This document shows, piece after piece, positions 1 through 64,000 of a stretch of DNA of 64,000 nucleotides; within the stretch, counting starts at the first letter, position 1, and the number at the start of each line of letters is the position of its first letter. The DNA comes from an uncultured Candidatus Saccharibacteria bacterium (lineage in GTDB: Bacteria > Patescibacteriota > UBA1384 > XYA2-FULL-43-10 > 1-14-0-10-43-13). The DNA is taken from positions 799-64,798 of the forward strand of contig CAYQPT010000003.1 in assembly GCA_964419835.1 (NCBI GenBank), given 5' to 3'. The position numbers and the translations under genes were made by a program. The notes under the pieces were generated by a model that was not told where the DNA came from, searched no databases, and saw nothing but the letters and a program-made list of their open reading frames with translations.

Positions 1-156
1 TTCTTGATCTTTTTGTGGATGGAAGAAACTATGATAAAGATCCGATAACGGAGTCTGTCCGAAGTTATTATAAGAATGACGGATTGGAATTTATCTTTGA
101 CGGGACCGAGAATATCACCTACAATAAATAGTAGAACAATTGACTTAAGGAGGAAG

Positions 157-591
157 ATGAAGGCCGATTGGAAATCCCTATTATTTATAATAACTGTCGT
201 GGTCGTGGGAGCGCTGTTTTTTACATTTTTGTCAGGTCAAAAACAAAACAAACAAAGCGCTAGCAAAACAACCGCCGAGGGAAGTGTGGCAGGAGTAACT
301 ACCGTTAAAACTGATTTTGCAGATGAGCTGGCGAAAAATCTAAGAGACAAGGGAATGGTGTTGTACGGTTCCTATCAGAGTGAAGATTCAAAAGCGCAAA
401 AAGAGCTTTTCGGAGATTCGGCTCGGTATCTTGATTATGTTGAATGCGATGCAACGGGAGAAAATGCAAATCCGGACGAATGTGTCTCTCTGAAAGTCGA
501 GAGTTATCCTACTTGGATTTACCAGGGCAAATCTTATATTGGGGTCAAATCCTTAGCTGAATTAGCACAAATTATCGGATTTTCTGAGTAA
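157..591 (+). CDS. membrane-anchored thioredoxin-like protein whose CXXC redox motif is replaced by SEDS (the ORF extends upstream to 76)
   Basis: N-terminal TM helix (SLLFIITVVVVGALFF). The segment LYGSYQSEDSKAQKELFG...YVECD...YPTWIYQGKSY matches the VKOR-associated thioredoxin-like signature (FYGAxWCPHCxxQKxLFG...YPTW) but lacks the two cysteines. An AGGAGG lies just upstream of the ATG at 157. Confidence 0.55.
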   Translation: MKADWKSLLFIITVVVVGALFFTFLSGQKQNKQSASKTTAEGSVAGVTTVKTDFADELAKNLRDKGMVLYGSYQSEDSKAQKELFGDSARYLDYVECDATGENANPDECVSLKVESYPTWIYQGKSYIGVKSLAELAQIIGFSE

Positions 592-848
592 ACATGCTCT
601 TGGGCTGGGGATAACCCATTTACAAAATTTCTAATTCCTAATTTCTAATTCCTAATTCCCCGTAATTCGATTGTATAATTGTTAATACTAGACAACATAA
701 ATATAATTTTCACGAATAAAAATATTTTAAGGACGGATTTTTGAGATCAATTTTGCTTGACAAGCTCGCGTCGTGGCTAATAAAATGATTAAGTAAGGAA
801 TTTTAAATATTAAGAATTTAATTTTTTACGGGAGGAGGTGAAAAAAAT

Positions 849-992
849 ATGCAAGGATATTGTGTAAAATGCAAAGCTAAACAGGAAATCAAAGATGCCG
901 AAGCTGTAACAATGAAAAACGGCAAGCCAGCAACAAAGGGAAAATGCCCAGTTTGCGGTACAACCATGTTTAGAATCGGCAAAGCCGAGTAA
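849..992 (+). CDS. small CxxC...CxxC zinc-ribbon protein, 47 aa (DUF5679-like), absent from the ORF track because it is under 60 aa
   Basis: Translation MQGYCVKCKAKQEIKDAEAVTMKNGKPATKGKCPVCGTTMFRIGKAE. GGAGGAGGTG lies 8 nt upstream. A TTGACA-type promoter sits at about 757 and a GC hairpin plus T-run follows at 1030-1055. The annotated minus-strand ORF 810..1022 is probably spurious. Confidence 0.6.
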   Translation: MQGYCVKCKAKQEIKDAEAVTMKNGKPATKGKCPVCGTTMFRIGKAE

Positions 993-1095
993 TTGAAACA
1001 AAGTTTTTGTTTTTGAATACAAATAGAAATGTCCGGGTCGTTATGATCACGGGCATTTTTATTTAAATAAAATCACCGTTTGACATTTTTTTCAA

Positions 1096-1124
1096 TTGAA
1101 ATATTAACCGTTTTCCATTATAAT
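1096..1124 (+). promoter_or_regulatory. sigma70-like promoter TTGAAA-17 bp-TATAAT giving a near-leaderless transcript for the sugar transferase gene
   Basis: TTGAAA at 1096-1101, a 17 bp spacer, TATAAT at 1119-1124; the ATG lies at 1134. Confidence 0.45.
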
Positions 1125-1133
1125 TTAAGCCAT

Positions 1134-2558
1134 ATGAAAAAATCAGAGCTATTCTTCGCATTCATTCTGCTTCCGGTAGATATTGCTATGATTATCGCCT
1201 CGTTTATTTTGGCGTATTATTTGCGTATCCGTTGGGAAATTATGCCGGTTTTTTCCGACATTGGGATAAGAGAATATTTGCGATATTGTGCATATCTTAT
1301 GCCCGGATGGATCGCTCTACTTGCCCTAAATGGTCTTTACTATATAAAACCGGTGCGAAGTTTTTTTCGTGAAGCATATCGTATTGTAAATGCCTCCTCA
1401 ACGGCAATGATCTTTCTTGTAGTGGTAATATTTTTAACCAAGACCATGTTCTTCTCACGCCTTATCCTAGTTTTTACTTGGGTACTCAGTATTATTACGA
1501 TCATTTTTGGCAGGTCAATAATTCATTTTGTTCAATGGAATCTCCTGAAGTATGGAATTGGGCGGCGCAATGTAATTTTAGTCGGGGATAACCATGTCTC
1601 CGCCAATATTATATCGCATCTTTCCCAGAGCGGTAATCGTGAATATAAAGTTTGTGGTGTGGTTAACGGTGATTCAACAAATTCCAAATTCGGACTCAAA
1701 ATCTTAGGTTCAATTACTGAGATTGCTTCCAAGATAAAACAGTACAACATTGATGAGATTGTATTAACGGATGTCGGAATACCCAAGAATAAAATATTAG
1801 ATATTATTCAAATATGTTCAGATCATAAAGTTACTTTCAAGTATGTACCCGACAACTTCTCGCTTATGACGCTAAACATTTCTTCGGAGACAATTGGTTC
1901 GATGCCGGTTATGGAGCTAAAGCCGATTCCCCTTGACGGTTGGGGCCGAATTGTAAAAAGAATTATTGATGTAGTGTTTTCCTGTTTGTTTTTAACAGTG
2001 ATTTCACCTTTCATTGTTATAATTGCTATTCTGGAGAAAATCACCTCTGCCGGTCCGGTTTTTTACTGGCACGATCGGATTGGAAGAGACGGCAATAGAT
2101 TTAGATGCTACAAGTTCCGTTCCATGTACGCCAACAAATGTGATTACTCCAAGGGCGGCACCAAGTGGACAACGGCAAACGACGAATTAACCAGAATAAC
2201 TCCGCTTGGCCGGATACTTAGAAAAACAAACTTGGACGAAGTTCCGCAATTCTGGAATATTTTACGAGGAGACATGAGCTTTGTTGGTCCAAGGCCTGAG
2301 CAGCCAAAGCTAGTGGAGAGATTTGAAAGTGAAATTCCTGAATACTTCAGGCGTCACAGAGTGAAGGCGGGGCTGACTGGTTGGGCTCAGGTAAACGGTC
2401 TCAAAGGCGATACTTCTATAAAAGAGAGGGTTAGATACGACATCTTTTACATAGAAAACTGGTCTCTGTGGTTTGATATAAAAATACTAATTAAAACGGT
2501 TGGTTTAATAATTTATGAAGCATTTGGCGGAAAATCAGAATATCGCACTCGTTCATGA
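1134..2558 (+). CDS. polyprenyl-phosphate sugar phosphotransferase (bacterial sugar transferase, WbaP/EPS family)
   Basis: N-terminal TM helices. C-terminal domain with KRIIDVVFSCLFL...PVFYWHDRIGRDGNRFRCYKFRSM...LDEVPQFWNILRGDMSFVGPRPE, the hallmark of the bacterial sugar transferase family. Start at 1134 (MKKSEL) is preferred over the ORF start at 1080. Confidence 0.85.
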   Translation: MKKSELFFAFILLPVDIAMIIASFILAYYLRIRWEIMPVFSDIGIREYLRYCAYLMPGWIALLALNGLYYIKPVRSFFREAYRIVNASSTAMIFLVVVIFLTKTMFFSRLILVFTWVLSIITIIFGRSIIHFVQWNLLKYGIGRRNVILVGDNHVSANIISHLSQSGNREYKVCGVVNGDSTNSKFGLKILGSITEIASKIKQYNIDEIVLTDVGIPKNKILDIIQICSDHKVTFKYVPDNFSLMTLNISSETIGSMPVMELKPIPLDGWGRIVKRIIDVVFSCLFLTVISPFIVIIAILEKITSAGPVFYWHDRIGRDGNRFRCYKFRSMYANKCDYSKGGTKWTTANDELTRITPLGRILRKTNLDEVPQFWNILRGDMSFVGPRPEQPKLVERFESEIPEYFRRHRVKAGLTGWAQVNGLKGDTSIKERVRYDIFYIENWSLWFDIKILIKTVGLIIYEAFGGKSEYRTRS

Positions 2559-3630
2559 GTGGCTGACTAATGTAGCCGGCTCAGAGAGGGTTTTACTGGC
2601 GTTAAAGGAGATCTATAAAGATGCTCCCATTTTCACATCTGTCTTTGAGCCAAAAAAATCCCCTCCTTTTCAAGCATTTAATGTTACCACCTCATTTTTA
2701 CAGAAAATCCCATTTATGAAGTCAAAGCGGGAGCTTTTAATCCCTTTTACTCCATTTGCTTTTGAACAATTTAACCTATCAAAATACAATCTAGTTATTT
2801 CAAATACTTCTATGGCTGCAAAAGGTGTGATTACTAAGCCCGAATGTATTCATATTTCATATTGTAACACTCCCCCAAGGTATTTATGGGAGATGAATGT
2901 GGATCCTCGTGCAAGCAAGGGGAGATTTTCATTTTTACGCAAAAATATAATTCATAAAATGCGGCTGTGGGATCGTGTGGCTGCAGACAGGGTTGATTAT
3001 TTTCTTGCAAACTCTAAATACATAGCTAATCGTATTAAAAAGTATTACAAGAGAGATTCTATTGTTGTGTATCCTCCGGTTAATGTGGAAAATTTTTATG
3101 TGGCCGAAAAGAAAGACATCAAAGATTATTATTTGTTTGTAAGCCGTCTAATTAATTATAAAAAATGTGATCTTGTTATTGATGCGTTTAATGACTTAAA
3201 GCTGCCGTTAAAAATTATTGGAACTGGTCCGGATGAACAGTTATTAAAGAAGAGAGCGAAGAGCAATATTGAGTTTCTCGGATTTATCTCAGACGAAAGT
3301 ATGAAAAAGTATTATGCTGAGGCAAAAGCTTTTATATTTCCCGCGGAAGAAGATTTCGGGATTGTACCGGTTGAAGCAATGTCAGCCGGTAGACCGGTGA
3401 TTGCGTTTCAAAATGGCGGAGCCGCAGAAACTGTTGTAGAGGGAGTAACCGGAACATTTTTTGCCGAACAAACTCCGCAATGTTTAATAGATGCTGTTAA
3501 AAATTTTGATCCGGAAAAATTTAATTCCGAAACAATACGTCGTCATGCTGAAAAGTTCTCTCTCGAACGATTCAAGAAAGAATTTAAAGAAACGGTGGAA
3601 AATATTATTAAAAACCACAGGGCAAGCTAG
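2515..3630 (+). CDS. glycosyltransferase family 4 (GT4)
   Basis: IALVHEWL N-terminus and the EEDFGIVPVEAMSAGRPVIAFQNGGAAETV motif (EX7E region). It overlaps the upstream gene by 44 nt. Confidence 0.85.
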   Translation: MKHLAENQNIALVHEWLTNVAGSERVLLALKEIYKDAPIFTSVFEPKKSPPFQAFNVTTSFLQKIPFMKSKRELLIPFTPFAFEQFNLSKYNLVISNTSMAAKGVITKPECIHISYCNTPPRYLWEMNVDPRASKGRFSFLRKNIIHKMRLWDRVAADRVDYFLANSKYIANRIKKYYKRDSIVVYPPVNVENFYVAEKKDIKDYYLFVSRLINYKKCDLVIDAFNDLKLPLKIIGTGPDEQLLKKRAKSNIEFLGFISDESMKKYYAEAKAFIFPAEEDFGIVPVEAMSAGRPVIAFQNGGAAETVVEGVTGTFFAEQTPQCLIDAVKNFDPEKFNSETIRRHAEKFSLERFKKEFKETVENIIKNHRAS

Positions 3631-3733
3631 TAAGCAAGTAAGTGCATAAGCAGGTCAGTAATATTAATAGTAAATATTCCGATTAACTAAAAACTAACTA
3701 CTATTAACCAATAACTAAATTTCCGGAGGGGAA

Positions 3734-5845
3734 TTGCCCAAGTTTGACGATATAAAAAAGAAGAGAGATTTTGACACCTCAAAATACGACAACTTTGATC
3801 CGGCTGATCCGGAAAATTTTAGCGAACCCAGCTATTCTGTTCCACATCTCCCATATTCAAAGATAACAAATTCCGGCCGGAGCTTAGCTAAAAAGATAAG
3901 GCATCAGAAAGTTAATTTTGGACTAAACTTTTCGTGGCGGGCACTACTTATTTTAATTTCCATTCTCTCTATTTCGGCTTTCGGATTGGTCAGGGGTACG
4001 GCAGCAAAAAATAATCTGGACAGATTGACCGTGGACGCAAAGGGTCATTTAAACGAATCTTTTTCTTTGATTGAAGCGGGTGATCTGTCAAGCGCGATGT
4101 TGGAAGCGGATCAGGCAAAGGAGGATCTCTTAAAAATTAAATTGCTAGCCCAATCATGGGGGCAGGACATTGTGTATCTGCGGCTTGCTTCAGCCAGTAA
4201 TTCAAAAATGGTGGCAAGCGAACGGCTTCTGGATGCCTCATACAGTGTGATAAATATAATTTCAGAAATCAATAAACAGTTTTCAAAAATGTCATTTGAC
4301 GGCAGCACTGGAACTACGGAGAAAGGGTCGATTTTTTTCAATATTAAAGAGAATCAGAAGATATTAATAAAAGCAATTGACGATGGAGAGAACCGGCTCG
4401 CAAAGGCGAAAGATGAATTATTGTCAGCTAAAAAAGGGCTGGACAAAGACTCTGGTTTGGAAGTTGATAATGCAATTTCTGCAATTGATGATGCGCTCCA
4501 GAAAATTGGTGATTCAAAAATAATTTTTGACAAGGATTTGACTTGGCTATCGGGGGCTGACGGACAAGAGAAAAATATTTTGATTATTTTTCAGAACAAT
4601 GCCGAGCTCCGAGGTGCGAGCGGAGGGTCTCTTGGCTCATTTGGAATTGCAAAATTTAAAGACGGTAATTTAACCGGTGTAGATTTCGGCACAAATATTT
4701 ACAAATTGGATCATGCCTTTTTAGCAAAGCAAAAAATACCAGTGCCCGATCAATTAAACTGGATTGTTCAGGATGGGCTTGGGATGAAGGATTCAGGATG
4801 GGATATTGATGGACCAGCGGCAATGGAGAAAATAATGTGGTTCTATGAGCAAGAGACAGGCAATCAGATTGATGGAACAATAATGTTGGACAGCTCCGCT
4901 TTTGTATCGCTTTTAATGGAAGTAGGACCTATTGATATAGCGGAAATGGGTAAAACTATAAATGCTTCCAATTTTAGAAGTGAGATAGAGTACGAGGTTC
5001 ATAAGGGATATTTTGAAAGCACTGAAAATATGACTGAAAACGAACCAAAGAAAATCTTGGCAGTAATGATGCCTAAATTTACTGATAAACTTTTCAGTTC
5101 GTTAAAAGATAAAAATACTTCGCCTGCTATCTTGTCATCCCTATCAAAATCGCTTAAGCAGAAAGATATAACCTTATATTTTAAAAATACGGATTTTGAA
5201 AACCGGCTTAAAAATTTAAATTACTCGGCAGCTATAAATTCGGCGTTGGGGGATTATTTTTACATCACAAATTCTAATATTGATGGAGCTAAAAGCAGTC
5301 ATGCTGTCCAAGAAACTGTAAAGCTGGATGCAATAATTTCTGATTCCGGTAATATTAAAAATACTCTCATTTTAACCAGAAAGCACAATGGAAGTAACGA
5401 TTGGCCCGATGGGATGAATAAAAATTTTGTCCGGCTTGCACTGCCTGAAAACTCCAAAATTGAGAACTTTAATCCAGTTGAGGGTTATTTCGAGCAGTTC
5501 TTTGACAGAGGACTGAAGGATGGCAAACCATTTTGGTTAACCTCTGAATTTGGCAGAAATATTTTGAACTTCTGGATGACTACGAAGCCACAAGAAGAAA
5601 GTAAGGTGGAAATTAGCTACTCTTCGGACTATTCAGTTAATACTGGTGGAGACTTTTATTATGCTATAAACTTTCAGAAACAAACAGGTGCTCCAATAGA
5701 TGATATTGAGCTAACACTTAATTATCCAAATGGATTTACTCCGGAAAATGTGAAAAATTATGATGATTCTAAAAATCAAATTATACTTAAGTTTAAACTC
5801 GATCAAGACAAAATGATAAAAATCCGGTTTAAAAAAAGCTCATAA
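3734..5845 (+). CDS. DUF4012 domain membrane-anchored extracytoplasmic protein
   Basis: N-terminal TM anchor followed by a large domain. The IFQNNAELRGASGGSLGSFGIAKFKDGNL motif is typical of DUF4012. TTG start with a GGAGGG upstream. Confidence 0.65.
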   Translation: MPKFDDIKKKRDFDTSKYDNFDPADPENFSEPSYSVPHLPYSKITNSGRSLAKKIRHQKVNFGLNFSWRALLILISILSISAFGLVRGTAAKNNLDRLTVDAKGHLNESFSLIEAGDLSSAMLEADQAKEDLLKIKLLAQSWGQDIVYLRLASASNSKMVASERLLDASYSVINIISEINKQFSKMSFDGSTGTTEKGSIFFNIKENQKILIKAIDDGENRLAKAKDELLSAKKGLDKDSGLEVDNAISAIDDALQKIGDSKIIFDKDLTWLSGADGQEKNILIIFQNNAELRGASGGSLGSFGIAKFKDGNLTGVDFGTNIYKLDHAFLAKQKIPVPDQLNWIVQDGLGMKDSGWDIDGPAAMEKIMWFYEQETGNQIDGTIMLDSSAFVSLLMEVGPIDIAEMGKTINASNFRSEIEYEVHKGYFESTENMTENEPKKILAVMMPKFTDKLFSSLKDKNTSPAILSSLSKSLKQKDITLYFKNTDFENRLKNLNYSAAINSALGDYFYITNSNIDGAKSSHAVQETVKLDAIISDSGNIKNTLILTRKHNGSNDWPDGMNKNFVRLALPENSKIENFNPVEGYFEQFFDRGLKDGKPFWLTSEFGRNILNFWMTTKPQEESKVEISYSSDYSVNTGGDFYYAINFQKQTGAPIDDIELTLNYPNGFTPENVKNYDDSKNQIILKFKLDQDKMIKIRFKKSS

Positions 5846-5995
5846 AATTAATAAAACTGCTTGAAGAGGGCAGATAAGAGTGATACAATACATTTAGATT
5901 ATCGATCACCAAAATTAACATATTTTGCTAATTTTGTTTGTTACCGCTAAATTTTAGTTATGAGCATATCTAACAAGTCCCAAGGAGAGAAAATA

Positions 5996-8083
5996 ATGGA
6001 AGAAATCAAAAAAGCGGCTGCAACTGACACTTATGACGCATCGAAAATTACCGTTCTAGAAGGACTTGCGCCCGTAAGAAAAAGGCCGGGTATGTATATT
6101 GGTGGAACGGGGCTAGATGGACTTCACCACTTGGTTTGGGAAATCGTTGACAACGCTGTTGACGAAGCTATGGCTGGGTTTTGCGACAAAATCATCATAA
6201 TTCTTCATAGAGATGGTTCGGTTTCGGTTGATGATAATGGACGAGGTATTCCGGTCGACAAACATAAAGTAACGGGTAAATCAGCGCTTGAAACAATTCT
6301 AACAACACTACATGCCGGCGGTAAATTTGGGGACGACGGCTATAAAGTTTCAGGCGGTTTGCATGGTGTGGGCGCATCTGTTGTTAACGCTCTTTCTGTC
6401 TGGGTCAAAGCCGAAGTTAAGAAGAATGGCAAGCTATATTTTCAAGAGTACGACAAGGGTGTTGCAAAAGCCGAAATCAAAGCAATTGGCGATGCAACCA
6501 CAACTGGAACTAAAATCACTTTCTTGCCTGATCCTGAAATATTTAAAAATACAACATTCTCGTATAAAACTATTTTGAATCATTGCCGCCAGCAGGCGTA
6601 TTTAACCAAGGCAGTAATGCTTACTGTGATTGATGAACGCGAAGAGGGTGAAATTAAAAAAGAGATTGTTGAGGAAGACAGAGAAAATATCCCTGATGAG
6701 GATAATGAAGAGAGCGAAGATGATAAAAATATGCGTACCGGACGAGGTTCTTTGGGGGAAGAAGAGGCAGATCCGTCAACTGACGGAGAAAAAATCGGGC
6801 ACCAGCAATATTCATTCTACTTTGAAGGTGGTATTGCATCCTATGTCCGGCACATCAATAAAAACCGCGATGTAATAAACGATCCTCCAATGTATGTGGA
6901 AAAAGAAATGAATGATGTGGTGGTCGAGCTATCCTTAGCTTACACCGATGATTTTAAAGAGCATCTTCACTCTTTTGCCAACAATATTAATACCGCTGAA
7001 GGCGGAACTCACTTAACCGGTTTTAGAACTGCATTGACACGGGCGATTAATGATTACGCAAAGAAACACAATCTTTTGATCAAGGGAGTTGGCTTGACCG
7101 GTGAGGATGTCCGCGAGGGATTGACCTGTGTCTTATCAGTAAAATTATCCGACCCGCAATTTGAAGGTCAGACCAAGGCGAAACTTGGCAATACTGAAGT
7201 CAGGACAATTGTTGATTCCGTTAGTGCTACTGCTTTAACCAATTATTTTGATGAAAATCCGGTTGAAGCCAAGAAGATTATTGAAAAATGTTCTCTTTCA
7301 GCTAGGGCAAGAATGGCGGCGCGGGCAGCCAGAGATACTATTATTAGAAAAGGCGCGCTTGAGGGGATGACTCTTCCAGGCAAGCTTGCAGACTGTTCGT
7401 CCAAAGATTCAAAACGGACCGAGATATATATTGTTGAGGGAGATTCCGCCGGTGGTTCTGCTAAGCAGGGACGCGACCGTAATTTTCAAGCTATTCTACC
7501 TCTCCGCGGTAAAATTTTAAATGTTGAAAGGGCACGGCTTGACCGGATGCTCACTTCCGATGAAATTAAAGCTCTAATTGTCGCCATGGGAGTTGGTGTC
7601 GGCGAAGAAATCAACTATGCAAAGCTTCGGTATGACAGAATCATAATAATGACTGATGCTGATGTTGATGGCGCCCATATTAGAACGCTTCTTCTCACAT
7701 TCTTCTTTAGAAATTTTCCAGATCTAATCGAAAAAGGTCATATTTATATTGCTCAGCCACCGCTTTTCTCCGTGCAAAAGGGCAAGGAAAAACATTGGGT
7801 ATACACTGACGCTGAAAGGGATGCGGTTGTTAAAAAAATTAAAGGCAATAAAGACGAGGTCTCCGGAATTATGATCCAGCGATTTAAAGGTTTGGGCGAA
7901 ATGAATCCTACTCAATTATGGGATACTACCATGAATCCGGAAAACCGCATTTTGCTTCAAGTTGCTACTGGAGACGCTGAGAAAGCGGACGAAACTTTTT
8001 CAATGTTGATGGGCGACCAAGTTGCACCGCGCAAAAAATTTATCCAAACACGGGCAAAGAGTGTGAAGAATCTGGACACATAA
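5996..8083 (+). CDS. gyrB: DNA gyrase subunit B
   Basis: GHKL ATPase, TOPRIM and tail motifs (LEGLAPVRKRPGMYIG, EGDSAGGSAKQGRDR, PLRGKILNVE, IMTDADVDGAHI). AGGAGA lies 8 nt before the ATG at 5996. An in-frame ATG at 5960 has no SD. An acidic insertion of about 45 aa lies in the ATPase-to-transducer region (see the gyrase finding). Confidence 0.93.
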   Translation: MEEIKKAAATDTYDASKITVLEGLAPVRKRPGMYIGGTGLDGLHHLVWEIVDNAVDEAMAGFCDKIIIILHRDGSVSVDDNGRGIPVDKHKVTGKSALETILTTLHAGGKFGDDGYKVSGGLHGVGASVVNALSVWVKAEVKKNGKLYFQEYDKGVAKAEIKAIGDATTTGTKITFLPDPEIFKNTTFSYKTILNHCRQQAYLTKAVMLTVIDEREEGEIKKEIVEEDRENIPDEDNEESEDDKNMRTGRGSLGEEEADPSTDGEKIGHQQYSFYFEGGIASYVRHINKNRDVINDPPMYVEKEMNDVVVELSLAYTDDFKEHLHSFANNINTAEGGTHLTGFRTALTRAINDYAKKHNLLIKGVGLTGEDVREGLTCVLSVKLSDPQFEGQTKAKLGNTEVRTIVDSVSATALTNYFDENPVEAKKIIEKCSLSARARMAARAARDTIIRKGALEGMTLPGKLADCSSKDSKRTEIYIVEGDSAGGSAKQGRDRNFQAILPLRGKILNVERARLDRMLTSDEIKALIVAMGVGVGEEINYAKLRYDRIIIMTDADVDGAHIRTLLLTFFFRNFPDLIEKGHIYIAQPPLFSVQKGKEKHWVYTDAERDAVVKKIKGNKDEVSGIMIQRFKGLGEMNPTQLWDTTMNPENRILLQVATGDAEKADETFSMLMGDQVAPRKKFIQTRAKSVKNLDT

Positions 8084-8191
8084 CATTTATCAATTACCAG
8101 TTATCAATTTCCATTCATTTATCATTGAAAATCTACGTGACTAAATGATCAATGGAAAATGAGCAATGAGCAATAATTCACGAGGATAGAT

Positions 8192-11100
8192 ATGGACGAC
8201 AATAACATTGACGAAAACGAAATAATTCCTACAGAAGATTCTGAACAATCAAAAGAGGTTGGATCAGAAGAAGTTTCTGAAAATCCGGCGGATGATGCTG
8301 AGATCATCGAAGAAGTATCAGTTTCTCCTGTGGTTGCAGATAGAGATTCAGGGTCTCCTACCAGCGATCTTATGAGAAACAATACTGTAGAAGAAGATAT
8401 GTTTGTTCCGGAGGTCGGTAATCTGGTTCGCCGTGATCTTACAGTTGAGATGGAAACTTCATACCTAGACTATGCCATGAGCGTCATTGTTTCGCGTGCT
8501 CTTCCGGATGTTAGAGATGGTCTAAAGCCGGTTCATAGACGCGTTCTTTACGCTATGCATGCGACAGGGCTTCATCATTCCTCAAAATACCGTAAATCCG
8601 CCAAAGTTGTAGGTGAGGTTATTGGTAACTACCATCCACATGGTGATGTGGCAGCTTATGATACTTTAGTCCGCTTGGCTCAGGATTTCTCAATGCGTTA
8701 TCCCTTGGTTGACGGTCAGGGAAACTTTGGTTCAATGGATGGCGACTCTGCCGCTGCTATGCGATACACAGAATGTCGAATGTCCTCAATTGCTGAAGAA
8801 ATGGTTGCTGATATAGATAAAGATACCGTTGACTGGCAGGATAACTATGATGGCTCAACGCAAGAGCCGATCGTAATGCCGGCCAGAGTGCCGCAGCTTC
8901 TCCTAAACGGTACTATGGGTATTGCCGTTGGTATGGCAACAAACATTCCGCCTCACAATTTAGGAGAACTTTGCAATGGAATCGGTGCCTTGATTGATAA
9001 TCCTGAAGTTACTGTCGAGGACTTAATGGAGCACATTAAGGGTCCGGATTTTCCTACTGGAGGCGTTATTTACAATAATGAAGATATCAAGATGGCCTAT
9101 GCTACTGGTAAGGGCCGTATTATGATGCGGGCAAAGGCAGATATTGAAGAGGGAAAGCGTGGATTCAAGATTGTAATTACAGAGATTCCATATCAGGTTA
9201 ACAAAGCGACTATGATTGAAAAGATTGCCGATCTTGTGAAGGAAAAGAAAATTGACGGCATTTCAGATCTACGGGATGAATCCGACCGTCACGGTGTTCG
9301 GGTTGTAATCGAGCTTAAAGCTAATTCGTATCCGAAGAAAGTTCTAAACCGCCTTTTCGAATTGACCCAGATGCAGACGGCTTTCCATGTTAACATGCTC
9401 GCCTTAACTCCAGATCTTGAACCGGTCGTGATGACATTAAAAGATGTTCTCTCATATTATATTGAACATAGAAAGAATGTTATTGAGCGGCGAAGTCGAT
9501 ATGAACTAAAGAAGGCAAAAGACCGCGCTCACATACTGGAAGGGCTCCGGATCGCGCTTGATAATATAGATGAAGTAATCAACACTATCCGAGCTTCTGC
9601 AAACAGGGATGAAGCTAAAAAGAATTTAATTGCCAAATTTAAACTCTCAGAGCTCCAAGCTGATGCGATTTTAGATATGCGTCTTTCTGCTTTGGCAGCG
9701 TTGGAGCGAAAAAAGATTGAAGATGAATATGACGAAATTATGAAACGGATTGCCTACTTGGAAGATCTTCTGGCGCATCCGGAAAAAATTCTTTCTCTCA
9801 TCAAGACAGACCTAAAAGAAGTTGCTGATAAATATGGTGATGACAGAAGAACAGCCATTGTCCCTGGTGCTCTTGGTAGCTTCAATGCCGAAGATTTAAT
9901 TCCTGACCAGAAAGTGATTGTCGCATTTTCACGAAGCAATTACATTAAGCGTCAAGAGATTGAAACTTACCGAAAGCAGACAAGAGGCGGCTTCGGTGTT
10001 GTTGGCATGACAACAAAAGAAGAAGACATCGTCGATAATTTGGCTTGTGCCAGTACGCATGATGACATATATTTCTTCTCCAACAAAGGCCGCGTCTTTA
10101 AGAGTAAGGTTTACGAATTACCGGCATCTTCTAGGCAATCTAAAGGCACACCTATCGTAAACATTGTTCAAATCTCCCAAGATGAGAAAGTGACTGCAAT
10201 TTTGACCGTGCCGAAGACAAATAAGAGTAAATTCTTCATTATGGGCACTAAGAATGGACAGATTAAAAAGACTGAAATAGAAAAGTATGAAAATATAAGA
10301 AAAACCGGAATAATCGCTGTTGGACTAAAAGGCGATGACGAGCTAAAATGGGTTAAGATGTCAGGCGGTAAAGACATAATTGTTGAGGTTTCAGTAAAAG
10401 GACAGGCAATTTGCTATCCAGAAACAGATGTCCGTCCAATGGGCAGAAGCGCTTCAGGGGTTACTGGAATGCGTCTGCGTAAGTCTGATCAGGTAATGTC
10501 AATGGACATCGTTCCAGGTGAAATGGCCGGATTTGATAAGCCGACGAATTTCCGCGGGCCCGATATGCTGATTGTTCTTGAGAACGGTTTTGGCAAGCGA
10601 ACAATGCTGAGGAATTTTCACCTCCAAAAACGTGGTGGTATGGGTATTCGCGCTGCAAACTGTACACCGAAGACCGGTAATGTAATTGGCATGCATATTA
10701 CGTACACAGACTTGGGTGATGTTATTCTGGCATCTCAAAAGGGACAATTTATTAGAATGGAACTGGCCAAGATTAAGCGCTTAGGAAGAGATACTCAGGG
10801 AGTAACTCTAATGAAACTACGCGCTGACGATAAAGTTTCATCAGTTGCTCTTATCTTGCCTGACGAAGAAGAAGTGGTGCAGAATGAAATTCCTCTAGAT
10901 TTAAACTCCCCTAAAGCCCCAGAAGAGAAGACGGTAAGGGACAACGGATCTGCAAAATTAGAAAAAACAGAGAAGAAAATAGCAATTAAAGAAAAAAATG
11001 TTTCAAATAAGCCCGATAAAAAAGTAATACAAAGTATGACAAAAGATATTCCAACCAAAGACAAAAAGGAAAATGAGACTGAATCTAAATTCAAAGTCAA

Positions 11101-11236
11101 TTATTACGAGCCAAAGAAAGATGAAAAAATGGTTGAAGCATCAGAAGATGACTCTAAAATAGATTTTCATACTAAGAAATTACCCGAAAATCCCCCAATT
11201 ATTAAAGATGACACGAACTACTGGGGCGCGAAATAA
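8192..11236 (+). CDS. gyrA: DNA gyrase subunit A with an acidic N-terminal extension and a lysine-rich C-terminal tail
   Basis: [33 protein letters not shown], the active-site region and C-terminal beta-pinwheel repeats. About 75 extra N-terminal residues and a ~140 aa K/E-rich tail. GAGGA lies 7 nt before the ATG at 8192. Confidence 0.92.
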
Positions 11237-11438
11237 ACATAGAATCAAGTATTTTGAATTACGAATTATGGCAGAGTTACTATTATATTGAATTGATAGC
11301 GCCGAATTAGTGTTATCTATAATTCGGGTTGCTTTTAGAACTATTTTTCAGTATAATAAAAGGCACAGTTATTGATCGCCGAAGTTTAAGCAGCCAGAAA
11401 CACCATTATTCATTATTCCATATTCATAATTCCATCCT

Positions 11439-13337
11439 ATGGCCCGATTCCAAAAAAGAAAATTGAGCAAGAAAGAACAAAAGGCAGTGGACAAAAATGG
11501 CCCACAGCTTACTTTTGAGGAGAGAAAAGCTCAAAAGGAAGCTTCGGCCGAGCCAAAAGCAAAAAAACAAGTCCACATTCCAAATGTAATCTCAGTAAAA
11601 GATTTTGCAGAAATTTCTGGTTTACCTGTAACTCAGGTTATCACTGTTCTGATGAAGAATGGTATTTTGGCAACAATTAATGAAACAATTGACTTTGAAA
11701 CAGCTGCCATCGTTGGAGATGACTTGGGTCTTGAAATCATTCCGTCTGAAGAAGAGGAAGCAGAAGGCAAGCAGATAGAAGAAAAAGTGGAGAATAAAAA
11801 CTTAGTTCATCGTCCGCCAGTTGTTACTATTATGGGCCATGTTGACCACGGAAAGACAACTCTTTTAGACCAGATCCGTTCCGCTCATGTCGCTGAAGGT
11901 GAGTCAGGCGGTATAACTCAACACATTTCCGCGTATCAAGTTACGCTAAAAGACACTAAGAATAAAAACTTAAAGAATAGAACTATTACTTTTATTGACA
12001 CTCCCGGCCATGCTGCTTTTTCGGCCATGCGGGAGCACGGTTCGGCGATCACTGACATTGTTGTCCTAATTATCGCCGTAACTGACGGTGTTATGCCGCA
12101 AACAATTGAGGTAATCAAACAAGCTCAGGGAAATAATGTACCAATCATTGTGGCTATTAATAAAGTTGATGTGCCTGATGCCGATATAATGAAAACCAAA
12201 CAACAGCTCTCCGAATATGATCTTGTGCCAGAGGAGTGGGGCGGAAAAACTGTTATGTCGGAAATATCCGCTAAGACAGGCAAGGGCGTTGATGATCTTT
12301 TGGAGCTTATTCTTTTGCAAGCCGATTTAATGGAGCTAAAAGCTGATCCGAAAGAGGATGCGCTTGGAATTGTCATTGAATCACACATGCAAAAAGGCGC
12401 TGGTGCCATGGCGTTGGCTTTAATTGAAAATGGAACATTACGAAAAGGCGACGCCGTCGCGATTGGCGCTTCGTTCGGCCGAATTAGAATTCTTGAAGAC
12501 ACGCTGGGCAAACCGGTTGAAAGCGCGGGTCCAAGTTTCCCCGTTCTTCTCGCTGGATTGAAGTCACTACCAAACTTTGGCGATCGGCTTTTGGCATTTA
12601 AAAATGAAAAAGCTGCCCGTGAGACAGCTCAGAAATATCAGAGAGCAGATGTTAAGATTAAAATTGCAACTGCCAGAAAATATTCTAAAGAAGGTGCTGC
12701 GGCAGAAAACATTGAAAAAGCTTTTGATTACAACATCATACTAAAGACTGACGTTCATGGCTCGCTTGAAGCAGTTAAAAAACTTCTTTCAGAGATTAAA
12801 TCGCAGGAAGCTCAAATTCAAATCATCTCTGAAGGAGTTGGCGCTATCTCGGAGTCGGATGTTACTTTGGCGAAGGCAACCGGTGCCCATATTATTGGCT
12901 TTAGAGTTAAAGGACTGGACGCTGCCAGAAAGATTGCCGAAAAAGAAAAAGTCACAATCCAATTATTTGAAATCATTTATGAACTGATCGATACAATTAA
13001 AAGAGATATCGGAAAGATGCTTCCGCCCGAAGTTATTGAGGAAGAGTTAGGCAAAGGTGACGTACTCGGCATTTTCCGCGATGACAGAAAAGGTTTTGTA
13101 GCAGGTGGCAAGATTGAAAAAGGCAAGCTCACGGTTGGTGACGAGATTAAAATATTTCAAAATGACAATGAAAAATATAGAGCCAAGATTGTTTCTCTTC
13201 GAAAAGAAAAAAGTGAGGTTAAAGAGTGTGAATCCGGTTCAGAATGTGGCTTTGGTATGCCGGCCGGCGCAAATGTGGCAGTAGGGGACACCTTCGTTGC
13301 TTTCAAAACAATCCACAAAGAACGCGTCATTGAATAG
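11439..13337 (+). CDS. infB: translation initiation factor IF-2 (short form)
   Basis: GTPase motifs [17 protein letters not shown] and NKVD, and IF-2 C-terminal domains. Confidence 0.92.
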
Positions 13338-13452
13338 CATTCGTGGTCTTTATAGTACTAAAAATTTGTGTGCCATTGGCAGACATTTTTATTTTCTAGG
13401 AACTGCTGTACAATATAAGTATTAAATAATGTTCTAAAAAATGGAGGGTGAT

Positions 13453-14781
13453 ATGAAAAAAATTGGAGCAATGCTTTTTATAGGCATTTTTTCGTTGATG
13501 ACTTTTTGGGGGACAGCGAGTGCCGGCCCATCGGTTGACCAAAGCAACACAAAAATTGAAGATGCCTCAGCTTCCCTGTTGATGGATGCGCCTTATTATA
13601 GGGCTCAAACTTTCCGTCCCGACAGGCAGCATATAGATCAGATAGATATCTATTTAAAAGATAGAGCAGAGGGATCATGGGCACAGATTTATCTTTATAA
13701 TGAAACTAATCATCTAGAGATTGCTAATGTAGGTCATAGGATGGCCGCGGGAACTGGTTGGGAGACCTATCCTCTAAATGTTGACGTAACAGTAGGAGCG
13801 AGATACAGAATTAAACTAGTTGTTAATGCTTCAGGTGTTAAATGGCCTTTTACTACCGGGAATGTTTATATTCGGGGATCATTGTACTACGAAGAAAACA
13901 CTTATTATAGTGGAGCTGATTTTATATTTAGGACTTGGGGCACTGATCCCGTTGAGATGGTTGAGGAGCAAATCATTCCAGAGGACGGAACAGATGAGCC
14001 CGGAACGCCCGGAACGCCAGCGTCCATCCCTGGAACTGCTGAAGGGATAACCGTAGTGGCGGAAACTCCGACAGCGACAGTTGCAACATCAATCGCCAAA
14101 CCAACCGAATTAACCGCCGCTTACACCGATAGCGCAAAACTGACATGGAAAGCATCGACTACTACCGATATCACCGGTTACATCGTCTTCCGATCTGAAA
14201 CCAAGGGAAAGGGGTATACAAAGATAGCAGATGTGGCAAAAAATATATTAGAATATACTGACACAACAGCCGCTGCGTCAAAAACCTACTACTATGTTGT
14301 CAGGGCGGTAAAAGGGACAGTGCAGTCTGCCAGTTCCAATGAAGCAACAGTAGTTGTACCAGCGACCGCTCCGCCAATTGCTCCTCAAAATTTAAAAGTA
14401 AATTTGGTCCAAAGTTCATCCATAAATGTAACTTGGGATAAAAATCCAGAAGAAAATATTTCAGGATATACTTGCACCATTTCTCTCGAAGGCAAAGAGG
14501 TGGAAGTAAAAAATATCGGAGCGGATGACAATAATTGTCTTTTCTCTAATCTGATACCTGACGCAGATTACAAAATTGCCGTTATCGCCAAGAATTCATT
14601 GGGAGAATCCTCATCTCCTTCAGAGATAACACAAAAGACCGCTTTAGAAACTGTTGTCCAGAAAGAGCCAATATTGCCTTTGCTTCTCTGGGTGCTCCTA
14701 TCCTTTGCCGCCGCTCTTACAATAGTTCTAATGATAATGATCTGCCGCAGACATAAAAAAGCTAAACAGCAGTCAGTTTAA
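13453..14781 (+). CDS. secreted, C-terminally membrane-anchored protein with two fibronectin type III-like repeats
   Basis: Signal peptide MKKIGAMLFIGIFSLMTFWGTASA. Two FN3-like repeats (LTWKAS...YYYVVRAV and VTWDKNP...YKIAVIAKN). C-terminal TM helix followed by a basic tail. GGAGGGTG SD before the ATG at 13453. Confidence 0.7.
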   Translation: MKKIGAMLFIGIFSLMTFWGTASAGPSVDQSNTKIEDASASLLMDAPYYRAQTFRPDRQHIDQIDIYLKDRAEGSWAQIYLYNETNHLEIANVGHRMAAGTGWETYPLNVDVTVGARYRIKLVVNASGVKWPFTTGNVYIRGSLYYEENTYYSGADFIFRTWGTDPVEMVEEQIIPEDGTDEPGTPGTPASIPGTAEGITVVAETPTATVATSIAKPTELTAAYTDSAKLTWKASTTTDITGYIVFRSETKGKGYTKIADVAKNILEYTDTTAAASKTYYYVVRAVKGTVQSASSNEATVVVPATAPPIAPQNLKVNLVQSSSINVTWDKNPEENISGYTCTISLEGKEVEVKNIGADDNNCLFSNLIPDADYKIAVIAKNSLGESSSPSEITQKTALETVVQKEPILPLLLWVLLSFAAALTIVLMIMICRRHKKAKQQSV

Positions 14782-14795
14782 CTTAAGTTTACAAT

Positions 14796-15887
14796 ATGTC
14801 AGAAAAAATAAATAATATCCTACACAGGTTTTTTGCTTTTGTCGTTCGAAGAAAATTACTCTGCGTCCTACTGGTGGTATTGTGTTGTTCTTTGTTTGCT
14901 GCCAAAGTATCGATTTCGGCGCAAAATATTGGCGCCGGTGAAGCCGTCTCAAAAATATCAAAAGCAATCACCATGGGATCGCTGGCGCCGATTACTGGAC
15001 CGGGGGAGAAGAATGAAAGCAGTGTAGATACTGATAATACAACCGAGAATACCTCATCTTCTACCCCATTGTCAGTAGGGAAGTCAAACAGCACAACCGG
15101 AATCACAAGTTCATCCAACACTTCCTCGACAACACCTCCTAATTCATCTTCTGGATCTTCTGGCTCCAACCCCAGTTCCCCTGCTTTGCCGGTTGACGAA
15201 ACGCCATCAGCAGTTGTGGCTTTTTATGCTGATAACCAGTCGGACACAGACGCCGAGGATGAAAATCACCTGAGAGTTGTTGATTATATCTTAGCAACTG
15301 GTGCTAATCCGGTATTTCACGCTGGTGATTTAATGGAAGACGGGACACAGGATAGTTTAAACCGCTTTAATGCGGTGACAGGAACAATGCGTTCGAGCCG
15401 GTCTTTCTATGCCGCATTGGGTAATAACGACCGCAAATACGGCGACTCTTCCACCCCATCGTCACTGTTTTTGAACAACTTTGTTTTCCCGAACAACGAA
15501 CAATGGTATTCAGTAAATGTTGGCAATCTGCACATGGTCGTTTTGGACAGCGCTTTCTCTAGAAGCAGCACTACTCAGCGTAATTGGCTTATCGCTGATC
15601 TGCAGAGCGCGTCTTCCCAATCAAAAGTAACGGGCGTAATGTATCATCACCCTGATTTTTCAGCAGATATTTCACAGTATCTTACAGATAATGGCGTTGA
15701 TTTCGTTATTTCGGGACACACCCATTCCTATACACATGCGATTTCCGGTGGAGTTCACTATTTTGTGACAAGCGGACAGCCGGGGATAGGGTATCTTTTA
15801 GCAAGAATCTATCAAGATAATGTTTCAATCTCGTACTACAATAGTAGTAATAGCGTAGTTGAAACATTCAATTTTAACGAGAGATAA
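14796..15887 (+). CDS. secreted calcineurin-like metallophosphoesterase with a Ser/Thr-rich linker
   Basis: N-terminal signal anchor, a long S/T/N-rich low-complexity linker, and metallophosphatase motifs (GDLMEDG, GNND, HHP, GHTHSY). Confidence 0.7.
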   Translation: MSEKINNILHRFFAFVVRRKLLCVLLVVLCCSLFAAKVSISAQNIGAGEAVSKISKAITMGSLAPITGPGEKNESSVDTDNTTENTSSSTPLSVGKSNSTTGITSSSNTSSTTPPNSSSGSSGSNPSSPALPVDETPSAVVAFYADNQSDTDAEDENHLRVVDYILATGANPVFHAGDLMEDGTQDSLNRFNAVTGTMRSSRSFYAALGNNDRKYGDSSTPSSLFLNNFVFPNNEQWYSVNVGNLHMVVLDSAFSRSSTTQRNWLIADLQSASSQSKVTGVMYHHPDFSADISQYLTDNGVDFVISGHTHSYTHAISGGVHYFVTSGQPGIGYLLARIYQDNVSISYYNSSNSVVETFNFNER

Positions 15888-15891
15888 TTGT

Positions 15892-16395
15892 TTAAATATT
15901 TCTACTGTCATACGCCCAGTGAAGTACTGCCTGGCGTTGTTTTGGTCTGCAGGACAGATCCTTTGATCGACAGTTTCTTTTTATTTGGGCGATATGGCGA
16001 TTGATTGCTTTCCATCGCTTAATTTGCCGCGCGTCTTCTTTCGGAATTCTTCTCCCCATGTAGTATCGGCAGTACCACTGGAACCATCCGCGCGGGTCCT
16101 CTTCATATATCCAGCCGTTTTTTCTCCAAACAAATAGAGGTTGGCTGGCGTTTACTTTAAAATAGTTTAAATTTGAGTCGTGTTTCTCGGGGCATAATTT
16201 GGCATTATTAAACCAATCTTTGGGAAACTCATCTTTACAATCGGTCATATATTTTCCACCAAACACGCCCAGTTCGAGCATTTCTTTGGGAGTCAAATCG
16301 GGCTTAAATTCCGGATCAAAGTTTCTTCCCATTGGCTCGGAAAGTATATAGGAATAACCCTTCTGCATTTTGTCATTTATAACGACTTTTTTCAT
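15892..16395 (-). CDS. conserved hypothetical cytoplasmic protein (Trp/Cys-rich, GWFQWYCRYYMGRR motif)
   Basis: Intact 167 aa ORF with protein-like composition; I cannot assign a family from memory. Confidence 0.55.
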   Translation of the reverse strand: MKKVVINDKMQKGYSYILSEPMGRNFDPEFKPDLTPKEMLELGVFGGKYMTDCKDEFPKDWFNNAKLCPEKHDSNLNYFKVNASQPLFVWRKNGWIYEEDPRGWFQWYCRYYMGRRIPKEDARQIKRWKAINRHIAQIKRNCRSKDLSCRPKQRQAVLHWAYDSRNI

Positions 16396-16455
16396 TGCAT
16401 ATTACGATTATAGACCAACCAAAAACCTGTGTCATATAGCATTTTAATGCATAAT

Positions 16456-16464
16456 TGTGGATAA
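16456..16464 (+). promoter_or_regulatory. perfect DnaA box (TGTGGATAA, the reverse complement of TTATCCACA)
   Basis: Exact 9-mer match to the DnaA box consensus, in an AT-rich 325 bp intergenic region. Confidence 0.5.
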
Positions 16465-16543
16465 GTACGAACATAAACCGAACATAAGATTATCACAATC
16501 TGATCTTAAAATTAATCATGAGCATAAACATTTTGCGTGACAT

Positions 16544-16552
16544 TGTGGATAA
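16544..16552 (+). promoter_or_regulatory. second perfect DnaA box (TGTGGATAA) in the same orientation, 88 bp from the first
   Basis: Exact 9-mer match; both boxes sit within the extended repeat ATTGTGGATAAG. Confidence 0.5.
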
Positions 16553-16719
16553 GCCAGATACATCGCGAAAAAATAAAAGCAATAGAATATAATTGTTGTA
16601 AAAATAGTTTAAAAATTAACTGTAAGGATAAAAGGAGCGTTGCTTGCTAAATAAGTTTGGCATTTCTATTATTAGATATGGTAAAATGTAATTGAAAACA
16701 ATTCTTTAGGAGGACTAAA

Positions 16720-17034
16720 GTGAAAAAAGGATTTACATTACTGGAATTGCTTATAGTCATTGCTATTATTGGTATTTTGGCCACGATCATTACTTTAAAT
16801 GTGGCTAACGCTAAAGACAGCGCCAAAAAAGCCAAAGCAATTTCCGACCTTGATACAATTGCGAAGATGGAAGAATATTACAAAAGCCAGAATACCACTC
16901 AAAAATATACAATAAGTCGCAGTGAATATTCTTGTGATATTTATCTCCCGGTTGAAGAGTTGTCAACAATTTCCCTCTACAGGAAAACAAATGGTTGGTT
17001 TGGGGTATATCGAAAGAATGCCGACTTATTTTGA
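16720..17034 (+). CDS. type IV pilin / pseudopilin with prepilin N-terminal methylation motif
   Basis: MKKGFTLLELLIVIAIIGILA is a class III signal peptide (G|FTLLE). GTG start with AGGAGG 6 nt upstream. Confidence 0.85.
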   Translation: MKKGFTLLELLIVIAIIGILATIITLNVANAKDSAKKAKAISDLDTIAKMEEYYKSQNTTQKYTISRSEYSCDIYLPVEELSTISLYRKTNGWFGVYRKNADLF

Positions 17035-17434
17035 TAAGGATGGAAACGAGCAAGAGTACGCATATTCAAGTAAAGACGGAAGCTCCTTTATTATCGAAGC
17101 AGCCGATGTAACAAATCAGACGGAATTGCTTCGGGTAACTCCCTCGGGTTTAGTTAAAGAGGGCGCTAATCAGTCAATTACTCAGACAGATGCACTATGC
17201 AGAGCGTTTGATACAAATGGAGATGGTATTTTAAGGTCTGATATAAATGAGTGGAATGCGACACAAGCGACTATGCATGCTTGTCGCGTTTATCCTTTGA
17301 CGGATGAATGCAAAAAGTTTGACATGAATAAAGATGACACAATTGACTCTATAGATGCCATCATGCTCTTTAATTTTATACAAGCTGCTTCTTCCTCCTA
17401 TATTGACACAAACTGCAGTCAACTGGGATACTAA
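17018..17434 (+). CDS. dockerin-like / EF-hand-like calcium-binding repeat protein in the +1 frame overlapping the pilin 3' end; possibly the pilin C-terminal domain separated by a frameshift
   Basis: DTNGDGILRSDINEW and DMNKDDTIDSIDAIMLFNFI resemble dockerin type I Ca-binding repeats. No signal peptide of its own. The ORF opens at 16916, with in-frame starts at GTG 16922, ATG 16991 and ATG 17018. Confidence 0.4.
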   Translation: MPTYFDKDGNEQEYAYSSKDGSSFIIEAADVTNQTELLRVTPSGLVKEGANQSITQTDALCRAFDTNGDGILRSDINEWNATQATMHACRVYPLTDECKKFDMNKDDTIDSIDAIMLFNFIQAASSSYIDTNCSQLGY

Positions 17435-17716
17435 CAGTTTTTCGGGGCAGCAAAAGAGAGAGCCCGTATGCTGCGACTCTCCCGATTAGATCGATCAAAA
17501 GATTGCTCCTCTAAAAAATCGTAATCTGTATCTATATAGTACTCCTGCCACAGACCCTGTCAATGACGGGAGGGATGAGGTATTTTTTAGTATATTTGCA
17601 ATCTCATCTATTAAAATAGAACCTTTTTTTGCGAGGCCGTCTTTATCTTTTTCCTAATTCATGTAATTATACAGTTAGCCCAGCGGGGCAATTCCAACTT
17701 GAAAGGTGGCAATCCA

Positions 17717-19147
17717 ATGTCGAAGAAGTCAAAAGGATTCCCAGTTCTGTTTCAGGCTGGGATGGGATCGAGAGTTTCAAGCTGGGTGATGGCCCGCATA
17801 GTTTCTATGCTGGGTGCACTCGGCGTTGTCTCTTCTGTCGGACTGCGCACAGTCATGATCGAGGAGGTTAGGCGAGGCAACCAAAAGGTGATCGAGATGG
17901 CCAAGAGGTTTCCATTTCCTGGCCATATCGAAGAGTTGCTGGCATTTGCCAAGGGATGCAAGTGGCACAAAAAGCCAGTCCCAATGGACCAGTTCGGTCC
18001 AAAAGGCGAGCTTGCCAAACGGCTGTCTACGATAGCCGCGTTCATTGAAGTGTCCTTGGCAAAAGAGGGGCACAACGGTCTGATCGGGATCAATGTGATG
18101 TGGAAGCTGCCGCTGACGGTGCTGCCGGTGATATACGGCGCAATGCTTGCAGGCGTCAATATCATCATTGCCGGGGCAGGGGTCCCGATGGAGCTACCAG
18201 CTATTGTCGAGGCAATCCGATCCGGTCAAGACCTGGCTTTCAAACTGGGGACGGACGCGGAATTCACTTTGCGGATTGTTCCTGGAACTTCTGAGCTCAT
18301 AAGCTCGCGTGACAGGCCGAAGCTGGCACCGATTTTGTCCAACTTTGTGTTTTGCAGAAAACTCAAGGATGGATGGAAAGAGAAATACGGCGTCGAGCCG
18401 GATTTCTTCATTCTTGAGGACTACAAGGCAGGCGGCCACAATGCTCCACCTCGTAACAAGGAAGTGCATTCCGTTGAGAAAGACGGGATCGACAGCTACT
18501 TCGACGAAGTCGTAGAGCTGGGAATTCCGGTGGTCGTCGCAGGCGCATTTGAGCACGGCGGAACACGGGCAGATCTGCTTTACTGGCAGAAGAGGGGCGC
18601 TCATGGGATCCAGGTCGGATCCCGGTTTGCTCTTTCTTCTGATTCAGGAATGCTCGAGATCTACCGTCATCAGATCCTTGAGCTCAACAAAGCAGGCAAG
18701 CTGGAGATAATAACCCGCATGTCGGACTCACCAACGGGTTATCCGATCAAGATGGCGGTCCTTCAAGGTACTCTAGCCGATCCCGAGATCTACCGTGCAC
18801 GCAGGCGTGCTTGCAAACAAGGGTACCTTCGTGAGGTGCACACCTATACTGACGAGTCTGGCCAGGAGGTCCAAGTACTGTCTTGTAAGGCCATGCCTCT
18901 TGATCAGTATATGGCCCTAAATCCAGACAAGACCAGAGAGCAGTGCGAGGAGGACTCTGACGGTAAGGTCTGTCTGTGCGACGGACTCTTGGGTGCGATT
19001 GGGTTCAAGGCCGTACCAGCGTACATAACGTTGGGCGAAAGTGGGAGGATACCAACTGAGGAAGAGTCTGCCCGGGAGATTGCCCTAGAGATTCTGACTC
19101 CGAGGGACGACGAGGATACAGGGATTGACCTACGACTTGCCGCCTAA
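17717..19147 (+). CDS. FMN-dependent nitronate monooxygenase / FabK-like oxidoreductase (COG2070 family) with a Cys-rich C-terminal extension; GC-rich, probably horizontally acquired
   Basis: FQAGMG...LGALGVVSS, GAGVP and LEDYKAGGHNAP resemble NMO/2-nitropropane dioxygenase motifs. About 55% GC against about 38% in the flanks. An SD-like AAAGGTGG precedes the ATG at 17717. Confidence 0.55.
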   Translation: MSKKSKGFPVLFQAGMGSRVSSWVMARIVSMLGALGVVSSVGLRTVMIEEVRRGNQKVIEMAKRFPFPGHIEELLAFAKGCKWHKKPVPMDQFGPKGELAKRLSTIAAFIEVSLAKEGHNGLIGINVMWKLPLTVLPVIYGAMLAGVNIIIAGAGVPMELPAIVEAIRSGQDLAFKLGTDAEFTLRIVPGTSELISSRDRPKLAPILSNFVFCRKLKDGWKEKYGVEPDFFILEDYKAGGHNAPPRNKEVHSVEKDGIDSYFDEVVELGIPVVVAGAFEHGGTRADLLYWQKRGAHGIQVGSRFALSSDSGMLEIYRHQILELNKAGKLEIITRMSDSPTGYPIKMAVLQGTLADPEIYRARRRACKQGYLREVHTYTDESGQEVQVLSCKAMPLDQYMALNPDKTREQCEEDSDGKVCLCDGLLGAIGFKAVPAYITLGESGRIPTEEESAREIALEILTPRDDEDTGIDLRLAA

Positions 19148-19166
19148 GGCAGATCGTATTTCCAGA

Positions 19167-19199
19167 GCCGGCCGCTGATTGTGGCCGGACTCTTTTTTT
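19167..19199 (+). terminator. rho-independent terminator (CCGGCC-loop-GGCCGG followed by a T7 run)
   Basis: Stem 19168-19173 pairs with 19183-19188, 9 nt loop, then TCTTTTTTT. Confidence 0.7.
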
Positions 19200-19220
19200 A
19201 AATTATAAATATTTATTATT

Positions 19221-19556
19221 TTACTTTTTAATTGCCAGCCATTTCCAGAGTGCGGCAAGAGCAAAAATCAGTGCAAAAAATGACAAGATTGCGTTGAAAA
19301 CCATTATCACTGAGAATGTTTTTGCCCACCAGGGCCAAGTCAGCTTGGTATTTTGTTCAGCATTGGCGGTGGCATTCGTCTGTTGCTGCTGTTGGACTGT
19401 CTTTTTCTGTTGCTGGCTTTGAAGATAGCTGTTTAAGGCGTCTGTCTTGGGATCTGTTTCGGCCGCAAAAACATTTGATGATATCGGCCAAAATATTGGA
19501 AGTGCACCAATCAGTAAAAGTGCCGACGCAAATAAACTTACTAATAATTTTCTCAT
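19221..19556 (-). CDS. small secreted/membrane protein (signal peptide, Q-rich middle, C-terminal TM)
   Basis: MRKLLVSLFASALLLIGALPIF signal, a QQQKKTVQQQQQ stretch and a C-terminal hydrophobic helix. AGGAGA lies 5 nt before the ATG on the minus strand. Confidence 0.55.
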   Translation of the reverse strand: MRKLLVSLFASALLLIGALPIFWPISSNVFAAETDPKTDALNSYLQSQQQKKTVQQQQQTNATANAEQNTKLTWPWWAKTFSVIMVFNAILSFFALIFALAALWKWLAIKK

Positions 19557-19718
19557 TCAATCTCCTTTTATTACTTGCCGAAAGAGTAGCAGAGTGCTTT
19601 CTTGGATTCATTGGGTGAGATAACAAAAATACTTCAACTTCAAAATATATCATTTGATGTTGAGAAAAAAATAATTTTAGTTTATCTTGTAGATGAATTA
19701 CTAAAAGAAAGGTTAATT

Positions 19719-20192
19719 ATGAATTTTATGTTTAGAAGAACTTTTTGGGGAATTTTAATTGTGCTAATTGGGGTGCTTTACATTATAAATAATATCTTTG
19801 GGACTAATATTCCGGTCTGGAACATTTTCTGGCCTTTTGTAATTATTATGGTCGGAATTAGTTTGCTTTATGGCCACCGCGGTATTAAAACCGAGAGTCA
19901 GATAATTTTTGATGAGGGCGATTTGGAAATTTCTTCGGAAAACCGTGATTACAGCACGGTTTTCGGTAGCAGTACATATGACTTTCGTAAGATCAAGCTA
20001 AACAAAAAAACCATAAATATTGAAGCCAGTACCGTATTTGGCGCAACCAAAATTCTAATAGATGAGAAAATACCGATGCGGATAAAAGCAAGCAGCGCTT
20101 TCGGTGGAGTCAAGCTTCCTGATGGCAGCACAGTGGCATTTAGCGAAAGAGAGTACTTTACAAAATCTTATAAAAAAATACTCCGCATGTAA
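19719..20192 (+). CDS. LiaF-like (DUF2154-like) membrane protein with a C-terminal beta-repeat domain; the C-terminus is probably truncated by a frameshift in an A7 run
   Basis: Two N-terminal TM helices and repeated I-N-I-x-A-S-x-V-F-G motifs. A +2-frame continuation directly after the stop encodes VNVNVSAVFGGTEIIS, matching the internal repeats. SD AAAGAAAGG lies before the ATG at 19719. Confidence 0.5.
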   Translation: MNFMFRRTFWGILIVLIGVLYIINNIFGTNIPVWNIFWPFVIIMVGISLLYGHRGIKTESQIIFDEGDLEISSENRDYSTVFGSSTYDFRKIKLNKKTINIEASTVFGATKILIDEKIPMRIKASSAFGGVKLPDGSTVAFSEREYFTKSYKKILRM

Positions 20193-20282
20193 ATGTTAAT
20201 GTGAGTGCCGTATTTGGCGGGACAGAAATAATCTCATAAACCAAGTTAATTTTGAACTAATTTTTCAAAACTGCCGACTTTT

Positions 20283-20291
20283 TGGTATAAT
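20283..20291 (+). promoter_or_regulatory. extended -10 promoter element (TGgTATAAT) upstream of cdaA
   Basis: TGG followed by TATAAT at 20286-20291, about 30 nt upstream of the cdaA start. Confidence 0.4.
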
Positions 20292-20318
20292 TTAATCGAA
20301 CTAATTTTGTGAGGGGAA

Positions 20319-21137
20319 ATGTTGGATGTTTCTGGAAAAATTTTAGGTATCTCGGATAAAGCGAGTTATTTTTACGATAATTTGCGTTTAAATTCCAGTC
20401 CGCTTCTTATATTGGACATTTTAATTGTGGCCGTCCTATTTTATTGGGTTTATATTTTTCTAAAAGAAACACGGGCAATGCGAATTCTTTATGGGCTGGT
20501 ATTCTTGCTTATTTTGATGGCAGTGGGAAAGCTTTTCAATCTTATCTTGCTTAACTGGCTCCTAAAAAGTTTAATGGCGATGCTCATTGTTGCTATCCCC
20601 GTCGTTTTTCAGCCGGAGCTTAGAAATGCCCTTGAGAAACTGGGCCGGTCAAAGCTCTTGGGTGAACTAATAGGTAGAGAAGATTTTGACCGTGTCATAA
20701 ATGAGATCGTTTCCGCTGCATCAACATTGTCCGACAAGCGGATTGGGGCGCTCATCATTTTAAAAAGACAAACAGGGCTTAAGGAATATATCGATAACGG
20801 AGTTCCTGTAAATGCACCTGTTTCAGCAAAGCTTCTTTTATCAATCTTTTTTCCCCGTTCGCCTATGCATGATGGCGCAGTCATTATATCGGGGGAGAAA
20901 ATTCTTTCCGCCTGCTCAATCCTTCCTGTCTCGCAGGTCAGTTTAAGTTCAAATTTGGGAACGCGTCATAAAGCCGGAATTGGCATTACGGAAGTTTCTG
21001 ATGCCATCGCAATAATCGTTTCTGAGGAAACGGGGTCAATTTCTGTGGCCGTAGGGGGTAAACTCGAGCAAAGAATCTCGGAGGAAAAATTAAAAAACCG
21101 TTTAATTTCATTCTCAGGACAAAAAAAGAGTAAATAA
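20319..21137 (+). CDS. cdaA: diadenylate cyclase CdaA (c-di-AMP synthase, DAC domain) with N-terminal TM helices
   Basis: DAC motifs PMHDGAVII and LGTRHKAGIGITE...IIVSEETGSIS, and three N-terminal TM helices. Confidence 0.9.
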   Translation: MLDVSGKILGISDKASYFYDNLRLNSSPLLILDILIVAVLFYWVYIFLKETRAMRILYGLVFLLILMAVGKLFNLILLNWLLKSLMAMLIVAIPVVFQPELRNALEKLGRSKLLGELIGREDFDRVINEIVSAASTLSDKRIGALIILKRQTGLKEYIDNGVPVNAPVSAKLLLSIFFPRSPMHDGAVIISGEKILSACSILPVSQVSLSSNLGTRHKAGIGITEVSDAIAIIVSEETGSISVAVGGKLEQRISEEKLKNRLISFSGQKKSK

Positions 21138-21138
21138 T

Positions 21139-22362
21139 ATGTGGAAAATAATTACCAAAAATTTGTGGATAAAAATATTCTGCCTTTTAGCGGCGGCCGG
21201 GCTTTGGCTTTACATTGCCTCCGGACAAAATTCTGTTGGCAAGTTCCCCGGCAGTATAACAGTTCGCGCCATAAATGTTCCAGCAGGATTGGTTGCCACT
21301 TACGACATAAAAACAGTTAATATAAAGGTAATGGGGGATTCTTCCGTATGGCGCAAATTATCCTCAGACACTTTTTCGGCATATGTTGATTTGTCGGCGC
21401 ACTCGGAAGGAACATATGAACTCCCGGTTAATGTTGTTTCTTCGGTGCAGGGTGTACAAATTGTGGAAAAGGATCCAGAGAAAATATTTGTGAGCTTGGA
21501 GCCGGTTATTTCTAAAAAAGTTAATGTTAATAAAAAAATTGAAGGAAGTGCAGGCGAGGGATTGGTGGCTGGCAATATTGATCTTGACCCAACAGAGGTT
21601 GATGCAAAGGGTCCAAAGAGCTTAATAGATAAACTCACCGAAGCTACTGCAACCATAAATCTAAATGGCGAGACAGATAACTTTACAAAAACGGTTTCTG
21701 TTGTCGCATATGATGAAAATGGTGATCCTGAAAATAACATTGAATTTGTTCCGGCTGAGGTAAAAGCGTCTGTTTCCATCGTTAAAGCATCAAACAATAA
21801 AACAGTCGGGATTAAAGTTTTAACTAGTGGTTCGCCCAAATCCGGCTATTTTGTATCAGACATTTCGACGACTCCGGCCACCGTCGACATTACCGGTCCG
21901 GCTGACATTTTAGTTAAAACCAGTTACGCCGAGACCTTTAGCGTCGACATAGGCGGTGCTTCCTTGGATATGGAAAAAAGCGTGTCATTAAATTTAAAAG
22001 ATGGGATAGCTCTGCAAGCCGGTACGACGCCTAAAATATTGGTGAAAATTAAATTTAGCCGTGCCGATATATCGAAGGAAATGACCGCTAACATTACGGC
22101 AAAAAATCTCGATTCGTCATATTACTTAAGTTCTGTTAACCCGATTCAGATAAATGTAACATGCTCCGGCCCCGCTGATTTAATTGCTAATCTGAAAAAT
22201 TCTGATGTCAATCTGGCACTTGATTTTGCAGACAAAAGAATTTTATCCGGTGCCGTTTACAACTTTGAATTAAGCGCAAAAAACTTCTCTGTTCCTGACG
22301 GAGTATCCGTCTCGAGTATTGTCCCCTCATCAGTCAGTGTTGCAGTAGACAAAAAACACTAA
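21139..22362 (+). CDS. cdaR: CdaR (YbbR-like domain protein), regulator of CdaA
   Basis: N-terminal TM anchor and repeated YbbR-like beta domains. Lies immediately downstream of cdaA in the conserved arrangement. Confidence 0.8.
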   Translation: MWKIITKNLWIKIFCLLAAAGLWLYIASGQNSVGKFPGSITVRAINVPAGLVATYDIKTVNIKVMGDSSVWRKLSSDTFSAYVDLSAHSEGTYELPVNVVSSVQGVQIVEKDPEKIFVSLEPVISKKVNVNKKIEGSAGEGLVAGNIDLDPTEVDAKGPKSLIDKLTEATATINLNGETDNFTKTVSVVAYDENGDPENNIEFVPAEVKASVSIVKASNNKTVGIKVLTSGSPKSGYFVSDISTTPATVDITGPADILVKTSYAETFSVDIGGASLDMEKSVSLNLKDGIALQAGTTPKILVKIKFSRADISKEMTANITAKNLDSSYYLSSVNPIQINVTCSGPADLIANLKNSDVNLALDFADKRILSGAVYNFELSAKNFSVPDGVSVSSIVPSSVSVAVDKKH

Positions 22363-22642
22363 TTTTTTCTATTTATCCCCGCTAAAAGAAGATTTTTTGC
22401 TAATATTTCTGTATTTCAAAAAGGATATCTTGGTTGAAAAATTTGATTTGGGATAACCCTTCCGTAGCTCATTCAGCAGATTGATACAAGTCATAGTTGC
22501 CCTATAGAGGGCGAAGGAGGGTCTACGATATTTTATTAGCTGCAGTGTTAAAAAAATGCATCGCTTGTCTTATGGGCTTGACAAAAACCAACCGTTTGCT
22601 AAACTTAACCCTTGTATCGTCCAAAAAACGATATAAAAAACT

Positions 22643-23755
22643 ATGGCATTACTAGAAGAAATCGAACCTCCGTCGTATAAAAATACTACGGATAAAACAA
22701 AAAATCTAAAAAAAGACACTGAAAATAAATATCAGCTTGTTCCTTCCGCCAGCTGGCGGATTCAACTATTCCTGACAAGAAGTTTTGATAAAATCCGAAC
22801 CATTTCGGGTAGTTTCAAAACCCTTTCTTCCTACTCTCTAAGATCTGTCAGGAATTTTATTTTGAGCAATAAATACCTACCTCACGCAGTATTGGCCGTG
22901 CTGGGTCTTTTGGTTGCGATGACGAATCTTGGCGAGAAATTGCAGGCAAACGCATTTTATCAGGACATTGTTTCAACAGGTCCTGACGCTGAGTTTGCAG
23001 TTGCCAGCGCTGTCAGCCCATTTACTCCGCTTATTAAAAATGCCCCTGAGCTTGTGGACAAAGCCGCTGCCGCCTCAGTTTCGTCGGATGGATTTACAAG
23101 CGCCACTACCTCTGTTGATACCATAATCACGGCAAGGCAAGAGCCCTTGCCGGACAATTCCGCTCAAACAGTCAAATATACTGTTAAGAATGGTGATACG
23201 CTCTCAATGATCGGCATGGAATTTGATGTAAAAATCGCCACTTTAAAATATTTAAATGACATAAGTGATGTTGATATGCTGAAGCCGGGCTCAACCATCA
23301 AAGTTCCTCAAAAAGGATATGAAGTTTCCGCGTCTGCGATTGCCAAGAAAGAAAATGACAAAAAAGCCAAATTAGCCGCAGCTCAGAGAAATACTGTTGC
23401 CAGAAGCACCACCTCTTCCAGATACTCCAATACAACGCAAGGTGTTGCCACTATCAATGGTGTCAGATATGTTAGAAAAGCAAAAAGCAACGAAATGCAG
23501 TGTTACACATATGTAACATCACAGGGTTACGGCGTTGGCGGTTATGGACTGGCTCGTTTTATTCCTACTAATTCAAAATCTCCCAAGGTTGGCGGACTTG
23601 TGGTTACTTACGAAAGTTGGGCCGGACATGTAGCCGTTGTTACAGGGGTTAACGGAGACGGTACATTTAACATCCGCGAGAGCAACTATACCCACGGTTG
23701 GATTACAGAACGGACAATGTCCATGGGCAAAGGAATAAAAGGGTTTGTGAACTAA
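22643..23755 (+). CDS. LysM-domain plus CHAP-domain peptidoglycan hydrolase with an N-terminal membrane anchor
   Basis: LysM motif YTVKNGDTLSMIGMEFDVKIATLKYLNDISDVDMLKPGSTIKVP. C-terminal CHAP domain (QCYTYV...GHVAVV...). TM helix AVLAVLGLLVAMT. Confidence 0.8.
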   Translation: MALLEEIEPPSYKNTTDKTKNLKKDTENKYQLVPSASWRIQLFLTRSFDKIRTISGSFKTLSSYSLRSVRNFILSNKYLPHAVLAVLGLLVAMTNLGEKLQANAFYQDIVSTGPDAEFAVASAVSPFTPLIKNAPELVDKAAAASVSSDGFTSATTSVDTIITARQEPLPDNSAQTVKYTVKNGDTLSMIGMEFDVKIATLKYLNDISDVDMLKPGSTIKVPQKGYEVSASAIAKKENDKKAKLAAAQRNTVARSTTSSRYSNTTQGVATINGVRYVRKAKSNEMQCYTYVTSQGYGVGGYGLARFIPTNSKSPKVGGLVVTYESWAGHVAVVTGVNGDGTFNIRESNYTHGWITERTMSMGKGIKGFVN

Positions 23756-23786
23756 ATAATTGCTAATTCTCCATAAAATGCGAAAA

Positions 23787-23814
23787 CCCCACAGCATTGC
23801 TGTGGGGTTTTCTG
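23787..23814. terminator. bidirectional rho-independent terminator (9 bp perfect stem CCCCACAGC/GCTGTGGGG, A-run on one side and T-run on the other)
   Basis: GCGAAAACCCCACAGCattGCTGTGGGGTTTTCT. Confidence 0.8.
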
Positions 23815-23913
23815 GCTTTCGTCGCAATTTTCAGCGACTCATCGGAACACTTGTGTGTTGAGCCAAGAGATACCGGGGGTGATATCTCAAGGGTAAATCT
23901 TGAGCCATGAGGC

Positions 23914-24312
23914 TCAGAAATGGGGAAAAGGTGAGGAAAGGTCGGGTGCTGGTATCCCGCGGATAATCTGCTCTGTTCTTTGCCAAGTTGCGGCATCTTG
24001 GCGCTTCCCCAAGAAGTCCGAGTATGACGCTGGTCCGTAGACTATGGCGAAGATCGCAAAAAACGCAATCGCGGCCCTCGTGGCCTTCTGTACATTTCCT
24101 CGGGTAGCATAGAGTATGCAAAATGCGCATATTGCCGATGCTACCGGGACTGCGATCCCTCTGAGAATCGCGTATGCGATGCTCGTGTCAGGGAACTGGT
24201 TGGACGCATAGACAAGGATGAGTGTCATTACAATACTTACGACGATCGCAAGATTGCCACCAATCATAGCCTTGCCAAGATCAGAAAATGGGTTCGGAGA
24301 ATTATCACTCAT
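23914..24312 (-). CDS. small hypothetical integral membrane protein (3 TM helices) in a GC-rich segment; start uncertain
   Basis: Hydrophobic helices (LAIVVSIVMTLILVY, ILRGIAVPVASAICAFCILY, AIAFFAIFAIVYG). The region is about 50% GC, unlike its surroundings; coding status is uncertain. Confidence 0.3.
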   Translation of the reverse strand: MSDNSPNPFSDLGKAMIGGNLAIVVSIVMTLILVYASNQFPDTSIAYAILRGIAVPVASAICAFCILYATRGNVQKATRAAIAFFAIFAIVYGPASYSDFLGKRQDAATWQRTEQIIRGIPAPDLSSPFPHF

Positions 24313-24343
24313 CTGGCTCACCTCTGATGAATTTATATCACTA

Positions 24344-24372
24344 TTGACTGAATTTGTCAATCCTGCTAATAT
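24344..24372 (+). promoter_or_regulatory. sigma70-like promoter TTGACT-17 bp-TAATAT giving a leaderless obg transcript
   Basis: TTGACT at 24344-24349 and TAATAT at 24367-24372; the ATG lies at 24383, about 10 nt after the -10 element, with no SD. Confidence 0.45.
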
Positions 24373-24382
24373 GAATATTATT

Positions 24383-25354
24383 ATGTTTATTGATCACGCT
24401 GAAATTTATGTGAAAGCAGGCAAAGGCGGAAATGGGTCCGTTTCTTTTCGTCGTGAAAAATATATCCCTTGGGGTGGTCCAAATGGCGGAGATGGAGGCA
24501 ACGGTGGAGACATCTTGGTGTTAGTGGACAATCACTGCCACGGATTGGCTCAGTACAACCGCGAGAAGCAGTTTATAGCCCAAAACGGACAAAACGGCAT
24601 GGGGAGTAATAAACACGGTAAAAACGGCGATGATTTGGTAATTAGAGTGCCTGCAGGCACGCAAATATATCATGAAGGCAAGCTTTTATTCGATTTCACT
24701 GAAGAAGGTAAGCAAATCACTCTCGCGAAGGGTGGTAATGGAGGTTGGGGCAATCAGCATTTCGCCTCCTCTATCAAACAAGCTCCAAAATGGTCAAAAG
24801 ACGGCCTTCCCGGTGAGTCTATGAAGATCCAACTTGAGCTCAAAACTATCGCTAATGTTGGCTTGGTTGGGCTTCCTAATGCGGGAAAATCAACCTTGCT
24901 CTCAGTTCTGTCAAATGCACGGCCAAAAATTGCCGATTATCCCTTTACCACGCTCGAGCCGAACTTAGGCACTATTAAAAATATTGATAAAAACATCATC
25001 ATTGCTGACATTCCGGGCTTGATTGAAGGCGCCTCAGAGGGTAAAGGGCTGGGCGACAAGTTTTTAAAGCATATTGAGCGCACTCAAATAATCGTCCATT
25101 TAATTGACGCAAGCTCGGATGATGTTCTTCGCGACTACAAAACAATCCGCAAGGAATTGAAGCAATTCTCAAAAATACTTATAAATAAAGTCGAAATTCT
25201 TGTTCTAAATAAATCTGATATCATCTCTGAGGAAGATCTGGCAGAGAAAATGAAAGTACTCAAGAAGAAAAAACTAAAACCAATCGCAATCTCAGCTGCA
25301 ACCAATAAAAACATTGCAGAGCTAATAACTAAGATGCGAGAAACAATCTCGTAA
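24383..25354 (+). CDS. obg: GTPase Obg/CgtA
   Basis: MFIDHAEIYVKAGKGGNGSVSFRREKYIPWGGPNGGDGGNGGDI is the Obg fold with glycine-rich repeats. G1 GLPNAGKST, DIPGLIEGAS and NKSD motifs. The ORF extends upstream to 24218, but N-terminal homology begins at MFID. Confidence 0.9.
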   Translation: MFIDHAEIYVKAGKGGNGSVSFRREKYIPWGGPNGGDGGNGGDILVLVDNHCHGLAQYNREKQFIAQNGQNGMGSNKHGKNGDDLVIRVPAGTQIYHEGKLLFDFTEEGKQITLAKGGNGGWGNQHFASSIKQAPKWSKDGLPGESMKIQLELKTIANVGLVGLPNAGKSTLLSVLSNARPKIADYPFTTLEPNLGTIKNIDKNIIIADIPGLIEGASEGKGLGDKFLKHIERTQIIVHLIDASSDDVLRDYKTIRKELKQFSKILINKVEILVLNKSDIISEEDLAEKMKVLKKKKLKPIAISAATNKNIAELITKMRETIS

Positions 25355-25574
25355 ATATTCTTCGAGCTCGTCGAGAAGTCTAGAATAGTCCTACACTCGA
25401 GAAATATTATTAAAAAAAATCTCGTATAAATAACAACGGCCGTTGCTGTCTCTACGAGATTTTTGTCTAAGAAATAATAAATTATAGTAAAATGAAATGA
25501 GGCCGCCCAACGGATGTCGGGTGGCCTCGGAAGTTGTCAATGGCAGGATCGCTTGCTTGCGAACTAGTAGGGCG

Positions 25575-26387
25575 TTAGCCGGACTCTCCTTTCCTCCATG
25601 GAGGGATATTCCCAGCTACCCATTCGCCCGCCATATCATCGATCACCATCAGTCTGGCGATCAGTCTGGCCTCCTCGTCCATGAGAACTTGTCCAGAAGG
25701 ACCCATCACTATCTTGTGCATCCATAAGCCCTCGAGCTTGGCGTGAATGATATCGATCTCGTGTAGTCTCTCCATCTCGGCCTCGGCTTCTGAGGGTTTT
25801 TTGCCTTGTAGGCACTTCCGCGTCAGACACCAAGCGTCCCACGGGCCGATCTCATCAAAGATGGCTCCTCCAATTATGTCTCGCAGAAGGAGACGGTTCA
25901 TTTTGATCTCCAGTCCCTCTGCTAGTTCGTCAGACTGCTCGATGCCGAGTTCATGAACATACCGGCGTACAAGGCTACGAGTTTTGCCATCAAACTCAAT
26001 GGAAGAATGCTGTAAAATAAAGCAGCAAAGCCTCAGCCTGTCCGGTCGACTTTCGGCATCATCCACGCGACGAAGGGCTAGCTTCCAAGCGGCATCTATG
26101 ATCTTCGCGTAGGGCCCCATCACTGTCTGGATATCGACCACCTCCTGGTAGCGCGCCAGGGCGTCGATGAAATGCTCAATGTTTCCACGGAAGCAAGTGA
26201 TTCTCACTTCGTCAACGAGTCGACTGATTCCAGATTCGGAAAGCCTCGTAAGCGCCGATAAAGTGGAGGCATCGTTTCCGAGTAGTCGGTGGAGGTAAAT
26301 TGCCCCATGATCTTCGTCGGGGGCATCTACTCCAATGGCGATTCCCTTCACAAAAGTGCTGATGCTTTCATCCGTCGTGAATTCCAA
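25575..26387 (-). CDS. hypothetical protein in a GC-rich (about 53%) segment, probably horizontally acquired; TTG start
   Basis: 270 aa intact ORF with no family I can recognise. GGAGGA lies 9 nt before the TTG on the minus strand. GC content departs from the host. Confidence 0.45.
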   Translation of the reverse strand: MEFTTDESISTFVKGIAIGVDAPDEDHGAIYLHRLLGNDASTLSALTRLSESGISRLVDEVRITCFRGNIEHFIDALARYQEVVDIQTVMGPYAKIIDAAWKLALRRVDDAESRPDRLRLCCFILQHSSIEFDGKTRSLVRRYVHELGIEQSDELAEGLEIKMNRLLLRDIIGGAIFDEIGPWDAWCLTRKCLQGKKPSEAEAEMERLHEIDIIHAKLEGLWMHKIVMGPSGQVLMDEEARLIARLMVIDDMAGEWVAGNIPPWRKGESG

Positions 26388-26554
26388 GTTCTTGTTTCCT
26401 CCTGCCTTGCGATAAGGCGAGTCGTTTGAGGCACGATTACCTCGTTATCCCGAAAGTGCGATACTCTCGAAACTGGTTCTAGATTACCATATTTTTTGAT
26501 TTAGTCAATTTAGGATGCAAGATTCCCACCTGCGCGGGAATGACAAAAAGACAC

Positions 26555-26592
26555 GGGGATGACATAAAGAGTGGGGGATGACATAAAGAGTG
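26555..26592 (+). repeat. tandem direct repeat 2 x 19 bp (GGGGATGACATAAAGAGTG), with a degenerate third copy at 26536-26554
   Basis: CACGGGGATGACATAAAGAGTGGGGGATGACATAAAGAGTGG, preceded by CGGGAATGACAAAAAGACA. Confidence 0.8.
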
Positions 26593-26668
26593 GTCAAGTT
26601 TGGGAATTAAATTAACGATATTATCCGCTCTGGAACTTATTATTATCTTTTGAAAAACCAGATCCATA

Positions 26669-26696
26669 TTGACAGGAAACCTAGCTGATCTATAAT
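26669..26696 (+). promoter_or_regulatory. near-consensus sigma70 promoter TTGACA-16 bp-TATAAT upstream of rpoB
   Basis: TTGACA at 26669-26674 and TATAAT at 26691-26696. Confidence 0.5.
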
Positions 26697-26732
26697 TCAA
26701 TGTGTAATGTTAACAACTAAGCGATAGCGATG

Positions 26733-26761
26733 TTGACAAGCTCTTTTTAATGTGCTACTAT
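26733..26761 (+). promoter_or_regulatory. second sigma70-like promoter TTGACA-17 bp-TACTAT upstream of rpoB
   Basis: TTGACA at 26733-26738 and TACTAT at 26756-26761. Hairpins at about 26840-26865 and 26890-26920 lie in the leader. Confidence 0.4.
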
Positions 26762-26939
26762 TCTTGCGTATAGACAATTAGTTAATATCCAGGTCTTTAA
26801 TGCGTTCTACCCTTCGTTTCTAACAATGAAATGAAAGCCCCACTCACACGGGGAATTTTTGTAGTGAAAATTTAAAAAAATCGACGAAAGAGGATATTTT
26901 TTCGTCGGAATCAACGAACATATAAATAAGGAGAGCGAT

Positions 26940-29900
26940 ATGGCAAAGAAAACTAGCGAAATGGAGAGAATTATCCCACGACCAGTTGAAGCATGGGAAT
27001 CACTCCCGAATCTCGTTGAGATTCAAACTAAATCCTACGATTGGTTCTTTAAAGAAGGATTGAACGAGCTTTTCGATGAAATTTCACCGATCGAAGACTT
27101 TACCGGCGAACTTTACTCACTTTCTTTCGGCAAATACTTCCTTGAGAAGCCAAAAGTTGATGAGAAAACCGCTAGAGAAAAGAATTTGACCTACAAAGCC
27201 CCTCTCCGCGTTCAGGTTTCCCTGCTTAATAAAAAGACCAAAGAAATCAAAGACGGTGAAGTTTTCTTGGGAGATTTTCCGCTGATGACCGATGTCGGCA
27301 CTTTCATTATCAATGGTGTTGAAAGAGTTGTCGTTTCTCAGATTGTCCGTTCCTACGGTGTATTATTTACTGCTGACAAAGTTAACGGCGAAAACTACTT
27401 CGGTGCCAAAGTTATTCCTTCAAGAGGTGCTTGGCTTGAAATCGAGACAAACTCCAAAGGTGTTATTTCGGTAAAGGTTGACCGAAAACGAAGAATTCCT
27501 ATTACCACATTCTTGCGCTCTCTTGGCATAGGCGACGAAGCAGAAATGAAAGCTCTCTTTTCAGATGTTGATGACAATGACGAGCTCAATTACATTGATG
27601 CAACTTTAGCTAAAGATCCCGCAAGCAACTACGAAGAAGGATTGGTTGAAACATATAAACGAATCCGTCCTGGTGACCTGGCTACTGCAGAATCAGCAAA
27701 ACAATTTATTGAAGCAATGTTCTTCAACCCAAAGAGATATGATTTGGGCAGAGTCGGCCGCTATAAGCTTAATCAGCGGCTTGATTTAAATGTGGAGAAC
27801 ACTCCTCTTAACAGAATAATGCGAAAAGAAGACTTAATTGAGGTTATTCGCGAGATTATCCGATTAAACAACACTCCCGGAGCAGAGCCGGACGATACGG
27901 ATAGCTTGAAGAACCGAAGAATTAGAGCCGTTGGAGAATCAATCCAAGGCCGTGTTCGAGTCGGTCTTCTTCGAGTAGAGAGAATTGTCAAAGACAGAAT
28001 GAGCATTTGTGATCCTGTTGAAGTTACTCCTTCCGCTCTTGTTAACTCCCGTCCGGTTGTTGCCGCACTTCAGGAATTCTACGCCAGCTCTCAGCTTTCA
28101 CAGTTTATGAACCAAACGAACCCGCTTTCAGAGCTTGAGCATAAAAGAACTCTTTCCGCTACCGGTCCCGGTGGTCTCTCGCGAGAGCGCGCCGGCTTCG
28201 AAGTAAGAGATGTTCACTCTACTCACTACGGTCGAATTTGTCCGATTGAATCTCCTGAAGGTCCAAACATTGGTTTGGTTTCATATCTTGCCTGTTATTC
28301 ACGAATAAACGAATACGGTTTTCTGGAAACTCCTTATAGAAAAGTAAAAATTGAAAATGGCAAAGCCAAAGTTACCCACGAGATCGTCTACATTGACGCC
28401 GGCACAGAGGAAAAAGCGATTATTGCTCCCGCTTCAGTCGAGATTGATAAAGACGGCTACATTGTCGGCAAAAGGGTAATTGTTAGAAAGTATTCCGAAC
28501 CGGAAATTGAAGATGCACTCAAAGTGCAGTACATGGACATCTCGCCTCGGCAGATCGTCTCGATTGCAACTTCACTCATTCCTTTTGTAGAGCACGATGA
28601 CGGTGCAAGGGCGATGATGGGATCGAATATGCAACGACAGGCCGTTCCGCTCATTTGCCCCGATTCTCCAATCGTCGGCACCGGAATGGAAAAGAACGCC
28701 GCCAAAGACTCCGGCCAGATTGCAGTAGCTGAAAAGGACGGTGAAGTAATTCATGTTTCGTCCGATTTGATAAAAGTCAGAGATAAAGACGGCCAAACAG
28801 AAGAATATTTACTCGAAAAATTTGTTCGTTCAAACCAAGGTACTTCCATCAATCAGCGTCCGACCGTTAATCTTGGTGACAAGGTTAAAAAAGGACAGGT
28901 TATTGCCGATTCCTCCGCTACAGACAATGGTGAATTGGCACTCGGCCAAAACCTTATGGTCGCCTTCATGTCATGGGGCGGAAACAACTTTGAAGACGCT
29001 ATAATCCTTTCAAACCGAATCGTAAAAGATCATGTATTATCCTCAGTTCACATCGAACAATATTCAATTGAAGTGCGCGACACCAAATTGGGTCCTGAGG
29101 TTTTAACCCGCGACATCCCAAATGTTTCAGAAGAAGCTCTTTCAAACTTGGATGAAATGGGTGTTGTCCGAATTGGCGCTGAAGTTAAATCGGGCGACAT
29201 TTTGATCGGAAAAATTTCTCCAAAGGGTGAAACCGAACTTACTTCAGAGGAAAAGCTTCTTCGCGCAATCTTCGGCGAAAAAGCTAAAGATGTACGAGAC
29301 TCATCCCTTAGATTGCCTCATGGCGAATACGGCAAGGTTGTTGAAGTTAAAATGTTCTCCAAGGAAGCCGGAGATGAGCTTCCAGCCGGTGTATATCAAA
29401 TGGTAGAAGTTTCAGTAGCACAGCTTAGAAAAATTTCAATCGGTGATAAATTAGCCGGACGACACGGTAATAAAGGTGTTATTTCAGTAATCCTGCCACA
29501 GGAAGACATGCCGTTTATGCCTGATGGAACTCCAGTTGATGTTGTTTTGAACCCGCTTGGTGTTATTTCCCGTATGAATGTCGGCCAGATTTTGGAAACT
29601 CACCTTGGACTAGCAGCTAAGCATGGCGGATATAAGATTGCCACGCCGGCTTTCGAAGGCATTACTATTGATGAAATAAAGTCACGGCTTAAGACAGAAG
29701 GATATGGGGAAGACGGAAAAATCCAACTTTATGATGGCGAAAGCGGTGAACCATTTGCAAGAAAATCCACGGTCGGGATTATGTACATATTGAAGCTTCA
29801 TCACTTGGTTGATGACAAGATGCATACTCGTTCAGTCGGTCCTTACTCAATGATTACTCAGCAGCCACTTGGTGGTAAAGCCCAGTTCGGTGGGCAGAGA

Positions 29901-30302
29901 TTCGGAGAGATGGAAGTTTGGGCGCTTGAAGCTTACGGCGCAGCTCATACTCTTCAGGAAATGCTTACAATCAAATCTGACGATGTTGTTGGACGAAGCA
30001 AAACATACGAATCAATTATTAAGGGTGAGAAGATACAAAAGCCGCTTATCCCAGAAGCGTTCAATGTTATGGTGAAGGAACTTCAGAGCTTGGGCTTAAA
30101 GGTGGATCTTTTGGCACCGAAAATTGATCCAAACGCAATCGAAGACGAAATAGTAAGCCCTGTAGTATTAAAAACAGAAAAAGAGGATTCTCTTCCAATT
30201 GAAAATGACGAAGATATTGACGAGAAGTTGACCGAGATTGCAGCTGAGCAAACCGGAGAAGATGAAGATATTGTTTCAGAAGAGATCGACGAAGATAAAT
30301 AA
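26940..30302 (+). CDS. rpoB: DNA-directed RNA polymerase subunit beta (compact form)
   Basis: Conserved RpoB blocks throughout, for example [30 protein letters not shown] and [20 protein letters not shown]. Length is 1120 aa. Confidence 0.97.
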
Positions 30303-30427
30303 ATAATTAGGTAACGGTTAGGGCAACGATGCCCGTATCGGCTAGGTTGTTTGGTAGCGTAACCGTAACCCATCCGCCAGCTGGCGGAACGATACTGGTT
30401 TCGTAACCGATTAACGAAAACCGATAA
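30303..30427 (+). repeat. about 120 bp hairpin-rich intergenic element, copy 1 (after rpoB), core palindrome CCGCCAGCTGGCGG
   Basis: Near-identical to 34810-34934. It contains hairpins GGGCA-acga-TGCCC and TTCGT...ACGAA, and a closing helix GGTAACGG/CCGTAACC. Confidence 0.85.
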
Positions 30428-30458
30428 AAATTAGAATAATTTACTCCGAAGGAGTCAT

Positions 30459-33400
30459 ATGGCGAACATAGAAATTAAAGACCAGCTTAATGCAACCGAC
30501 TTTGAGGCAATTCAACTTTCTGTTGCCTCATCAGACGACATTCTAGCATGGTCTCACGGTGAAGTTTTAAAGCCGGAAACAATCAACTACCGTACACAAA
30601 AGCCGGAAAGAGACGGTCTTTTCTGCGAAAAAATCTTCGGTCCGACTAAGGACTGGGAATGTTATTGTGGAAAATACCGGAAGATCCGTTACAAAGGCGT
30701 TGTCTGCGACAAGTGCGGCGTTGAAGTAACAAGGTCATCAGTAAGACGCGTACGGCTTGGCCATATTGACCTTGCTGTTCCAGTTTCTCATATCTGGTAC
30801 GCAAAAGGTGCTTCCAGTATTGTTTCTATGATTTTAGATATGACTACTTCCGATTTGGAAAAAGTCGTCTATTTTGCCAGCTTCGTAACACTCTCAGTTA
30901 ATGAGGATCTAAAGAAGGCCAGCATGGAAGGTCTTGAGAAAGAGTATAAAGAATATCTGGAAGAAATAAAGAAATCGGGTGCAGAATCCGAGATTACAAA
31001 AGAAGATGTCGAGATTGCTTACAAATCGGCAAAAACTGAATTAAACGGTCTCACAATTGGAAAAATAATCTCTGAGCAGGTATATCATGAACTAAATATG
31101 AAATACGGCCAGATTATTGAAGTCGGCATTGGCGCTGAAGCAATTCTTAAACTGCTTAAGAATCTAGATATCGACAAAGAAACCGTTAGAGCTAAAGACG
31201 AATCCAAAAAACAGATCGGTTTGCAACGGGGCAAAATGCTAAAACGGCTTCGAGCTTTGACAAACCTAAAAGCAGCTAACATTGACCCCGCTTCACTCAT
31301 CTTAACCCGCCTGCCAGTTATTCCGCCGGATTTACGTCCAATGGTTCAGCTTGACGGTGGACGATTTGCCGCTTCCGACTTAAACGATCTTTATAGAAGA
31401 GTTTTGAACAGGAATAACCGGCTAAAGCGGCTTATGTCTCAGGGCGCTCCTGAGGTTATCTGTCGAAATGAGAAGAGAATGCTGCAGGAAGCTGTTGATG
31501 CTGTGATTGACAACTCAGCCAGAAAAGGCAAAGTTGCCTCATCGGCAGGAGGAAAAAGAAAATTGCGCTCACTTTCAGATATGCTTCGAGGCAAACAGGG
31601 ACGATTCCGACAGAACTTGCTTGGAAAACGTGTAGACTATTCAGGACGATCAGTTATTGTTGTTGGTCCACGGCTTAAGCTGCATCAGTGTGGTCTTCCT
31701 AAAATTATGGCTTTGGAGCTATTTAAACCGTTCATTATCGGACGGCTTATTTCCGATGGCTATGTACACAATGTTAAAAACGCAACCAGATTAATTGAAA
31801 GAGGCGAGTCATTTGTTTGGGATATTCTGGAAGATATTATTAAAGATAAATATGTTCTTCTAAACCGCGCCCCAACACTTCACAGACTTGGTATCCAGGC
31901 ATTCCAGCCGATCTTGATTGAAGGTAAAGCCATTCAAATTCATCCGCTCGTCTGTGCGGCTTTCAATGCTGACTTTGACGGGGACCAGATGGCCGTTCAT
32001 GTACCTTTGTCCGACAAGGCACAGGAAGAAGCCAGAACCATCATGCTTTCAGCCAATAACCTCTTAAAACCGGCTTCAGGTGATCCTGTGGTTACTCCTT
32101 CGTACGATATGATTTTGGGCGCCTTCTATGTTACCAAAATGGAAGAAAAAGCTAAGGGAACCGGTATGGTATTTAAGTCGGAAGATGAAGCTATTTCTGC
32201 TTATGACGGCGGTAACATTGATCTTGGTGCAAAAATAAAAGTCCGGCTAAACACTAAAGAAATTGTTGAAACTACAGTCGGCAGAATTATTTTTAACGAG
32301 ATTATTCCTAATGAACTTGGTTTCATAAACGACATATTCAATAAAAAGGCAATCTCCAAATTGGTTGACAAGATTTACCGTCAATTAGGAACGGAGAGAA
32401 CAGCTCAATTTGTAGATGACTTAAAGGATTTGGGCTTCAAATACGCTCAAAAGTCCGGATTAACCTTTGCCGTTGACGATATTCACATCCCTTCAACCAA
32501 AGCGGCTATCCTCAAGTCTTCAGAAGACCAGCTTTCAATTATCGACAAACAGTATCAAAGGGGTCTTATTACCGACGAAGAAAGATACGCCAAAACAATT
32601 GAGCTTTGGATGAACGCTCAGGGCCAGATCGAAAAAGATATGATGGATCAATACTCAAAGGAAAATGACCTTTTCATTGTTATGACATCAGGTGCCAGAG
32701 GTAATGTTGCTCAGATGATTCAGGTTGCCGGCATGAAGGGGCTCGTTGCAGATACAACCGGTTCCATTATAGAACTTCCGATTAAATCAAACTTTAAAGA
32801 AGGTCTCTCCGTATTTGAGTATTTTAACTCAACCCACGGCTCCCGAAAAGGCCGAGCTGACACCGCTCTTCGAACTTCAGAAGCAGGTTATTTGACTAGA
32901 AGATTGGTTGATGTTTCTCAAGACACAGTTATTACTGAAGATGATTGTAAGAGCAAAAACGGAAGAATTATTTCCAGGGAATTTTATGCTGCGCTGGGTG
33001 AAAAGTGGGACAAATACCTTCTTGGCAGAGTTTTGTCAAAAGCCGCTGCGGGCGTTAAGGAAGGCACGATAATTACTCACGCCGAGGTCGAGAAATTTGA
33101 TACCGCAAAGCTAAACGAAATTGAAATAAGATCACTTCTTGGTTGTCATGCTAAACGGGGCGTCTGTAAAGCATGTTATGGCCTAGACTTGGCGACAGGT
33201 AAGTTGGTCGAAGCTGGCGCAACTGTTGGTATTGTTGCGGCTCAGGCAATCGGCGAACCTGGAACACAGCTTACCATGCGTACCTTCCATACTGGTGGTG
33301 CTGCTGGTGAAGATATCACTACCGGCTTGCCTCGAGTTGAAGAGCTTTTTGAGTCTAGAGTACCCAAGAAACCGGCAATCCTCTCAGAAATTGACGGCAA

Positions 33401-34184
33401 GGTAGTCATTCGAACAGAAAAAGACGGATCTATTTTGACCGTGTCGGGTAAGGGAGAAAAATCAGAAGCTATCAGCTTAACTGAAGGATACAACTGGGTC
33501 GTTGAGGACGGATCAAAGCTTAAAGCAAAACAGATTATTGCTGAAAAAGAAGGTGAAAAGCCAATCAGAAGCAAAGTTAACGGCGAGATCAGATTGAATA
33601 ATCGAAAAGCCATTATTAATAGCGCCGGCAACATTGTCCGCGAATACTCTGTCGGAAGATTGACTCAGCTTAAAGTCAAAGACGGCGATTTGGTTTCCAA
33701 GGGTCAGCCATTGACTGAAGGACATTATGATTTGTCCATGAGCTTAAAGTTTGCTGGAAGATCAAAAACCATCAACTATATCATCAAGCAGGTACAGTCA
33801 ATTTATGAGTCTCAGGGACAAGATATTAACGACAAGCACCTTGAGGTTATTGTCCGATTGATGCTTTCCAAAGTTAAGATTACACTTTCCGGAGATTCAA
33901 AACTTCTTCCGGGACAGGTCACAAACTTGGTGGATGTTGAGTTGATTAATCAAAAACTTGAAAAAGAAGGCAAGAAGAAAGCCGATTTTGAGGACATCAT
34001 CATGGGTATCACCCGTGTGGCCTTAAAGACCGAAAGTTTCCTTTCAGCAGCTTCCTTCCAAGAAACCACAACCGTTTTGATCGAAGCAGCAACTTCTGCA
34101 AAAATTGATCATTTGCGCGGTCTTAAGGAAAATGTAATTATCGGTAAATTGATCCCAGCTGGAACCGGCCTGAATCAATCGTAG
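30459..34184 (+). CDS. rpoC: DNA-directed RNA polymerase subunit beta-prime
   Basis: Zinc finger CX2C...CX2C near the N-terminus, the NADFDGDQM catalytic motif, and trigger loop and bridge helix regions. Confidence 0.97.
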   Translation: MANIEIKDQLNATDFEAIQLSVASSDDILAWSHGEVLKPETINYRTQKPERDGLFCEKIFGPTKDWECYCGKYRKIRYKGVVCDKCGVEVTRSSVRRVRLGHIDLAVPVSHIWYAKGASSIVSMILDMTTSDLEKVVYFASFVTLSVNEDLKKASMEGLEKEYKEYLEEIKKSGAESEITKEDVEIAYKSAKTELNGLTIGKIISEQVYHELNMKYGQIIEVGIGAEAILKLLKNLDIDKETVRAKDESKKQIGLQRGKMLKRLRALTNLKAANIDPASLILTRLPVIPPDLRPMVQLDGGRFAASDLNDLYRRVLNRNNRLKRLMSQGAPEVICRNEKRMLQEAVDAVIDNSARKGKVASSAGGKRKLRSLSDMLRGKQGRFRQNLLGKRVDYSGRSVIVVGPRLKLHQCGLPKIMALELFKPFIIGRLISDGYVHNVKNATRLIERGESFVWDILEDIIKDKYVLLNRAPTLHRLGIQAFQPILIEGKAIQIHPLVCAAFNADFDGDQMAVHVPLSDKAQEEARTIMLSANNLLKPASGDPVVTPSYDMILGAFYVTKMEEKAKGTGMVFKSEDEAISAYDGGNIDLGAKIKVRLNTKEIVETTVGRIIFNEIIPNELGFINDIFNKKAISKLVDKIYRQLGTERTAQFVDDLKDLGFKYAQKSGLTFAVDDIHIPSTKAAILKSSEDQLSIIDKQYQRGLITDEERYAKTIELWMNAQGQIEKDMMDQYSKENDLFIVMTSGARGNVAQMIQVAGMKGLVADTTGSIIELPIKSNFKEGLSVFEYFNSTHGSRKGRADTALRTSEAGYLTRRLVDVSQDTVITEDDCKSKNGRIISREFYAALGEKWDKYLLGRVLSKAAAGVKEGTIITHAEVEKFDTAKLNEIEIRSLLGCHAKRGVCKACYGLDLATGKLVEAGATVGIVAAQAIGEPGTQLTMRTFHTGGAAGEDITTGLPRVEELFESRVPKKPAILSEIDGKVVIRTEKDGSILTVSGKGEKSEAISLTEGYNWVVEDGSKLKAKQIIAEKEGEKPIRSKVNGEIRLNNRKAIINSAGNIVREYSVGRLTQLKVKDGDLVSKGQPLTEGHYDLSMSLKFAGRSKTINYIIKQVQSIYESQGQDINDKHLEVIVRLMLSKVKITLSGDSKLLPGQVTNLVDVELINQKLEKEGKKKADFEDIIMGITRVALKTESFLSAASFQETTTVLIEAATSAKIDHLRGLKENVIIGKLIPAGTGLNQS

Positions 34185-34392
34185 ATTGATAAAATCCAAA
34201 ATTCGAATATCGAAATCCGAAACAAATTCGAATGACAAAAATTGAGAAATGTTTAAAACATTAGAAAATTAAGATTTATAATTTGTTTCGAACATTCGGG
34301 TTTCGTGCTTCGAGTTTGAGATGGTTAGAACAATTGACCGCAAGATAAATTTATGTTAAAGTGATAAAGTTAAATATCAATTTGAGAAAAAA

Positions 34393-34812
34393 ATGCCAAC
34401 AGTAAACCAATTAGTAAAATACGGTCGCAAAAAGACCAAAAATAAAACCAAAACTACCGCTATTAAGACAACTTTTAACTATCTAAAGAACAAACCGGTT
34501 AAGATTGATAGTGGTTGCCCTCAAAAGCGCGGTGTTTGTATTAAAGTCGGAACAATGACTCCTAAGAAACCAAACTCGGCTTTGCGTAAATTCGCCAGAG
34601 TACGGCTTACTAATGGTTTTGAAGTAAATGCATATATTGGCGGAGAAGGCCATCAGCTTCAGGAACACTCGGTTGTGCTTATCCGTGGCGGTCGTGTAAA
34701 AGACCTTCCCGGTATGCGATATCATATTGTCCGTGGTAAGCTTGATTTAACTGGTGTAAAAGACCGCAAGAAAGCCCGAAGCAAATACGGCGTTAAAAAA
34801 GCAGTAGAGTAA
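34393..34812 (+). CDS. rpsL: 30S ribosomal protein S12 with an N-terminal insertion of about 25 aa
   Basis: PQKRGVC...[10 protein letters not shown]...RLTNGFEV...[12 protein letters not shown]...[19 protein letters not shown]. An extra [26 protein letters not shown] segment is present relative to typical S12. Confidence 0.95.
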
Positions 34813-34934
34813 ATAAGGTAACGGCTAGGGTAACGATGCCCGTATCGGTTAGGTTGTTCGGTAACGCAGCCGTAACCCATCCGCCAGCTGGCGGAACGAT
34901 ACTGGTTTCGTAACCGATTAACGAAAAACGATAA
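34810..34934 (+). repeat. about 120 bp hairpin-rich intergenic element, copy 2 (between rpsL and rpsG)
   Basis: About 93% identical to 30303-30427. Compared with copy 1, two sub-sites exchange C and T in a correlated way. Confidence 0.85.
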
Positions 34935-34941
34935 GGAAATC

Positions 34942-35418
34942 ATGAGTAGAGGAAATGCAAAAACAAAGCAGCACAGAATAACACCTGACGCCAAATACGA
35001 CAGCGTTATTTTGGCAAAGTTTACCAACTACATCATGCTAAACGGCAAAAAGACTGTTGCAGAAAAGACAGTTCATGCTGCGTTAAAGCATGCCAATGAA
35101 AAGATAAATGCTCCTGAAATGGATATTTTTGATCAGGCATTGAAAAATGTCGGACCAATTCTAGAAGTAAAAAGCAAGCGAATCGGTGGTGCAAACTACC
35201 AAGTCCCCATTGAAGTTTCGAAAGACAGAAGAAATACTTTGGCAATGCGCTGGATAATTTCCGCAGCCAGATCAGGCAAAGGAAAACCAATGTCAGAAAA
35301 ACTTGCTGCTGAGTTCATCAATGCATACAACGGTGAAGGCGCAGCCATGAAGAAGAAACAGGAAACACACAGAATGGCAGAAGCCAATAAAGCATTTGCT
35401 CATTTCGCACGGTTCTGA
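34942..35418 (+). CDS. rpsG: 30S ribosomal protein S7
   Basis: S7 family sequence (MSRGNAKTKQHRITPDAKYDSVILAKFTNYIMLNGKKTVAEKTV...). Confidence 0.95.
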   Translation: MSRGNAKTKQHRITPDAKYDSVILAKFTNYIMLNGKKTVAEKTVHAALKHANEKINAPEMDIFDQALKNVGPILEVKSKRIGGANYQVPIEVSKDRRNTLAMRWIISAARSGKGKPMSEKLAAEFINAYNGEGAAMKKKQETHRMAEANKAFAHFARF

Positions 35419-35465
35419 GAATACGGATATACGGATTTAACTCAGATATACAGATTTACAAATAA
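35419..35465 (+). repeat. TACGGAT/TACAGAT heptamer repeat element (partial copy of the 95 bp family) after rpsG
   Basis: AATACGGATATACGGATTTAACTCAGATATACAGATTTACA. A hairpin and T-run follow at 35475-35510. Confidence 0.7.
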
Positions 35466-35612
35466 ATAATTATAAAAAAACACCCATTCGACTACGCTCA
35501 GGGTGTTTTTTTGTGGAAGATTGTCCGATGAGATTGAGGATAACCCATGTTATTGTTCGAGATAGGTTCCACAACAATTTAACCGTTTAACAATTTAACT
35601 ATTTAACCAACC

Positions 35613-36059
35613 ATGAACCTAACATCGGACGATTTCAATAATTGTGACTACATTCCGGAGGAATACACTTACGACGGTGAAAATATGAATCCACCGCTCG
35701 AGATTCACGATGTGCCGGAAAAAGCCAAAAGCTTGGCTTTAATTATGGAGGATCCCGACGCCCCTAATGGCGAACTCATTCATTGGCTACTTTGGAATAT
35801 CCCTCCGGCTGAGAAAGAGATCGACAGTGAACAATCATTGCCTTTAAACGGTGTTTGCGGGATTACCAGCGCCGGTAAGCCGGGTTATACCGGCCCCTGT
35901 CCGCCCACAGGAGAGGAACACAGGTATTTTTTTAAGCTTTATGCGTTAGATATCAAGCTTGATCTGTTTTGTAGCGCAAATAAAATTGATCTAAAGCGGG
36001 CAATGGATGGCCATATTATAGAAAAAGCCGAACTAGTCGGACTTTATAGAAGGAAATAG
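35613..36059 (+). CDS. YbhB/YbcL family phosphatidylethanolamine-binding protein (PEBP)
   Basis: DPDAP...HW conserved motif and C-terminal GPCPPTGEEHRYFFKLYALD. Confidence 0.8.
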   Translation: MNLTSDDFNNCDYIPEEYTYDGENMNPPLEIHDVPEKAKSLALIMEDPDAPNGELIHWLLWNIPPAEKEIDSEQSLPLNGVCGITSAGKPGYTGPCPPTGEEHRYFFKLYALDIKLDLFCSANKIDLKRAMDGHIIEKAELVGLYRRK

Positions 36060-36630
36060 ACCACCAATAAAAGGAGTAGCCCACCGTCGTTGGAAGCGAC
36101 GGTGGGCGATGGATCCGAGCGTGCAACCGATTGGTCGCCGCTGAGTGAAACGGACATGTCCGCTGGTATTTCTTACACTCTTTCAGTCAGAGTTGTCGGT
36201 TGCCAGGTCGAGATGAATCCGACCAAAGTTTCGCCGAAAAGCGAGTCAATGCGCACATAATTGTGCGACTGGGAGGTGGGGGCATCTTTCGTCGCCCCCA
36301 GAGTCAAGCAAATTGCCTGCTAGCGAACCCAAGGGCTCGCATTGCTTCCCAAGTCGGGGCGATCATAGACTGACCCTGCGAACCGACCCTCGAAATCGGG
36401 GTCGAAACGCAGTTACTACCGCCAGTGACAATCGCTGCCAGGGCTACTTCCGTTGGTGTAGCACCGACGAGGTAGGGTGTCGCAGACACACGTAAGAGGA
36501 AAATCGAAGCCGTTAAGAGCAAATCTCCCATCCTCCTTTCACAAGCACAACGAACAATACGCTTGATAATAGGAAATATAGCACTAGTAAAAATACCGTG
36601 CAATAGGGTGCAACTGTGTATAACTCATAA

Positions 36631-37752
36631 CTAGATCACTTTCTTATCGGCCAGGTATTTGGCGATGTCATCCACGGTTAATATTCCTACAAGCTGATTA
36701 TCTTCAAGAATGGTGACAAAGCCAACATTTTTTGAAACCATCAGCTTTAATGCGTCAATCGCTTTGTCATTTTCCTGAAGATAAAAATTATGCAAAAAAC
36801 TTCTCATCAATTCGTAAACACGCGTTTCTTCGGTAATATGAGCACTATTTTTACGGATATCATCCAGCGAAATTGTCCCTACAACGGTGTTGTCTAAAAT
36901 CACAGGCAAATTATCGACATTATATTTCAGAAAAAATTCTTCAATAAGAGAATTAATAGTTAAATATGGTGTAACTGTCAGCATATTTCTATTTAAAATC
37001 TGCTTGATTTGTACTTTTTCAAGCGCAGTTCTAATCAAGAGCTCCATATACCCCTGTCCCGCCGCTTGATATAAAAACAAACCGATCAAAATGAGCCAAG
37101 CACCGCTGAACAAATCGGTTGTAATAATCCGTACTATTCCAAATACCACAACTAAAACGGCAATCATTTTACCGCTGTCGCTGGCGATTTGCGTTGCTTT
37201 TTTTAGATTTTTGGTATAGCTCCAAGCAATTGAGCGTAAAATTCTACCTCCGTCGAGCGGGAAACCGGGCAAGAGGTTAAACATACCGAATAGAAGATTG
37301 ATCTGCGATAGAGTCGAAGCAAGCACGGTCACATTAAATAGCAGGCCATGCTGTCTTGTAAGTAAATAAATTACAAAAAATATGCCGGATAAAACAAAGC
37401 TGGTAATGGGACCGGCAATTGCAACGCGGAATTCAGTTCTGGCGTTGTCGGGCTCCTCGAAAAGCTCGGCGATCCCGCCAAATAAAAATAATGTAATACG
37501 ATTAATTTTAAAACCATTCTTTTTAGCTGTGATAGAGTGAGCTAGTTCATGAATGAGAGCGGAAGAAAATAAGAGCACTGAAGTTATGGCGGCGAGAATA
37601 ATATTAGTTTGGATGCTGGCGGTTGAATTTAAAGTAGGGAAGTATTTTGCCGAAAGAAGCCATATTAAAAGTGCGAAAATTATAAACCAAGAATAATCAA
37701 GAAATATCTCGATGCCAAAGAGCTTTCCAATTTTAATACCGCTTGTTCGCAC
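36631..37752 (-). CDS. site-2 protease family (M50) zinc metalloprotease with tandem C-terminal CBS domains
   Basis: HELAHS zinc-binding motif and NLLPGFPLDGGR motif in TM helices, with two CBS-like domains at the C-terminus. GTG start. Confidence 0.8.
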   Translation of the reverse strand: MRTSGIKIGKLFGIEIFLDYSWFIIFALLIWLLSAKYFPTLNSTASIQTNIILAAITSVLLFSSALIHELAHSITAKKNGFKINRITLFLFGGIAELFEEPDNARTEFRVAIAGPITSFVLSGIFFVIYLLTRQHGLLFNVTVLASTLSQINLLFGMFNLLPGFPLDGGRILRSIAWSYTKNLKKATQIASDSGKMIAVLVVVFGIVRIITTDLFSGAWLILIGLFLYQAAGQGYMELLIRTALEKVQIKQILNRNMLTVTPYLTINSLIEEFFLKYNVDNLPVILDNTVVGTISLDDIRKNSAHITEETRVYELMRSFLHNFYLQENDKAIDALKLMVSKNVGFVTILEDNQLVGILTVDDIAKYLADKKVI

Positions 37753-38117
37753 GGGTATGAGAGTAGCAAAGCAAGTTAACTTAATCGTTATGATTTATCA
37801 TAAATATAAAAAATACCTGCAAAAAAGCAGGATTTTTATGTATTTGGTATTATTGAGGGGAGGCGGCTGGCAAGACCGGGGAGGTCTATGCCAGCATGTT
37901 TTGGGGATCGAAAGAAGTCGAATCCAATAGGGGTCTTTGAGGTAATCCCGATAGCTAACTACCGATTGTCGTTTCTGATAGAGTAGCTACCGTAATGAAG
38001 TAGCCAAATCTTTGGTCTCTACAACAAAGAAGTGGCAATGCTGCGACTCGTGCATCTTGCACTCCTCACAACAGCCTTATTTTCGCACAAATTGAGATCA
38101 AAGTCAAGCGTGTCCGA

Positions 38118-38146
38118 TTGACATTTGAGCGCTAGTATGCTATAAT
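38118..38146 (+). promoter_or_regulatory. perfect consensus sigma70 promoter TTGACA-17 bp-TATAAT inside the GC-rich island
   Basis: TTGACA at 38118-38123 and TATAAT at 38141-38146, followed by a 120 nt GC-rich leader with a CCCCTAAGGGG hairpin. Confidence 0.55.
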
Positions 38147-38270
38147 ACTAAAGTAATCTGCTGGAGAAGGGTTCCCCTAAGGGGATCTCATCTCGGGCAG
38201 GCAACATTAGGCAACTGCTCGACATCACATCCGGCCCAGGTCGGATTTCCACGGAAGGACTGGTGAGAGA

Positions 38271-38627
38271 ATGTTCAGAGACAGAAGGTTCATCGCGGTT
38301 GTGCTGCTTGCGTTAGTGGTTGGAGGAGTGTGGGGACTGTTCCACAACGACGTTTTGGGCACCAAGCGTGCTCGAGCCAACTACAATGAAGGTGTCAGAG
38401 CCTTCAAAGCCGACCTGAACGGTCGCGTATGGGTTTCTCACAAGATTCGCACGGGCGAAGGATATTACGACGCCTGTGTGGTCTCCGGATTTCACAAGGA
38501 GATAACGGATTATCGGCGTGATGTGATCGAGGAAACGCTTCAAGCGTATCCCCTTAACACTCACATCGATGTTACCTTTCTCCACCCCGGAGATGTTGTC
38601 TGGGTGCCTGTCGGTCGAGACGACTGA
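38271..38627 (+). CDS. hypothetical signal-anchored small protein (GC-rich island ORF)
   Basis: N-terminal TM helix RRFIAVVLLALVVGGVWGLF. Lies downstream of the perfect promoter. Coding status is uncertain. Confidence 0.35.
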   Translation: MFRDRRFIAVVLLALVVGGVWGLFHNDVLGTKRARANYNEGVRAFKADLNGRVWVSHKIRTGEGYYDACVVSGFHKEITDYRRDVIEETLQAYPLNTHIDVTFLHPGDVVWVPVGRDD

Positions 38628-39603
38628 TTGGCCCGCAAGTGGCTTCGGTCACAGAGTAGTTTCCCGAGCGTGCTTTCACGCTCGGGAACATCCCCCTTTT
38701 CTTCTCATGTGTGGAATCAGTTGAATTCATCATGAGCAGAGAAAGAAACGTCTGCCGGTTAGGGGAAGAAAGATGAAATTGCATCGCATTATTTACGTCT
38801 TCATTGTCCTTTCCACCTTCCAGTATGCTCGTGTGTGGAACGGCGACCTTGCGTCGTATGTACGTTTACACACGAACAATCATGGATACGCGGCATTATC
38901 CGCGTTGCTGGCCTACCTGACAGAACTCGCTCTTGCGAGCTGGGTAATGGTAACAATAACCGCGCGCGAGCGACAGGACCAAGCCAGAGAGAAGGTCAGC
39001 AATGCTGGCCCTCGAGCGCCTGGCCCGAACGATGTAGCGCCTCTCTAAACTAGCAGAGTCGCTAACCGGCTTTGCATTGACTGCTTCCCGAGTGAGGTTA
39101 TGGAGAATTAGAATGCGAACAACAGTAGTTGTCGACTCAACGAGGAGAGATAGCTGCACAAATGGGACCGATTCCCCGACAATACTGGGGCTCAAAGAGG
39201 CCCTCGAACTCATCAAAGTGATGATCGAGGACACCGGTCAGATGTTCGCAGCTCTCCCTCTTACGTATGGCCAGAAAGGAGACTGGCCGACGAAGTACAT
39301 CATATATTCTGCGCACTATATGGCAGGATAATATGATAACTCGTCATGGACCGGTCCGCACGTACGGGTGCGGACCATTAACCTCGAGAATCGAATCATC
39401 CGCCAGCTGGCGGATTGGATTTTCGAGAGTTGATTAAATAACTGATTAGATCCCTTGTTCATCAAAATAGTTTGATGAAGTAGAGGACTAATTAAGAGAG
39501 ATATCCACACCTTACGAGGTGTGATTTTTTTACACAAAAATGTTTTGGGTGTAGAATTGGGGTGGAGAAATTCTCTGATAGTTCTACCGACAGGGGGTAC
39601 GAT

Positions 39604-39870
39604 ATGTTCACGGAAATGTCACGGGATCATTTCTATCTGCTAGTACAGACAGCCGTACTACTCATCTCTGCTCTGCTTGCTCTGCAGTACTTCGGACTCA
39701 ATGCGATTGTCCATTCTTGGCACACTTGGGTCTTAATGGGTGCTCTCGTGCTATGCTGGCTGAACGCCATACTTCGTAATGGCAGGCCACTGTCTTGGGA
39801 ACCGAGCGCACTCTTGATGTTCGTGCTGGTAGCTCTCAGCTGCATCCAGGTAGGGGTAGGCAAGCATTAG
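39604..39870 (+). CDS. hypothetical small membrane protein (GC-rich island ORF; the ORF extends upstream to 39562)
   Basis: Three hydrophobic helices. GGGGGT lies 5 nt before the ATG at 39604. Confidence 0.3.
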   Translation: MFTEMSRDHFYLLVQTAVLLISALLALQYFGLNAIVHSWHTWVLMGALVLCWLNAILRNGRPLSWEPSALLMFVLVALSCIQVGVGKH

Positions 39871-40232
39871 GTTCTCATTCTGCAGGCATTAGTAATCCTG
39901 CAAACCCGTCCTGCACTATTCAGTGCAGGTTCGAGGTTTGTAGCAGATTTGTACCATATGCGATAGGATCTCTCGCCTTCCTCGATCCACCCACCGGTGG
40001 GCTCGTAATGGGTCGGGATGACAGGGGGGGGTTGTTGGGGGAAACAATTGACAGCGCAGGAAAAATTATGTTATTATTGCTCTGAAAGAGGGGCGTTTTT
40101 GTTTTTACTACGTAAAAAAATTCTTAATTTTTAAGTATTAATTTCTAAATTAAGTCCAAAATTTATTAAAATATTTAAAATTGAATAAAAATTTAAAATT
40201 ATAAATTAGAAATTCAATTCCGAAGGAATTCC

Positions 40233-42305
40233 ATGGCACGAGATTACACCCTAGAAAAAGTTAGAAACTTTGGCACAATTGCCCACATTGACGCCGGTAA
40301 AACCACTGTTACTGAAGGCATTTTGTACATTTCTGGAAAAGTGCACAAAATCGGTGAGGTGCACGAAGGCGAAGCAACAATGGACTGGATGGAACAAGAG
40401 CGCGAACGTGGTATTACCATCACCTCTGCTGCTACAACCGCATTCTGGAAAGATAACCGTATTAATATCATTGACACTCCCGGTCACGTTGACTTCACAG
40501 TTGAAGTTGAACGGTCTCTTCGCGTACTCGACGGCGCTGTTGTTATTCTCGACGGAAAAATGGGTGTTGAGCCACAGTCGGAAACTGTTTGGCGACAGGC
40601 CGACAAATATCAAGTTCCTCGAATGTTTTTCTGCAATAAAATCAACCAAACCGGCGGTGATTTTTACCGCTCTTTGGACTCAGTTCATGAGAGATTATCT
40701 AAAAACGCCTACCCAATTCAGCTTCCAATCGGTTTCGAACAAGCCATCAACGGTGTTGTCGATTTAGTGGAAATGAAAGCATTAACCTATAAAGAATATA
40801 CAGACAAAGCCCTTACGGTTGGCGAAATTCCTGCCGATATGGTTGAAAAGGCCAACGAGTATAGAGAGAAATTAGTTGAAAAAGTTGTCGAGTATGATGA
40901 CGCAGCTATGGAAAAATACTTGGGCGGTGAAGAAATCTCTAACGACGAACTAAGGAAATTGATTCGAAAAGCTACCATTTCAGGCGAATTTTACCCAATG
41001 CTCGGTGGAGACGGAAGAGGCGTAATCGTTTCTGCCTTGCTTGATGCCATTGTTGATTATTTGCCTTCGCCGCTTGATGTTGTTCCTGCTAAAGCAACCG
41101 ATGCTAAAACCGGCGAAGAACTTGAGATCAAACCTACTGATACTGAGCCTCTTGCTGCTTTGGCATTCAAAGTTGCTTCAGACCCATTTGTTGGCAAATT
41201 GATCTTCTTCCGCGTTTATAGAGGCGTTATGAAAAAAGGATCCTACGTATTAAACGCAACTTCCGGAGAAAAAGAGAGAATCGGCCGAATTGTTCGATTA
41301 CACGCTAATCATCGGGAAGAAGTTGACGAAGTTTTTGCAGGTGAAATTGCCGCTGCGGTAGGACTGGCCAAGACAACCACAGGTGACACTCTTTGTGAAC
41401 TAACTGCTCCTGTAATTCTAGAAAAAATTGTATTTCCAGAGCCAGTTATTGATATTGCAATCGAGCCAAAAACTAAGGCCGACCAAGAGAAAATGGGTAT
41501 TGCTCTGCAGAGATTGGCCGAAGAAGATCCAACTTTTAGAGTTAGGAGCGATGAAGAAACAGGACAAACCATTATTGCCGGTATGGGCGAACTTCACCTT
41601 GAGATCATTGTCGACCGAATGAAACGCGAATTCAAAGTTGAAGCAAACGTTGGACAACCTCAGGTTGCTTTCCGTGAAACCTGCAAACAAGAAGTTACTC
41701 AAGAAGGTAAATATATCCGTCAGACCGGTGGCCGAGGACAATACGGTCATGTTTGGATCAAACTCATCCCTCAGGAAGCAGGTAAGGGCTTTGAATTTAT
41801 CAACAAAATTACCGGTGGTGCAATTCCTAAAGAGTTCATCAATCCTGTTCAGGCCGGCATTAAAGAAGCAATGGAACGGGGAGTAATGGCCGGTTATCCG
41901 GTTGTCGACGTTGCCGTTGAGCTTTACGATGGTTCCTTCCACGAAGTTGACTCTTCTGAAATCGCCTTTAAAATTGCCGCTTCGACAGCATTTCAAGATG
42001 GTTTTAAGAAAGCAGACCCTGTTATTCTAGAGCCAATCATGAAAGTTGAAGTAACAACTCCTGAAGAATCAATGGGTGATATTATCGGCGACCTTAACGC
42101 TAAGCGTGGTCAAATTCACAAAATGGAAGACCGAGCCAACTATAAAGTTATAAGAGCAGATGTACCACTTGCCTCAATGTTTGGTTATACTACAAACTTG
42201 CGCTCTATGTCACAGGGACGAGCATCTTCCGTAATGGAATTTTCACATTATGCCGAAGTTCCTGCGCATGTGGCAAAAGAAATCATCGAAAAACGATCAA
42301 AATAA
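40233..42305 (+). CDS. fusA: translation elongation factor G
   Basis: AHIDAGKTT and DTPGHVDF GTPase motifs and the full five-domain EF-G architecture. Confidence 0.97.
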
Positions 42306-42405
42306 TACGGATATACGGATTACAACAAGATATAGGGATGTACGGATAAATAACAAATCTGTAAATCTGTAAATCAGCGAAAGATCTGTAAATCTGTATT
42401 GCAGA
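42306..42405 (+). repeat. about 95 bp TACGGAT/ATCTGTA inverted heptamer-repeat element (after fusA)
   Basis: TACGGATATACGGAT...GATGTACGGATAA...ATCTGTAAATCTGTAAATCAGCGAAAGATCTGTAAATCTGTA. The arms pair with G-U wobbles only in the + strand RNA. Confidence 0.8.
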
Positions 42406-42409
42406 GATA

Positions 42410-42438
42410 TTGCATTATTATAGGTTATTTGTTATAAT
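42410..42438 (+). promoter_or_regulatory. sigma70-like promoter TTGCAT-17 bp-TATAAT upstream of tuf
   Basis: TTGCAT at 42410-42415 and TATAAT at 42433-42438; GGAAAGGAGA SD lies before the tuf ATG. Confidence 0.5.
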
Positions 42439-42520
42439 CAATCAGAAATATAAAATTAAATAAGTTACTAGTGCCCCACTTTATTAAGCGGGGTAATTCC
42501 CATTCGGGAAAGGAGAATTA

Positions 42521-43699
42521 ATGGCTGCAGAAAAATTCGAACGAACAAAGCCGCATGTAAACGTCGGTACCATCGGTCACGTTGACCACGGTAAGACTAC
42601 TTTGACTGCGGCTATTACTCACGTCCTTGCTAAAAAAGGCATGGCTGCTGAGAAGAAATTTGAGGACATTGACAATGCTCCTGAAGAGAAAGAGCGTGGT
42701 ATTACCATTGCTACTTCCCACCAAGAGTATGAAACAGACAAAAGACACTACGCTCACGTAGACTGTCCGGGCCACGCTGACTATGTTAAAAACATGATCA
42801 CCGGTGCTGCACAGATGGACGGCGCAATTTTGGTTGTTTCAGCTGCTGATGGTCCTATGCCTCAAACAAGAGAGCATATCCTTCTTGCAAACCAGATTGG
42901 TGTTCCGGCAATCGTTGTTTACCTAAACAAGTGCGATATGGTTGACGATGCTGAGCTTTTGGATCTTGTTGAGATGGAAGTAAGAGAACTTTTGACCAAG
43001 TACAAATATGATGGCGACAATGCCAAGATTATTCGCGGATCAGCCCTTAAGGCGCTTGAAGATGATGCAAATTACACAAAATCAATTGACGAACTTATGG
43101 ACGCCATTGATGAAGCTATTCCAGAACCAAAAAGAGAAATCGATAAACCTTTCTTGATGCCGGTTGAAGATGTCTTCTCAATCAAAGGCCGAGGCACAGT
43201 TGCCACAGGCAGAATTGAGCAGGGTATCGTAAAAATCGGTGATGAAGTTGAAATCGTTGGTATTAAAAAGACTTCCAAAACTGTTGTTACTGGTGTTGAA
43301 ATGTTTAAAAAGCAGCTCGACCAAGGTCAAGCCGGCGACAATGTCGGACTTTTGATTCGAGGTATTGAGCGAGAAGATATTGAAAGAGGTCAAGTTTTGG
43401 CCAAACCAGGTTCAATTACTCCTCACACAGAGTTTGATGCAGAAATTTACGCTTTGACCAAAGAGGAAGGCGGACGACACAGCCCATTCTTCAAAGGTTA
43501 CAAACCTCAATTCTACATCCGAACAACCGATGTAACCGGTGAAATCGAATTTGAGCAAGAAATGATCATGCCTGGCGATACTGCCAAAGTTAAAGTTAAA
43601 CTTATCCAGCCGATTGCTATGGACGAAGGACTTAAGTTTGCTATCAGAGAAGGTGGTAAAACAGTTGGTGCCGGCGTCGTAACAAAGATCAATAAATAA
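42521..43699 (+). CDS. tuf: translation elongation factor Tu
   Basis: [23 protein letters not shown] and NKCD motifs. Confidence 0.98.
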
Positions 43700-43790
43700 A
43701 TTTTCAGTTGTCAGTAAATCAGTAAATCGGTTGTCAGTTCTTATACTTACAACTGATTCACTTACAACTTACAACTAGTAATATCGTTCG
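43700..43790 (+). repeat. intercistronic imperfect palindrome of tandem heptamers (GTAAATCAG arm / CTTACAACT arm) after tuf
   Basis: CAGTTGTCAGTAAATCAGTAAATCGGTTGTCAG...ACTTACAACTGATTCACTTACAACTTACAACT. Confidence 0.75.
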
Positions 43791-43855
43791 CAGTGGGGCC
43801 TAATCTAAAATTGGGCTTCACACGAAAAGTATCAACATAATTCAAGAAAAAAGAA

Positions 43856-44179
43856 ATGCCAGAGAAAAGTGCAGTAAAACAGAAGATTAGGATCAAGCTT
43901 AAAGCTTATGATTATCGAATCATCGACAAATCAGCTGAGCAGATCATTCAAACCGCTATCCGATCAGGCGCAGCTGTCGCCGGACCGGTTCCGCTTCCTA
44001 CAGAAACAAGCAAGGTGACTGTTATCAAGTCTCCCCATGTTCACAAGGATTCACGCGAACAGTTTGAAATGAGAGTTCACAAACGATTGATTGATATCTT
44101 AAATCCTACTTCCAAAACAATCGATAACCTTATGGGGCTTGACCTTCCGCACGGCGTTGACATTGAGATCAAAATGTAG
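43856..44179 (+). CDS. rpsJ: 30S ribosomal protein S10
   Basis: [20 protein letters not shown]...GPVPLPT...[13 protein letters not shown]. Confidence 0.95.
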
Positions 44180-45188
44180 TATGCTGGTCTAAGCGATCAG
44201 TTATATTTGCGCTTAATAAAAAGGTCCTGGATATCGTCTCGCCAATCGGCGGATGGATCCAAGACATATTATTTATGTAGCAGGCAAATAAATGACGATT
44301 AGTCATTTATTGTTTGCCACTTAAGTAGGCAAAAACCTTAACATTATTACTGTCCTTAGGCCGTCTGGGATCCTGCATGACCAGGATGGATTGGGCGGCT
44401 CTCGCTCTCCCTTTATGGGGAGATCGCTGAGATTGAGCGTACAACGCTCTCTAAGGATGAGGTCTCGGAGATCTTACCTAAGCCCGGTGGCTGCTGGGGG
44501 ATCACTTCTTGGGTTTGAAATCTGAGACTTCAATTTACCACGCAGTGCGTGTAATATCGCCTGTGTGGGAGGGTTATGTGCTTACTTTTCCTGGATTGGA
44601 GACTCGCAAACGTTGCCTTTCAGATCAGGTAAGTATCATCACCCCCCGGAGAGCAGCCCACTTAGCGACCCTCGAGTTGCGGGTATAGGGGCGACTCTCT
44701 CACTCTTTCTGGCAGTTCTTGGAAAGATGAGAGTTTTGAGTAAGAGGCTCTACCCTCTCCGGGAAACAAGTTCCATCAGTCTTTCGCACAGCGTTTGTAT
44801 TGCGTAGTGCCGCTGTGGGGAAGGAAGCAGAATCAGCACTCAGGTCGGTTGATTCTGTCAAGTAGCAGGGTACTCCCCCTGCTGCTACCAAGGGGTATTA
44901 TACCCCTTCTGTCGGAGTAGGTGGTGCGTTCAGTGCTCCTGCACCACCTACTCAAAATCTTTAACAATTTATTGTTTGAACAAAGTGAGAACTAAAGCAA
45001 TTTACTTATCGCTCCGCTCGAAGAATAAATAGGATCCTTAAACAAGATACAGATCCCGAAACAAGTTTGGGATGACGCAAAGCGTCAGTTCAGGATGACG
45101 ACAAAATTATCATTCGCTATCTGTAAATTCGTAAAATTAGTAATCTCCTGCAGCAGCAGGATCCCGCTTCCAGCGGGGCATAGTCACG
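44180..45188 (+). ncRNA. about 1 kb GC-rich, ORF-free, hairpin-dense segment inserted between rpsJ and rplC: candidate large structured RNA or non-coding inserted element of unknown class
   Basis: No ORF longer than 80 aa on either strand, and none with protein-like composition. GC is about 50% against about 38% in the flanks. Many perfect stems: GGCAAATAAATGAC/GTCATTTATT-TTTGCC at 44280-44318, GAGTAGGTGGTGC/GCACCACCTACTC at 44908-44950, AGCAGGG/CCCTGCT, AAGGGG/CCCCTT and GAGCG/CGCTC. Confidence 0.3.
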
Positions 45189-45935
45189 ATGAAATTCATA
45201 TTAGCAAGAAAAATTGGGATGACACGCGTATTCGACCAAGACGGCCGAAGTTTTGCAGTTACTAAAATTGCCGCTTTGCCTTGCTCTATCTCACAGGTTA
45301 AGGACAAAGAGAAAGACAAATACAAAGCAGTTCAAGTTTCCGCCTATAAAGGCGAGACCTCGCCCGTTAAGGGCGGGAGTGCCATCAAAAGGAAAACCGT
45401 GAAGATTGCTGAATTCAAAGAGCAAAACAGTAAAAGATATAAAATGGGTGAAGATGTTAACCTGAAACAGTTTAAGAAAGACGAAATGGTAACTGTTGAA
45501 GGCACAGGAAAAGGCAAAGGTTTTGCCGGTACAGTTAAACGACATGGTTTTGCCATGGGTCCTGTTTCACACGGCTCAAAGAACATTCGAAAGCCCGGTT
45601 CAATCGGCGGCGGATATCCACAAAGAGTCGTAAAAGGACGAAAAATGGCCGGACGGATGGGTGGACAAAATGTTACTGTTAAAAACCTAAAAATTGTTGA
45701 TGTAGATGACCAGTTTATCTTGATTGCAGGAAGCATTCCCGGACCAAACAAATCAATCGTAAAAGTTTATGGCAAAGGCGAAAAAGCCGAAGAAGTAATT
45801 GACCACGCAGCCGAGGAAGAAAAATTGGCACAGGAAAAGATGCTTGAAGCTGACAAAGAAGCCAAAGAGGAGAAGAAAGAAGATCAAGTTGTGAGTGAAG
45901 CTTCACCGGTCGAAGAGTCAACAGAAGATAAATAA
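45189..45935 (+). CDS. rplC: 50S ribosomal protein L3 with a K/E-rich C-terminal extension
   Basis: MKFILARKIGMTRVFD...TVEGTGKGKGFAGTVKRHGF. Confidence 0.95.
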   Translation: MKFILARKIGMTRVFDQDGRSFAVTKIAALPCSISQVKDKEKDKYKAVQVSAYKGETSPVKGGSAIKRKTVKIAEFKEQNSKRYKMGEDVNLKQFKKDEMVTVEGTGKGKGFAGTVKRHGFAMGPVSHGSKNIRKPGSIGGGYPQRVVKGRKMAGRMGGQNVTVKNLKIVDVDDQFILIAGSIPGPNKSIVKVYGKGEKAEEVIDHAAEEEKLAQEKMLEADKEAKEEKKEDQVVSEASPVEESTEDK

Positions 45936-46012
45936 TCGTAGCAGGTATCAGGTAGCAGGTATTATGCAACCTCCTGATACATACTACCTAATACATTATA
46001 CGAAACAAGAAA

Positions 46013-46687
46013 ATGAAAGTATCAGTTTTTACAAAATCGGGTGAGAAAAAAGAAGATTTGACACTGTCAAACATATTCGGCGTAGAAGTTAGCGGAAAAG
46101 CGGCTACTCTTTATATTAATTATTTGCGTGCAGCGCTCAGGTTTCCTGTTGCAAACACAAAAAACCGAGGCGAGGTATCTGGCGGTGGACGCAAACCTTA
46201 CAGACAAAAAGGTACTGGTAATGCTCGAGCCGGTTCAAGCCGTTCCCCTCTATGGGTTGGCGGTGGTGTAACATTTGGCCCGACAAACGACCAGAACTTT
46301 CACAAAAGAATCAATTCAAGAGAGAAAAGACGGGTTATCCTAGGTCTTATTTCGGAGTTGATTAAAGACAACAAAATGATTGTCTTGGAAGGAATTTCCG
46401 AGGAAATCAAAAAGACTAAAGAAGCAGCACAAATTTTATCCAGCGTTAAAGCCGAAGGTAAAGTTTCAGTAATCCTGTCCAAGGAAAACGGCACAGCATA
46501 TGTATCTTTCAGAAACATTGCCGGTGTTAAAATCATGAGCCCTTCAAAACTGGACATGATTTACCTGACATCTTCCGATAAAGTTGTTGTTTCAAAAGAA
46601 GCACTTGCACAATTGGAAAGTATTTTTACCCCAAAAGACAAGTCACTTTCAGATTCAACGGAAATAGAAAAAGGAGAGCATAAGTAA
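46013..46687 (+). CDS. rplD: 50S ribosomal protein L4
   Basis: [21 protein letters not shown] motif. Confidence 0.95.
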
Positions 46688-46761
46688 ATCAGTAAATCAG
46701 TTGTCAGTAAATCAGATACAAAACTTACAACTTATTCACTTACAACTTACAACTTAAAATC
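46688..46761 (+). repeat. intercistronic heptamer-repeat palindrome (GTAAATCAG / CTTACAACT family) after rplD
   Basis: ATCAGTAAATCAGTTGTCAGTAAATCAG...AACTTACAACTTATTCACTTACAACTTACAACTT. Confidence 0.75.
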
Positions 46762-47121
46762 ATGAGTAATATCATCAAAAAAGTATTAGTTTCAGAAAAG
46801 AGTTTTAGAGATGCCACTTTAGGCAAATATACTTTTGTTGTTGACTCTGGCGCCGATAAAGAAGGCATTGCTAGAATGTGCGAAAGATTGTTTAATGTAA
46901 CTGTTCTTTCTGTTAATTCAATGAATGTTATGGGTAAAGTTAAGACCACCAAACGGATCAAAGGAAGAAGAAGCGATTTCAAAAAAGTCATCTTGACTCT
47001 AAAACCTGGAGACAAAATAGATTTATTTGAAACAGAAGACAAAGAGGACAAGAAAAAAGACAAAAAGGCAGAAAAGAAACTAGAAAAGTCAAAAGTTAAA
47101 GATAAAGATAAGGCAAAATAA
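46762..47121 (+). CDS. rplW: 50S ribosomal protein L23 with a lysine-rich C-terminal extension
   Basis: VLVSEKS...KYTFVVDSGADKEGIARMCERLFNVTVLSVNSMN, followed by a KKDKKAEKKLEKSKVKDKDKAK tail. Confidence 0.9.
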   Translation: MSNIIKKVLVSEKSFRDATLGKYTFVVDSGADKEGIARMCERLFNVTVLSVNSMNVMGKVKTTKRIKGRRSDFKKVILTLKPGDKIDLFETEDKEDKKKDKKAEKKLEKSKVKDKDKAK

Positions 47122-47206
47122 TTAAGCTGTAGTATGTATAAGGTATCATGTATTAGGCGGTTTTCGTCCCTACTACTTACTACCTACTACTTACTACCTA
47201 CTAAGA

Positions 47207-48043
47207 ATGGCACTTCGAATCGTAAAACCTACCGGAAATGCTCGAAGACAGATGTCTGTCACTAATTTTTCGTCTCTTGATAAAAATCCAAAGAGAATCA
47301 AAAGCTTAACTTTCGGCGTTAAGAGAATTTCAGGTAGAAACAGTGCCGGTCAGCTTGTTGTTAGAAGAAGAGGCGGCGGAGCCAAAAAGCTTTACAGAAT
47401 GGTTGATTTTTCCAGAGTTTCTCATATGGGCGAAAAAGCAACCGTAATCGGTATAGAATACGATCCAAACAGAACTGCTCATATTGCACTTATTCAGTAC
47501 GAATCAGGTGAAAAATCATATATTTTAGCGCCTAATGGTCTGGAAAAAGGCAAAGATGTAGTTTGCGACGAAAAGACTTTGGTAAAAACCGGAAATTGCA
47601 TGAAGATTAAAAACATTCCGGTTTCAACTCAAATTCACAATGTCGAATTGGTAAATGGCAAAGGTGGTCAAATATGCCGCGGTGCTGGTAGTTTCGCAAC
47701 ACTTCTTGGTGTTGACGGAAAATATGCCCAGCTTCGAATGCCATCGGGTGAGATTAGAAAGGTTCTGGCGGAAAATTTCGCTTCTATTGGTATTGTGTCC
47801 AACTTGGATCACAGTAACATTAAAATCGGAAAAGCTGGCAGAACACGTTACATGGGAATTCGTCCTTCCGTTCGCGGTAAGGCAATGAACCCTTGCGATC
47901 ATCCACATGGTGGTGGTGAAGGCGGTACCTCAATCGGTATGTCGCATCCAAAGACTCCATGGGGTGCTCCAGCGCTTGGTCCAAGAACACGAAACAAGAA
48001 GAAACCTAATGCCAAGTTGGTATTAAACAGAAGGAAGAAATAA
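47207..48043 (+). CDS. rplB: 50S ribosomal protein L2
   Basis: C-terminal [28 protein letters not shown]. Confidence 0.97.
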
Positions 48044-48330
48044 TGTCCAGATCACTCAAAAAAGGCCCATTTATTGATGAAAAGTTGATGAAGAAGGTTT
48101 TGAAAGCGAATTCGACAAATGATCGAAAACCGATTAAGACCTGGGCAAGATTTTCTACTATTACCCCTGAAATGGTTGGTTTAACCTTCGCAGTTCACAA
48201 TGGTAAAGATCACCTTCCCGTATTCGTTGTTGAGGACATGGTTGGTTATAAGCTGGGTGAATTTTCTCCTACGAGAAAGTTTAGAAGCCACGGCGGTAAG
48301 ATGGCCAAAGAACAAGCTAAGGGAAAGTAA
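48043..48330 (+). CDS. rpsS: 30S ribosomal protein S19
   Basis: [15 protein letters not shown]...[14 protein letters not shown]; overlaps rplB by 1 nt. Confidence 0.95.
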
Positions 48331-48429
48331 ATATTAATCAAGTAGTCAGTAAATCAGTTGTCAGTAAATCAGCAGATATAAAACTTACAACTTATTCACT
48401 TACAACTTACAACTTACAACTGAAATATT
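48331..48429 (+). repeat. intercistronic heptamer-repeat palindrome (GTAAATCAG / CTTACAACT family) after rpsS
   Basis: AGTAGTCAGTAAATCAGTTGTCAGTAAATCAGCAG...AAACTTACAACTTATTCACTTACAACTTACAACTTACAACTG. Confidence 0.75.
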
Positions 48430-48840
48430 ATGGAAATCAAAGTAAAAAGTTTATATTTGAAAGCATCACCCTTCAAAGTCAGACCGGCATTGCATGGTCT
48501 TTTAGGGCAAAATGCACAGAAAGCTTATGTTGCGCTTAGGTTTACAAATAAAAAAGGCGCAGGGTTCATGGCGGGACTTTTAAAGTCAGCAATTGCCATT
48601 GGCAAAGAAAACGACCTTGACCTTGATAAACTTTACATTAAATCAGTTAACTGCACCGAAGGCCCAAGATTAAAGAGAAGACAGATTAAGGCAAGAGGCC
48701 GTTCTGACGCTATACAGAAGAGAATGTGTCACTTGAATCTTATTATTTCAGATATTGCCGACCAAAAGATTAAAGAGAAGAAGCCGGAAGTTAAAAAAGT
48801 TAAAGAAAAACCCGCTAAGAAACCAGCAGTAAAAAGCTAA
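48430..48840 (+). CDS. rplV: 50S ribosomal protein L22
   Basis: L22 family sequence with a K/P-rich C-terminal tail. Confidence 0.9.
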   Translation: MEIKVKSLYLKASPFKVRPALHGLLGQNAQKAYVALRFTNKKGAGFMAGLLKSAIAIGKENDLDLDKLYIKSVNCTEGPRLKRRQIKARGRSDAIQKRMCHLNLIISDIADQKIKEKKPEVKKVKEKPAKKPAVKS

Positions 48841-48847
48841 GGAAATT

Positions 48848-49486
48848 ATGGGACAAAAAGTCAATCCAACATCAATGCGACTGAAGATCAACGAGAGCTG
48901 GAAATCTCTCTGGTTTGGCGGACAAAATTACGCCGACAACCTTATATCTGACTTGAAAATCAGAAAAATGTTGGAAACACGGCTTAAAGAAGCATCACTT
49001 TCTGAGATTATCATCCGACGAGATGCAAATAAGGTTACAATTGACATTCATTCCGGTAGACCCGGTGTTATCATCGGACGAGGCGGAGCAGGTACAGATG
49101 AATTGAAGAAAATACTTCAGAAAAGCTTAACCGGACGAGTTCAGATAAACATCATTGAAGTCAAAAAGCCCGATGCAGATGCCAGCATAATCGCACAAAA
49201 TGTTGCCTCCCAGATTGAAAGAAGAATTCCATTCCGAAGAGCAATCAAGCAGGCAATTGAGAAAGCAAAGGAATCCGGAGTTCAAGGTATTAAAATCCTT
49301 GTCTCAGGACGATTAAACGGTGCAGACATTGCAAGGTCAGAAAAAAATTCCTTCGGAACAGTTCCGCTTTCAATGTTTAAGAGCAATATTGAGTTCAAAC
49401 ATATCCAAGCCCATACCACTTTCGGTGTAATTGGAGTCAAAGTCTGGGTGTACAAGGGCGAACGAGGAATGAAAGAAGAAGCTTAA
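48848..49486 (+). CDS. rpsC: 30S ribosomal protein S3
   Basis: MGQKVNPTSMRL, KH domain and the GRPGVIIGRGG motif. Confidence 0.95.
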   Translation: MGQKVNPTSMRLKINESWKSLWFGGQNYADNLISDLKIRKMLETRLKEASLSEIIIRRDANKVTIDIHSGRPGVIIGRGGAGTDELKKILQKSLTGRVQINIIEVKKPDADASIIAQNVASQIERRIPFRRAIKQAIEKAKESGVQGIKILVSGRLNGADIARSEKNSFGTVPLSMFKSNIEFKHIQAHTTFGVIGVKVWVYKGERGMKEEA

Positions 49487-49580
49487 ATACAAATATACGG
49501 ATTTATAAACAAGATATACAGATGTACGGATAATCTGTAAATCTGTAAATCCGAGCAAGATCCGTAAATCGGTATAAAGG
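49487..49580 (+). repeat. about 95 bp TACGGAT/ATCTGTA inverted heptamer-repeat element (after rpsC)
   Basis: ATACGGATTTATAAACAAGATATACAGATGTACGGATAATCTGTAAATCTGTAAATCCGAGCAAGATCCGTAAATCGGTA. Confidence 0.8.
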
Positions 49581-49589
49581 AAATAAATC

Positions 49590-50003
49590 ATGTTGATGCC
49601 AAAGAAAATGAAATTTAGAAAGCAGCAAAGAGGAAGCAACCGCGGACAAGCAACTCGCGGCAATACTCTTGCTTTTGGTAAGTTTGGTATCAAGACATTG
49701 GAAGGCGGCTGGATTTCGGCAAGAGAGATAGAAGCTGCACGACGAGCCATGACAAGATATATTAAGCGTGGTGGTGAAGTTTGGATCCGCGTATTTCCCG
49801 ACAAGCCAGTTACCATGACTTCGGCAGAAGTGCCTATGGGATCAGGAAAAGGTGCCGTAGATCACTTTGTTGCAGTTATCCAACCCGGTAGAATATTATT
49901 TGAAATGGATGGCGTTGAAGGAATAGTTGCTAAAGAGGCAATGCGTTTAGCACAACACAAACTTTCTGTTAAGACCAAATTCGTCAGCAAGGAGGAAATG
50001 TGA
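49590..50003 (+). CDS. rplP: 50S ribosomal protein L16
   Basis: [15 protein letters not shown]... Confidence 0.95.
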
Positions 50004-50215
50004 AAGTAAAAGAACAAATGAAGAAATATAGAGAAATGAAAGATTCCGATCTTGCAGCTGAGCTTAAAAATATTAAGAAAGAATTAACTCTAGCTTCTCT
50101 TAAAGTTAAAGTCGGAAAGCAGTCAGATATTTCACAGGTAAAGAAAATTAAGAAGAATATCGCCAGAATTAATTCAATCGTTACTGAAAAAGCATACGGA
50201 GTATCAAATGAATAA
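50000..50215 (+). CDS. rpmC: 50S ribosomal protein L29
   Basis: Short coiled-coil protein with L29-like [15 protein letters not shown], directly after rplP (4 nt overlap). Confidence 0.85.
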
Positions 50216-50453
50216 TAAAGTCATAAGAACCAAAAAAGGCACAGTTGTTTCTGACAAGATGGATAAAACCGTTGTTGTTTCAGTTGACCGGATTAAAGAG
50301 CACCCACTTTACAAGAAGAAGTATACTGTAAGCAAGAAATATAAGGCAGACGATCAGGAAAATCAGTACAAAGTCGGCGATGTTGTTGAGATAACAGGAA
50401 CAAGACCGATCAGTAGAGATAAGAAGTATAAGGTATTAAGGAAGGTTAATTAG
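50208..50453 (+). CDS. rpsQ: 30S ribosomal protein S17
   Basis: [39 protein letters not shown]...[20 protein letters not shown]. Confidence 0.93.
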
Positions 50454-50551
50454 TAAGTTAGCCGGGTAGTCGGGTAGTTGGGTAACAGATGATGTTGAGA
50501 ACACTAACTAACAAACAAACCAACTAACCAACGATCAAACTAGGAATTATT
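50454..50551 (+). repeat. intercistronic repeat palindrome (GGTAGTYGG arm / AACTAAC arm) after rpsQ
   Basis: TTAGTAAGTTAGCCGGGTAGTCGGGTAGTTGGGTAAC...ACTAACTAACAAACAAACCAACTAACCAAC. Confidence 0.7.
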
Positions 50552-50917
50552 ATGATCCAGATGGGAACAAGATTAAAAGTTGCAGACAACACAGGTGCAA
50601 AAGAAATACAGTGCATCACTGTTCTTGGACGTGCAAAAAGAGATCAGGCACAGGTTGGCGATATTATTTCCGCATCAGTTAAAAGCGCAATTCCACGAGG
50701 CACAGTAAAGAAAAAGGAAGTTGTTAAGGCGGTTATTGTTCGCCAGAAAAAGCAAATTTCAAGAGAAGACGGCTCCTATATCAGTTTTTCAGAAAATGCA
50801 GCCGTTATCATTGACGATGCCGGCAATCCACGAGGAACACGTATCTTCGGGCCGATCCCACGAGAACTTCGAAGAGGATATATGAAGATAATTTCATTAG
50901 CACCGGAAGTATTATAA
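50552..50917 (+). CDS. rplN: 50S ribosomal protein L14
   Basis: [22 protein letters not shown]... Confidence 0.96.
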
Positions 50918-50999
50918 TCAGTAAATCAGTAAATAAGTAAATCAGTAAATAAGTTCAAAACAGACAACTGATTCACTGACAACTGACAACTAAAACAAC
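50918..50999 (+). repeat. intercistronic heptamer-repeat palindrome (GTAAATMAG / CTGACAACT family) after rplN
   Basis: CAGTAAATCAGTAAATAAGTAAATCAGTAAATAAG...CAACTGATTCACTGACAACTGACAACT. Confidence 0.75.
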
Positions 51000-51320
51000 A
51001 TGAAGATTAAAAAAAATGACAATGTAATGATCATCGCAGGCAAAGACAAAGGCAAAACCGGAGTCGTTGAGCGAGTTTTCCCATCAATGGGCAAACTGGT
51101 TGTCAAAGGAATTGCTTTGGCTAAGAAACATGTTAAGCCAAGCAAAAAAAATCCTTCAGGCGGTATCATTGATATAAATCAAAAAATACAAGCATCCAAC
51201 GCAATGGTAGTCTGCCCAAGCTGCGGCAAGCCAACCAGAGTTGGTTATAATGTTTCGGAAAAAGGTAAAATTCGCATCTGCAAAAAATGCAGCCAAAGCG
51301 TTGAAGGCGGGACTAAATAA
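51000..51320 (+). CDS. rplX: 50S ribosomal protein L24 carrying a CxxC...CxxC zinc-ribbon insertion
   Basis: KOW-type N-terminus (MKIKKNDNVMIIAGKDKGKTGVV) and a VVCPSCGKPTRVGYNVSEKGKIRICKKC four-cysteine motif. Confidence 0.85.
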   Translation: MKIKKNDNVMIIAGKDKGKTGVVERVFPSMGKLVVKGIALAKKHVKPSKKNPSGGIIDINQKIQASNAMVVCPSCGKPTRVGYNVSEKGKIRICKKCSQSVEGGTK

Positions 51321-51877
51321 TGGAAAAATTGATTGAAAAATACAATAAGGTTATCATTCCTGAGCTTAGAAAAGAATTGTCCAAGAAGAATATCATGGAA
51401 GTTCCAAAGCTTTTAAAGGTTGTCGTTTCTACCGGTGTAGGAGATTTTAAAGAAGACGACAAAGCAATCGCAAAGATTGGCGCCGAGCTTTCAAAGCTAA
51501 CGGGAATGAAACCAAAGATAAACCGTTCCAGAAAAGCGGTATCCGCCTTTAAGCTTAGAATCGGTCAGCCGGTTGGGTTGACAGTCACCCTGCGCGGCGA
51601 GAAGATGTATGACTTTCTTGATCGATTGGTCAATGTATCATTTCCACGCGTACGAGACTTCCGCGGATTGCCCATGAAAGCTTTTGACGGACAAGGCAAT
51701 TATTCGATCGGTATTAAAGACTACTCGATTTTCCCTGAAATAAAATACGAAGATATTACAAACGCATTCGGAATTCAGATTAATGTAAGAACAAACTGCA
51801 AAAACACTGAGGATGCAAAGGCATTACTAGTTAAACTAGGTTTTCCATTCGAGAAAAATAAGGAGCAAAATGGCTAA
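51320..51877 (+). CDS. rplE: 50S ribosomal protein L5
   Basis: L5 family sequence ([10 protein letters not shown]...[11 protein letters not shown]). Confidence 0.95.
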
Positions 51878-52055
51878 GAAATCAATGATTGTTAAGGCGA
51901 ATAGAAAGCCAAAATATTCATCCCGTATCATACGTCGATGTAAAGTTTGCGGCCGACCAAGAGCATACATCAGAAAATTTAGCCTTTGCCGTATTTGTTT
52001 CAGAGAATTTGCATCAAAGGGCGAAATTCCAGGTGTATCAAAGTCGAGCTGGTAA
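51870..52055 (+). CDS. rpsZ: 30S ribosomal protein S14 type Z (zinc-binding C+ form)
   Basis: 61 aa with CKVCGRP...CRIC; overlaps the rplE end. Confidence 0.93.
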
Positions 52056-52156
52056 TAGAGGATAAGTAAATCAGTAAATAAGTTGTAAGTAAATAAGTTC
52101 TTGTAAATAAACAGTAACCGAGAACTGACAACTGACAACTGACAACTAAGGAAATT
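52056..52156 (+). repeat. intercistronic heptamer-repeat palindrome (GTAAATAAG / CTGACAACT family) after rpsZ
   Basis: AAGTAAATCAGTAAATAAGTTGTAAGTAAATAAG...GAACTGACAACTGACAACTGACAACT. Confidence 0.75.
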
Positions 52157-52537
52157 ATGACAGATCACATCGCAGATTTATTGGTAAGAATCAAAAATGC
52201 TTCACTTGTTAAAAAGTACGAAGTCACTCTTCCATTTTCAAAAATGAAAGAGGCAATTTTGAAAATCCTTGAACGCGAAGAATTCATTAAGAATATTGAA
52301 GTTTCAGGAGAGGCCAATAAAAAAGTGATTAGCTTCCGAATTTCACATACAAAAACCCCAACCCACATCAAACAGATTTCAAAGCCGGGACAGAGAATCT
52401 ATGTCAAAAGCAAAGATATCCCAAATCCGCTTAGAGGTCTAGGACTTGTAATAATCTCAACCCCAAAGGGTGTTATTACTGCAAAAGAGGCCTCAAAAAC
52501 AGGATTGGGCGGGGAATTAATCTGTGAAATCTGGTAG
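52157..52537 (+). CDS. rpsH: 30S ribosomal protein S8
   Basis: MTDHIADLLVRIKNA... Confidence 0.95.
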   Translation: MTDHIADLLVRIKNASLVKKYEVTLPFSKMKEAILKILEREEFIKNIEVSGEANKKVISFRISHTKTPTHIKQISKPGQRIYVKSKDIPNPLRGLGLVIISTPKGVITAKEASKTGLGGELICEIW

Positions 52538-52631
52538 AGAGCAAGTAGTCGGTAAATCAGTAGTCAGTAAATCAGTAATAAATTAATAACTTACAACTTA
52601 TTCACTTACAACTGACAACTAAGGAAAAAAA
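52538..52631 (+). repeat. intercistronic heptamer-repeat palindrome (GTAAATCAG / CTTACAACT family) after rpsH
   Basis: AGTAGTCGGTAAATCAGTAGTCAGTAAATCAG...AACTTACAACTTATTCACTTACAACTGACAACT. Confidence 0.75.
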
Positions 52632-53168
52632 ATGAGCAGAATAGGCAAAAGACCAATAAAAATTAAAGAGGGCGTAACAATTGAAATTACGCCATCAAAA
52701 GTAGTCGCTAAAAAAGATCAAAATTCTTTGGAATTAAAGATTCCCGAAGGAATAGTTGTCAAGCAAGACGGGAACGATCTTTTGGTTACAAGAAAAGACG
52801 AATCGAAGGATTTAAGATCAAAACATGGTCTAATTGCACGACTGCTCAAGAACATTATTACCGGAGTCCACGAAGGTTTCGTTCGAGAGCTTGAGTTCAA
52901 GGGAACTGGTTACAGGGCATCTGTTAATGGCAATGAAATCGTCCTAAACATGGGCTATTCGCACGAAATTACTCTTCCTATTGGAGAAGGCATTACAGTG
53001 CAAGTTAAGAAAAATTCAATCATATTGGCCGGAATGGATAAAGAGCGGCTTGGCGCACTAGCAGCGTCTATCCGAGAAGTTAGACCGCCGGAAGTTTATA
53101 AGGGCAAGGGCATTAAATATAAAGAAGAGTTGATTAGGCGAAAGGCCGGCAAGAAAGCCGCAGCATAA
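52632..53168 (+). CDS. rplF: 50S ribosomal protein L6
   Basis: MSRIGKRPIKI...; two L6 repeats. Confidence 0.95.
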   Translation: MSRIGKRPIKIKEGVTIEITPSKVVAKKDQNSLELKIPEGIVVKQDGNDLLVTRKDESKDLRSKHGLIARLLKNIITGVHEGFVRELEFKGTGYRASVNGNEIVLNMGYSHEITLPIGEGITVQVKKNSIILAGMDKERLGALAASIREVRPPEVYKGKGIKYKEELIRRKAGKKAAA

Positions 53169-53262
53169 AAATACAGATATACGGATAATGACAAGATATA
53201 CGGATGTACGGATGATCTGTAAATCTGTAAATCCGCGAAAGATCTGTAAATCCGTATTAAGG
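53169..53262 (+). repeat. about 95 bp TACGGAT/ATCTGTA inverted heptamer-repeat element (after rplF)
   Basis: ATACAGATATACGGATAATGACAAGATATACGGATGTACGGATGATCTGTAAATCTGTAAATCCGCGAAAGATCTGTAAATCCGTA. Confidence 0.8.
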
Positions 53263-53270
53263 AATACATT

Positions 53271-53585
53271 ATGGCACAAGAGTTTAATAAAAAATTTACT
53301 GGCACCGACGCAAGACCTAGAGTCTCGGTTTTTAGATCAAACGCCGCAATTTGCGCTCAGATTATCAATGATGGTACTGGCAAGACTTTGGTATCTGCCT
53401 CATCCAAAGAAATCAAAGAGAGTGGAAAACCGGTAGAAAAAGCTTCGCTTTGCGGAAAACTCCTTGCTAAGAAAGCCAAAGAAAAAAAGATTGAGGCAAT
53501 CGTTTTTGATAGAAATGGTTACCGATACCATGGCAGGGTAAAAGCTCTAGCAGAAGGTATGCGTGAGGGCGGACTTAAGTTTTAG
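53271..53585 (+). CDS. rplR: 50S ribosomal protein L18
   Basis: L18 family sequence (ARPRVSVFRSNAAICAQIIND...GYRYHGRVKALAEGMREGGLKF). Confidence 0.93.
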   Translation: MAQEFNKKFTGTDARPRVSVFRSNAAICAQIINDGTGKTLVSASSKEIKESGKPVEKASLCGKLLAKKAKEKKIEAIVFDRNGYRYHGRVKALAEGMREGGLKF

Positions 53586-53673
53586 TAAATCAGTAAATCA
53601 GTAAATCAGTAAATCAGCACTATTAAAATAGTAACTGAGAACTGAGAACTGACAACTTACAACTAAGGATAAT
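53586..53673 (+). repeat. intercistronic heptamer-repeat palindrome (AGTAAATC x 4 / CTGAGAACT family) after rplR
   Basis: AGTAAATCAGTAAATCAGTAAATCAGTAAATCAG...AACTGAGAACTGAGAACTGACAACTTACAACT. Confidence 0.75.
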
Positions 53674-54321
53674 ATGACAGCAGCAGAAAAAAACATAATG
53701 AGACAACGCGGTTCTTACGAAAAAAGAGAACCAAAAGAATATGACGAAAAGGTGATTGAAGTCGCCAGAGTTTCGCGTGTGGTTAAAGGTGGTCGAAGAA
53801 TCCGGTTTCGAGCTTTAGTTGTGATTGGTAATCACAACGGAAAAGTCGGGATGGGTATTGCAAAAGCAACCGAGGTTTCAGAAGCAGTCAGGAAAGCCAC
53901 TACTTACGCTAAAAAGCACATTATTATAGTCCCAATCATTAGCGGCACTATTCCTTATGAAATCACCATGAAACATGGTGGAGCACGAGTGCTTTTAAAA
54001 CCCGCAACCGAAGGTACTTCAGTTGTTGCCGGTGGAAGCATAAGGTCTGTAGCTGAACTAGCTGGTATTTCAGATCTTCTGTCAAAATCACTTGGAAGCT
54101 CAAACAAGATTAACTGTGTAACCGCCACCATTAAAGCGCTTTCATCCTTCAATCCCGACATTGTTGAAAAGGTAAGAAAAGCTTCAGAACGATCAAAGCC
54201 AAAGGGCGAGCCGGTTGTGGTCAAAGAGGCGCCTGTCCCCGAAGAAAAAGTGGAAGAGAAAGTTGCTCCGGAGAAACCAAAAAAGTCAGTAAAAGCTAAA
54301 AAGGCAGCTGCCAAGAAATAG
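53674..54321 (+). CDS. rpsE: 30S ribosomal protein S5 with K/E-rich N- and C-terminal extensions; rplO follows directly, with no L30 gene between
   Basis: VIEVARVSRVVKGGRRIRFRALVVIGNHNGKVGMGIAKATEV... The C-terminal tail is rich in K, E, P and A. Confidence 0.95.
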   Translation: MTAAEKNIMRQRGSYEKREPKEYDEKVIEVARVSRVVKGGRRIRFRALVVIGNHNGKVGMGIAKATEVSEAVRKATTYAKKHIIIVPIISGTIPYEITMKHGGARVLLKPATEGTSVVAGGSIRSVAELAGISDLLSKSLGSSNKINCVTATIKALSSFNPDIVEKVRKASERSKPKGEPVVVKEAPVPEEKVEEKVAPEKPKKSVKAKKAAAKK

Positions 54322-54421
54322 ATTAGTTAATCAGTTAAACTGTTAATCGGTTAACTGGTGACAATACTCAAGAATTATCAATAAACCATTTAACTATCTA
54401 ACAATTTAACCATTCAACATT

Positions 54422-54952
54422 ATGAAGCTAATATCAGTACAAACTAAAAATAAGAAAAGACCTGGCCGAGGCATTTCAGCCGGTCAAGGTAAAACTGCAG
54501 GTCGCGGAACAAAAGGACAAAAGTCGCGAAGTGGTTTTAATATTCCAAATCGACATGAAGGTGGACAGACCCCGCTTTCAATGAGACTGCCTAAGTTGCC
54601 AGGTTTTAAATCCCTAAAGAAAAAAGCGGCAATCATTTCACTCGATCAAATCTCAAAAGAATTCAAAGATAAAGAAATTGTTTCTCTGGATGCTTTGGAG
54701 AAAAAAGGCCTGATCAAGACGGGCGAGAAAGCCAAAATCCTTAACAATGGTAAGCTCACAGTTAAAGTTACTCTTGGTGAAGGCGTCAAAGTGTCAGAGA
54801 AGATTGCAAATCTATTCGCTTCGGATCTTCCGGTTGTTAAGGCAGAAACTCTGCCTGAGAAAGCAAAAGGATTAGCACCTGAAGTCAAAAAAGACGAAAC
54901 TCCGGTTAAAGTCAAAAAAGCCCCTGCCAAAAAGCCAACAGCCAAAGCCTAA
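54422..54952 (+). CDS. rplO: 50S ribosomal protein L15
   Basis: RPGRGISAGQGKTAGRGTKGQKSRSG motif. Confidence 0.93.
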   Translation: MKLISVQTKNKKRPGRGISAGQGKTAGRGTKGQKSRSGFNIPNRHEGGQTPLSMRLPKLPGFKSLKKKAAIISLDQISKEFKDKEIVSLDALEKKGLIKTGEKAKILNNGKLTVKVTLGEGVKVSEKIANLFASDLPVVKAETLPEKAKGLAPEVKKDETPVKVKKAPAKKPTAKA

Positions 54953-55169
54953 TGCTCCCCTTAGGGGAAAAACCACAAAATAGATATTCCAGTTATACAT
55001 AAATAAAAATGCTCCAGCGAATGGAGTATTTTTATTTGGCAAATATGACTATATAGCTCAGAAAAAGGACTTTTTAGATAATGCTCAGCTTGATTTAATT
55101 AAAGCAAACCTCTAAGTTGTTAAACCGTACGCTCATGATGGAGCGGTTTTTAATAAGGAAAGGTTTGTT

Positions 55170-55565
55170 ATGAGTGAAGCTATTAAAGAAAAACTAGGGA
55201 TGTTCCGCAATACTTTCTTTCGGGAAAAGTACCGTTTTGATCAGGGAAACGCTTTTTTGGTTTTTTTAAACTTTACAATGCTCGTAACTTCTCTGGTTAA
55301 ACAAAGTCATGGCAATCAAAGCTTGGTTGCTTGGTATGTGGTTTTGGGGTTTACGGGAACATGGATTTTGGGCTATTTCTTAGACAAAATTGTCCGCGTA
55401 CAGGACGCATCTGAAAGAGTGGCTTTTAAGAGAAGCCCGATTTGGAAAAGAAATTTTGATCATCATAGCCAAATAAATCGTAAGATTGAGAACATTAATA
55501 AGAAAATCGATAATATTCATAAATTGGTTGAGGACATCAAAAAGCTTGAAAAAGAAAATCAATAA
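55170..55565 (+). CDS. hypothetical small membrane protein (2 TM plus a C-terminal coiled coil) inserted between rplO and secY
   Basis: Two hydrophobic helices, then RKIENINKKIDNIHKLVEDIKKLEKENQ. Confidence 0.5.
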   Translation: MSEAIKEKLGMFRNTFFREKYRFDQGNAFLVFLNFTMLVTSLVKQSHGNQSLVAWYVVLGFTGTWILGYFLDKIVRVQDASERVAFKRSPIWKRNFDHHSQINRKIENINKKIDNIHKLVEDIKKLEKENQ

Positions 55566-55581
55566 TACCATTCTATAGTTC

Positions 55582-55935
55582 ATGGATACTTATTGTGATA
55601 TTATGGACTATATGGAAAATGAGCTTTTAAAAATATGTGTAGGAGTGCCTGAAAGCCATGCAGATGCCGTTCGCGAAGCACTTGGAAGTGCAGGTGCAGG
55701 TAAAATTGGCAATTATGACTTCTGTAGCTTTTCCTGCAAAGGCGTTGGCAGATTCCGTCCTCTCTCGGGCGCTAAGCCGGCGATAGGTGAAATCGGCCAA
55801 ATTGAGACCGTTTCTGAGGAGCAGATACAAACTGTTTGCTATAGGTCTGATCTCGATAAAATCATCAAAGCAATAAAACAGGTTCATCCTTACGAAGAGC
55901 CAGTTATTGATGTGTATCCTTTGGCTCAAATTTAA
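55582..55935 (+). CDS. small protein resembling the C-terminal domain of Nif3 / GTP cyclohydrolase 1 type 2 family (COG3323-like)
   Basis: ESHADAVREALGSAGAGKIGNYDFCSFSCKGVGRFRPLSGAKPAIGEIGQIE...HPYEEPVIDVYPL closely follows the Nif3 C-terminal consensus. Confidence 0.55.
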   Translation: MDTYCDIMDYMENELLKICVGVPESHADAVREALGSAGAGKIGNYDFCSFSCKGVGRFRPLSGAKPAIGEIGQIETVSEEQIQTVCYRSDLDKIIKAIKQVHPYEEPVIDVYPLAQI

Positions 55936-56030
55936 TATATGATAAATACTCAACAATACAAACTGTTTTTGTATTTTGCGACACAATAAATGAATTGATT
56001 TTAACCTCCAAATAAGTTAAGATAAGCGTG

Positions 56031-57302
56031 ATGGATAAACTCGAAAAAATATGGCGGTTTCCCGACCTACGCAACAAAATTTTAGTTGCGGTCGGTTTGC
56101 TATTGGTTACCCGTTTATTGTCACATATTCCTCTTCCCGGAGTTGATCTTGCAAGATTGCAGCAGTTTTTTCAGCAGAATCAGGCCTTTGGACTCCTAAA
56201 TATGTTTTCCGGTGGTACGATGAGCAATTTTTCGATCATTTTAATGGGTGTTGGACCATATATTACATCTTCAATTATTTTTCAGTTATTGGGTATGATT
56301 TTCCCTGCTGTAGAGCGCTTACAGAAAGAAGGAGAGGAAGGGAAGCAGAAGATCAATCAATGGACAAGGATGGCAACCATACCATTTGCGATAATCCAAG
56401 CATTTTCAATGCTAGTGATTCTTCGTAATCAAGGCATTATTCCCGGGTGGACACCATTTGATCTTTCGGTCATGTTGATTTCAGTCTGTGCCGGCACAAT
56501 ATTGCTCATGTGGATTGGTGAAATTATTTCTGAAAAGGGGATAGGGAATGGCGTTTCATTAATCATCGGGTTGGGTATTCTCTCTGGATTTCCGGAGCAG
56601 ATTAGAAATACCGCCGCATTGGTCAGCACTGGCGATACAAGCAAGATAATCGGCGTTTTTGCATTTTTAGCAATCTTATTAATTACAATTGCCGGTATTA
56701 TCTTTGTTCAGGAGGGACAACGCAACATTCCTATTTCGTATGCAAAAAACATGCGTTTTGGTGCACATAGCGGGGTTGCAAGTCACCTGCCTATCCGAGT
56801 AAATATAGCCGGCGTAATTCCAATCATTTTTGCCATGAGCTTGCTCGTTATGCCTGGGGTCGTGTCCAAGTACTTGGAAAACGCCCATACGCCATGGATT
56901 GCGCACAGCGCCAAATTTACATCTGATCTGTTTGCCAACCAAGTATTTTATGGGATAGCATACTTTTTACTAGTGGTCATTTTTACATACTTTTACACCT
57001 CCGTTGTATTTAAGCCGGATCAGATTGCAGAGAATCTACAGAAACAGAGCGGGTATGTTCCCGGTATTCGCCCCGGAACGGAAACAAAAGAATATTTAAG
57101 CGGAATTATTACCAGAATCACCCTTTTCGGCGCCACATTCTTGGGCGTTATTGCCGTTCTGCCGTTCATTGTTCAATCAGTCACTCACATCACAACTATT
57201 GTTCTTGGCGGAACGGGAATATTGATTATTGTTTCGGTTGTGGTTGAAACCATGCGTCAGGTTGAATCGCAGATTACAATGCACACATATGACACATATT
57301 AA
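56031..57302 (+). CDS. secY: preprotein translocase subunit SecY
   Basis: Ten TM helices and SecY signature blocks. GTG at 56028 is an alternative start. Confidence 0.95.
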   Translation: MDKLEKIWRFPDLRNKILVAVGLLLVTRLLSHIPLPGVDLARLQQFFQQNQAFGLLNMFSGGTMSNFSIILMGVGPYITSSIIFQLLGMIFPAVERLQKEGEEGKQKINQWTRMATIPFAIIQAFSMLVILRNQGIIPGWTPFDLSVMLISVCAGTILLMWIGEIISEKGIGNGVSLIIGLGILSGFPEQIRNTAALVSTGDTSKIIGVFAFLAILLITIAGIIFVQEGQRNIPISYAKNMRFGAHSGVASHLPIRVNIAGVIPIIFAMSLLVMPGVVSKYLENAHTPWIAHSAKFTSDLFANQVFYGIAYFLLVVIFTYFYTSVVFKPDQIAENLQKQSGYVPGIRPGTETKEYLSGIITRITLFGATFLGVIAVLPFIVQSVTHITTIVLGGTGILIIVSVVVETMRQVESQITMHTYDTY

Positions 57303-57402
57303 TTTTTAAAAATTAATATGTGTAAAATTCAAATCTCAAATTTCAAATCTCAAAATAGGGAATTTTACTATTAAAGCATTTAACAGCTCAGTTAGGAGAA
57401 AA

Positions 57403-58041
57403 ATGAAGAAAATCTACTCATTTATTGGTTTGCCCGCATCAGGCAAAGGAACACAGGCTAAAATTTTCGCCGACAAGCATAATTTGGATCTTATTGGCAT
57501 GGGAGACTTAATTCGTGCTGCCATTACCGAGAGCGAAGGCAAAGATGATCCATTTGTAAATGAAATTAAGAAAAGATATGATGCAGGCGTTCCACAGCCC
57601 GACGAAGTGGCTTTTGACCTGCTTTCAAAAAAGCTCTCAACCTTAACTAAAGACGGCGCCGTTTTTGATAATTTTCCCTTCACAGTCAAACAGGCGGAGC
57701 TTTTGATTGATTTCACTAAGGAAAATGATTGGGAATTGCCGACTTTAATTCACATCAAACTAGATCCCGAAACCACAATTGAACGAATCGCCCACAGGAA
57801 AATCTGTCCGCAGTGCAACCGTATCTACAGCAAAAAAGACATCACAATTTGCGAGGAGTGTGGTATTGCTTTGGTCTCGAGAGCAGACGACAACGAGGAA
57901 ACAGCACGGACAAGAATTGAGCACTATGTTCCAAAAATTAATGAACTAGTTGATTATTATAAGGGTGTAGGCCGTCTGATTGATATTGACGGTGAACCTT
58001 CAGTCGAGCAAGTTACCGAGGAAATTGAAAAGGCACTATGA
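57403..58041 (+). CDS. adk: adenylate kinase (zinc-lid type)
   Basis: GLPASGKGTQ P-loop and CPQC...CEEC lid. Confidence 0.95.
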   Translation: MKKIYSFIGLPASGKGTQAKIFADKHNLDLIGMGDLIRAAITESEGKDDPFVNEIKKRYDAGVPQPDEVAFDLLSKKLSTLTKDGAVFDNFPFTVKQAELLIDFTKENDWELPTLIHIKLDPETTIERIAHRKICPQCNRIYSKKDITICEECGIALVSRADDNEETARTRIEHYVPKINELVDYYKGVGRLIDIDGEPSVEQVTEEIEKAL

Positions 58042-58796
58042 GCAATATTCTTTCCAAGAAAGAAATAAAAGACATAAAAGTTTGCGGCAAGATTTTAAAG
58101 GACTCTTTAAATGAAGTCAAAAATGCCGTCAAACCCGGAGTTTCTACGTTGGAATTAGATAAAATAGCCGAAGACGCCATCGTAAGGCAGGGCGCCGTCC
58201 CGTCATTTAAGGATTATGAGGTTAAGGGATCCGGAAATTTCCCTTTTACCACATGTGTTTCGATAAATGATGAGGTAGTACACGGTCTTCCATCTAAAAG
58301 GATTATTAACAATGGAGATGTCGTGTCGCTTGATCTTGGTGCCATATACAATGGTGTATGTACCGACATGGCGATTACGCTTCCTGTAGGTGATGTAAGT
58401 GAATCCGCTCTAAAGTTGATCTCAGTCACCCGCGAATGCCTGAATCTGGGTATAAACGAGGCCAAAGCAGGCAAATATATTGGTGATATTGGAAATGCTG
58501 TTCAAACTCATGCTGAGAGGAACAAATTTGGTGTTGTAAGGGACTTGGTTGGGCATGGAATAGGAACTGAGCCCCATATGCAACCAAGTATTCCTAATTT
58601 TGGGAAAAAAGGCGCTGGAGCCAAGATTATCGAAGGAATGGCACTTGCAATTGAGCCAATGCTGACGGAAGGAAATTATGAAGTTAAAGTGGGTATGGAC
58701 GGATGGACGGTGCTCACTCGCGACGGCTCCATAGCAGCTCATTTTGAGCACACAATCGTTATTGTAGAGGGAAAACCTATTGTCGTTACTGCGTAA
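58038..58796 (+). CDS. map: methionine aminopeptidase type I
   Basis: Pita-bread fold motifs with metal-binding residues; overlaps adk by 4 nt. Confidence 0.93.
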   Translation: MSNILSKKEIKDIKVCGKILKDSLNEVKNAVKPGVSTLELDKIAEDAIVRQGAVPSFKDYEVKGSGNFPFTTCVSINDEVVHGLPSKRIINNGDVVSLDLGAIYNGVCTDMAITLPVGDVSESALKLISVTRECLNLGINEAKAGKYIGDIGNAVQTHAERNKFGVVRDLVGHGIGTEPHMQPSIPNFGKKGAGAKIIEGMALAIEPMLTEGNYEVKVGMDGWTVLTRDGSIAAHFEHTIVIVEGKPIVVTA

Positions 58797-58972
58797 TGAC
58801 GCAATTTAAAATTTATAATTTTTAATTCAAAATTGTTGTGGACACTGCGTGTTGGCACTAGAGTAATCCAGCCACTGAGTGGCTTCAAAAGCATCTATCT
58901 ACTAACTACTATCTACTAACCACTAAATGTGTTGACTTATACCATAAATTGTGTTAAATTTTATAATGAAAT

Positions 58973-59218
58973 ATGTCAAAAAATGATGCAATCGAAATGA
59001 CCGGTAAGGTGGTCGAAGTTTTACCTGATTCAAAGCTGAGAATAGAACTAGAAACAGGACATTCTGTTTTAGGTTATTTATCGGGTAAAATGATCAAAAA
59101 CCGCATTCAGGTTATGGCAGGAGACAATGTAATTGTCGAGTTAACACCTTATGATTTGTCTAGAGGACGAATTGTGAGGCGGTTAAATCCCGAGAGAAAA
59201 TTCGGTTCTGGCTCATAA
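58973..59218 (+). CDS. infA: translation initiation factor IF-1
   Basis: S1-like OB fold: [30 protein letters not shown]... Confidence 0.93.
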
Positions 59219-59257
59219 ATAGCATCGCCATGGGGGAGTTTTTAATTTTGGAATATA

Positions 59258-59404
59258 ATGAAGGTTCAGTCATCCGTTAAAAAAATCTGCGATAAATGTA
59301 AGATTATCATTAGAAGCAAAAAGGGCAAATCAAAGCGTGTAAGTTCAAAGAAACGCTTGTTTGTCATCTGCTCTAATCCAAAGCATAAACAGAGACAAGG
59401 ATAA
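59258..59404 (+). CDS. rpmJ: 50S ribosomal protein L36 with an 11 aa insertion in the zinc-ribbon loop (48 aa; not in the ORF track)
   Basis: [48 protein letters not shown]: C-x2-C...C-x4-H L36 pattern. Lies between infA and rpsM in the conserved position. Confidence 0.8.
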
Positions 59405-59406
59405 AT

Positions 59407-59793
59407 ATGGCCCGAATAGCTGGTGTTAACATTCCAAACGAAAAAAGAATTGAGATAGGTCTAACCTATGTATTTGGTATTGGTCCGTCTACGAGTAAGA
59501 AAATTCTTAGCCAGACCAGCATTAATCCCGATATTCGCGTTAAGGATTTGACAGAATCAGACTTGGAAAAAATCCGGAATATTATAGGAAAAAACATTCG
59601 AGTTGAAGGCGACCTTAAGATGGAGGTTACTCAGAATATTAAGCGCTTAAAAGAGATTAATTCATATAGGGGAACTCGGCATTTGAGAGGGCTGCCAGCA
59701 AGAGGACAAAGAACAAAGACAAATGCCAGAACCAAAAGAGGCAAAAAAGTAACAGTCGGATCAGGAAGAAAAGCTGCAGCACAAAAAACATAA
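59407..59793 (+). CDS. rpsM: 30S ribosomal protein S13
   Basis: [30 protein letters not shown]... Confidence 0.96.
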
Positions 59794-59888
59794 TTAGAAA
59801 AATAGTCGGTTAGTAGGGTAGTTAGTTAGTAAATTAATTATCAAATCTCTAACCATCTAATCCACTAACAAACTAATGAACCATTATC

Positions 59889-60296
59889 ATGGCCAAAGAA
59901 ACACCTAAAAAGTCAACTAAAAAAATAGTCAAAAAGAGATCGAAAACCCCCGTTCTTTCAGGAAGCATTTTCGTTCAATCATCTTTCAACAACACGATTA
60001 TTTCAATTACCGATGAAACCGGAAACGTTATTGCCTGGGCAACAGCGGGTTCCAGTGGCTTTAAAGGTGCTAGAAAATCCACTCCTTACGCTGCTCAGAT
60101 AGCAGCAGCAGCTGCAATTGAAAAGGCAAAAGCAAGAGGATTTTCCAAAGCCAAGGTTTATGTAACCGGTGTCGGATCAGGACGAGAATCCGCCGTTAGA
60201 GCCATCACAAACACTGACATTGAAGTTACATTAATCAAAGATACAACACCGGTAGCGCACAATGGCTGCCGTCCTAAAAAAGCCCGAAGAGTATAA
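59889..60296 (+). CDS. rpsK: 30S ribosomal protein S11
   Basis: S11 family sequence (...TPYAAQIAAAAAIEKAKARGF...VGSGRESAVRAI...). Confidence 0.95.
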   Translation: MAKETPKKSTKKIVKKRSKTPVLSGSIFVQSSFNNTIISITDETGNVIAWATAGSSGFKGARKSTPYAAQIAAAAAIEKAKARGFSKAKVYVTGVGSGRESAVRAITNTDIEVTLIKDTTPVAHNGCRPKKARRV

Positions 60297-60384
60297 ACAG
60301 TAAATAAGGATTAAGTAAATATGTAAATAAGTAATATGCAACCAAACTTACTACTTATTCACTTACAACTTACAACTTAAAATT
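60297..60384 (+). repeat. intercistronic repeat palindrome (GTAAATAAG arm / CTTACAACT arm) after rpsK
   Basis: CAGTAAATAAGGATTAAGTAAATATGTAAATAAGTAAT...AACTTACTACTTATTCACTTACAACTTACAACTT. Confidence 0.7.
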
Positions 60385-60978
60385 ATGATAGACGCATGCA
60401 AAAAATGTAGAAGAGAAGGCGAGAAGTTACTCCTTAAAGGTGAGCGATGTTTGGGACCAAAATGTGCAGTCGTAAAAAGACCCTATGCACCAGGTCAACA
60501 TGGACAAGCTCGTTTTACTAAAATGAGTGAGTATGGAAAGCAGCTCAGGGAAAAACAAAAAGCCCGACGCATTTATGGTATGGGAGAAACTCAGTTTGCT
60601 AATTACGCTGAAGCAGCCGGAAAAGCCGAGGGTAATACTTCATTAAACCTTATGAAATTGCTTGAAACACGTCTAGATAATGTTGTTTACAGACTAAACT
60701 TTGCAGATTCAAGATCAAAGAGCCGGCAAATGGTTTCTCATGGTCTTGTTCTTGTTAACGGCAAAAAGCTTTCACTTCCTTCATATCACTTAAAAGAAGG
60801 TGATGAAATTAGCTTAAAACACCCAGATAAAGAAGCCGATGCAAGAAAAGTAAATATTCCTTCATGGATGGAGCTAGATGCTAAAAAAGGTATCGGCAAA
60901 GTCAAACATATTCCAACGCGGGAAGAAATTGATACAACTGTGAATGAGAATTTAATAATTGAGTTTTACTCTAGATAA
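60385..60978 (+). CDS. rpsD: 30S ribosomal protein S4 (zinc-binding form)
   Basis: CKKCRREGEKLLLKGERCLGPKC zinc motif and an S4 domain. Confidence 0.95.
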   Translation: MIDACKKCRREGEKLLLKGERCLGPKCAVVKRPYAPGQHGQARFTKMSEYGKQLREKQKARRIYGMGETQFANYAEAAGKAEGNTSLNLMKLLETRLDNVVYRLNFADSRSKSRQMVSHGLVLVNGKKLSLPSYHLKEGDEISLKHPDKEADARKVNIPSWMELDAKKGIGKVKHIPTREEIDTTVNENLIIEFYSR

Positions 60979-61006
60979 TCCGCCAGCCGGCGGAACAGGA
61001 GATATT

Positions 61007-61963
61007 ATGGAAAAAATTGGACTACCTAAAATTTTTGAAGAGAAAATTGACAAAAATCACTCACGGTTTACAATCGAACCGCTTTATCCGGGTTATGGCC
61101 CAACATTAGGAAATTCACTCCGAAGAGTACTCTTGTCGTCAATTACCGGAGCAGCAGCCACATCATTCAAGGTTGAAGGCATCAATCATGAGTTTTCATC
61201 TATTCCTCATGTTAAAGAGGATGTTGTTGAACTTATGATGAACCTAAAGCAAATTAACTTCAAAGCTTTCTCAGACGAGCCAGTGATTATTGAGCTTACA
61301 AAGAAAGGCCCGGGAGTTGTTAAAGCTGGTGATTTTAAAGCAAACAGTAATATTGAGATTACAAATCCCGACCAACACCTTCTCTCACTTGATAATAAGG
61401 CAGACTTCTATATGGAAGTTATTGTAGAGAAAGACAGGGGATTTAGACCTGCTTCTGTCGCAACCGGCGAAAAGAAAGAAATCGGCCGAATTGCAGTTGA
61501 TGCTTCATTCTCACCAATCGAAAGAATCAGCTTCACAGTTGAGGATACTCGAGTTGGACAAATGACAAACTTTGACAAATTAGTGCTTGATGTTATCACA
61601 AACGGTACAGTTACAGCCGAGTATGCGTTGAAAGAGGCGTCAAAAGTTTTGGTTGACCATTACTCCTCTATTATGAATGACGAAAGCTTTGATTTGGAAG
61701 TTACAGAAAAATTCCAGAAGGAAGAGGAAATTATTGAGCCATCTGAAACTCTAGAAGAGATGGAAGACGGCGGTTCAGTTAGTTTTGAGGGAAAGCTAAA
61801 GATTGAAGAAGCCGGATTTTCACCGCGAACAACAAATGCTTTAGTTAACGCCGGAATCAAAACAATTGCAGGACTCAAGAGATTATCCACCTTGAAGATT
61901 GAAGAAATCAAAGGTCTTGGTAAAAAGGGAATTGACGAAATCAAAGATAAGTTAAACAGCTAG
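61007..61963 (+). CDS. rpoA: DNA-directed RNA polymerase subunit alpha
   Basis: N-terminal domain (LRRVLLSSITGAAATSFKVEGINHEFSSIPHVKEDV) and C-terminal domain. AGGAGA lies before the ATG at 61007. The ORF extends upstream to 60959, overlapping rpsD. Confidence 0.93.
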   Translation: MEKIGLPKIFEEKIDKNHSRFTIEPLYPGYGPTLGNSLRRVLLSSITGAAATSFKVEGINHEFSSIPHVKEDVVELMMNLKQINFKAFSDEPVIIELTKKGPGVVKAGDFKANSNIEITNPDQHLLSLDNKADFYMEVIVEKDRGFRPASVATGEKKEIGRIAVDASFSPIERISFTVEDTRVGQMTNFDKLVLDVITNGTVTAEYALKEASKVLVDHYSSIMNDESFDLEVTEKFQKEEEIIEPSETLEEMEDGGSVSFEGKLKIEEAGFSPRTTNALVNAGIKTIAGLKRLSTLKIEEIKGLGKKGIDEIKDKLNS

Positions 61964-61984
61964 ACGGTTAATCGGTATTCTACA

Positions 61985-62461
61985 ATGAGAAAATTTGGAA
62001 GAAAAAAATCAAATAGAGAACATATGCTTCGAAACTTGGCCACTTCGCTTGTTTTATTTGAAACAGTCGACACCACAGAAGCCAAGGCAAAAGAAGTAAA
62101 AACTTTTTTGGATATAATTTTAGCCCGAAACATGGGAACCGAGTTGGTTAACAGACGAGCACTGCTTGCAACTTTCTTTGATAGAAATGCAGTAGAGAAA
62201 ATTATTAACGAATTAACCCCTAGATACGCAGGTAGAAAAAGCGGCTATATCCGATCATTTCATTTAAAAAACCGTCTTGGTGATAACGCTCCTATGATGC
62301 GTCTCGAACTGGTTGATAAAAAAGTATTTGTTGGCGAAGAGAAAACAGTAGCCACTTCCGTTAAAACCAAAGCAGATAAAAAAGAAGAAAAAGCTGACAA
62401 AAAAAGCGAAGCTACTGTTACGGTAAAGCCAAAAGGTGAAAAGAAAACGGAGAAGAAATAA
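61985..62461 (+). CDS. rplQ: 50S ribosomal protein L17 with a K-rich C-terminal extension
   Basis: L17 family N-terminus (MRKFGRKKSNREHMLRNLATSLVLFET...TTEAKAKE) and a lysine-rich tail. Confidence 0.9.
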   Translation: MRKFGRKKSNREHMLRNLATSLVLFETVDTTEAKAKEVKTFLDIILARNMGTELVNRRALLATFFDRNAVEKIINELTPRYAGRKSGYIRSFHLKNRLGDNAPMMRLELVDKKVFVGEEKTVATSVKTKADKKEEKADKKSEATVTVKPKGEKKTEKK

Positions 62462-62871
62462 TGCAAAAAAGCGAAATTAAAAGAGATTGGTATATATTCG
62501 ATGCAAAAGATGCTGTTCTCGGACGATTGTGCACAGAGATTGCAGACCTTTTGCGTGGAAAGAAGAAGCCATCATTTGTGAACAACCAAGACTATGGTGA
62601 CTATGTGGTTGTTATCAATGCTGAAAAGGTTGTTCTAACTGGTAAAAAAGAAGAAACAAAGAGATATTACAAACATACCGGATACATTGGCAACCTAAAG
62701 ACCAAAACTCTTACTGAAATCAGAGAAAGCAAACCTGAATTCATTATCAAAAATGCTGTCTTAGGAATGCTCCCAAAAAACAAACTACGAGATCAATTTG
62801 CCAGCAGGTTGAAAATATATGCTGGCAAAGATCATCCACATGTAAACGCAAAGTTCATTAATCAGCAGTAA
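62461..62871 (+). CDS. rplM: 50S ribosomal protein L13
   Basis: WYIFDAKDAVLGRL... Confidence 0.95.
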   Translation: MQKSEIKRDWYIFDAKDAVLGRLCTEIADLLRGKKKPSFVNNQDYGDYVVVINAEKVVLTGKKEETKRYYKHTGYIGNLKTKTLTEIRESKPEFIIKNAVLGMLPKNKLRDQFASRLKIYAGKDHPHVNAKFINQQ

Positions 62872-62980
62872 GCGTGTAAGCGAATAAGTCACCGCCTTTG
62901 GCGGGATCCCCTCAGAATGCGGGACAAGTAATCAATATTGAAACCCAATCAACTAACTACTATCAACTAACTACTAATTT

Positions 62981-63367
62981 ATGGCTGAAACAACAAAAAC
63001 AACAGAATATTGGAGCGGTACAGGCAGAAGAAAAACTGCAGTAGCTTCCGTACGGATTTATGAGAATAGCAAAGAAATGACAGTAAATGCTAAAACTATA
63101 GATCTGGCAGAACCAACACTAGCACCTTTTGAACTGGTTGGTAAAAAAGGTTCATTTGGTATTACTGTAAAGGTAAGCGGCGGCGGAAAAGAAAGCCAGT
63201 TAGATGCTATTAGACATGGAATTGCCAGAGCGCTTGAGAAATTTAACCCGGAATTCAGATCTTCACTTAAAAAAGCAGGATTCCTAACACGAGATTCAAG
63301 AGAGAAAGAGCGAAAGAAACCAGGCCTAAAGGGCGCTCGACGAGCCCCACAATGGGCGAAGAGGTAA
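62981..63367 (+). CDS. rpsI: 30S ribosomal protein S9
   Basis: C-terminal ...RRAPQWAKR and an S9 fold. Confidence 0.95.
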   Translation: MAETTKTTEYWSGTGRRKTAVASVRIYENSKEMTVNAKTIDLAEPTLAPFELVGKKGSFGITVKVSGGGKESQLDAIRHGIARALEKFNPEFRSSLKKAGFLTRDSREKERKKPGLKGARRAPQWAKR

Positions 63368-63562
63368 CGAGCCCATTGAGGGACAAAAGGGGTCGGGAAA
63401 AAGGATTTTTCCCGTGTGGGGTGACCTGAGCGGAGCGAGAATCAGAGGGCGGAAGCCCTATGAAGAGCACAAGCGACCCACGAGTGGGCCAAGAGGTAAT
63501 ACCCTTTTGTCATTCCCGAGAAGTCGGGAATCTTGCACAGCAAATATCAGACTATATACATC

Positions 63563-63590
63563 AAAAAATCGAGAGCAATCTCGATTTTTT
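63563..63590. terminator. bidirectional rho-independent terminator (TCGAGA-gcaa-TCTCGA flanked by A6 and T6)
   Basis: AAAAAATCGAGAGCAATCTCGATTTTTT. Confidence 0.8.
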
Positions 63591-63600
63591 GTATTCTAGA

Positions 63601-63849
63601 CTATTTTTTTGACCAAAGTGCGCTCTTTTCCTCTCTTTTCAATCGCTTAATCTCAAGCTCTCTTTTTCTGGCCTCGGCGATAGTTCCATACTGCTCATAA
63701 TATTTTAAGATGACTGGCCGGCGGATCTTTGTATAGTGTGCTCCTGATTTTGACTCATTGTGCTGCAGTAATCTCTTCTTTAGGTTATTTGTACAGCCCG
63801 TGTAATAAGTGCTGTCCGCACACTCCAGTATGTAAACAAAATAAGACAC
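63601..63849 (-). CDS. GIY-YIG nuclease family protein (UPF0213/YhbQ-like)
   Basis: YFVYILECADSTYYTGCTNNLKKRLLQHN is the GIY-YIG motif. Confidence 0.8.
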   Translation of the reverse strand: MSYFVYILECADSTYYTGCTNNLKKRLLQHNESKSGAHYTKIRRPVILKYYEQYGTIAEARKRELEIKRLKREEKSALWSKK

Positions 63850-63851
63850 TT

Positions 63852-63977
63852 TTATTGCTTGTCGTATTTTTCAACAAACTTTTTTATCTCTTCAATGTTT
63901 TCTAAAACCAATTTTGCTTTTTTGACGCCAAATTGAAAAGGGTATTGGTCGTCCTCATTGTTCTTGATTACGATCAT
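63852..63977 (-). CDS. possible 41 aa small protein immediately upstream of the GIY-YIG gene on the minus strand
   Basis: MIVIKNNEDDQYPFQFGVKKAKLVLENIEEIKKFVEKYDKQ. AAAGGT SD lies 7 nt before the ATG on the minus strand. Not in the ORF track. Confidence 0.3.
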   Translation of the reverse strand: MIVIKNNEDDQYPFQFGVKKAKLVLENIEEIKKFVEKYDKQ

Positions 63978-64000
63978 GCGGTTACCTTTGAATTCCGATT

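Follow-up and report, generated by a model that had tools for sequence, protein, structure and literature searches.

A paired DnaA-box and GTTC-repeat module upstream of a conserved 167-aa gene in a Candidatus Saccharibacteria genome: a candidate control site rather than a replication origin

Our analysis leans toward a reading in which two perfect DnaA boxes upstream of a conserved 167-aa gene are the DnaA-box halves of a paired composite, a non-origin module that regulates this gene. The other half of the composite is a direct repeat of GTTC sites, and the pair of composites is found upstream of the same gene in related lineages. Positions given below are those of the window, that is, the whole 64,000-nt stretch of DNA that was analysed.

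DnaA boxes and direct repeats in the intergenic region

The intergenic region between the divergently oriented 167-aa ORF and a prepilin-type gene spans 324 bp (16396-16719) and has an AT content of 71.3%, vs. 58.6% for the window. It holds two exact copies of the DnaA box TTATCCACA in identical orientation, both of which read TGTGGATAA on the plus strand. Each copy lies inside the identical 12-mer ATTGTGGATAAG (16454-16465 and 16542-16553), with a spacing of 88 bp. Three perfect boxes were found in the whole window against 0.63 expected from shuffles, and at the base composition of the region itself the expectation is 0.004 boxes, with a probability of ~7e-6 of finding two or more. The two perfect boxes are therefore real and non-random. 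The preliminary description of this DNA had reported the pair with its positions, shared orientation and extended repeat, the ~70% AT content between divergent genes and the improbability of a chance pair, and in all of these it was confirmed.

The same description had overlooked a twofold CGAACATAA repeat beside box 1 (16468-16487), which is a piece of a larger conserved motif. It supplies the GTTC-N7-GTTC portion of a 29-nt composite that reads TGTTCGGTTTATGTTCGTACTTATCCACA (minus strand, 16484-16456), consists of the direct repeat and box 1, and follows the pattern TGTTCGG-N4-TGTTCG-N3-TTATCCACA. When we searched the window for TGTTCG-N(3-7)-TGTTCG, the only match was the one at 16468-16484, against 0.01 expected. 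At box 2 the 9-mer is perfect and the neighbouring repeat is partly decayed. The paired module measures ~120 nt, in the order composite, GC-rich block, variable stretch, palindrome TTTGA-GA-TCAAA and composite; the features are collected in Table 1. We discarded the idea that the GTTC repeats are low-affinity DnaA sites: their resemblance to TTATGTTCG is restricted to the window, and the N4 spacer varies in relatives.

Table 1. Features of the intergenic region and its flanking genes
Feature	Position	Strand	Remarks
167-aa gene	15892-16395	minus	likely regulated target; homologues in L092 and L095 have the module immediately upstream
Predicted sigma-70-type promoter of the 167-aa gene (ATGACA, 17 nt, TATAAT)	16407-16435	minus	11/12 consensus positions
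Whole paired module	16440-16573	minus	homologous to L092:190-318, L095:2248-2378, L097, L099:699-829, L103:3481-3611
DnaA box 1 (proximal), TTATCCACA	16456-16464	minus	exact match; invariant in the proximal module copies of relatives
Direct repeat TGTTCGGTTTATGTTCG (GTTC-N7-GTTC, 11-bp phasing)	16468-16484	minus	3 nt upstream of box 1
Central palindrome remnant	16496-16511	minus	TTTTAAGATCAGATTG in the window vs. TTTGAGATCAAATTG in relatives (alignments)
Six NAN triplets (AAT CAT GAG CAT AAA CAT)	16514-16531	plus	12 nt from box 2, on the trio side
DnaA box 2 (distal), TTATCCACA	16544-16552	minus	exact match
Distal direct repeat, partly decayed, TTTTCGCGATGTATCTGGC	16553-16571	minus	aligns with TGTTCGGnATGTGTTCGGG of relatives, ~13/19 positions identical
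Prepilin-type gene	16720-17034	plus	N_methyl domain; first gene of the block 16720-19147

That the module is a gene for a non-coding RNA, or the trace of a mobile or repeated element, seems very improbable, even if its occurrence in differing genomic contexts would suit this. The RNAalifold consensus is weak (-7 kcal/mol) with an unfavourable covariation term (+0.92), and the two copies are direct repeats, which cannot pair with each other. Searches of the 64-kb window gave no Rfam family at gathering score and no tRNA. The lack of both an RNA-structure signal and an Rfam match favours an element that works at the DNA level. No transposase or integrase lies nearby, the window holds one full copy, and the composite had no match in viral contigs. 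The ends of some assembled contigs count on the other side: Logan contigs of three samples stop inside the proximal composite, where their two sides overlap by 27 nt (16458-16484). The loci concerned are L001 and L082-L086, of which L085 comes from another sample that reads through. These ends could reflect strain-level variation or extra copies of the motif in the genome.

Two other features of the window were recorded along the way. The segment 37752-40233, located between a minus-strand ORF for a 373-aa membrane protein and a 690-aa elongation-factor-like ORF, is a stretch of ~2.5 kb with no long ORF, a GC content of ~0.50 and no Rfam or tRNA match. At ~26553-26595, within the 550-bp region upstream of the 1120-aa ORF (26940-30302), lies a tandem duplication of GGGGATGACATAAAGAGTG.

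Conservation of the module and its association with the 167-aa gene

We retrieved L092/L093 and L095, the closest relatives, through protein identity alone, making no use of the motif. In both, two composites lie directly upstream of the same gene, whose product is 92% identical to the 167-aa protein in L092/L093 and 84% identical in L095. The proximal copy in these loci reads TGTTCGG-N4-TGTTCG(G)-N2/3-TTATCCACA, and the distal copy ends in TTATACACA or TTGTACACA. In the loci found in this way, the 9-mer always lies 2-3 nt from a GTTC repeat. The distal boxes that align with box 2 in relatives are TTATCCACA, TTATACACA, TTATGCACA and TTGTACACA, which vary only at position 5 (C, A or G) and, once, at position 3. 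The classical tolerance of a DnaA box is TTATNCACA, and the variation follows it, which indicates DnaA-type degeneracy among orthologous sites. The blocks of repeat and box are invariant, vs. a mean column identity of 53% over the full module alignment. The boxes are under selection.

A metagenome scan with the composite added eight loci (L096-L103), whose sites fit the motif by construction of the search pattern. Single composites were found in L096, L098, L100 and L102, and the paired module in L097, L099 and L103. With L092 and L095, the paired module is known in five other lineages, with its composites ~88 bp apart, and its conservation extends over a clade of Patescibacteria. Upstream of the homologous gene it is absent or decayed in L087 and L094 (proteins 83 and 87% identical), and DnaA boxes were not found upstream of the homologue in 80 more distant loci, so the module is not essential to the 167-aa gene. 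A second conserved repeat of ~50 nt, containing ATAGCTTGTTAATCGGGATAGTTGAG, was seen in L099 (12-29, 615-632, 892-909 and 2024-2041) and in L097 (1272-1289); its four copies in L099 lie in the 2 kb flanking the module, and it is absent from the window.

The 167-aa protein is itself highly conserved. Homologues from many phyla (MAGs labelled as Patescibacteria, Omnitrophota, Planctomycetes, Acidobacteriota, Proteobacteria and others) are 68-92% identical to it, and more than 8000 homologues were found in total. The protein has many invariant Trp, Cys, Arg and His residues. It had no match in Pfam, NCBIfam or the sequences of the PDB. Its AlphaFold model is mediocre (pLDDT 70), and a Foldseek search of the PDB gave no fold match. 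The strong predicted promoter of the gene is the best site in the region and places the start codon 11 nt past the -10 hexamer. The predicted -35 hexamer follows the end of box 1 at a distance of 20 nt. In L092 the DnaA box overlaps the -35 hexamer predicted there, and the distance between box and promoter differs among lineages.

The gene order of L095 (infB, 167-aa gene, module, 124-aa membrane protein, liaF-like gene, cdaA) is the backbone that the window shares, with two extra blocks that are absent at these positions in L095. The first contains an fn3 protein and a metallophosphatase (13441-15887). The second (16720-19147) contains the pilin, a 170-aa dockerin-like ORF and an NMO-like gene, and as an insertion separates the module from the gene of the membrane protein (19221-19556). 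Its GC content of 0.49, vs. ~0.40 nearby, suggests acquired DNA. From this gene order the pilin block is a lineage-specific insertion; since it is missing at this position in L095 and L092, the pilin neighbour is incidental and the module belongs with the 167-aa gene. Within the block, the prepilin ORF (104 aa, 16720-17034) overlaps the 170-aa ORF (16922-17434), which is in another frame, and the two look like a single pilin gene split by a frameshift. The same sequence is present in two independent samples (L082 and L083) and is thus not a sequencing error.

The proposal of a DnaA-controlled promoter, made in the preliminary description, stands in modified form. Conservation of the boxes, with the degeneracy of DnaA sites, and their position at promoters speak for it. 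Each box is, however, one half of a GTTC composite, and by ancestry the module goes with the 167-aa gene, not with the pilin. DnaA boxes were found ahead of the homologous gene in L092/L093 and L095, and also at uvrD-type and lexA promoters, as described below.

The paired module of L099 and L103 sits where two genes end convergently and has no ORF to regulate, a placement that a gene-independent role fits better. The main rival to regulation of the 167-aa gene is a chromosomal DnaA-control locus of the datA, DARS or DnaA-box cluster kind. Such a locus would, whatever its neighbouring genes, titrate DnaA or influence its nucleotide state, with the binder of the GTTC repeat in an accessory role like that of IHF or Fis. 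It would be suited by the fixed architecture, in which two co-oriented boxes ~88 bp apart are combined with a central palindrome and a GC-rich block. E. coli datA and DARS1/2 are likewise compact intergenic DnaA-box loci with sites for accessory proteins, which can act independently of flanking genes, in agreement with the contexts of L099 and L103, and non-origin clusters are known in B. subtilis (PMC5295017). The module differs from datA and DARS1/2 in the number and arrangement of its boxes (two, vs. five in datA), in having no recognised IHF or Fis site and in not being conserved in close relatives, as its loss in L087 and L094 indicates. Single composites, moreover, sit exactly on the promoters of uvrD-type genes. 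Weighing these points, we consider a DnaA-control locus unlikely, and we retain regulation of the 167-aa gene as the preferred reading.

The region as a candidate replication origin

The preliminary description had also proposed that the region could be part of oriC, and had named the lack of a GC-skew switch near 16.5 kb as the observation that would speak against it. No such switch was found. The GC skew is positive on both sides (+0.094 for 1-16395 and +0.070 for 16720-64000), and the cumulative skew over the window runs from a minimum at base 3 to a maximum at base 63496, with only a shallow plateau at 14-17 kb. Almost all genes on either side are on the plus strand: on the left these include gyrB, gyrA and infB, and on the right cdaA, obg, two very long ORFs (1120 and 1241 aa) and several short downstream ORFs. 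With an origin at 16.5 kb, gyrBA and infB would be head-on to replication. The gyrB (5960-8083) and gyrA (8192-11236) genes lie 5-10 kb upstream and dnaA is absent from the window, both as had been described. Neither dnaA nor dnaN was detected by Pfam or tblastn in the 64 kb, taken from a source contig of 65.6 kb, and the ORFs at 1080-3630 are sugar transferases according to Pfam.

The box-to-trio orientation can be derived from the arrangement of R1 and the 13-mers in E. coli. We examined the region by the criteria that Pelliciari et al. (PMC8287927) set out for the basal unwinding system, and it shares with that system a DnaA box, a GC-containing spacer of 12 nt and at least three NAN triplets beside box 2, on the correct side. 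The run of six triplets is a length reached by only 4 of the 219 box-like sites in the window. Unlike the basal unwinding system, the region has no tandem box pair, its triplets are not of the GAT type (CAT, AAA and GAG are found instead) and the arrangement is not conserved, with runs of 1-3 triplets at the homologous boxes of relatives; it also comes without a switch in skew or gene orientation and without dnaA. We judge the run not to be a DnaA-trio array, as it is neither GAT-type nor conserved. The least stable 50-mer of the region (16568-16617) comes only fourth among those of the window and is on the incorrect side of box 2. Besides the perfect pair, the region contains only two weak boxes, with two mismatches each. 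A cluster of several boxes beside an AT-rich unwinding element with DnaA-trios was hence not found in the region.

Taken together, the two co-oriented boxes in an AT-rich region, the triplet run and the proximity of gyrB and gyrA are what an origin would offer, along with a general enrichment of DnaA-box-like 9-mers in the window (at most one mismatch, 30 vs. 16.3 expected). Against this stand the skew, the gene orientation, the missing dnaA and dnaN, and the behaviour of the module in other genomes: in L095 no strand switch accompanies it, in L099 and L103 it is found between convergent genes, and ordinary promoters carry single composites. The oriC reading is not supported, and we give a very small probability to the region being oriC, or half of a bipartite oriC. 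We also rejected a plasmid or phage origin of the iteron type (at least three iterons of 17-22 bp with an adjacent rep gene), given that each composite has only two half-sites of 6-7 nt; a rep gene was not found near the region, and viral contigs gave no match. For origin prediction the case carries a caution: finding perfect DnaA boxes in an AT-rich intergenic stretch close to gyrBA does not suffice to call an origin.

The spread of the box-like 9-mers over the window deserves separate mention. The expectation from shuffles is 16.3 +/- 4.1, 18 of the 30 sites are on the minus strand, and the excess could be caused by proximity to an origin or by codon effects. The third perfect box (21164-21172, minus strand) has a co-oriented box with one mismatch 24 nt away (21140-21148). 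Both fall within the first 12 codons of a YbbR-domain gene that follows cdaA, where they encode ..W..LWIK with no adjoining repeat, and L095 has TTATCCAAA at the same place. We set them aside as regulatory sites, since they are probably a by-product of coding for LWIK.

Composites at other promoters and the proteins that may bind them

Outside the window, single composites lie at promoters. In the two divergent genomes L100 and L102 the box is followed by the repeat, 9-10 nt, TATAAT, 6 nt and the ATG of a UvrD-family helicase, and TGTTCGG-N4-TGTTCG overlaps the -35/spacer region of the helicase promoter. The composite of L096 lies upstream of a DNA methylase gene. L102 has a second GTTC repeat with no 9-mer, directly abutting TGATATAAT, which shows that the repeat and box halves are separable.

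The half-site TGTTCG is that of the Gram-positive LexA box. LexA operators are known both as the Gram-positive CGAAC-N4-GTTCG and as the alphaproteobacterial direct repeat GTTC-N7-GTTC, so that the repeat found here is of a documented LexA motif type (PMC8565304), and a study of LexA in Patescibacteria is cited among the cases of direct-repeat recognition (PMC7739468). The repeat thus has the GTTC-N7-GTTC architecture of a direct-repeat SOS operator, a half-site equal to that of the Cheo box and, in L100 and L102, a position that overlaps the promoters of DNA-repair genes of the uvrD type. On these grounds the direct repeat is probably bound by a LexA-like protein.

To test the link between DnaA and LexA, we retrieved lexA loci of Parcubacteria (L034, L104, L106, L108 and L110). 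All five lexA promoters showed the same layout: (T/C)TATCCACA, 9 or 18 nt, TTGACn, GG, TGAAC-N4-GTTCA and a -10 hexamer. The likeness of the five indicates that promoters with a DnaA box ahead of a LexA-type operator are a recurrent and conserved type in this group, and this pairing supports the element of the window as a dual-input site for DnaA and the GTTC-repeat binder. The spacings of the box from the -35 hexamer (9 and 18 nt in lexA promoters, 20 nt in the window) differ by about one helical turn. In contrast to the element of the window, the sampled lexA promoters use the palindrome and not the direct repeat, and a constant DnaA-box partner is not known for SOS boxes. No direct repeat was found upstream of the LexA-like gene in L099, a composite-bearing lineage, and tblastn detected no lexA in the 64-kb window. 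Between the lexA operon and rpoB, the Parcubacteria L106 (~2650-2690) and L108 (~2580-2610), both on the minus strand, carry a perfect DnaA box with a second, degenerate one 2-3 nt further on (TTATCCACAagcTATTCACAg and TTATCCACAgtTTATCCAGG); these tandem boxes resemble the box pairs of origins.

A further possibility is that TTATCCACA is not read by DnaA, and that the 9-mer or the whole composite is the operator of another regulator. The constant distance of 2-3 nt between 9-mer and GTTC repeat in loci found independently of the motif would agree with this, as would the fixed distance to the -35 hexamer in lexA promoters, which is that of an ordinary activator or repressor site; the DnaA of the source organism was not seen. 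The 9-mer is, however, an exact match to the universal high-affinity DnaA box, its variation follows the tolerance of that box, and the box-less repeat of L102 speaks against a single indivisible operator. We know of no other protein family that recognises TTATCCACA, and we assign the operator of another regulator a low probability.

Under the preferred reading, in which the module regulates the 167-aa gene, DnaA would act as a transcription factor on the TTATCCACA boxes, and a second protein, most likely a LexA-type repressor, would bind the GTTC repeats with their 11-bp phasing; a winged-helix response regulator may take that place instead. Replication status and DNA damage would then act together on expression. 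With about eight helical turns between them, the composites could allow cooperative binding or DNA looping. We infer the binding proteins and the direction of regulation from what the sequences display directly, namely the features themselves, their conservation, their positions at promoters and the pairing with LexA-type boxes elsewhere.

Promoters regulated by DnaA, which make up the DnaA regulon, are a known kind of system. The module resembles the DnaA regulon and the DnaA-box clusters (DBCs) of B. subtilis (PMC5295017) in having intergenic consensus boxes that lie outside oriC, in or close to promoters, with a link to genes of DNA metabolism. It differs from them in the fusion of the box, at 2-3 nt, to a GTTC-N7-GTTC direct repeat, and in its fixed two-composite module of ~120 bp with only two boxes, to which the binding of DnaA is predicted. 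Non-origin DnaA-box sites are thus already known, while the constant coupling of such a box to a LexA-type repeat, and the pairing of composites in one module, seem to be a new variation on them.

More broadly, the composite might be a dual-input cis-element of Patescibacteria, a DnaA box with a LexA-type operator, that wires a regulon for replication and damage, and the paired form of which could act in the manner of datA or DARS; we offer this as a tentative idea, of doubtful though not negligible likelihood. If true, the fusion of a DnaA box to a LexA-type operator, in direct-repeat or palindrome form, would be a previously undescribed element, and the lexA operon, UvrD-type helicases and the 167-aa protein would belong to one regulon responding to replication status and DNA damage. 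Gene regulation and the control of replication are almost unstudied in Patescibacteria (CPR), as these bacteria are mostly uncultured, and the composite provides a concrete and testable regulon signature for them. It points to DnaA as a transcription factor in Patescibacteria and may tie a highly conserved 167-aa protein to the biology of DNA damage or replication stress.

What the first reader, a model, noticed from the sequence alone, without database searches (positions are those of the whole stretch)
16720..17434. Type IV pilin followed out of frame by a dockerin/EF-hand-like Ca-binding domain: possible frameshifted pilin-adhesin fusion
The pilin ORF ends at 17034. A +1 frame ORF, open from 16916 to 17434, encodes two dockerin-like Ca-binding repeats (DTNGDGILRSDINEW and DMNKDDTIDSIDAIMLF). 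It has no signal peptide of its own and a junk-like N-terminal overlap. One reading is a single pilin with a C-terminal calcium-binding or cohesin-docking domain, split by a frameshift that is either real (pseudogene or programmed) or a sequencing error. The other reading is a cytoplasmic dockerin-like protein, which would be odd. Pilins with C-terminal adhesive modules could matter for the host attachment expected of an episymbiont.
Basis: partly seen in the sequence, partly recalled or inferred. Interest (0 to 1): 0.55.

Follow-up and report, generated by a model that had tools for sequence, protein, structure and literature searches.

The report
Frameshift-split pilin with dockerin-like tail
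A gene for a two-part pilus subunit (a type IV pilin carrying a small calcium-binding, dockerin-like end module) in an uncultured Patescibacteria genome from a biogas digester is cut in two by a one-base frameshift. It is most likely a recently broken accessory gene of a known architectural type.

Summary
ORF1 (16720-17034) is a genuine prepilin: AGGAGG ribosome-binding site, MKKG|FTLLE, N_methyl E=3e-8. A +1-frame ORF, open 16916-17434, encodes two Ca-loop repeats.

The single-gene reading is the best supported:
- 117 related pilins are all 130 aa or longer; ORF1 is 104 aa.
- Their conserved head motif (YL..[IL]P ... Y.Y ... G..Y.L.A.LE) is encoded only in frame 2, starting at 17006, which is upstream of ORF1's stop.
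- An MSA-based AlphaFold model of the repaired protein puts every beta-strand of the pilin head in the frame-2 part (pLDDT 77-84).
- A codon-periodicity model switches frame near 16970-17005.

The frame break is identical in read sets from two further sequencing runs, so it is unlikely to be an assembly error.

The C-terminal module is only borderline dockerin: Pfam 22.3-23.8 bits against a cut-off of 22.9, and best PDB hit 1OHZ_B at E=0.01. It has no orthologue in 1.8 billion representative proteins.

The gene lies in a 4.1-kb accessory block that is missing from the closest relative found. A pilin + dockerin-repeat architecture is already catalogued (Raynaud 2021, Dataset S1).

Verdict: a probably recently inactivated bimodular pilin, of modest interest. 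Programmed +1 recoding is not excluded but has no support.

The parts
13337..17448 (.). 4.1-kb accessory block absent from the closest relative found (L084). It holds an fn3 protein, a secreted metallophosphoesterase, a 167-aa gene on the minus strand, and the split pilin.
   Evidence: blastn of L084 against the window: L084 5997-11135 matches window 8183-13336, and L084 11216-11313 matches window 17449-17546. Gene content. No flanking repeats.
16708..16713 (+). Shine-Dalgarno AGGAGG, 6 nt before the GTG start of the pilin
   Evidence: Sequence. Duplex energy -10.2 kcal/mol, among the strongest in the window.
16720..17034 (+). ORF1 (104 aa): class III signal peptide MKKG|FTLLE, the alpha-1 helix, and the variable alpha-beta loop of a type IV pilin. 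Its last ~9 codons (17005-17031) are probably read out of the ancestral frame.
   Evidence: N_methyl E=3.2e-8; TIGR02532; GspG N-terminal match. AF2 helix 7-57 with pLDDT 86-97.
16970..17005 (+). Zone where the reading frame changes (one extra base). The G4 run at 17002-17005 and the T3 run at 16999-17001 are the most plausible sites.
   Evidence: Change-point likelihood of the Markov model peaks at 16970-16995, with the G-run 2.5-4.3 nats lower. The conserved frame-2 motif starts at 17006. Junctions at or before 17019 score about 3.7 bits more against the pilin HMM than a junction at the stop codon.
16981..16993 (+). AGGA (16981-16984) plus ATG (16991-16993): the start used by gene callers for the 147-aa ORF2 (P0001). 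A possible independent or re-initiation start.
   Evidence: SD duplex -4.3 kcal/mol, about equal to the window median of -4.2.
17006..17023 (+). Frame-2 codons YIERMP, matching the conserved pilin motif Y-[LI]-x-x-[IL]-P
   Evidence: Column statistics of alignment A2: Y 53/95, L/I 72/96, I/L 64/107, P 91/101.
17024..17161 (+). Frame-2 region encoding the whole predicted beta-sheet of the pilin head, including EYAYSSKDGSSFIIEAADV
   Evidence: AF2 with a 118-sequence MSA gives strands 102-104, 110-112, 114-118, 122-128, 136-140 and 143-147 at pLDDT 77-84. Motif columns Y115 (86/106), F123 aromatic (99/117) and A127. HMM gain with shuffle controls.
17029..17034 (+). TTT TGA inside A-TTTT-GA: a formally possible +1 slip site at the ORF1 stop. 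Considered and disfavoured.
   Evidence: Sequence. Disfavoured. No downstream RNA structure.
17189..17383 (+). C-terminal dockerin/EF-hand-like module: Ca loop 1 DTNGDGILRSDI (17210-17245), a 25-residue linker, and Ca loop 2 DMNKDDTIDSID (17321-17356) followed by the helix AIMLFNFIQ. The repeat region (17189-17383) holds three Cys; a fourth lies in the tail at 17414-17416.
   Evidence: PF00404 22.3-23.8 bits against a cut-off of 22.9. phmmer against the PDB: best hit 1OHZ_B type I dockerin, E=0.01, spanning both loops. The only non-self hits in 1.84 bn representatives are multi-dockerin and EF-hand proteins.
17432..17434 (+). TAA stop of the frame-2 ORF

Best explanation
One ancestral gene encoded a bimodular type IV pilin. 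It had a class III signal peptide and alpha-1 helix, a variable loop, a small beta-sheet head, and then a ~75-residue C-terminal module with two Ca-binding loops of the dockerin/EF-hand type.

In this strain the gene carries one extra base. It most likely lies in the stretch TGGTTTGGGG (16996-17005), within a zone 16970-17005. From there the head and the C-terminal module sit in the +1 frame.

Shown:
- ORF1 is a prepilin.
- The conserved head motifs and the predicted strands are in frame 2.
- The frame break is present in separate read sets from two other runs.
- The locus lies in an accessory block.

Inferred:
- Ordinary translation gives a 104-aa truncated prepilin (helix plus loop, no head).
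- At best, ORF2 also yields a leaderless 147-aa fragment that cannot be exported.
- The gene is therefore a recent pseudogene, because the downstream frame is still clean and codon-biased.
- The intact protein would have been a minor pilin displaying a Ca-dependent protein-docking module on the pilus, plausibly for attachment.
For: - Prepilin signature.
- All 117 related pilins are 130-217 aa, median 153, with none at or below 110 aa. Each has at least 46 residues beyond the column where ORF1 leaves the family pattern.
- Frame-2 residues Y96, I97, M100, P101, Y113, Y115, G120, F123, I125, A127 and V130 fall on the family's conserved columns.
- Adding the frame-2 part raises the pilin-HMM score from 98-99 to 111 bits. 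None of 300 or 500 shuffles reached that value.
- With an HMM built only from 85 homologues that match the query N-terminally, 7 of 500 shuffles reached the observed score.
- The AF2 model built on the MSA places all six strands in residues 102-147 at pLDDT 77-84. The frame-1-encoded residues 70-91 stay below 50.
- The Markov coding model prefers frame 1 up to about 16985 and frame 2 from about 17000.
- The DNA across the junction is identical in Logan assemblies of SRR10769903 and SRR10769896, which differ from the window elsewhere by an A7/A8 indel and one SNP.
- The C-terminal module has four Cys and resembles dockerin, which fits an exported protein rather than a cytoplasmic one.
- The architecture IPR012902 + 2x IPR002105 (pilin + dockerin repeats) is listed for 2 proteins in Dataset S1 of PMC8179133.
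Against: - No intact orthologue or allele exists to show the fused state. The word-index search found only self. The exhaustive phmmer found only self plus repeat proteins. JGI metagenomes gave none.
- The selection-unbiased HMM test is only moderate: 7 of 500 shuffles for the fusion and 32 of 500 for ORF2 alone.
- Pfam's curated pilin-head model (T2SSG) does not hit the repaired protein, and Foldseek against the PDB found nothing significant.
- ORF2 has an average-strength SD plus ATG.
- ComGC-type pilins of about 100 aa exist (own knowledge), so 104 aa is not impossible for a functional pilin.
- Reads were not inspected.
Confidence: 0.6

Rival explanations
1. Two separate functional genes: a short ComGC-sized pilin (104 aa) and, overlapping it by 44 nt, an independently translated leaderless 147-aa Ca-binding protein that acts in the cytoplasm.
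For: - ATG 16991 has AGGA at 6-nt spacing with a duplex energy equal to the window median.
- Gene callers annotate both ORFs.
- ORF2 has a strong coding signal.
- ORF1's tail has a hairpin-like pattern (ISLYRK-TNG-WFGVYRK), and the single-sequence AF2 run drew strands there at very low confidence.
Against: - ORF2 begins in the middle of the conserved pilin-head motif, and its first ~55 residues are predicted to form the pilin beta-sheet.
- All 117 homologous pilins are 130 aa or longer.
- A 44-nt overlap is unusually long.
- A module with four Cys and dockerin-like repeats is typical of exported proteins.
- No homologue of such a stand-alone protein exists in 1.84 bn representatives.
Confidence: 0.12
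2. Programmed or regulated recoding: the fusion protein is made by +1 ribosomal frameshifting. This could occur by tRNA-Gly re-pairing on G-GGG at 17002-17005, or by tRNA-Phe re-pairing on U-UUU with UGA in the A site at 17029-17034, as in prfB. The result would be mostly a short pilin and a little adhesin-bearing pilin.
For: - Both sites allow perfect +1 re-pairing.
- The required shift is +1.
- The downstream frame is intact and codon-biased.
- The break is the same in the assemblies of three sequencing runs.
Against: - There is no SD-like stimulator upstream of either site.
- There is no downstream RNA structure (z = -0.49).
- The A-site codon at the G-run is an ordinary GUA.
- The stop-codon site would skip the conserved YIERMP motif and is disfavoured by 3.7 bits and 3-4 nats.
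- Runs of 4 nt are too short for transcriptional slippage or phase variation.
- Conservation cannot be tested because no orthologues exist.
Confidence: 0.08
3. Sequencing or assembly artefact: the real gene is intact, and a one-base error or a minority allele was fixed in the consensus.
For: - The break maps to a region with short homopolymers (T3, G4, A4).
- The window's own assembly differs from two others by an A7/A8 homopolymer length at 20165-20171, so indel-type differences do occur in these data.
Against: - The junction sequence is identical in Logan assemblies of three runs from at least two projects.
- No intact version is present among 15 bn proteins for 10 candidate repairs.
- Indel errors at 3-4-nt runs are rare in short-read data (own knowledge).
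Confidence: 0.08

Closest known systems
Modular (bimodular) type IV pilins, e.g. Streptococcus sanguinis PilB (pilin + vWA) and PilC (pilin + lectin); Raynaud et al. 2021, PMC8179133
   Same: An N-terminal small pilin module followed, after a short linker, by a grafted C-terminal functional module. The paper reports more than 1,200 such proteins in 264 architectures, many of them in candidate-phyla bacteria.
   Different: The module here is a ~75-aa dockerin/EF-hand-like Ca-binding pair rather than vWA or lectin. The gene is split by a frameshift. No function was tested.
InterPro architecture IPR012902 - IPR002105 - IPR002105 (prepilin motif + two dockerin type I repeats), 2 proteins in Dataset S1 of PMC8179133
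   Same: The same domain order as the repaired protein.
   Different: Those proteins were not retrieved, so homology is untested. No homologue of this C-terminal module was found by exhaustive search. Here only repeat 2 reaches the Pfam model.
Type I dockerin of Clostridium thermocellum Xyn10B/XynY (PDB 1OHZ chain B)
   Same: Two Ca-loop-plus-helix segments at a similar spacing, located at the C-terminus. It is the best PDB sequence match and covers both loops.
   Different: E is only 0.01. In loop 1 the acidic residue is at position 11 instead of 12. There are four Cys. No cohesin partner is known. Calpain and EF-hand proteins match loop 1 about as well.
prfB (RF2) +1 programmed frameshift, CUU UGA C
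   Same: The +1 direction, and a slippery codon followed by UGA at the end of ORF1 (UUU UGA U).
   Different: There is no SD-like stimulator, and no conservation can be tested. Motif and coding evidence place the frame change about 25-60 nt upstream of the stop.
Type IV pili of Saccharibacteria used for host binding and twitching (PMC9894109, PMC11623550)
   Same: A Patescibacteria lineage and the pilin family. This is the rationale for expecting pilus-mediated attachment.
   Different: Those pilins are intact and experimentally tied to function. No pilus machinery is in this window, and this gene is broken.

Membership tests
Type IV pilin (class III signal peptide proteins) | Short basic leader ending in Gly, then F(+1) and E(+5), followed by a ~20-residue hydrophobic stretch | tested here: met
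   MKKG|FTLLELLIVIAIIGILATII. PF07963 33.3 bits (cut-off 21.2); TIGR02532 37.2 bits (cut-off 16.3).
Type IV pilin (class III signal peptide proteins) | Long N-terminal alpha-1 helix packed against a C-terminal antiparallel beta-sheet head, in one polypeptide | tested here: not met
   The helix (residues 7-57) is in ORF1, but all predicted strands (102-147) are encoded in the +1 frame. The feature is met only after removing one base. Foldseek confirmation of the fold failed.
Type IV pilin (class III signal peptide proteins) | Prepilin peptidase and assembly ATPase/platform present in the genome | not testable with these tools
   None were found in the parts of the 64-kb window that were scanned. 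The rest of the genome is not available.
Dockerin type I (PF00404) | Score at or above the Pfam gathering cut-off (22.9 bits) | tested here: inconclusive
   22.6 bits (ORF2), 23.8 bits (trimmed ORF2), 22.3 bits (repaired protein). Only profile positions 2-23 of 57 align, i.e. repeat 2.
Dockerin type I (PF00404) | Two duplicated ~22-residue segments, each a 12-residue Ca loop (D1, N/D3, D5, D12) plus a helix | tested here: inconclusive
   Loop 2, DMNKDDTIDSID, is canonical. Loop 1, DTNGDGILRSDI, has the last Asp at position 11. The 1OHZ_B alignment spans both loops at E=0.01. AF2 confidence for the module is below 50.
Dockerin type I (PF00404) | Ca-dependent binding to a cohesin partner | not testable with these tools
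   No cohesin domain appeared among the window proteins scanned. Binding needs an experiment.
Modular pilins (Raynaud et al. 2021) | [quoted passage not shown] | tested here: inconclusive
   Both modules are present and adjacent, but in two reading frames.
Programmed +1 ribosomal frameshift (prfB type) | Slippery P-site codon with a stop or slow codon in the A site | tested here: met
   UUU UGA at 17029-17034, with a T4 run allowing re-pairing.
Programmed +1 ribosomal frameshift (prfB type) | Stimulatory element (an upstream SD-like sequence or downstream structure) and a product that preserves the protein's conserved sequence | tested here: not met
   No SD-like sequence upstream. The downstream fold has z = -0.49. 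A product from this site lacks the conserved YIERMP motif and scores 3.7 bits lower.
Programmed +1 ribosomal frameshift (prfB type) | Conservation of the shift site among orthologues | not testable with these tools
   No orthologues exist in any collection searched.

The most novel reading that the evidence does not exclude
The split may be functional. A Patescibacteria episymbiont living among cellulosome-bearing anaerobes in a biogas digester would make mostly a headless short pilin. By +1 frameshifting at the G-GGG or U-UUU-UGA site, it would also make a small amount of full-length pilin that displays a dockerin-like module on its pili. The cell would then plug into cohesin-type receptors on a host cell, with recoding setting the adhesin dose.
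Probability: 0.07. Interest if true: 0.7.

Novelty: new member of a known kind. Interest (0 to 1): 0.3.

Why it matters
If the repaired reading is right, the cohesin-dockerin style of Ca-dependent protein docking has been grafted onto a type IV pilin in an ultrasmall, probably episymbiotic bacterium from an anaerobic digester. That suggests one concrete way such cells could choose and hold partners.

In this genome the gene is broken, has no orthologues, and sits in an accessory block. Its practical value is therefore limited:
- as an annotation correction: two hypothetical ORFs are really one disrupted modular pilin;
- as one more example of turnover of surface-protein genes in these lineages.

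Tried and rejected
- Single-sequence AlphaFold of the repaired protein gave mean pLDDT 37.6 and was unusable.
- Pfam on the repaired protein gave no T2SSG or other pilin-head family.
- NCBIfam gave nothing for ORF2.
- Orthologue searches for an intact gene all failed:
  - word-index search with ORF2 and with a fusion;
  - exhaustive phmmer;
  - JGI metagenome scan;
  - GTDB genomes through the neighbouring CdaA, where the best hit was a 56%-identical Saccharibacteria MAG cut at the contig end;
  - exact look-up of 10 one-base-deletion repairs.
- RNA structure downstream of the candidate slip sites is not different from shuffles.
- There are no flanking direct or inverted repeats that would mark the 4.1-kb block as a mobile element.
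- Chance ORF for ORF2 is rejected by the coding-signal model.
- Stop-codon readthrough or UGA recoding is rejected: frame 1 has tandem TGA TAA and many further stops.
- My first pilin HMM was biased because some homologues had been selected with the fusion as query. I repeated the test with N-terminal-only matches, and the support dropped from 0/500 to 7/500 shuffles.

Full report
**What is there**

On the + strand, an ORF runs from GTG 16720 to TGA 17032-17034 (104 aa). It has an AGGAGG Shine-Dalgarno sequence 6 nt upstream. It begins MKKG|FTLLELLIVIAIIGILA and matches the prepilin N-terminal methylation motif (PF07963 33.3 bits, E=3.2e-8; TIGR02532 37.2 bits).

The +1 frame is open from 16916 to TAA 17432-17434. 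Public annotations call a 147-aa protein from ATG 16991 (P0001). This frame encodes DTNGDGILRSDI (17210-17245) and DMNKDDTIDSID (17321-17356).

No other prepilin motif occurs in the 64-kb window. No pilus machinery was seen among the window ORFs scanned.

**Is ORF2 coding, and is it the rest of the pilin?**

I trained a 3-periodic order-2 Markov model on 46 long ORFs of the window.
- It prefers the pilin frame up to about 16985.
- It prefers the +1 frame by 2.4-23 nats per 60 nt in every window centred from 17015 to 17375.
- The maximum-likelihood change-point is 16970-16995. The G4 run (17002-17005) lies 2.5-4.3 nats lower, and the stop-codon site 3.2-3.9 nats lower.

A search with a conceptual fusion returned 130-217-aa pilins of candidate-phyla type. 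Several aligned across the junction. In the alignment of 117 of them (A2):
- None is shorter than 130 aa, and the median is 153.
- All have at least 46 residues beyond the junction column.
- The family's conserved head columns coincide with frame-2 residues: Y96 (Y 53/95), I97 (L/I 72/96), M100 (I/L 64/107), P101 (P 91/101), Y113, Y115 (Y 86/106), G120, F123 (Y/W 99/117), A127 and V130.

YIERMP is encoded at 17006-17023, upstream of the ORF1 stop. The frame change must therefore lie at or before 17005.

An HMM of these pilins scores ORF1 at 99.4 bits and the repaired protein at 111.0 bits. None of 300 or 500 shuffles of the frame-2 part reached that value. Part of that set had been selected with the fusion as query, so I rebuilt the HMM from the 85 homologues whose match to the query ends by residue 75. 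The effect shrinks but persists: 97.2 against 92.9 bits, with 7 of 500 shuffles at least as high. ORF2 alone gave 32 of 500.

AlphaFold2 with the 118-sequence alignment gave the following:
- the alpha-1 helix at residues 7-57 (pLDDT 86-97);
- a poorly defined loop at 70-91 (below 50);
- six strands at 102-147 with pLDDT 77-84, so the whole beta-sheet head is encoded in the +1 frame.

Foldseek did not confirm the fold. Pfam's T2SSG model does not hit.

**Where and what kind of break**

Going from ORF1 to ORF2 needs one base removed. Junctions at or before 17019 score about 3.7 bits better against the pilin HMM than a junction at the stop. Homologue columns fit the frame-1 residues TNG (16987-16995) and the frame-2 YI (from 17006). 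The extra base is therefore most likely within TGGTTTGGGG (16996-17005), but the resolution is low.

A prfB-like slip at U-UUU-UGA (17029-17034) is formally possible. However, it would drop the conserved motif, it has no SD-like stimulator, and the downstream RNA does not fold better than shuffles (z = -0.49). Runs of 3-4 nt are too short for phase variation or transcriptional slippage (own knowledge).

**Artefact?**

Three Logan assemblies carry the same two ORFs.
- L002 (SRR8925824, a full-scale biogas plant; PMC7842101) is identical to the window.
- L001 and L003 (SRR10769903 and SRR10769896) are identical across the junction.
- L001 and L003 differ from the window elsewhere only by A8 versus A7 at 20165-20171. 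L001 also has one SNP at 24380.

Independent read sets therefore support the extra base. Only read pile-ups can exclude a minority intact allele. Ten candidate one-base repairs are absent from a 15-billion-protein collection.

**The C-terminal module**

- PF00404 Dockerin_1 scores 22.3-23.8 bits around its 22.9-bit cut-off, on repeat 2 only. EF-hand models touch repeat 1 weakly.
- Exhaustive phmmer of ORF2 against 1.84 billion representatives finds only itself plus five weak hits (E 3e-5 to 1e-3). All five are tandem-dockerin or EF-hand repeat proteins.
- The best of these, P0002, aligns over both loops and shares a Cys two to three residues before each loop.
- The best solved structure is the C. 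thermocellum Xyn10B type I dockerin 1OHZ_B (E=0.01, both loops).
- Loop 1 is one residue off the canonical pattern.

I call it dockerin/EF-hand-like but not a proven dockerin. Its four Cys fit an exported protein.

**Context**

The EF-Tu of the window clusters at 90% identity or more with a protein named 'Patescibacteria group bacterium'. The best CdaA relative in GTDB is a Saccharibacteria MAG at 56% identity.

A related genome fragment, L084 (gyrA at least 90% aa identity; 77-79% nt identity), is collinear through gyrB-gyrA-IF2. It then jumps directly to window 17449. So 13337-17448 is a 4.1-kb accessory block absent from that relative. The block holds the fn3 protein, the Ser/Thr-rich secreted metallophosphoesterase, a 167-aa gene and the split pilin. 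It has no flanking repeats. The pilin is thus part of a variable surface-protein region, which fits an orphan gene subject to rapid gain and loss.

**Mechanism and comparison**

Most likely (0.6), this is a recently inactivated bimodular pilin.
- The cell can still make and process a 104-aa headless prepilin.
- The head plus Ca-binding module can at best be made as a leaderless fragment from AGGA-ATG 16991, whose SD strength equals the window median.

Modular pilins are well established: S. sanguinis PilB and PilC are examples, and there are more than 1,200 proteins in 264 architectures. Dataset S1 of that paper lists pilin + two dockerin repeats for two proteins (PMC8179133). Type IV pili mediate host binding in cultivated Saccharibacteria (PMC9894109, PMC11623550).

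This is therefore a new, broken and sequence-orphan member of a known kind.

The rivals are two independent genes (0.12), programmed +1 recoding (0.08) and an assembly artefact (0.08).

Noticed in passing
window 17447-17565, minus strand (also L084 11216-11335): A ~100-bp stretch just downstream of ORF2 is more conserved with the relative L084 (82.7% nt) than the flanking genes are (77-79%). On the minus strand it has a promoter-like TTGACA-16-TACTAT (17563-17536) and a GAGGAG. It then has two hairpins, the second a terminator-like 9-bp stem followed by UUUUG (17480-17449). It may be a small RNA, or the start of a 40-aa ORF (17498-17376) whose first residues change conservatively in L084. There is no Rfam match.
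   Followed up: partly
window 20165-20171 (LiaF-like gene 19602-20192): The window and L002 have A7 where L001 and L003 have A8. The LiaF-like protein is 196 aa here and 212 aa in the other two runs. This is a second frame-changing homopolymer difference within 3 kb of the pilin.
   Followed up: partly
window 17699-19147: The NMO-family (nitronate monooxygenase-like) gene has GC 0.51-0.55 against about 0.40 around it. In the relative L084 an RRM_1 gene occupies its place. It is probably a horizontally acquired insert.
   Followed up: partly
window 13441-15887: Two probable surface or secreted proteins lie in the same accessory block as the pilin. One is a 446-aa fn3-domain protein. The other is a 363-aa calcineurin-like phosphoesterase with an N-terminal hydrophobic segment and a long Ser/Thr-rich linker.
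   Followed up: no
window 15892-16395, minus strand: A 167-aa ORF is transcribed divergently from the pilin. It has clear protein-like sequence but no Pfam family at E<=0.001.
   Followed up: no
tool behaviour: The word-index protein search with the 237-aa fusion did not list P0126, the 104-aa pilin itself. That protein is 100% identical to the query's first 104 residues and is in the collection. Negative results from that search are therefore not exhaustive.
   Followed up: no
P0002 (350 aa) compared with window 17189-17383: A tandem-dockerin protein has a conserved Cys 2-3 residues before every Ca loop (CLKGDVNGDG / CTADMNNDG). This mirrors CRAFDTNGDG / CKKFDMNKDD here. It may mark a disulfide-stapled dockerin-like subfamily.
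   Followed up: no

Follow-up and report, generated by a model that had tools for sequence, protein, structure and literature searches.

A probable lineage-specific palindromic repeat in the rpoB–rpoC and rpsL–rpsG spacers of a Candidatus Saccharibacteria bacterium

In Escherichia coli, the spacer between rpsL and rpsG is the site at which S7 represses translation. Bacterial spacers are also home to palindromic repeats of several classes. REPs are short GC-rich intergenic palindromes that carry a GTAG or CGTC tag at one end, and RPEs are 100–150 bp long and CGTC-tagged (PMC3733652). The RNA of Correia elements is cut by RNase III, and ERIC elements change mRNA decay (PMC10969869). Here, we describe two nearly identical hairpin-forming segments found in a 64,000-nucleotide stretch of DNA from an uncultured Candidatus Saccharibacteria bacterium (hereafter, the window), one of them between rpoB and rpoC and the other between rpsL and rpsG. 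Our analysis indicates that the two segments are probably copies of one lineage-specific composite palindromic repeat of about 112 nt, similar to REPs and MITEs, rather than an element conserved for the control of the rpoBC and str operons.

Two copies of one element behind rpoB and rpsL

A repeat search of the window, with which a MAFFT alignment agrees, recovered positions 30305–30427 and 34812–34934 as a gapless 123-nt pair with 93% identity, bearing out the duplication of about 93% identity that the initial annotation had placed after rpoB and rpsL. The similarity of both copies begins at TAAATAA, at the stop codons of the upstream genes (30300–30302 for rpoB and 34810–34812 for rpsL), and ends just before the next gene, 31 nt ahead of the rpoC ATG (30459) and 7 nt ahead of the rpsG ATG (34942); the starts had been described in these terms, and the ends as lying 8–32 nt before the next start. 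The two spacers lie 4.5 kb apart. The coordinates of the copies, their parts and the related sequences are collected in Table 1.

The duplication is not an assembly artefact, since both copies are reproduced at 100% identity in Logan contigs assembled from three further runs (SRR8925824, SRR10769903 and SRR10769896). These contigs end inside the two copies, as is expected of a real repeat; all three break off at 34846/34847, which, on the assumption of 31-mer unitigs, would be sooner than a repeat with just two copies requires. There are no tRNA or tmRNA genes in the window from which the element could have originated. Its arms match nothing elsewhere in the window or in approximately 470 loci, where short-word blastn found the core only; a 24-mer across the core and the 3′ arm gave 0 matches in the scanned metagenome collection; and blastn with the element produced no phage match and, among plasmids, one weak 35-nt match. 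Only two full-length copies are known from the window, the ~470 loci, the phage and plasmid collections and the scanned metagenomes, and both flank the rpoC–rpsL segment.

Each copy combines two hairpins, a small one on the 5′ side and, after it, an imperfect one of 91 nt that has a 16-nt perfect palindrome, TCCGCCAGCTGGCGGA (the core), at its tip. Of 200 shuffles, none folded as well as either 91-nt hairpin, and the sense strand of the long copies folds 2–5 kcal/mol better than the antisense strand. Many other spacers of the window also form strong hairpins, which belong to other repeat families, so that hairpin-bearing spacers are the norm here. The sub-hairpins named earlier are all present (GGGCAACGATGCCC, the CCGCCAGCTGGCGG palindrome, TTCGT..ACGAA and GGTAACGG/CCGTAACC, the last with 7 of 8 pairs), but the latter two compete with the single 91-nt hairpin, which is the structure that both copies adopt when folded alone. 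Neither long copy is followed by a U-tract, in agreement with the initial annotation, and the 3′ flanks are A-rich.

The differences between the copies that had been interpreted as correlated exchanges are real, but the positions concerned are not paired with each other: one exchange converts C-G to U-G in the small hairpin, and the other two are at unpaired positions. Four differences between the copies fall in helices, and in each of them G-U pairing preserves the helix on the sense strand. From the distal 5′ arm, across the core and into the greater part of the 3′ arm, 58 nt are identical between the copies, with seven changes in the 51 nt that precede this stretch. The distribution of identity, together with the kept pairing, tentatively suggests that the copies are constrained or were recently converted and have not simply decayed neutrally.

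Table 1 Features of the repeat and of the core palindrome in the window
Feature	Position	Strand	Remarks
Composite hairpin element, copy 1 (TAACGG...GAAAACCG), 112 nt	30312–30423	+	rpoB–rpoC spacer; appears as an insertion relative to L012
Composite hairpin element, copy 2	34819–34930	+	rpsL–rpsG spacer; absent from contigs with identical RpsL (L001, L003, L005, L006, L008)
Long imperfect hairpin, copy 1, ~30 pairs, core at tip	30336–30426	+	−35.7 kcal/mol, z −4.3
Long imperfect hairpin, copy 2, fold as copy 1	34843–34933	+	−35.0 kcal/mol, z −3.9
Small 5′ hairpin GGGCAACGATGCCC	30321–30334	+	In copy 2 (34828–34841), GGGTAACGATGCCC, with C-G to U-G
Left flank of copy 1, ATAATTAGG	30303–30311	+	Recurs imperfectly as ATAAAAATTAGA, 30424–30435; candidate target-site duplication
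Left flank of copy 2, ATAAGG	34813–34818	+	Exact recurrence at 34931–34936; candidate target-site duplication
Core palindrome TCCGCCAGCTGGCGGA, tip of copy 1	30373–30388	+	Palindrome search
Core palindrome, tip of copy 2	34880–34895	+	Palindrome search
18-nt perfect palindrome, tip of a different long hairpin (39377–39434)	39398–39415	+	Hairpin −30.7 kcal/mol, z −6.9
Core palindrome in LysM/CHAP gene, in frame, encodes SASWRI	22745–22760	+	Variable N-terminal linker
Stand-alone core hairpin TCCGCCAGCCGGCGGA	60979–60994	+	Fills the gap from the rpsD stop codon to the rpoA SD; −10.5 to −11 kcal/mol

The two junctions in relatives and possible marks of insertion

The initial annotation had held that a genuine element of these junctions should recur at the orthologous junctions of at least some relatives; among the relatives whose DNA was readable, the 120-nt element is absent from them. 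Five contigs of a sister lineage, with an identical RpsL and 85% DNA identity, lack it between rpsL and rpsG, where the spacer is an unrelated 41 nt. Between rpoB and rpoC, it is missing from L009 (29-nt spacer), L012 (39 nt), L219 (54 nt) and L221 (39 nt). The L012 junction represents an empty site, in which a 5′ ATAAT and a 3′ AATTTACTCCRAGGAG..TCATATG align to the window across a gap of about 117 nt. L220 has spacers of comparable length (101 and 147 nt) at the two junctions but of unrelated sequence, and relative L011 carries a different repeat at both of the same junctions. Across the relatives, spacer lengths range from 29 to 201 nt at rpoB–rpoC and from 8 to 147 nt at rpsL–rpsG, so that neither junction is a constrained leader.

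A MITE is expected to leave empty orthologous sites in relatives, and these were found, in the form of the L012 gap and the element-free junctions of the L001-type contigs, L009, L219 and L221. A MITE would also be expected in many copies at loci unrelated to each other and to have a parent insertion sequence whose ends match its own, and the searches described above yielded two full copies and no such pattern. Conservation of the junction across related genomes, as expected of an autoregulatory leader, is not displayed by the 120-nt element.

Both copies are flanked by short direct repeats (Table 1). L012 has a single ATAATTTAAGA at the place of the copy 1 flank, and in L009 ATAAGG occurs once, directly after the rpsL stop codon. 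The flanks are AT-rich, so the direct repeats may be due to chance; their boundaries are ambiguous and the terminal inverted repeats span only ~5–6 nt, both of which speak against a mobile repeat. At the extreme ends of the element, only about CGGTT is common in inverted orientation, the interior being one long imperfect palindrome. No transposase domain was detected in the window ORFs scanned, the Pfam matches being to housekeeping genes only, and neither of the REP end tags, GTAG or CGTC, adjoins any of the five core copies of the window. Among the candidates put forward in the initial annotation, a miniature mobile or repeat element nevertheless fits best, given the empty site, the flanking direct repeats, the dispersed core and the occurrence of one core copy in a coding region.

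We hypothesize that, only in this lineage, the two spacers, separated by 4.5 kb, received the repeat by insertion, or one from the other by copying, and that the core palindrome itself is a short dispersed repeat comparable to REPs. The element could have been mobilized in trans by an enzyme that recognizes the hairpin or the element ends; alternatively, the palindrome common to both spacers might have seeded ectopic gene conversion between them. Since the copies are located within operons and on the sense strand, they are presumably transcribed, which would place a stem-loop of ~30 pairs between cistrons. If REP, ERIC and Correia elements are a guide, this stem-loop would most likely serve as a passive exonuclease barrier or as a cleavage site for a double-strand-specific RNase, and could thereby change how stable the flanking messages are relative to each other. 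A processing site of the RNase III type, another candidate proposed earlier, is plausible as a consequence of the predicted ~35-bp imperfect RNA helix.

The core palindrome in the window and in other genomes

With one mismatch allowed, CCGCCAGCTGGCGG occurs five times in the window, compared to 0.00 expected from shuffles, and of the 32 5-bp stems that G and C alone can form around a 4-nt loop, the core is the only one present there. Four of the five core copies in the 64 kb are intergenic, and the repeated unit is 16–19 nt long, against 20–40 bp in REPs. Three of the five form the tips of long helices, the arms of which differ in sequence and include G-U pairs. The 18-nt perfect palindrome at 39398–39415 was confirmed and sits inside a 50% GC island. 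We also observed an extra copy missed earlier (22745–22760), which lies in the linker of the LysM/CHAP protein where relatives read NNYLNQF or similar.

The remaining copy lies between rpsD and rpoA. Its presence was confirmed, but it spans 60978–60996, one base off the earlier coordinates, and its stem stops 2 nt short of AGGAG and 12 nt short of the rpoA ATG, not 12 nt upstream of the SD as had been stated. No U-tract follows this copy. The absence from relatives that characterizes the long element does not extend to this short hairpin, which is conserved: the stem is invariant and the loops read AGCC, CGCA or AACT, and all 12 stem bases are unchanged, while the loop and the adjacent spacer bases vary, in relatives down to 70% nucleotide identity. 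An exact-sequence look-up of RpsD returned no record. The conservation at rpsD–rpoA and the fact that the helix differences between the long copies all keep pairing make some RNA-level role for the core possible.

In a genome scan, 86 low-GC loci contained, besides the copy used as the seed, 25 additional occurrences of CCGCC-N4-GGCGG, versus ~1 for any other stem. No core hairpins were found in 80 unselected rpoC loci (618 kb), which were those among the matches listed and came from relatives 45–56% identical. Of the low-GC core matches, 70 of 89 are intergenic and adjoin unrelated genes, and the strand of the core relative to genes shows little bias (19 vs 12). The core is a clustered intergenic repeat in many other genomes, mostly of Patescibacteria and Bacteroidota. 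An all-against-all blastp comparison of the ORFs within 2.5 kb of the core in the 86 loci revealed no gene family common to the core neighbourhoods. In other genomes, the core helix continues into the flanks in a minority of copies only, ~13% having z below −2.

Raw cross-database counts do not prove that the core is over-represented, since controls are as frequent or more: composition-matched control palindromes occurred 91, 30 and 94 times in viral contigs, against 55 for the core, and one control palindrome occurred 9 times in low-GC contigs, against 10. Because matched palindromes are about as common in viral contigs, the case for a cross-phylum spread of the core rests on its clustering within genomes. 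A literature search for the exact palindrome returned one unrelated paper only, and nothing relevant was found on palindromic repeats, MITEs or terminators in Patescibacteria or Saccharibacteria.

More speculatively, and with little confidence, the UCCGCC-loop-GGCGGA stem-loop could be seen as a selected, sequence-specific cis-element, wide in Patescibacteria and possibly Bacteroidota, that would be the docking site of a putative RNA-, ssDNA- or duplex-DNA-binding protein. Positioned after stop codons, such an element would insulate cistrons from one another or lead to their processing. In this scenario, the conserved rpsD–rpoA copy would be one that functions in this way, and rpoC and rpsG would have recruited longer forms of it, the 112-nt elements. 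The arrangement would belong to a clade-wide architecture, in which reduced genomes keep hairpin spacers of 80–200 nt in their ribosomal-protein operons.

If the reading that we favor, a lineage-specific repeat, is right, the element represents a palindromic intergenic repeat family in the tiny, streamlined genomes of Patescibacteria/CPR, where such families have hardly been described, and it cautions that repeats of this kind break short-read assemblies within the most conserved operons. The observations would gain weight if the core hairpin is a selected element. Intercistronic RNA structure may tune expression within operons of these organisms, as suggested by the conservation at rpsD–rpoA, the clustering in CPR and the unusually long, strongly folding spacers of ribosomal-protein operons; this question is approachable with existing metatranscriptomes.

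Alternative explanations and relation to known systems

The first alternative is a cis-regulatory RNA, in which a putative protein that binds RNA, be it a ribosomal protein, a subunit of RNA polymerase or a dedicated regulator, would act on the core stem-loop upstream of rpoC, rpsG and rpoA and coordinate the translation or stability of the three messages; we consider it unlikely. All three sites follow a stop codon and precede the next ribosome-binding site on the sense strand, but the core is also found in a coding region, in the alien island and beside unrelated genes in many genomes. The precedent of S7, which represses translation at the rpsL–rpsG spacer of E. coli, and the presence of one repeat at both junctions in L011 are in line with such regulation, whereas the long element is absent at both junctions from the sister lineage and from more distant relatives. 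At rpsD–rpoA, the stem is unchanged and the loop variable in relatives to 70% nucleotide identity, yet a stem that never varies supplies no covariation to back an RNA structure. Similarly, the four helix differences keep G-U pairing and the sense strand folds 2–5 kcal/mol better, but even without selection, four one-sided changes would all preserve pairing with a probability of ~6%. Rfam covariance models gave 0 matches in the window at gathering thresholds and none at the element with E up to 5. The autoregulatory operator shared by RNAP and ribosomal genes, as proposed in the initial annotation, is accordingly not supported: the two junctions are not conserved, there is no Rfam match and the core is not specific to such genes.

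Alternatively, TCCGCC-N4-GGCGGA might act in DNA, much like an operator to which a dimeric protein binds (a transcription factor or a nucleoid protein of the ParB/Noc type), with the long hairpins being incidental, which appears very doubtful. A perfect 16-bp palindrome with half-site centres 10 bp apart would suit such a protein, and the copies at rpsD–rpoA vary in the central 4 bp but not in the half-sites, although a stem-loop predicts the same. The small strand bias relative to genes and the low fraction of core copies elsewhere with flanks that clearly extend the helix also favor a DNA site; however, three of the five window copies tip long helices with differing arms and G-U pairs, which fits single-strand folding. 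Furthermore, the copies follow stop codons inside operons and are not at promoters, and no candidate binding protein was found.

A factor-independent attenuator or terminator that lessens read-through from rpoB to rpoC and from rpsL to rpsG is highly improbable: although a stable GC-rich hairpin directly follows the stop codons and a terminator-like scan detected the core copy of the island (39398–39415), the scan lists neither the long copies nor the rpoA copy, all of which lack a U-tract and have an A-rich 3′ flank, rpoB and rpoC are required in equal amounts, and T-run terminators elsewhere in the window (e.g., 39506–39523 and 23785–23811) indicate that the organism uses canonical ones.

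Compared with described systems, copy 2 resembles the E. coli S7 operator in its position and as a predicted structured RNA between rpsL and rpsG. It differs from that operator and from ribosomal-protein leaders in that the element is not conserved there in relatives, also follows rpoB and has no Rfam leader match. The in-frame core copy at 22745–22760 is reminiscent of Rickettsia palindromic elements, which can lie in frame within protein-coding genes without destroying them, but here only the 16-nt core is intragenic.

The lineage-specific repeat is closer to the MITEs ERIC and Correia/NEMIS, which are likewise imperfect palindromes of ~100–150 nt in transcribed intergenic regions (transcription being presumed here), vary in presence among relatives and are flanked by short direct repeats. 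Unlike these, the element described here has two known full copies only, very short terminal inverted repeats, a separate 5′ hairpin outside the palindrome and no known parent insertion sequence, and the tip of its hairpin is itself an independent repeat.

From the REP/BIME repeats of Enterobacteria and Pseudomonas, the core differs in that it has no GTAG/CGTC tag and that no RAYT gene, which in REP systems encodes a tyrosine transposase of the IS200/IS605 type and is flanked by the repeats, was seen in the ORFs scanned; in being a perfect palindrome of 16–18 nt, whereas REPs have mismatches at the loop edge; and in recurring in several phyla, whereas REPs are usually species-specific. It shares with them the nature of a GC-rich intergenic palindrome, often located after stop codons inside operons (PMC3733652), as well as the occasional location inside an ORF, transcription as a stem-loop (presumed here) and a lineage-specific copy number.

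The duplicated element and its fold

The duplication proposed in the initial annotation is real: a gapless pair of 123 nt with 93% identity follows rpoB and rpsL, its similarity beginning, as had been claimed, at the two stop codons (TAAATAA) and stopping 31 nt (copy 1) and 7 nt (copy 2) ahead of the next start codon. Neither copy is followed by a U-tract, also as described. Three other sequencing runs yielded contigs that match the window at 100% identity; all end within copy 2 and one also starts within copy 1, which is how de Bruijn assemblies behave at true repeats. Three contigs from different runs (L002, L004 and L007) all stop at 34846/34847, 28 nt into copy 2. Two copies by themselves would not force so early a stop, a hint of a third copy or of a variant that shares GGTAACGGCTAGGGTAACGATGCCCGTATC.

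Folded alone, each copy of this ~112-nt element gives the identical structure, a small hairpin followed by a 91-nt imperfect hairpin with a 16-nt perfect palindrome, TCCGCCAGCTGGCGGA, at its tip (the core). None of 200 shuffles reached a comparable folding energy, and the sense strand folds better than the antisense strand by 2.3-4.8 kcal/mol. The local helices suggested earlier, TTCGT..ACGAA and GGTAACGG/CCGTAACC, are genuinely complementary, but both compete with the global fold.

Inside the element the copies differ at eight positions, four in helices and four unpaired. All four helix differences retain pairing through a change between G-U and Watson-Crick on the sense strand; since one-sided changes do so about half the time by chance (roughly 6% for the four), this is suggestive, not proof. 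Seven of the differences lie within the first 51 nt, and the following 58 nt, from the distal part of the 5' arm across the core and most of the 3' arm, have none (hypergeometric p ~0.004). Such an uneven spread would be compatible with recent gene conversion or with stronger constraint.

Features of the window, its relatives and other genomes
Feature	Position	Remarks
gyrB, gyrA, infB	in window	
LysM/CHAP gene, obg	in window	
Hammerhead match (RF00008)	23811-23867 (-)	34.1 bits (gathering score 48.5); E 0.0016 over whole window, 3.9e-6 over 161-nt stretch
Bidirectional terminator	23785-23811	adjoins hammerhead match
rpoB	26940-30302	
rpoC	30459-34184	
rpsL	34393-34812	
rpsG	34942-35418	
PBP-family gene and M50 peptidase gene, then GC island	island ~37900-40100	50% GC (~40% in remaining window)
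Consensus promoters, island	38118, 40048	
Canonical terminator, island	39506-39523	
fusA, tuf, ribosomal-protein operons through rpsD and rpoA	rpsD 60385-60978; rpoA 61007-61963	
RF00140 match (alpha-operon S4-binding leader)	59366-59439 (+)	sub-threshold, 30.4 bits vs 38, E 0.004; covers rpsM start (ATG at 59407)
Gapless pair	30305-30427; 34812-34934	
Small 5' hairpin, copy 1	30321-30334	GGGCAACGATGCCC
91-nt hairpin, copy 1	30336-30426	-35.7 kcal/mol, z -4.3
91-nt hairpin, copy 2	34843-34933	-35.0 kcal/mol, z -3.9
Core sites	22746, 30374, 34881, 39400, 60980	
Periodic-repeat spacers, ~42300-60400	e.g. 43700-43855, 46688-46761, 48331-48429, 50918-50999	
Spacers, window		rpoB-rpoC 156 nt; rpsL-rpsG 129 nt
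Spacers, L009		rpoB-rpoC 29 nt; rpsL-rpsG 79 nt
Spacer, L012		rpoB-rpoC 39 nt
Spacers, L219		rpoB-rpoC 54 nt; rpsL-rpsG 8 nt
Spacers, L221		rpoB-rpoC 39 nt; rpsL-rpsG 83 nt
Spacers, L220		rpoB-rpoC 101 nt; rpsL-rpsG 147 nt
Spacers, P0009 genome		rpoB-rpoC 90 nt; rpsL-rpsG 136 nt
Spacers, L011		rpoB-rpoC 201 nt; rpsL-rpsG >116 nt (contig ends)
L011 repeat	13358-13558; 17937-18052; 5495-5625	after rpoB; after rpsL; another spacer
Larger Bacteroidota core unit	L030 244-396; L097 2545-2698; L110 963-1187; L053 7077-7222	

Spacers of the window and its relatives

The window, part of a 65.6-kb contig, belongs to an uncultivated member of the Patescibacteria (CPR) near Berkelbacteria; protein matches to its RpoB were MAG proteins labelled Patescibacteria or Berkelbacteria only. 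The long element was found in no relative whose DNA was read (the P0009 genome gave spacer lengths only). It is absent at rpsL-rpsG from five contigs encoding identical RpsL (85% DNA identity to the window), where the spacer is unrelated, 41 nt long and CA-rich. The rpoB-rpoC spacer of relative L012 is an empty site: its 5' ATAAT and 3' AATTTACTCCRAGGAG..TCATATG align to the window over a gap of ~117 nt. The L012 contig (12253 nt), from a public MAG, runs rpoB-rpoC, then rpsG, rpsL and the rpoC end in reverse, and has the look of a misassembled inverted duplication. Short direct repeats bound both copies (ATAAGG...ATAAGG at copy 2, ATAATTAGG...ATAAAAATTAGA at copy 1), and the motif is single at these junctions in relatives; they would be compatible with target-site duplication or microhomology-mediated copying, and are not conclusive because the flanks are so AT-rich. 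The element arms have no other match in the window, ~470 loci, or phage or plasmid collections, and a 24-mer searched against the scanned metagenome collection gave none either.

In L011 (88% RpoB identity; GCA_964363695.1) a different sequence is repeated after rpoB and after rpsL (local alignment score 53 vs 12 ± 2 in shuffles). This repeat includes TTGACA-N15-TAGAAT, and the contig terminates within the second copy. No likeness between the two spacers was seen in four other genomes compared. We read this as each genome of the clade probably having its own repeat families that fill spacers; that rpoB-rpoC and rpsL-rpsG are favoured junctions for repeats is conceivable.

The ribosomal-protein operon spacers of the window are unusually long (75-215 nt), many at z -4 to -6 vs shuffles, and consist of other repeat families with 8-10-nt periodic units. 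The long element is thus one of many such hairpin spacers, and the richest in GC. In the periodic-repeat spacers, AGTAAATCAG/AGTTGTCAGT units make up the 5' arm, and the 3' arm, built of ACTTACAACT units, reaches the ATG with no SD sequence; the family also occurs in the rpsL-rpsG spacer of L009, a 74%-identical relative. They are unusual in a reduced genome and may outdo the flagged element in interest.

Elsewhere in the window, the GC island, flanked by the M50 peptidase gene and fusA, holds small ORFs without Pfam match and several strong hairpins, and looks like acquired DNA. The type III hammerhead match is near-complete: its three stems and the GAAA box are present, with CCGAUGA in place of the CUGAUGA box.

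The core palindrome in the window and in other genomes

The core, CCGCCAGCTGGCGG, was correctly said to recur; with at most one mismatch it occupies five sites vs none in shuffles, one (22746) more than had been listed. Of all 32 G/C-only hairpins with a 5-bp stem and 4-nt loop, no other type occurs in the window. The copy in the LysM/CHAP gene lies in frame in a variable protein linker, with other residues in relatives, and the GC-island copy tops an unrelated long hairpin (-30.7 kcal/mol, z -6.9).

Relatives with 100%, 85% and 70% nucleotide identity retain the 27-28-nt rpsD-rpoA spacer, which in those compared reads TAA-TCCGCC-(AGCC/CGCA/AACT)-GGCGGA-..AGGAG. All 12 stem bases of its hairpin (-10.5 to -11 kcal/mol) are invariant, with variable loop and adjacent bases, a pattern that argues for selection on the stem. 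An invariant stem leaves an RNA helix and a dimeric DNA-binding site indistinguishable here. In sample ERZ28617128 the long element is absent at rpsL-rpsG (L003) and the rpsD-rpoA hairpin is retained (L136).

Scanned over one genome per species, ATCCGCCAGCYGGCGGAAC matched at least 118 loci. Among the matches listed, 70 of 89 in low-GC genomes are intergenic; those from high-GC genomes fall within coding sequence, where chance is a plausible explanation. Roughly half of the low-GC matches listed are from Patescibacteria of many classes, with others from Bacteroidota and Bdellovibrionales. In viral contigs, control palindromes of matched composition turn up as often as the core, so raw counts prove little. 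The informative result on core spread is clustering within genomes: the 86 low-GC loci among the matches listed contain 25 extra copies of CCGCC-N4-GGCGG, nearly all (T)CCGCCAGCTGGCGG(A), vs about one per any other stem. No core hairpin occurs in 80 unselected rpoC loci (618 kb). Among the low-GC loci listed, no recurring transposase lies near the core and the neighbouring genes are unrelated; among the matches listed, orientation to genes is weakly biased and a minority have helix-extending flanks.

In Bacteroidota MAGs the core hairpin sits inside a larger conserved unit, TTGGCGGCAAGTGGAC.GCAC...TGTC-core-TTGTGAGTTT, arranged as inverted pairs ~134 nt apart or in tandem; its upstream GGCGG could pair with the core CCGCC as an alternative structure. 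Stem-loops are known targets of group IIC introns. In locus L021 a core hairpin (1026-1044) precedes a group II intron domain 5/6 match (2928-3003) by 1.9 kb, and in L029 the distance between a core hairpin (4376-4394) and a group I intron (4679-4929) is 285 nt.

Nature of the element

An operator common to RNA-polymerase and ribosomal-protein cistrons, one of the roles first suggested for the long element, is not supported, the element being absent at the junctions of the relatives read; for the short core hairpin such a shared operator is possible, at low probability. We consider it rather probable that the long element is a composite palindromic repeat specific to this lineage, has a REP-like core and was copied into two nearby spacers, whether mobilised in trans or transferred by gene conversion. 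In the transcript it would form an intercistronic RNA stem-loop of ~30 pairs. If it resembles REP, ERIC and Correia elements (PMC3733652, PMC10969869) in this respect, the likely molecular consequence would be that it blocks decay or offers a double-strand-specific RNase a place to cut. The GTAG or CGTC tag that defines REP is missing from the long element, and its features agree in part with those of MITEs; we therefore liken it to both and assign it to neither family.

Follow-up and report, generated by a model that had tools for sequence, protein, structure and literature searches.

A resident accessory gene neighbourhood probably separates rpsG from fusA in a clade of uncultured Patescibacteria-like bacteria

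The genes of the str cluster follow the order rpsL-rpsG-fusA-tuf, and in the nearest genome-collection representatives (rpsG 61% identical) rpsG and fusA lie only 85 nt apart. In the 64-kb stretch of DNA analysed here (hereafter, the window), this order is broken by 4.8 kb: as originally predicted, the cluster is split between rpsG, which ends at 35418, and fusA, which starts at 40233. We conclude that the gap is probably an old resident accessory gene neighbourhood, common to a clade of uncultured Patescibacteria-like bacteria.

Frame of the gap and continuity of its junctions

A PEBP gene and a minus-strand M50/CBS protease had been proposed to lie in the gap, and Pfam confirmed both. Together with the transcription signals around them, they form its frame:

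35474–35512, plus strand: intrinsic terminator closing the rpsL-rpsG unit, AAAAAAACACCC...GGGTGTTTTTTT, a perfect 12-nt inverted repeat
35613–36059, plus strand: PEBP / YbhB-YbcL family gene (Pfam PF01161, E 1.6e-38), host-like in composition
36631–37752, minus strand: M50 site-2-type metalloprotease with two C-terminal CBS domains (Pfam E 6e-23 and 1e-18), host-like in composition
37816–37831, unstranded: bidirectional terminator-like hairpin CCTGCAAAAAAGCAGG between M50 and GC-rich block 2, with an equivalent in relB and L090
40048–40106, plus strand: fusA-tuf's own promoter, TTGACA-18-TATTAT, followed at once by a small hairpin and T-run

The PEBP gene also matches TIGR00481 (121 bits) and has a dN/dS of 0.11 against relB, the closest relative; that of the M50 gene is 0.045. 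Our comparison set comprised metagenome contigs of nine related organisms, with M50 57–89% or fusA 88% identical. The relB contig, whose housekeeping genes share 80–91% nucleotide identity with the window, reads rpsL-rpsG-PEBP-block 1-M50-o122-o90-o84-o88 and has the same GC peaks. Wherever they reach, related contigs carry pieces of the same layout, namely rpsG-(PEBP)-small gene-M50 and M50-(U32)-promoter/leader-small genes-fusA: M50 lies by rpsG/PEBP, fusA is preceded by the promoter/leader with the small genes, or both, in L090, L091, L094–97, L178, L179 and L181, with PEBP also following rpsG in L178 and L097. Wherever a contig includes a gene beside M50, the M50 orthologue adjoins either rpsG/PEBP or the genes that precede fusA (L092/L093 and L180, whose contigs include no such gene, were left out of this count). 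The fusA-tuf promoter region is 77–86% identical at the nucleotide level to L090 and L097 and is present in L181, and at the site of the rpsL-rpsG terminator relB has a hairpin and T-run with another stem sequence, CAACTCG/CGAGTTG.

In 300-nt windows, GC content is 49–55% at 35850–36600 (block 1) and 49–54% at 38100–39450 and 39600–40050 (block 2), with a dip to 42–43% at 39300–39750, against ~35–45% in the rest of the 64 kb. Two GC-rich blocks had been predicted and both are real, but the ~55% assigned to block 2 was slightly high, its mean being ~50–51%. Since the source is a metagenome-assembled genome and the compositional steps at four positions are abrupt, unrelated GC-rich fragments might have been joined to the str cluster during assembly. 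This explanation is effectively refuted: a separate assembly of another run yielded a 6.6-kb contig (34898–41500) that is 100% identical over all four junctions (at about 36060, 36630, 37850 and 40080), a second contig also crosses that at 37850, and every type of junction is seen again in other species from other samples. The layout pieces shared with relatives thus lend the junctions phylogenetic support.

Small genes and structured RNA within the blocks

Block 1 had been described as ORF-poor, which proved wrong, as its minus strand carries a conserved small gene, s72:

36575–36603, minus strand: s72 promoter TTGCAC-17-(TG)cTATATT, in an arrangement common to relatives
36532–36540, minus strand: s72 Shine-Dalgarno sequence (SD) GAAAGGAGG
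36304–36522, minus strand: s72, small protein gene (72 aa, TTG start), with positional homologues that have the same promoter and SD
36108–36303, minus strand: hairpin-rich 3′ region of s72, 97–100% identical to relB outside a variable patch
36079–36107, minus strand: s72-unit terminator, an 11-bp stem followed by UACUCCUUUU

Promoters of this type (TTGCAA-17-TGnTATAWW) also occur in relB, L094, L097 and L178. Positional homologues of s72 lie downstream of M50 in these four and in L179—six lineages including the window—and share the core T/S-x-E-V-x-L-x-A-I..G.SNC. The dN/dS of s72 is 0.39, and by hand count the substitutions in its diverged N-terminal half fall 14:8:4 at third, first and second codon positions. 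Its terminator is the 10-bp perfect hairpin of the original prediction, CCCACCGTCG/CGACGGTGGG, read directly at 36080–36106; relB differs in it by a single substitution, which leaves the minus strand paired (U-G) but creates a C-A mismatch on the plus strand. Hairpins with a T-run but a different stem immediately precede the downstream gene in L097, L178 and L179 and directly follow the stop codon in L094.

The s72 3′ region bears on a further explanation, in which the GC-rich segments are mainly structured RNAs and the ORFs secondary or spurious; candidates are a 3′-UTR-derived or dual-function RNA in block 1, an RNA overlapping o88, and a cis-regulatory leader. Two segments, 35997–36190 and 36240–36365, are 98–100% identical to relB and lack codon periodicity. 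Between them lies a single variable hairpin patch (36190–36240) with re-shaped stems. Folding z-scores for 36040–36600 are −5.6 on the minus and −4.0 on the plus strand, and a change in the GCGACC/GGUUGC hairpin relative to relB is G-U-compatible. However, with two sequences only, a recent exchange between the lineages would account for the near-identity just as well, and a covariance model of the 3′ region matched only the window and relB and none of the other relatives, so that conservation is not deep.

Block 2 opens with the following features:

37850–38080, plus strand: GC-rich spacer with no assigned role
38118–38146, plus strand: consensus sigma-70 promoter TTGACA-17-TATAAT with TG
38153–38205, plus strand: 5′-terminal stem-loop of a ~118-nt leader, conserved arms UCUGYUGGAG / CUCGAGCAG, apex variable
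38271–38627, plus strand: o118, with an N-terminal TM helix, a helix and a LysM-like beta-alpha-alpha-beta domain
38661–38705, plus strand: intrinsic terminator after o118, TTCCCGAGCGTG/CACGCTCGGGAA, then a T-rich tail

The spacer has only the hairpin GCTGGCA..TGCCAGC (37866–37895) in common with relB and L090, and holds no U32 remnant, although U32 occupies that position in more distant relatives. The textbook promoter that had been predicted scores 12/12 in a promoter scan, looks functional and has been conserved in six lineages, with both hexamers kept in relB, L090, L097, L091 and L181 amid diverged flanks. Likewise, the structured leader of ~120 nt was borne out by a conserved stem-loop, for which RNAalifold gave 15 pairs across six lineages; 90% of cells are paired, versus 38–48% with partners slid, while double changes affect only 3 pairs and covariation does not exceed that of shuffled controls. 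Downstream, o118 is 58% identical to relB in amino acids (dN/dS 0.19) and has homologues upstream of fusA in L097 and L181, the latter likewise followed by a hairpin and T-run. Among 1.84 billion representatives, 12 proteins matched o118 at E<=0.001, nine of them full-length relatives. Its AlphaFold model (pLDDT 81) retrieved almost exclusively LysM domains as top PDB fold matches in Foldseek, at weak E-values of 0.17–1, and Pfam matches to LysM were sub-threshold; the model points to a membrane-anchored protein with a LysM-like fold.

Past the o118 terminator follow:

38697–38776, plus strand: conserved hairpin UUUCUUCUCAUG...CAUGAGCAGAGAAA enclosing the start of a leader ORF
38732–38776, plus strand: 14-codon leader ORF (MSRERN...), whose TGA overlaps the o91 ATG
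38773–39048, plus strand: o91, small 2-TM membrane protein
39113–39331, plus strand: o72, lineage-specific small ORF with SD GGAGA, coding status uncertain
39353–39376, plus strand: 9-bp hairpin GGTCCGCAC/GTGCGGACC
39398–39415, unstranded: copy of a species-specific palindromic repeat, core TCCGCCAGCTGGCGGA
39506–39531, plus strand: intrinsic terminator CACACCT..AGGTGTG, then T7, kept in relB
39529–39557, plus strand: o88-unit promoter TTTACA-17-TAGAAT, identical in relB
39604–39870, plus strand: o88, 3-TM small protein, in the window and relB only
39880–39929, plus strand: two hairpins downstream of o88, in which relB changes lie at loop positions or yield G-U pairs

The hairpin/leader-ORF element is 80–81% identical at the nucleotide level to L091, where the leader ORF and the gene after it form one continuous reading frame, and L097, and is present in relB and L181. 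For o91, amino-acid identity to relB is 40–45% (dN/dS 0.32), and small 2-TM proteins, whose homology was judged by eye and is unscored, occupy its position in L090, L091 and L181. No codon periodicity was found in o72, nor any homology to o84, its positional counterpart in relB. The 9-bp hairpin, which had been predicted, could be read directly; its relB counterpart, GGCCTGCA/TGCAGGCC, differs by two compensatory pair changes. The identity of o88 to relB reaches 94% in amino acids and 96% in nucleotides (dN/dS 0.22), with an unusually low dS of 0.12 versus 0.8–1.9 in neighbouring genes. The forecast of small ORFs including membrane proteins held, with TM helices in o118, o91 and o88.

The predicted 18-bp palindrome, ATCCGCCAGCTGGCGGAT, was likewise found at 39398–39415. 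Its core has five copies in the window, where chance predicts 0.02, and two of these copies lie within a 123-nt repeat of the rpoB/rpoC and rpsL/rpsG spacers, so that the proposed link to the rpoB/rpsL repeat element is real. The orthologous site in relB lacks precisely this element, as do all other fetched loci; it is a young species-specific repeat and uninformative on the origin of the block. In strain variants, an rve-family transposase directly follows M50 and MITE-like insertions lie nearby.

Taken together, the folding, the low dS of o88, the hairpins kept by compensatory or G-U changes and the conserved leader stem-loop speak for structured RNAs. Against a mainly RNA-based locus stand the conserved SDs and starts of the ORFs, their protein-level homologues and dN/dS below 1, the leader covariation at shuffle level, and Rfam, which yielded no family even at E<5. 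We consider this explanation very unlikely, and the embedded non-coding RNA locus of the original prediction is not supported. Judged by dN/dS, o118, o91 and s72 are under purifying selection and, on comparison across lineages, the promoters, terminators and leader are conserved. The near-identity of two segments between the window and relB, next to genes saturated at synonymous sites, is left unexplained by the resident-gene model.

Origin of the GC-rich blocks

Shifted GC3 is a classic mark of acquired genes. The predicted compositional contrast is real and reaches third codon positions, with a GC3 of 0.55–0.58 in the small ORFs versus 0.34–0.46 in neighbouring host genes, and of 0.60–0.76 in the small genes of relB. 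Small-gene GC3 could be measured in five relatives and exceeds that of host genes in four (one of the two small ORFs of L091 resembles host genes), a pattern that speaks against a recent transfer.

The blocks might still be foreign though not recent, if the M50-fusA space and the downstream side of M50 were an old or recurrent hotspot of horizontal transfer taking up small genes from a GC-richer pool, e.g., that of a host organism or of a mobile element so far unrecognised. Consistent with this, billions of sequences contain at most some ten relatives of these orphan small proteins, other genes with GC3~0.6 are present elsewhere in the window, the transposase of strain variants and the MITE-like insertions lie close by, and the genes between M50 and fusA vary from relative to relative: some have U32 and others lack it, o72 bears no relation to relB o84, and o88 is confined to two lineages. 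However, the promoter, leader, o118 family and hairpin/leader-peptide element are orthologous at only 57–63% M50 identity, so that at least the core has long been vertically inherited; a foreign composition, if neutral, would be expected to have ameliorated in the meantime, which it has not. Moreover, no integrase, att-like or flanking repeat, or tRNA was found at the locus, and libraries of phages, plasmids, viral contigs and defence systems gave no match. A hotspot is therefore unlikely. The foreign DNA of the original prediction lacks support too, given that relatives with as little as 57% M50 identity carry these units in the corresponding position and that the ORFs are under purifying selection.

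A probable resident neighbourhood splitting the str cluster

In the resident-neighbourhood model, these genes would long ago have divided the str cluster into units that are transcribed separately. The rpsL-rpsG unit would end at its own terminator, with the PEBP gene next, on which the M50/CBS intramembrane protease and the s72 unit with its own promoter would converge from the opposite strand. Diverging from the protease, the consensus promoter with its 5′ stem-loop leader would drive the membrane-anchored, LysM-like o118; past the terminator, a hairpin-enclosed leader peptide would be translationally coupled to 2-TM o91, followed by the uncertain o72. A separate promoter would drive 3-TM o88, and fusA-tuf would start from its own conserved promoter. 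The protease and small proteins may form a cell-envelope or surface module, and the 5′ stem-loop may stabilise or regulate the mRNA. Rather than marking recent transfer, the high GC would be an old, maintained property, owing to mRNA structure or to amino-acid and codon choice. The rpsG-fusA gap is an ordinary but previously undescribed lineage-specific synteny.

Separation of rpsG and fusA in the window and its relatives

In a canonical str operon, rpsL, rpsG, fusA and tuf form one unit, and this adjacency is broken in the window (transcription being read here from sequence only): the 4814 bp that separate rpsG from fusA contain a post-rpsG terminator, genes on the other strand and a promoter of fusA's own. 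The principal genes are the following.

26940-30302, plus strand: rpoB
30459-34184, plus strand: rpoC
34393-34812, plus strand: rpsL
34942-35418, plus strand: rpsG
35613-36059: PEBP/YbhB gene
36631-37752, minus strand: M50+CBS protease
40233-42305, plus strand: fusA
42521-43699, plus strand: tuf
43856-44179, plus strand: rpsJ

The region is not an assembly artefact; window 34898-41500 recurs at 100% identity in a separately assembled 6603-bp contig (run SRR8925824), 37850 is also spanned by a 988-bp contig (SRR29243425), and the same junctions were found again in other species. The source organism is Patescibacteria-like. Its best rpsG matches in the genome collection are Patescibacteria/'Saccharibacteria' MAGs at 61% identity (tuf 85%, rpoC 64%), which retain the canonical order with an rpsG-fusA gap of 85 nt. 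Closer, unbinned relatives were found through exact-protein look-ups of homologues of the M50 protease and of o118, a small ORF between M50 and fusA. The closest (relB, contigs L083 and L085), with housekeeping genes 80-91% identical to the window at the nucleotide level, carries the order rpsL-rpsG-PEBP-block 1-M50 (minus strand)-o122-o90-o84-o88, block 1 being the GC-rich segment that corresponds to window 36060-36630, and shows GC peaks at matching places.

Metagenome contigs of other related lineages extend this picture. L090 (M50 74%) reads M50-promoter/leader-o111-fusA-tuf-rpsJ, and in L091, L096 and L097 (M50 57-63%) a U32 peptidase also adjoins M50; L091 and L097 continue via small ORFs into fusA, and L096 and L094 reach rpsG in the opposite direction. 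L178 has rpsG-PEBP-small ORF-M50-U32, L179 a small ORF-M50-U32 segment with its flanking gene truncated by the contig end, and L181 (fusA 88%) U32-promoter/leader-o133-o78-fusA. Core units thus occupy the same site in 9/9 related lineages recovered, only U32, o72 and o88 (the latter two being further small ORFs) having a patchy distribution. Because the junctions recur in relatives, M50 splits the str cluster as a fixed trait of the clade, not through an event in this genome. A metagenome scan with the M50 alignment and two generic peptide patterns returned, among the matches listed, only distant M50s (<=42% identity).

Base composition, mobility signals and repeats

Local GC content is 35-45% and climbs to 49-55% at 35850-36600; between 38100 and 40050 it is mostly 49-54%, with a dip at 39300-39750. 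The second GC-rich block (block 2, 37850-40080) had originally been put at about 55% GC; it is indeed GC-rich, with an average closer to 50-51%. At third codon positions, the small ORFs reach a GC3 of 0.55-0.58, versus 0.34-0.46 in rpoBC, rpsL/G, PEBP, M50, fusA and tuf. As GC3 is also shifted, the contrast is more than an amino-acid effect, and the small ORFs show the deviant composition, synonymous sites included, that is expected of genomic islands. GC3 above that of the neighbours recurs in the small-gene homologues of relB, L090 and L097 and in the L097, L178 and L179 homologues of s72, a small gene of block 1; in L091 and L094 the small-gene difference is slight or nil. Elsewhere in the window (~41% GC), two further GC-rich ORFs have a GC3 of 0.58-0.60, like the small ORFs: 17699-19147 (plus strand; 482 aa, weak nitronate-monooxygenase/FabK-like match) and the orphan 25575-26387 (minus strand; 270 aa).

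The original prediction took this contrast for foreign DNA or an embedded non-coding RNA locus, of which the compositional part held, and mobility signals and an Rfam match did not materialize. No ORF contained an integrase or transposase domain, flanking direct or inverted pairs that might mark att sites or terminal inverted repeats were only short and at chance level, and blastn against phages and plasmids plus one viral-contig pattern scan gave no match. PHROGs, PADLOC and NCBIfam returned nothing for any of the small ORFs, with no defence-system signal. ARAGORN found no tRNA or tmRNA, and Rfam 15 gave 0 matches at the gathering threshold over the whole window; at E<5, 35300-40400 yielded chance-level matches only (mir-144, 26/60 bits; RAGATH-26, 19/86 bits). 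The divergence of the lineages compared (dS of the window against relB has already reached saturation) should have been enough to erase a neutral foreign signature. Given the undecayed GC3 shift and the missing mobility signals, we take both blocks to have resided here for long and their GC richness to be maintained. They may nonetheless stem from an ancient acquisition, and peripheral genes (U32, o72/o84, o88) may have turned over.

Both hairpins of the original prediction and its 18-bp palindrome lie exactly where it placed them. The palindrome, TCCGCCAGCTGGCGGA (16-18 bp perfect), is present in five copies in the window against 0.02 expected:

22744-22761: palindrome copy
30372-30389: palindrome copy
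34879-34896: palindrome copy
39398-39415: palindrome copy
60978-60995: palindrome copy

Two copies sit within a 123-nt repeat, 93% identical, in the rpoB/rpoC and rpsL/rpsG spacers (30305-30427 / 34812-34934). Neither the orthologous spacers of the closest relative nor any other fetched locus contains the palindrome, so that it appears to be a young, species-specific miniature repeat. It resembles REP/MITE-like miniature repeats in being a 16-18-bp palindrome scattered in intergenic spacers with presence/absence polymorphism relative to relB; unlike these, it has only five copies in 64 kb and comes without an identified transposase.

Insertions of another kind were seen in relatives. The relB rpsG-PEBP spacer (L083 ~1010-1140) harbors a MITE-like insertion with the ends TGTCATCCCCGTG...GGGAATGACA, insertions with the same ends lie just downstream of M50 in L091/L092, and in some strains an rve-family IS transposase immediately follows M50 (L092 1506-2600, L093 1444-2538); hence, the M50 flanks are insertion-prone in this clade.

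Many ribosomal-protein cluster spacers are filled with A/C-rich tandem motifs of 8-nt period, (GTAAATCA)n, (CTTACAAC)n and (TTTAACNN)n (window 42298-53632, 35573-35623, 54376-54426 and 60310-60388). They often extend to the start codon without a Shine-Dalgarno sequence and may represent uncommon elements of the lineage that serve in translation initiation or as spacers. The 1-kb rpsJ-rplC spacer (44180-45188; 47-53% GC at ~44380-44900) has many hairpins, no convincing ORF and no Rfam match; its counterparts in L091 and L097 measure 600-740 nt and share only short conserved patches.

Small genes and regulatory signals of the two blocks

The M50 protein matches PF02163 with 81.7 bits (cut-off 27.2) and PF00571 with 67.8 bits over two stretches, an M50 core plus tandem CBS domains being the architecture of a site-2 protease. 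H68, E69 and H72 are invariant columns across 11 M50 orthologues, compatible with an HExxH motif. The NCBIfam daptide-protease model gave the M50 a match of 34.8 bits, versus a cut-off of 300.

Block 1 had been described as ORF-poor, a view revised by a small gene on its minus strand, downstream of M50:

36603-36575, minus strand: s72 promoter, TTGCAC-17-TGcTATATT
36540-36532, minus strand: GAAAGGAGG, preceding s72
36522-36304, minus strand: s72, 72 codons, TTG start

The same promoter, Shine-Dalgarno sequence and small ORF follow M50 in relB, L094, L097, L178 and L179, and T/S-x-E-V-x-L-x-A-I..G.SNC forms a core common to the proteins. Substitutions between the window and relB in the diverged N-terminal half are distributed 14:8:4 over codon positions 3:1:2, and dN/dS is 0.39. 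From its position only, the small protein adjoining M50 would be a candidate partner or substrate of the protease. One plus-strand ORF that the Logan gene caller predicted, o56 (36090-36260), was discarded for having no codon periodicity.

The s72 stop codon is followed by ~200 nt of densely packed hairpins and then by a terminator (36107-36079 plus U-run); the 10-bp perfect hairpin of the original prediction is present and is read here as this minus-strand terminator. At each of two positions, relB has a substitution that leaves a G-U pair if the minus strand is read, but a mismatch if the plus strand is. Block 1 folds better than its shuffles on both strands (z = -5.6 minus, -4.0 plus). Rfam, ARAGORN and the absence of conserved motifs by eye ruled out RNase P, tmRNA, SRP and 6S RNA. 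A covariance model of the 3' region, built from two near-identical sequences, found no homologue in any other relative, and there is accordingly no sign of a widespread RNA family.

Block 2 and the approach to fusA comprise the following elements.

38118-38146: promoter, TTGACA-17-TATAAT
38271-38627: o118
38661-38705: terminator after o118
38697-38748: conserved hairpin, 80-81% identical even in L091 and L097
38773-39048: o91, a 2-TM protein, dN/dS 0.32
39529-39557: second promoter, preceded by a terminator and followed by o88
40048-40077: fusA promoter, TTGACA-18-TATTAT, kept in L090, L097 and L181

The first promoter, proposed from the outset, scored 12/12 in our scan and is kept in six lineages with diverged flanks. 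Upstream of it, the spacer 37850-38080 was considered as a decayed U32 gene, an idea dropped because tblastn gave no match. At its 5' end, the transcript is predicted to fold over ~50 nt into a long stem-loop with conserved arms (UCUGYUGGAG / CUCGAGCAG) and a variable apex. Its pairing is kept in 90% of cells versus 38-48% with the partners slid; double changes occur in only three pairs, which does not exceed shuffled controls.

o118 shares 58% identity with its relB homologue (dN/dS 0.19). When 1.84 billion representatives were searched exhaustively with a profile, 12 proteins reached E<=0.001, nine of them full-length relatives of 119-136 aa with equal architecture. A structure from a 2-sequence alignment was unusable (pLDDT 50), which an 11-sequence alignment remedied: the resulting AlphaFold model (pLDDT 81) has a beta-alpha-alpha-beta domain preceded by two helices, the first transmembrane and the second long, residues 50-118 showing the strand-helix-helix-strand order at pLDDT 85-94. 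This corresponds to the LysM fold (beta-alpha-alpha-beta, about 45-65 residues), and nearly all of the top ~30 Foldseek PDB matches are LysM domains, with weak E-values (0.17-1) and a TM-score of ~0.6 relative to LysM domains of 46-49 residues. The window protein gave no Pfam LysM (PF01476) match, and just one of 11 family members touches LysM models, far below threshold (LysM, E 0.067; LysM2_NFP, E 0.037). The family pattern G-[ED]-G...A...SG...N..N...PGD.[IV]W.P resembles the LysM consensus; unlike in LysM domains, a longer insert separates helix 2 from the last strand. o118 is thus LysM-like by predicted fold, at weak E-values, and glycan binding is putative.

Within the conserved hairpin at 38697-38748 begins a 14-codon leader ORF that ends on a stop codon overlapping the o91 ATG. 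o72 lacks a detectable counterpart and a coding signature in the comparison with relB. The 9-bp hairpin after it is retained in relB via two compensatory pair changes, and the palindromic repeat between this hairpin and the o88-side terminator is missing there. o88 encodes a 3-TM protein, for which the homologue search found relB alone. A hairpin framed by CCCT...AGGG/GGGG (window 39445-39492) is seen again in several relatives, in the stretch that leads from the last small gene to the fusA promoter (L090 has two copies, both upstream of this promoter; in L181 it lies at ~1370-1400). The fusA promoter itself is directly followed by a small hairpin and T-run (CTCTGAAAGAG..TTTTTGTTTT, to 40106), in L090, L097 and L181 as well, which may act on fusA-tuf as an attenuator in the leader.

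In the comparison of the window with relB, dS amounts to 0.8-1.9 for rpsG, PEBP, M50, o118 and o91; it is 0.12 for o88 and 0.29 for s72. There are 3 mismatches over 35997-36190, including the last 63 nt of PEBP, and none over 36240-36365; the hypervariable patch separating the two has its hairpins re-shaped, not lost. Either constraint at the nucleotide level, from RNA structure or function, or an exchange that took place recently between these lineages would account for such low divergence. For the o88 unit, RNAalifold was run on two sequences, where the method avoids broken pairs by construction. We consider it improbable that 35997-36365 (minus strand) and the o88 unit (39530-39930) encode new functional RNAs, which could be 3'-UTR-derived or dual-function. 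If they did, these RNAs would join the 5' stem-loop leader and the leader peptide inside the hairpin in a lineage-specific, RNA-based control layer, through which an envelope module (the S2P protease, the LysM-like protein and the small membrane proteins) would be coupled to the neighboring translation-factor genes in a reduced-genome symbiont. The two oddly invariant segments merit a transcriptome check.

Interpretation and comparison with known systems

We favor, with reasonable confidence, the view that the rpsG-fusA region is a clade-conserved accessory envelope-gene neighborhood with its own regulatory signals. The case calls for caution, as a sharp GC step and orphan ORFs in a famously conserved operon mimic foreign DNA or a hidden RNA gene; the comparative data indicate a neighborhood that is old, lineage-specific and passed on vertically. 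For work on Patescibacteria/CPR, M50/CBS between rpsG and fusA provides a clade marker, and the conserved strong promoter and leader (both predicted) a usable expression signal. Two tiny uncharacterized protein families are tied to a site-2 protease, one of them a predicted membrane-anchored LysM-like protein that could matter for episymbiont surface attachment. No paper on such an arrangement came up in a full-text literature search covering candidate phyla radiation genomes.

Bacterial mRNAs can carry 5'-terminal stabilizer stem-loops, e.g., the ompA and aprE leaders. The block 2 leader is similar in that its long hairpin begins within a few nucleotides of the predicted transcription start and has conserved arms and a variable apex; unlike these stabilizers, it could serve in regulation as a binding site for a protein or ligand. 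With SpoIVFB-type site-2 proteases, the M50 protein shares the architecture of a Peptidase_M50 domain and C-terminal CBS domains, and the gene directly downstream in six lineages specifies a small protein whose N-terminus is hydrophobic, as would befit a substrate or partner; the locus differs from these systems in having neither a sigma/anti-sigma factor nor a sporulation context.

In Proteobacteria, multigene insertions separate operons of the rpoBC-str-S10-spc-alpha supercluster (Brandis, Cao and Hughes 2019; PMC6735719). As in those insertions, accessory genes here lie within a colinear transcription/translation block, and the flanking units retain their orientation and keep or gain their own promoters and terminators. 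Unlike them, the break in the window falls inside the str unit rather than between operons and includes an opposite-strand gene pair, and, in contrast to the proteobacterial cases, the arrangement is fixed across a Patescibacteria-like clade.
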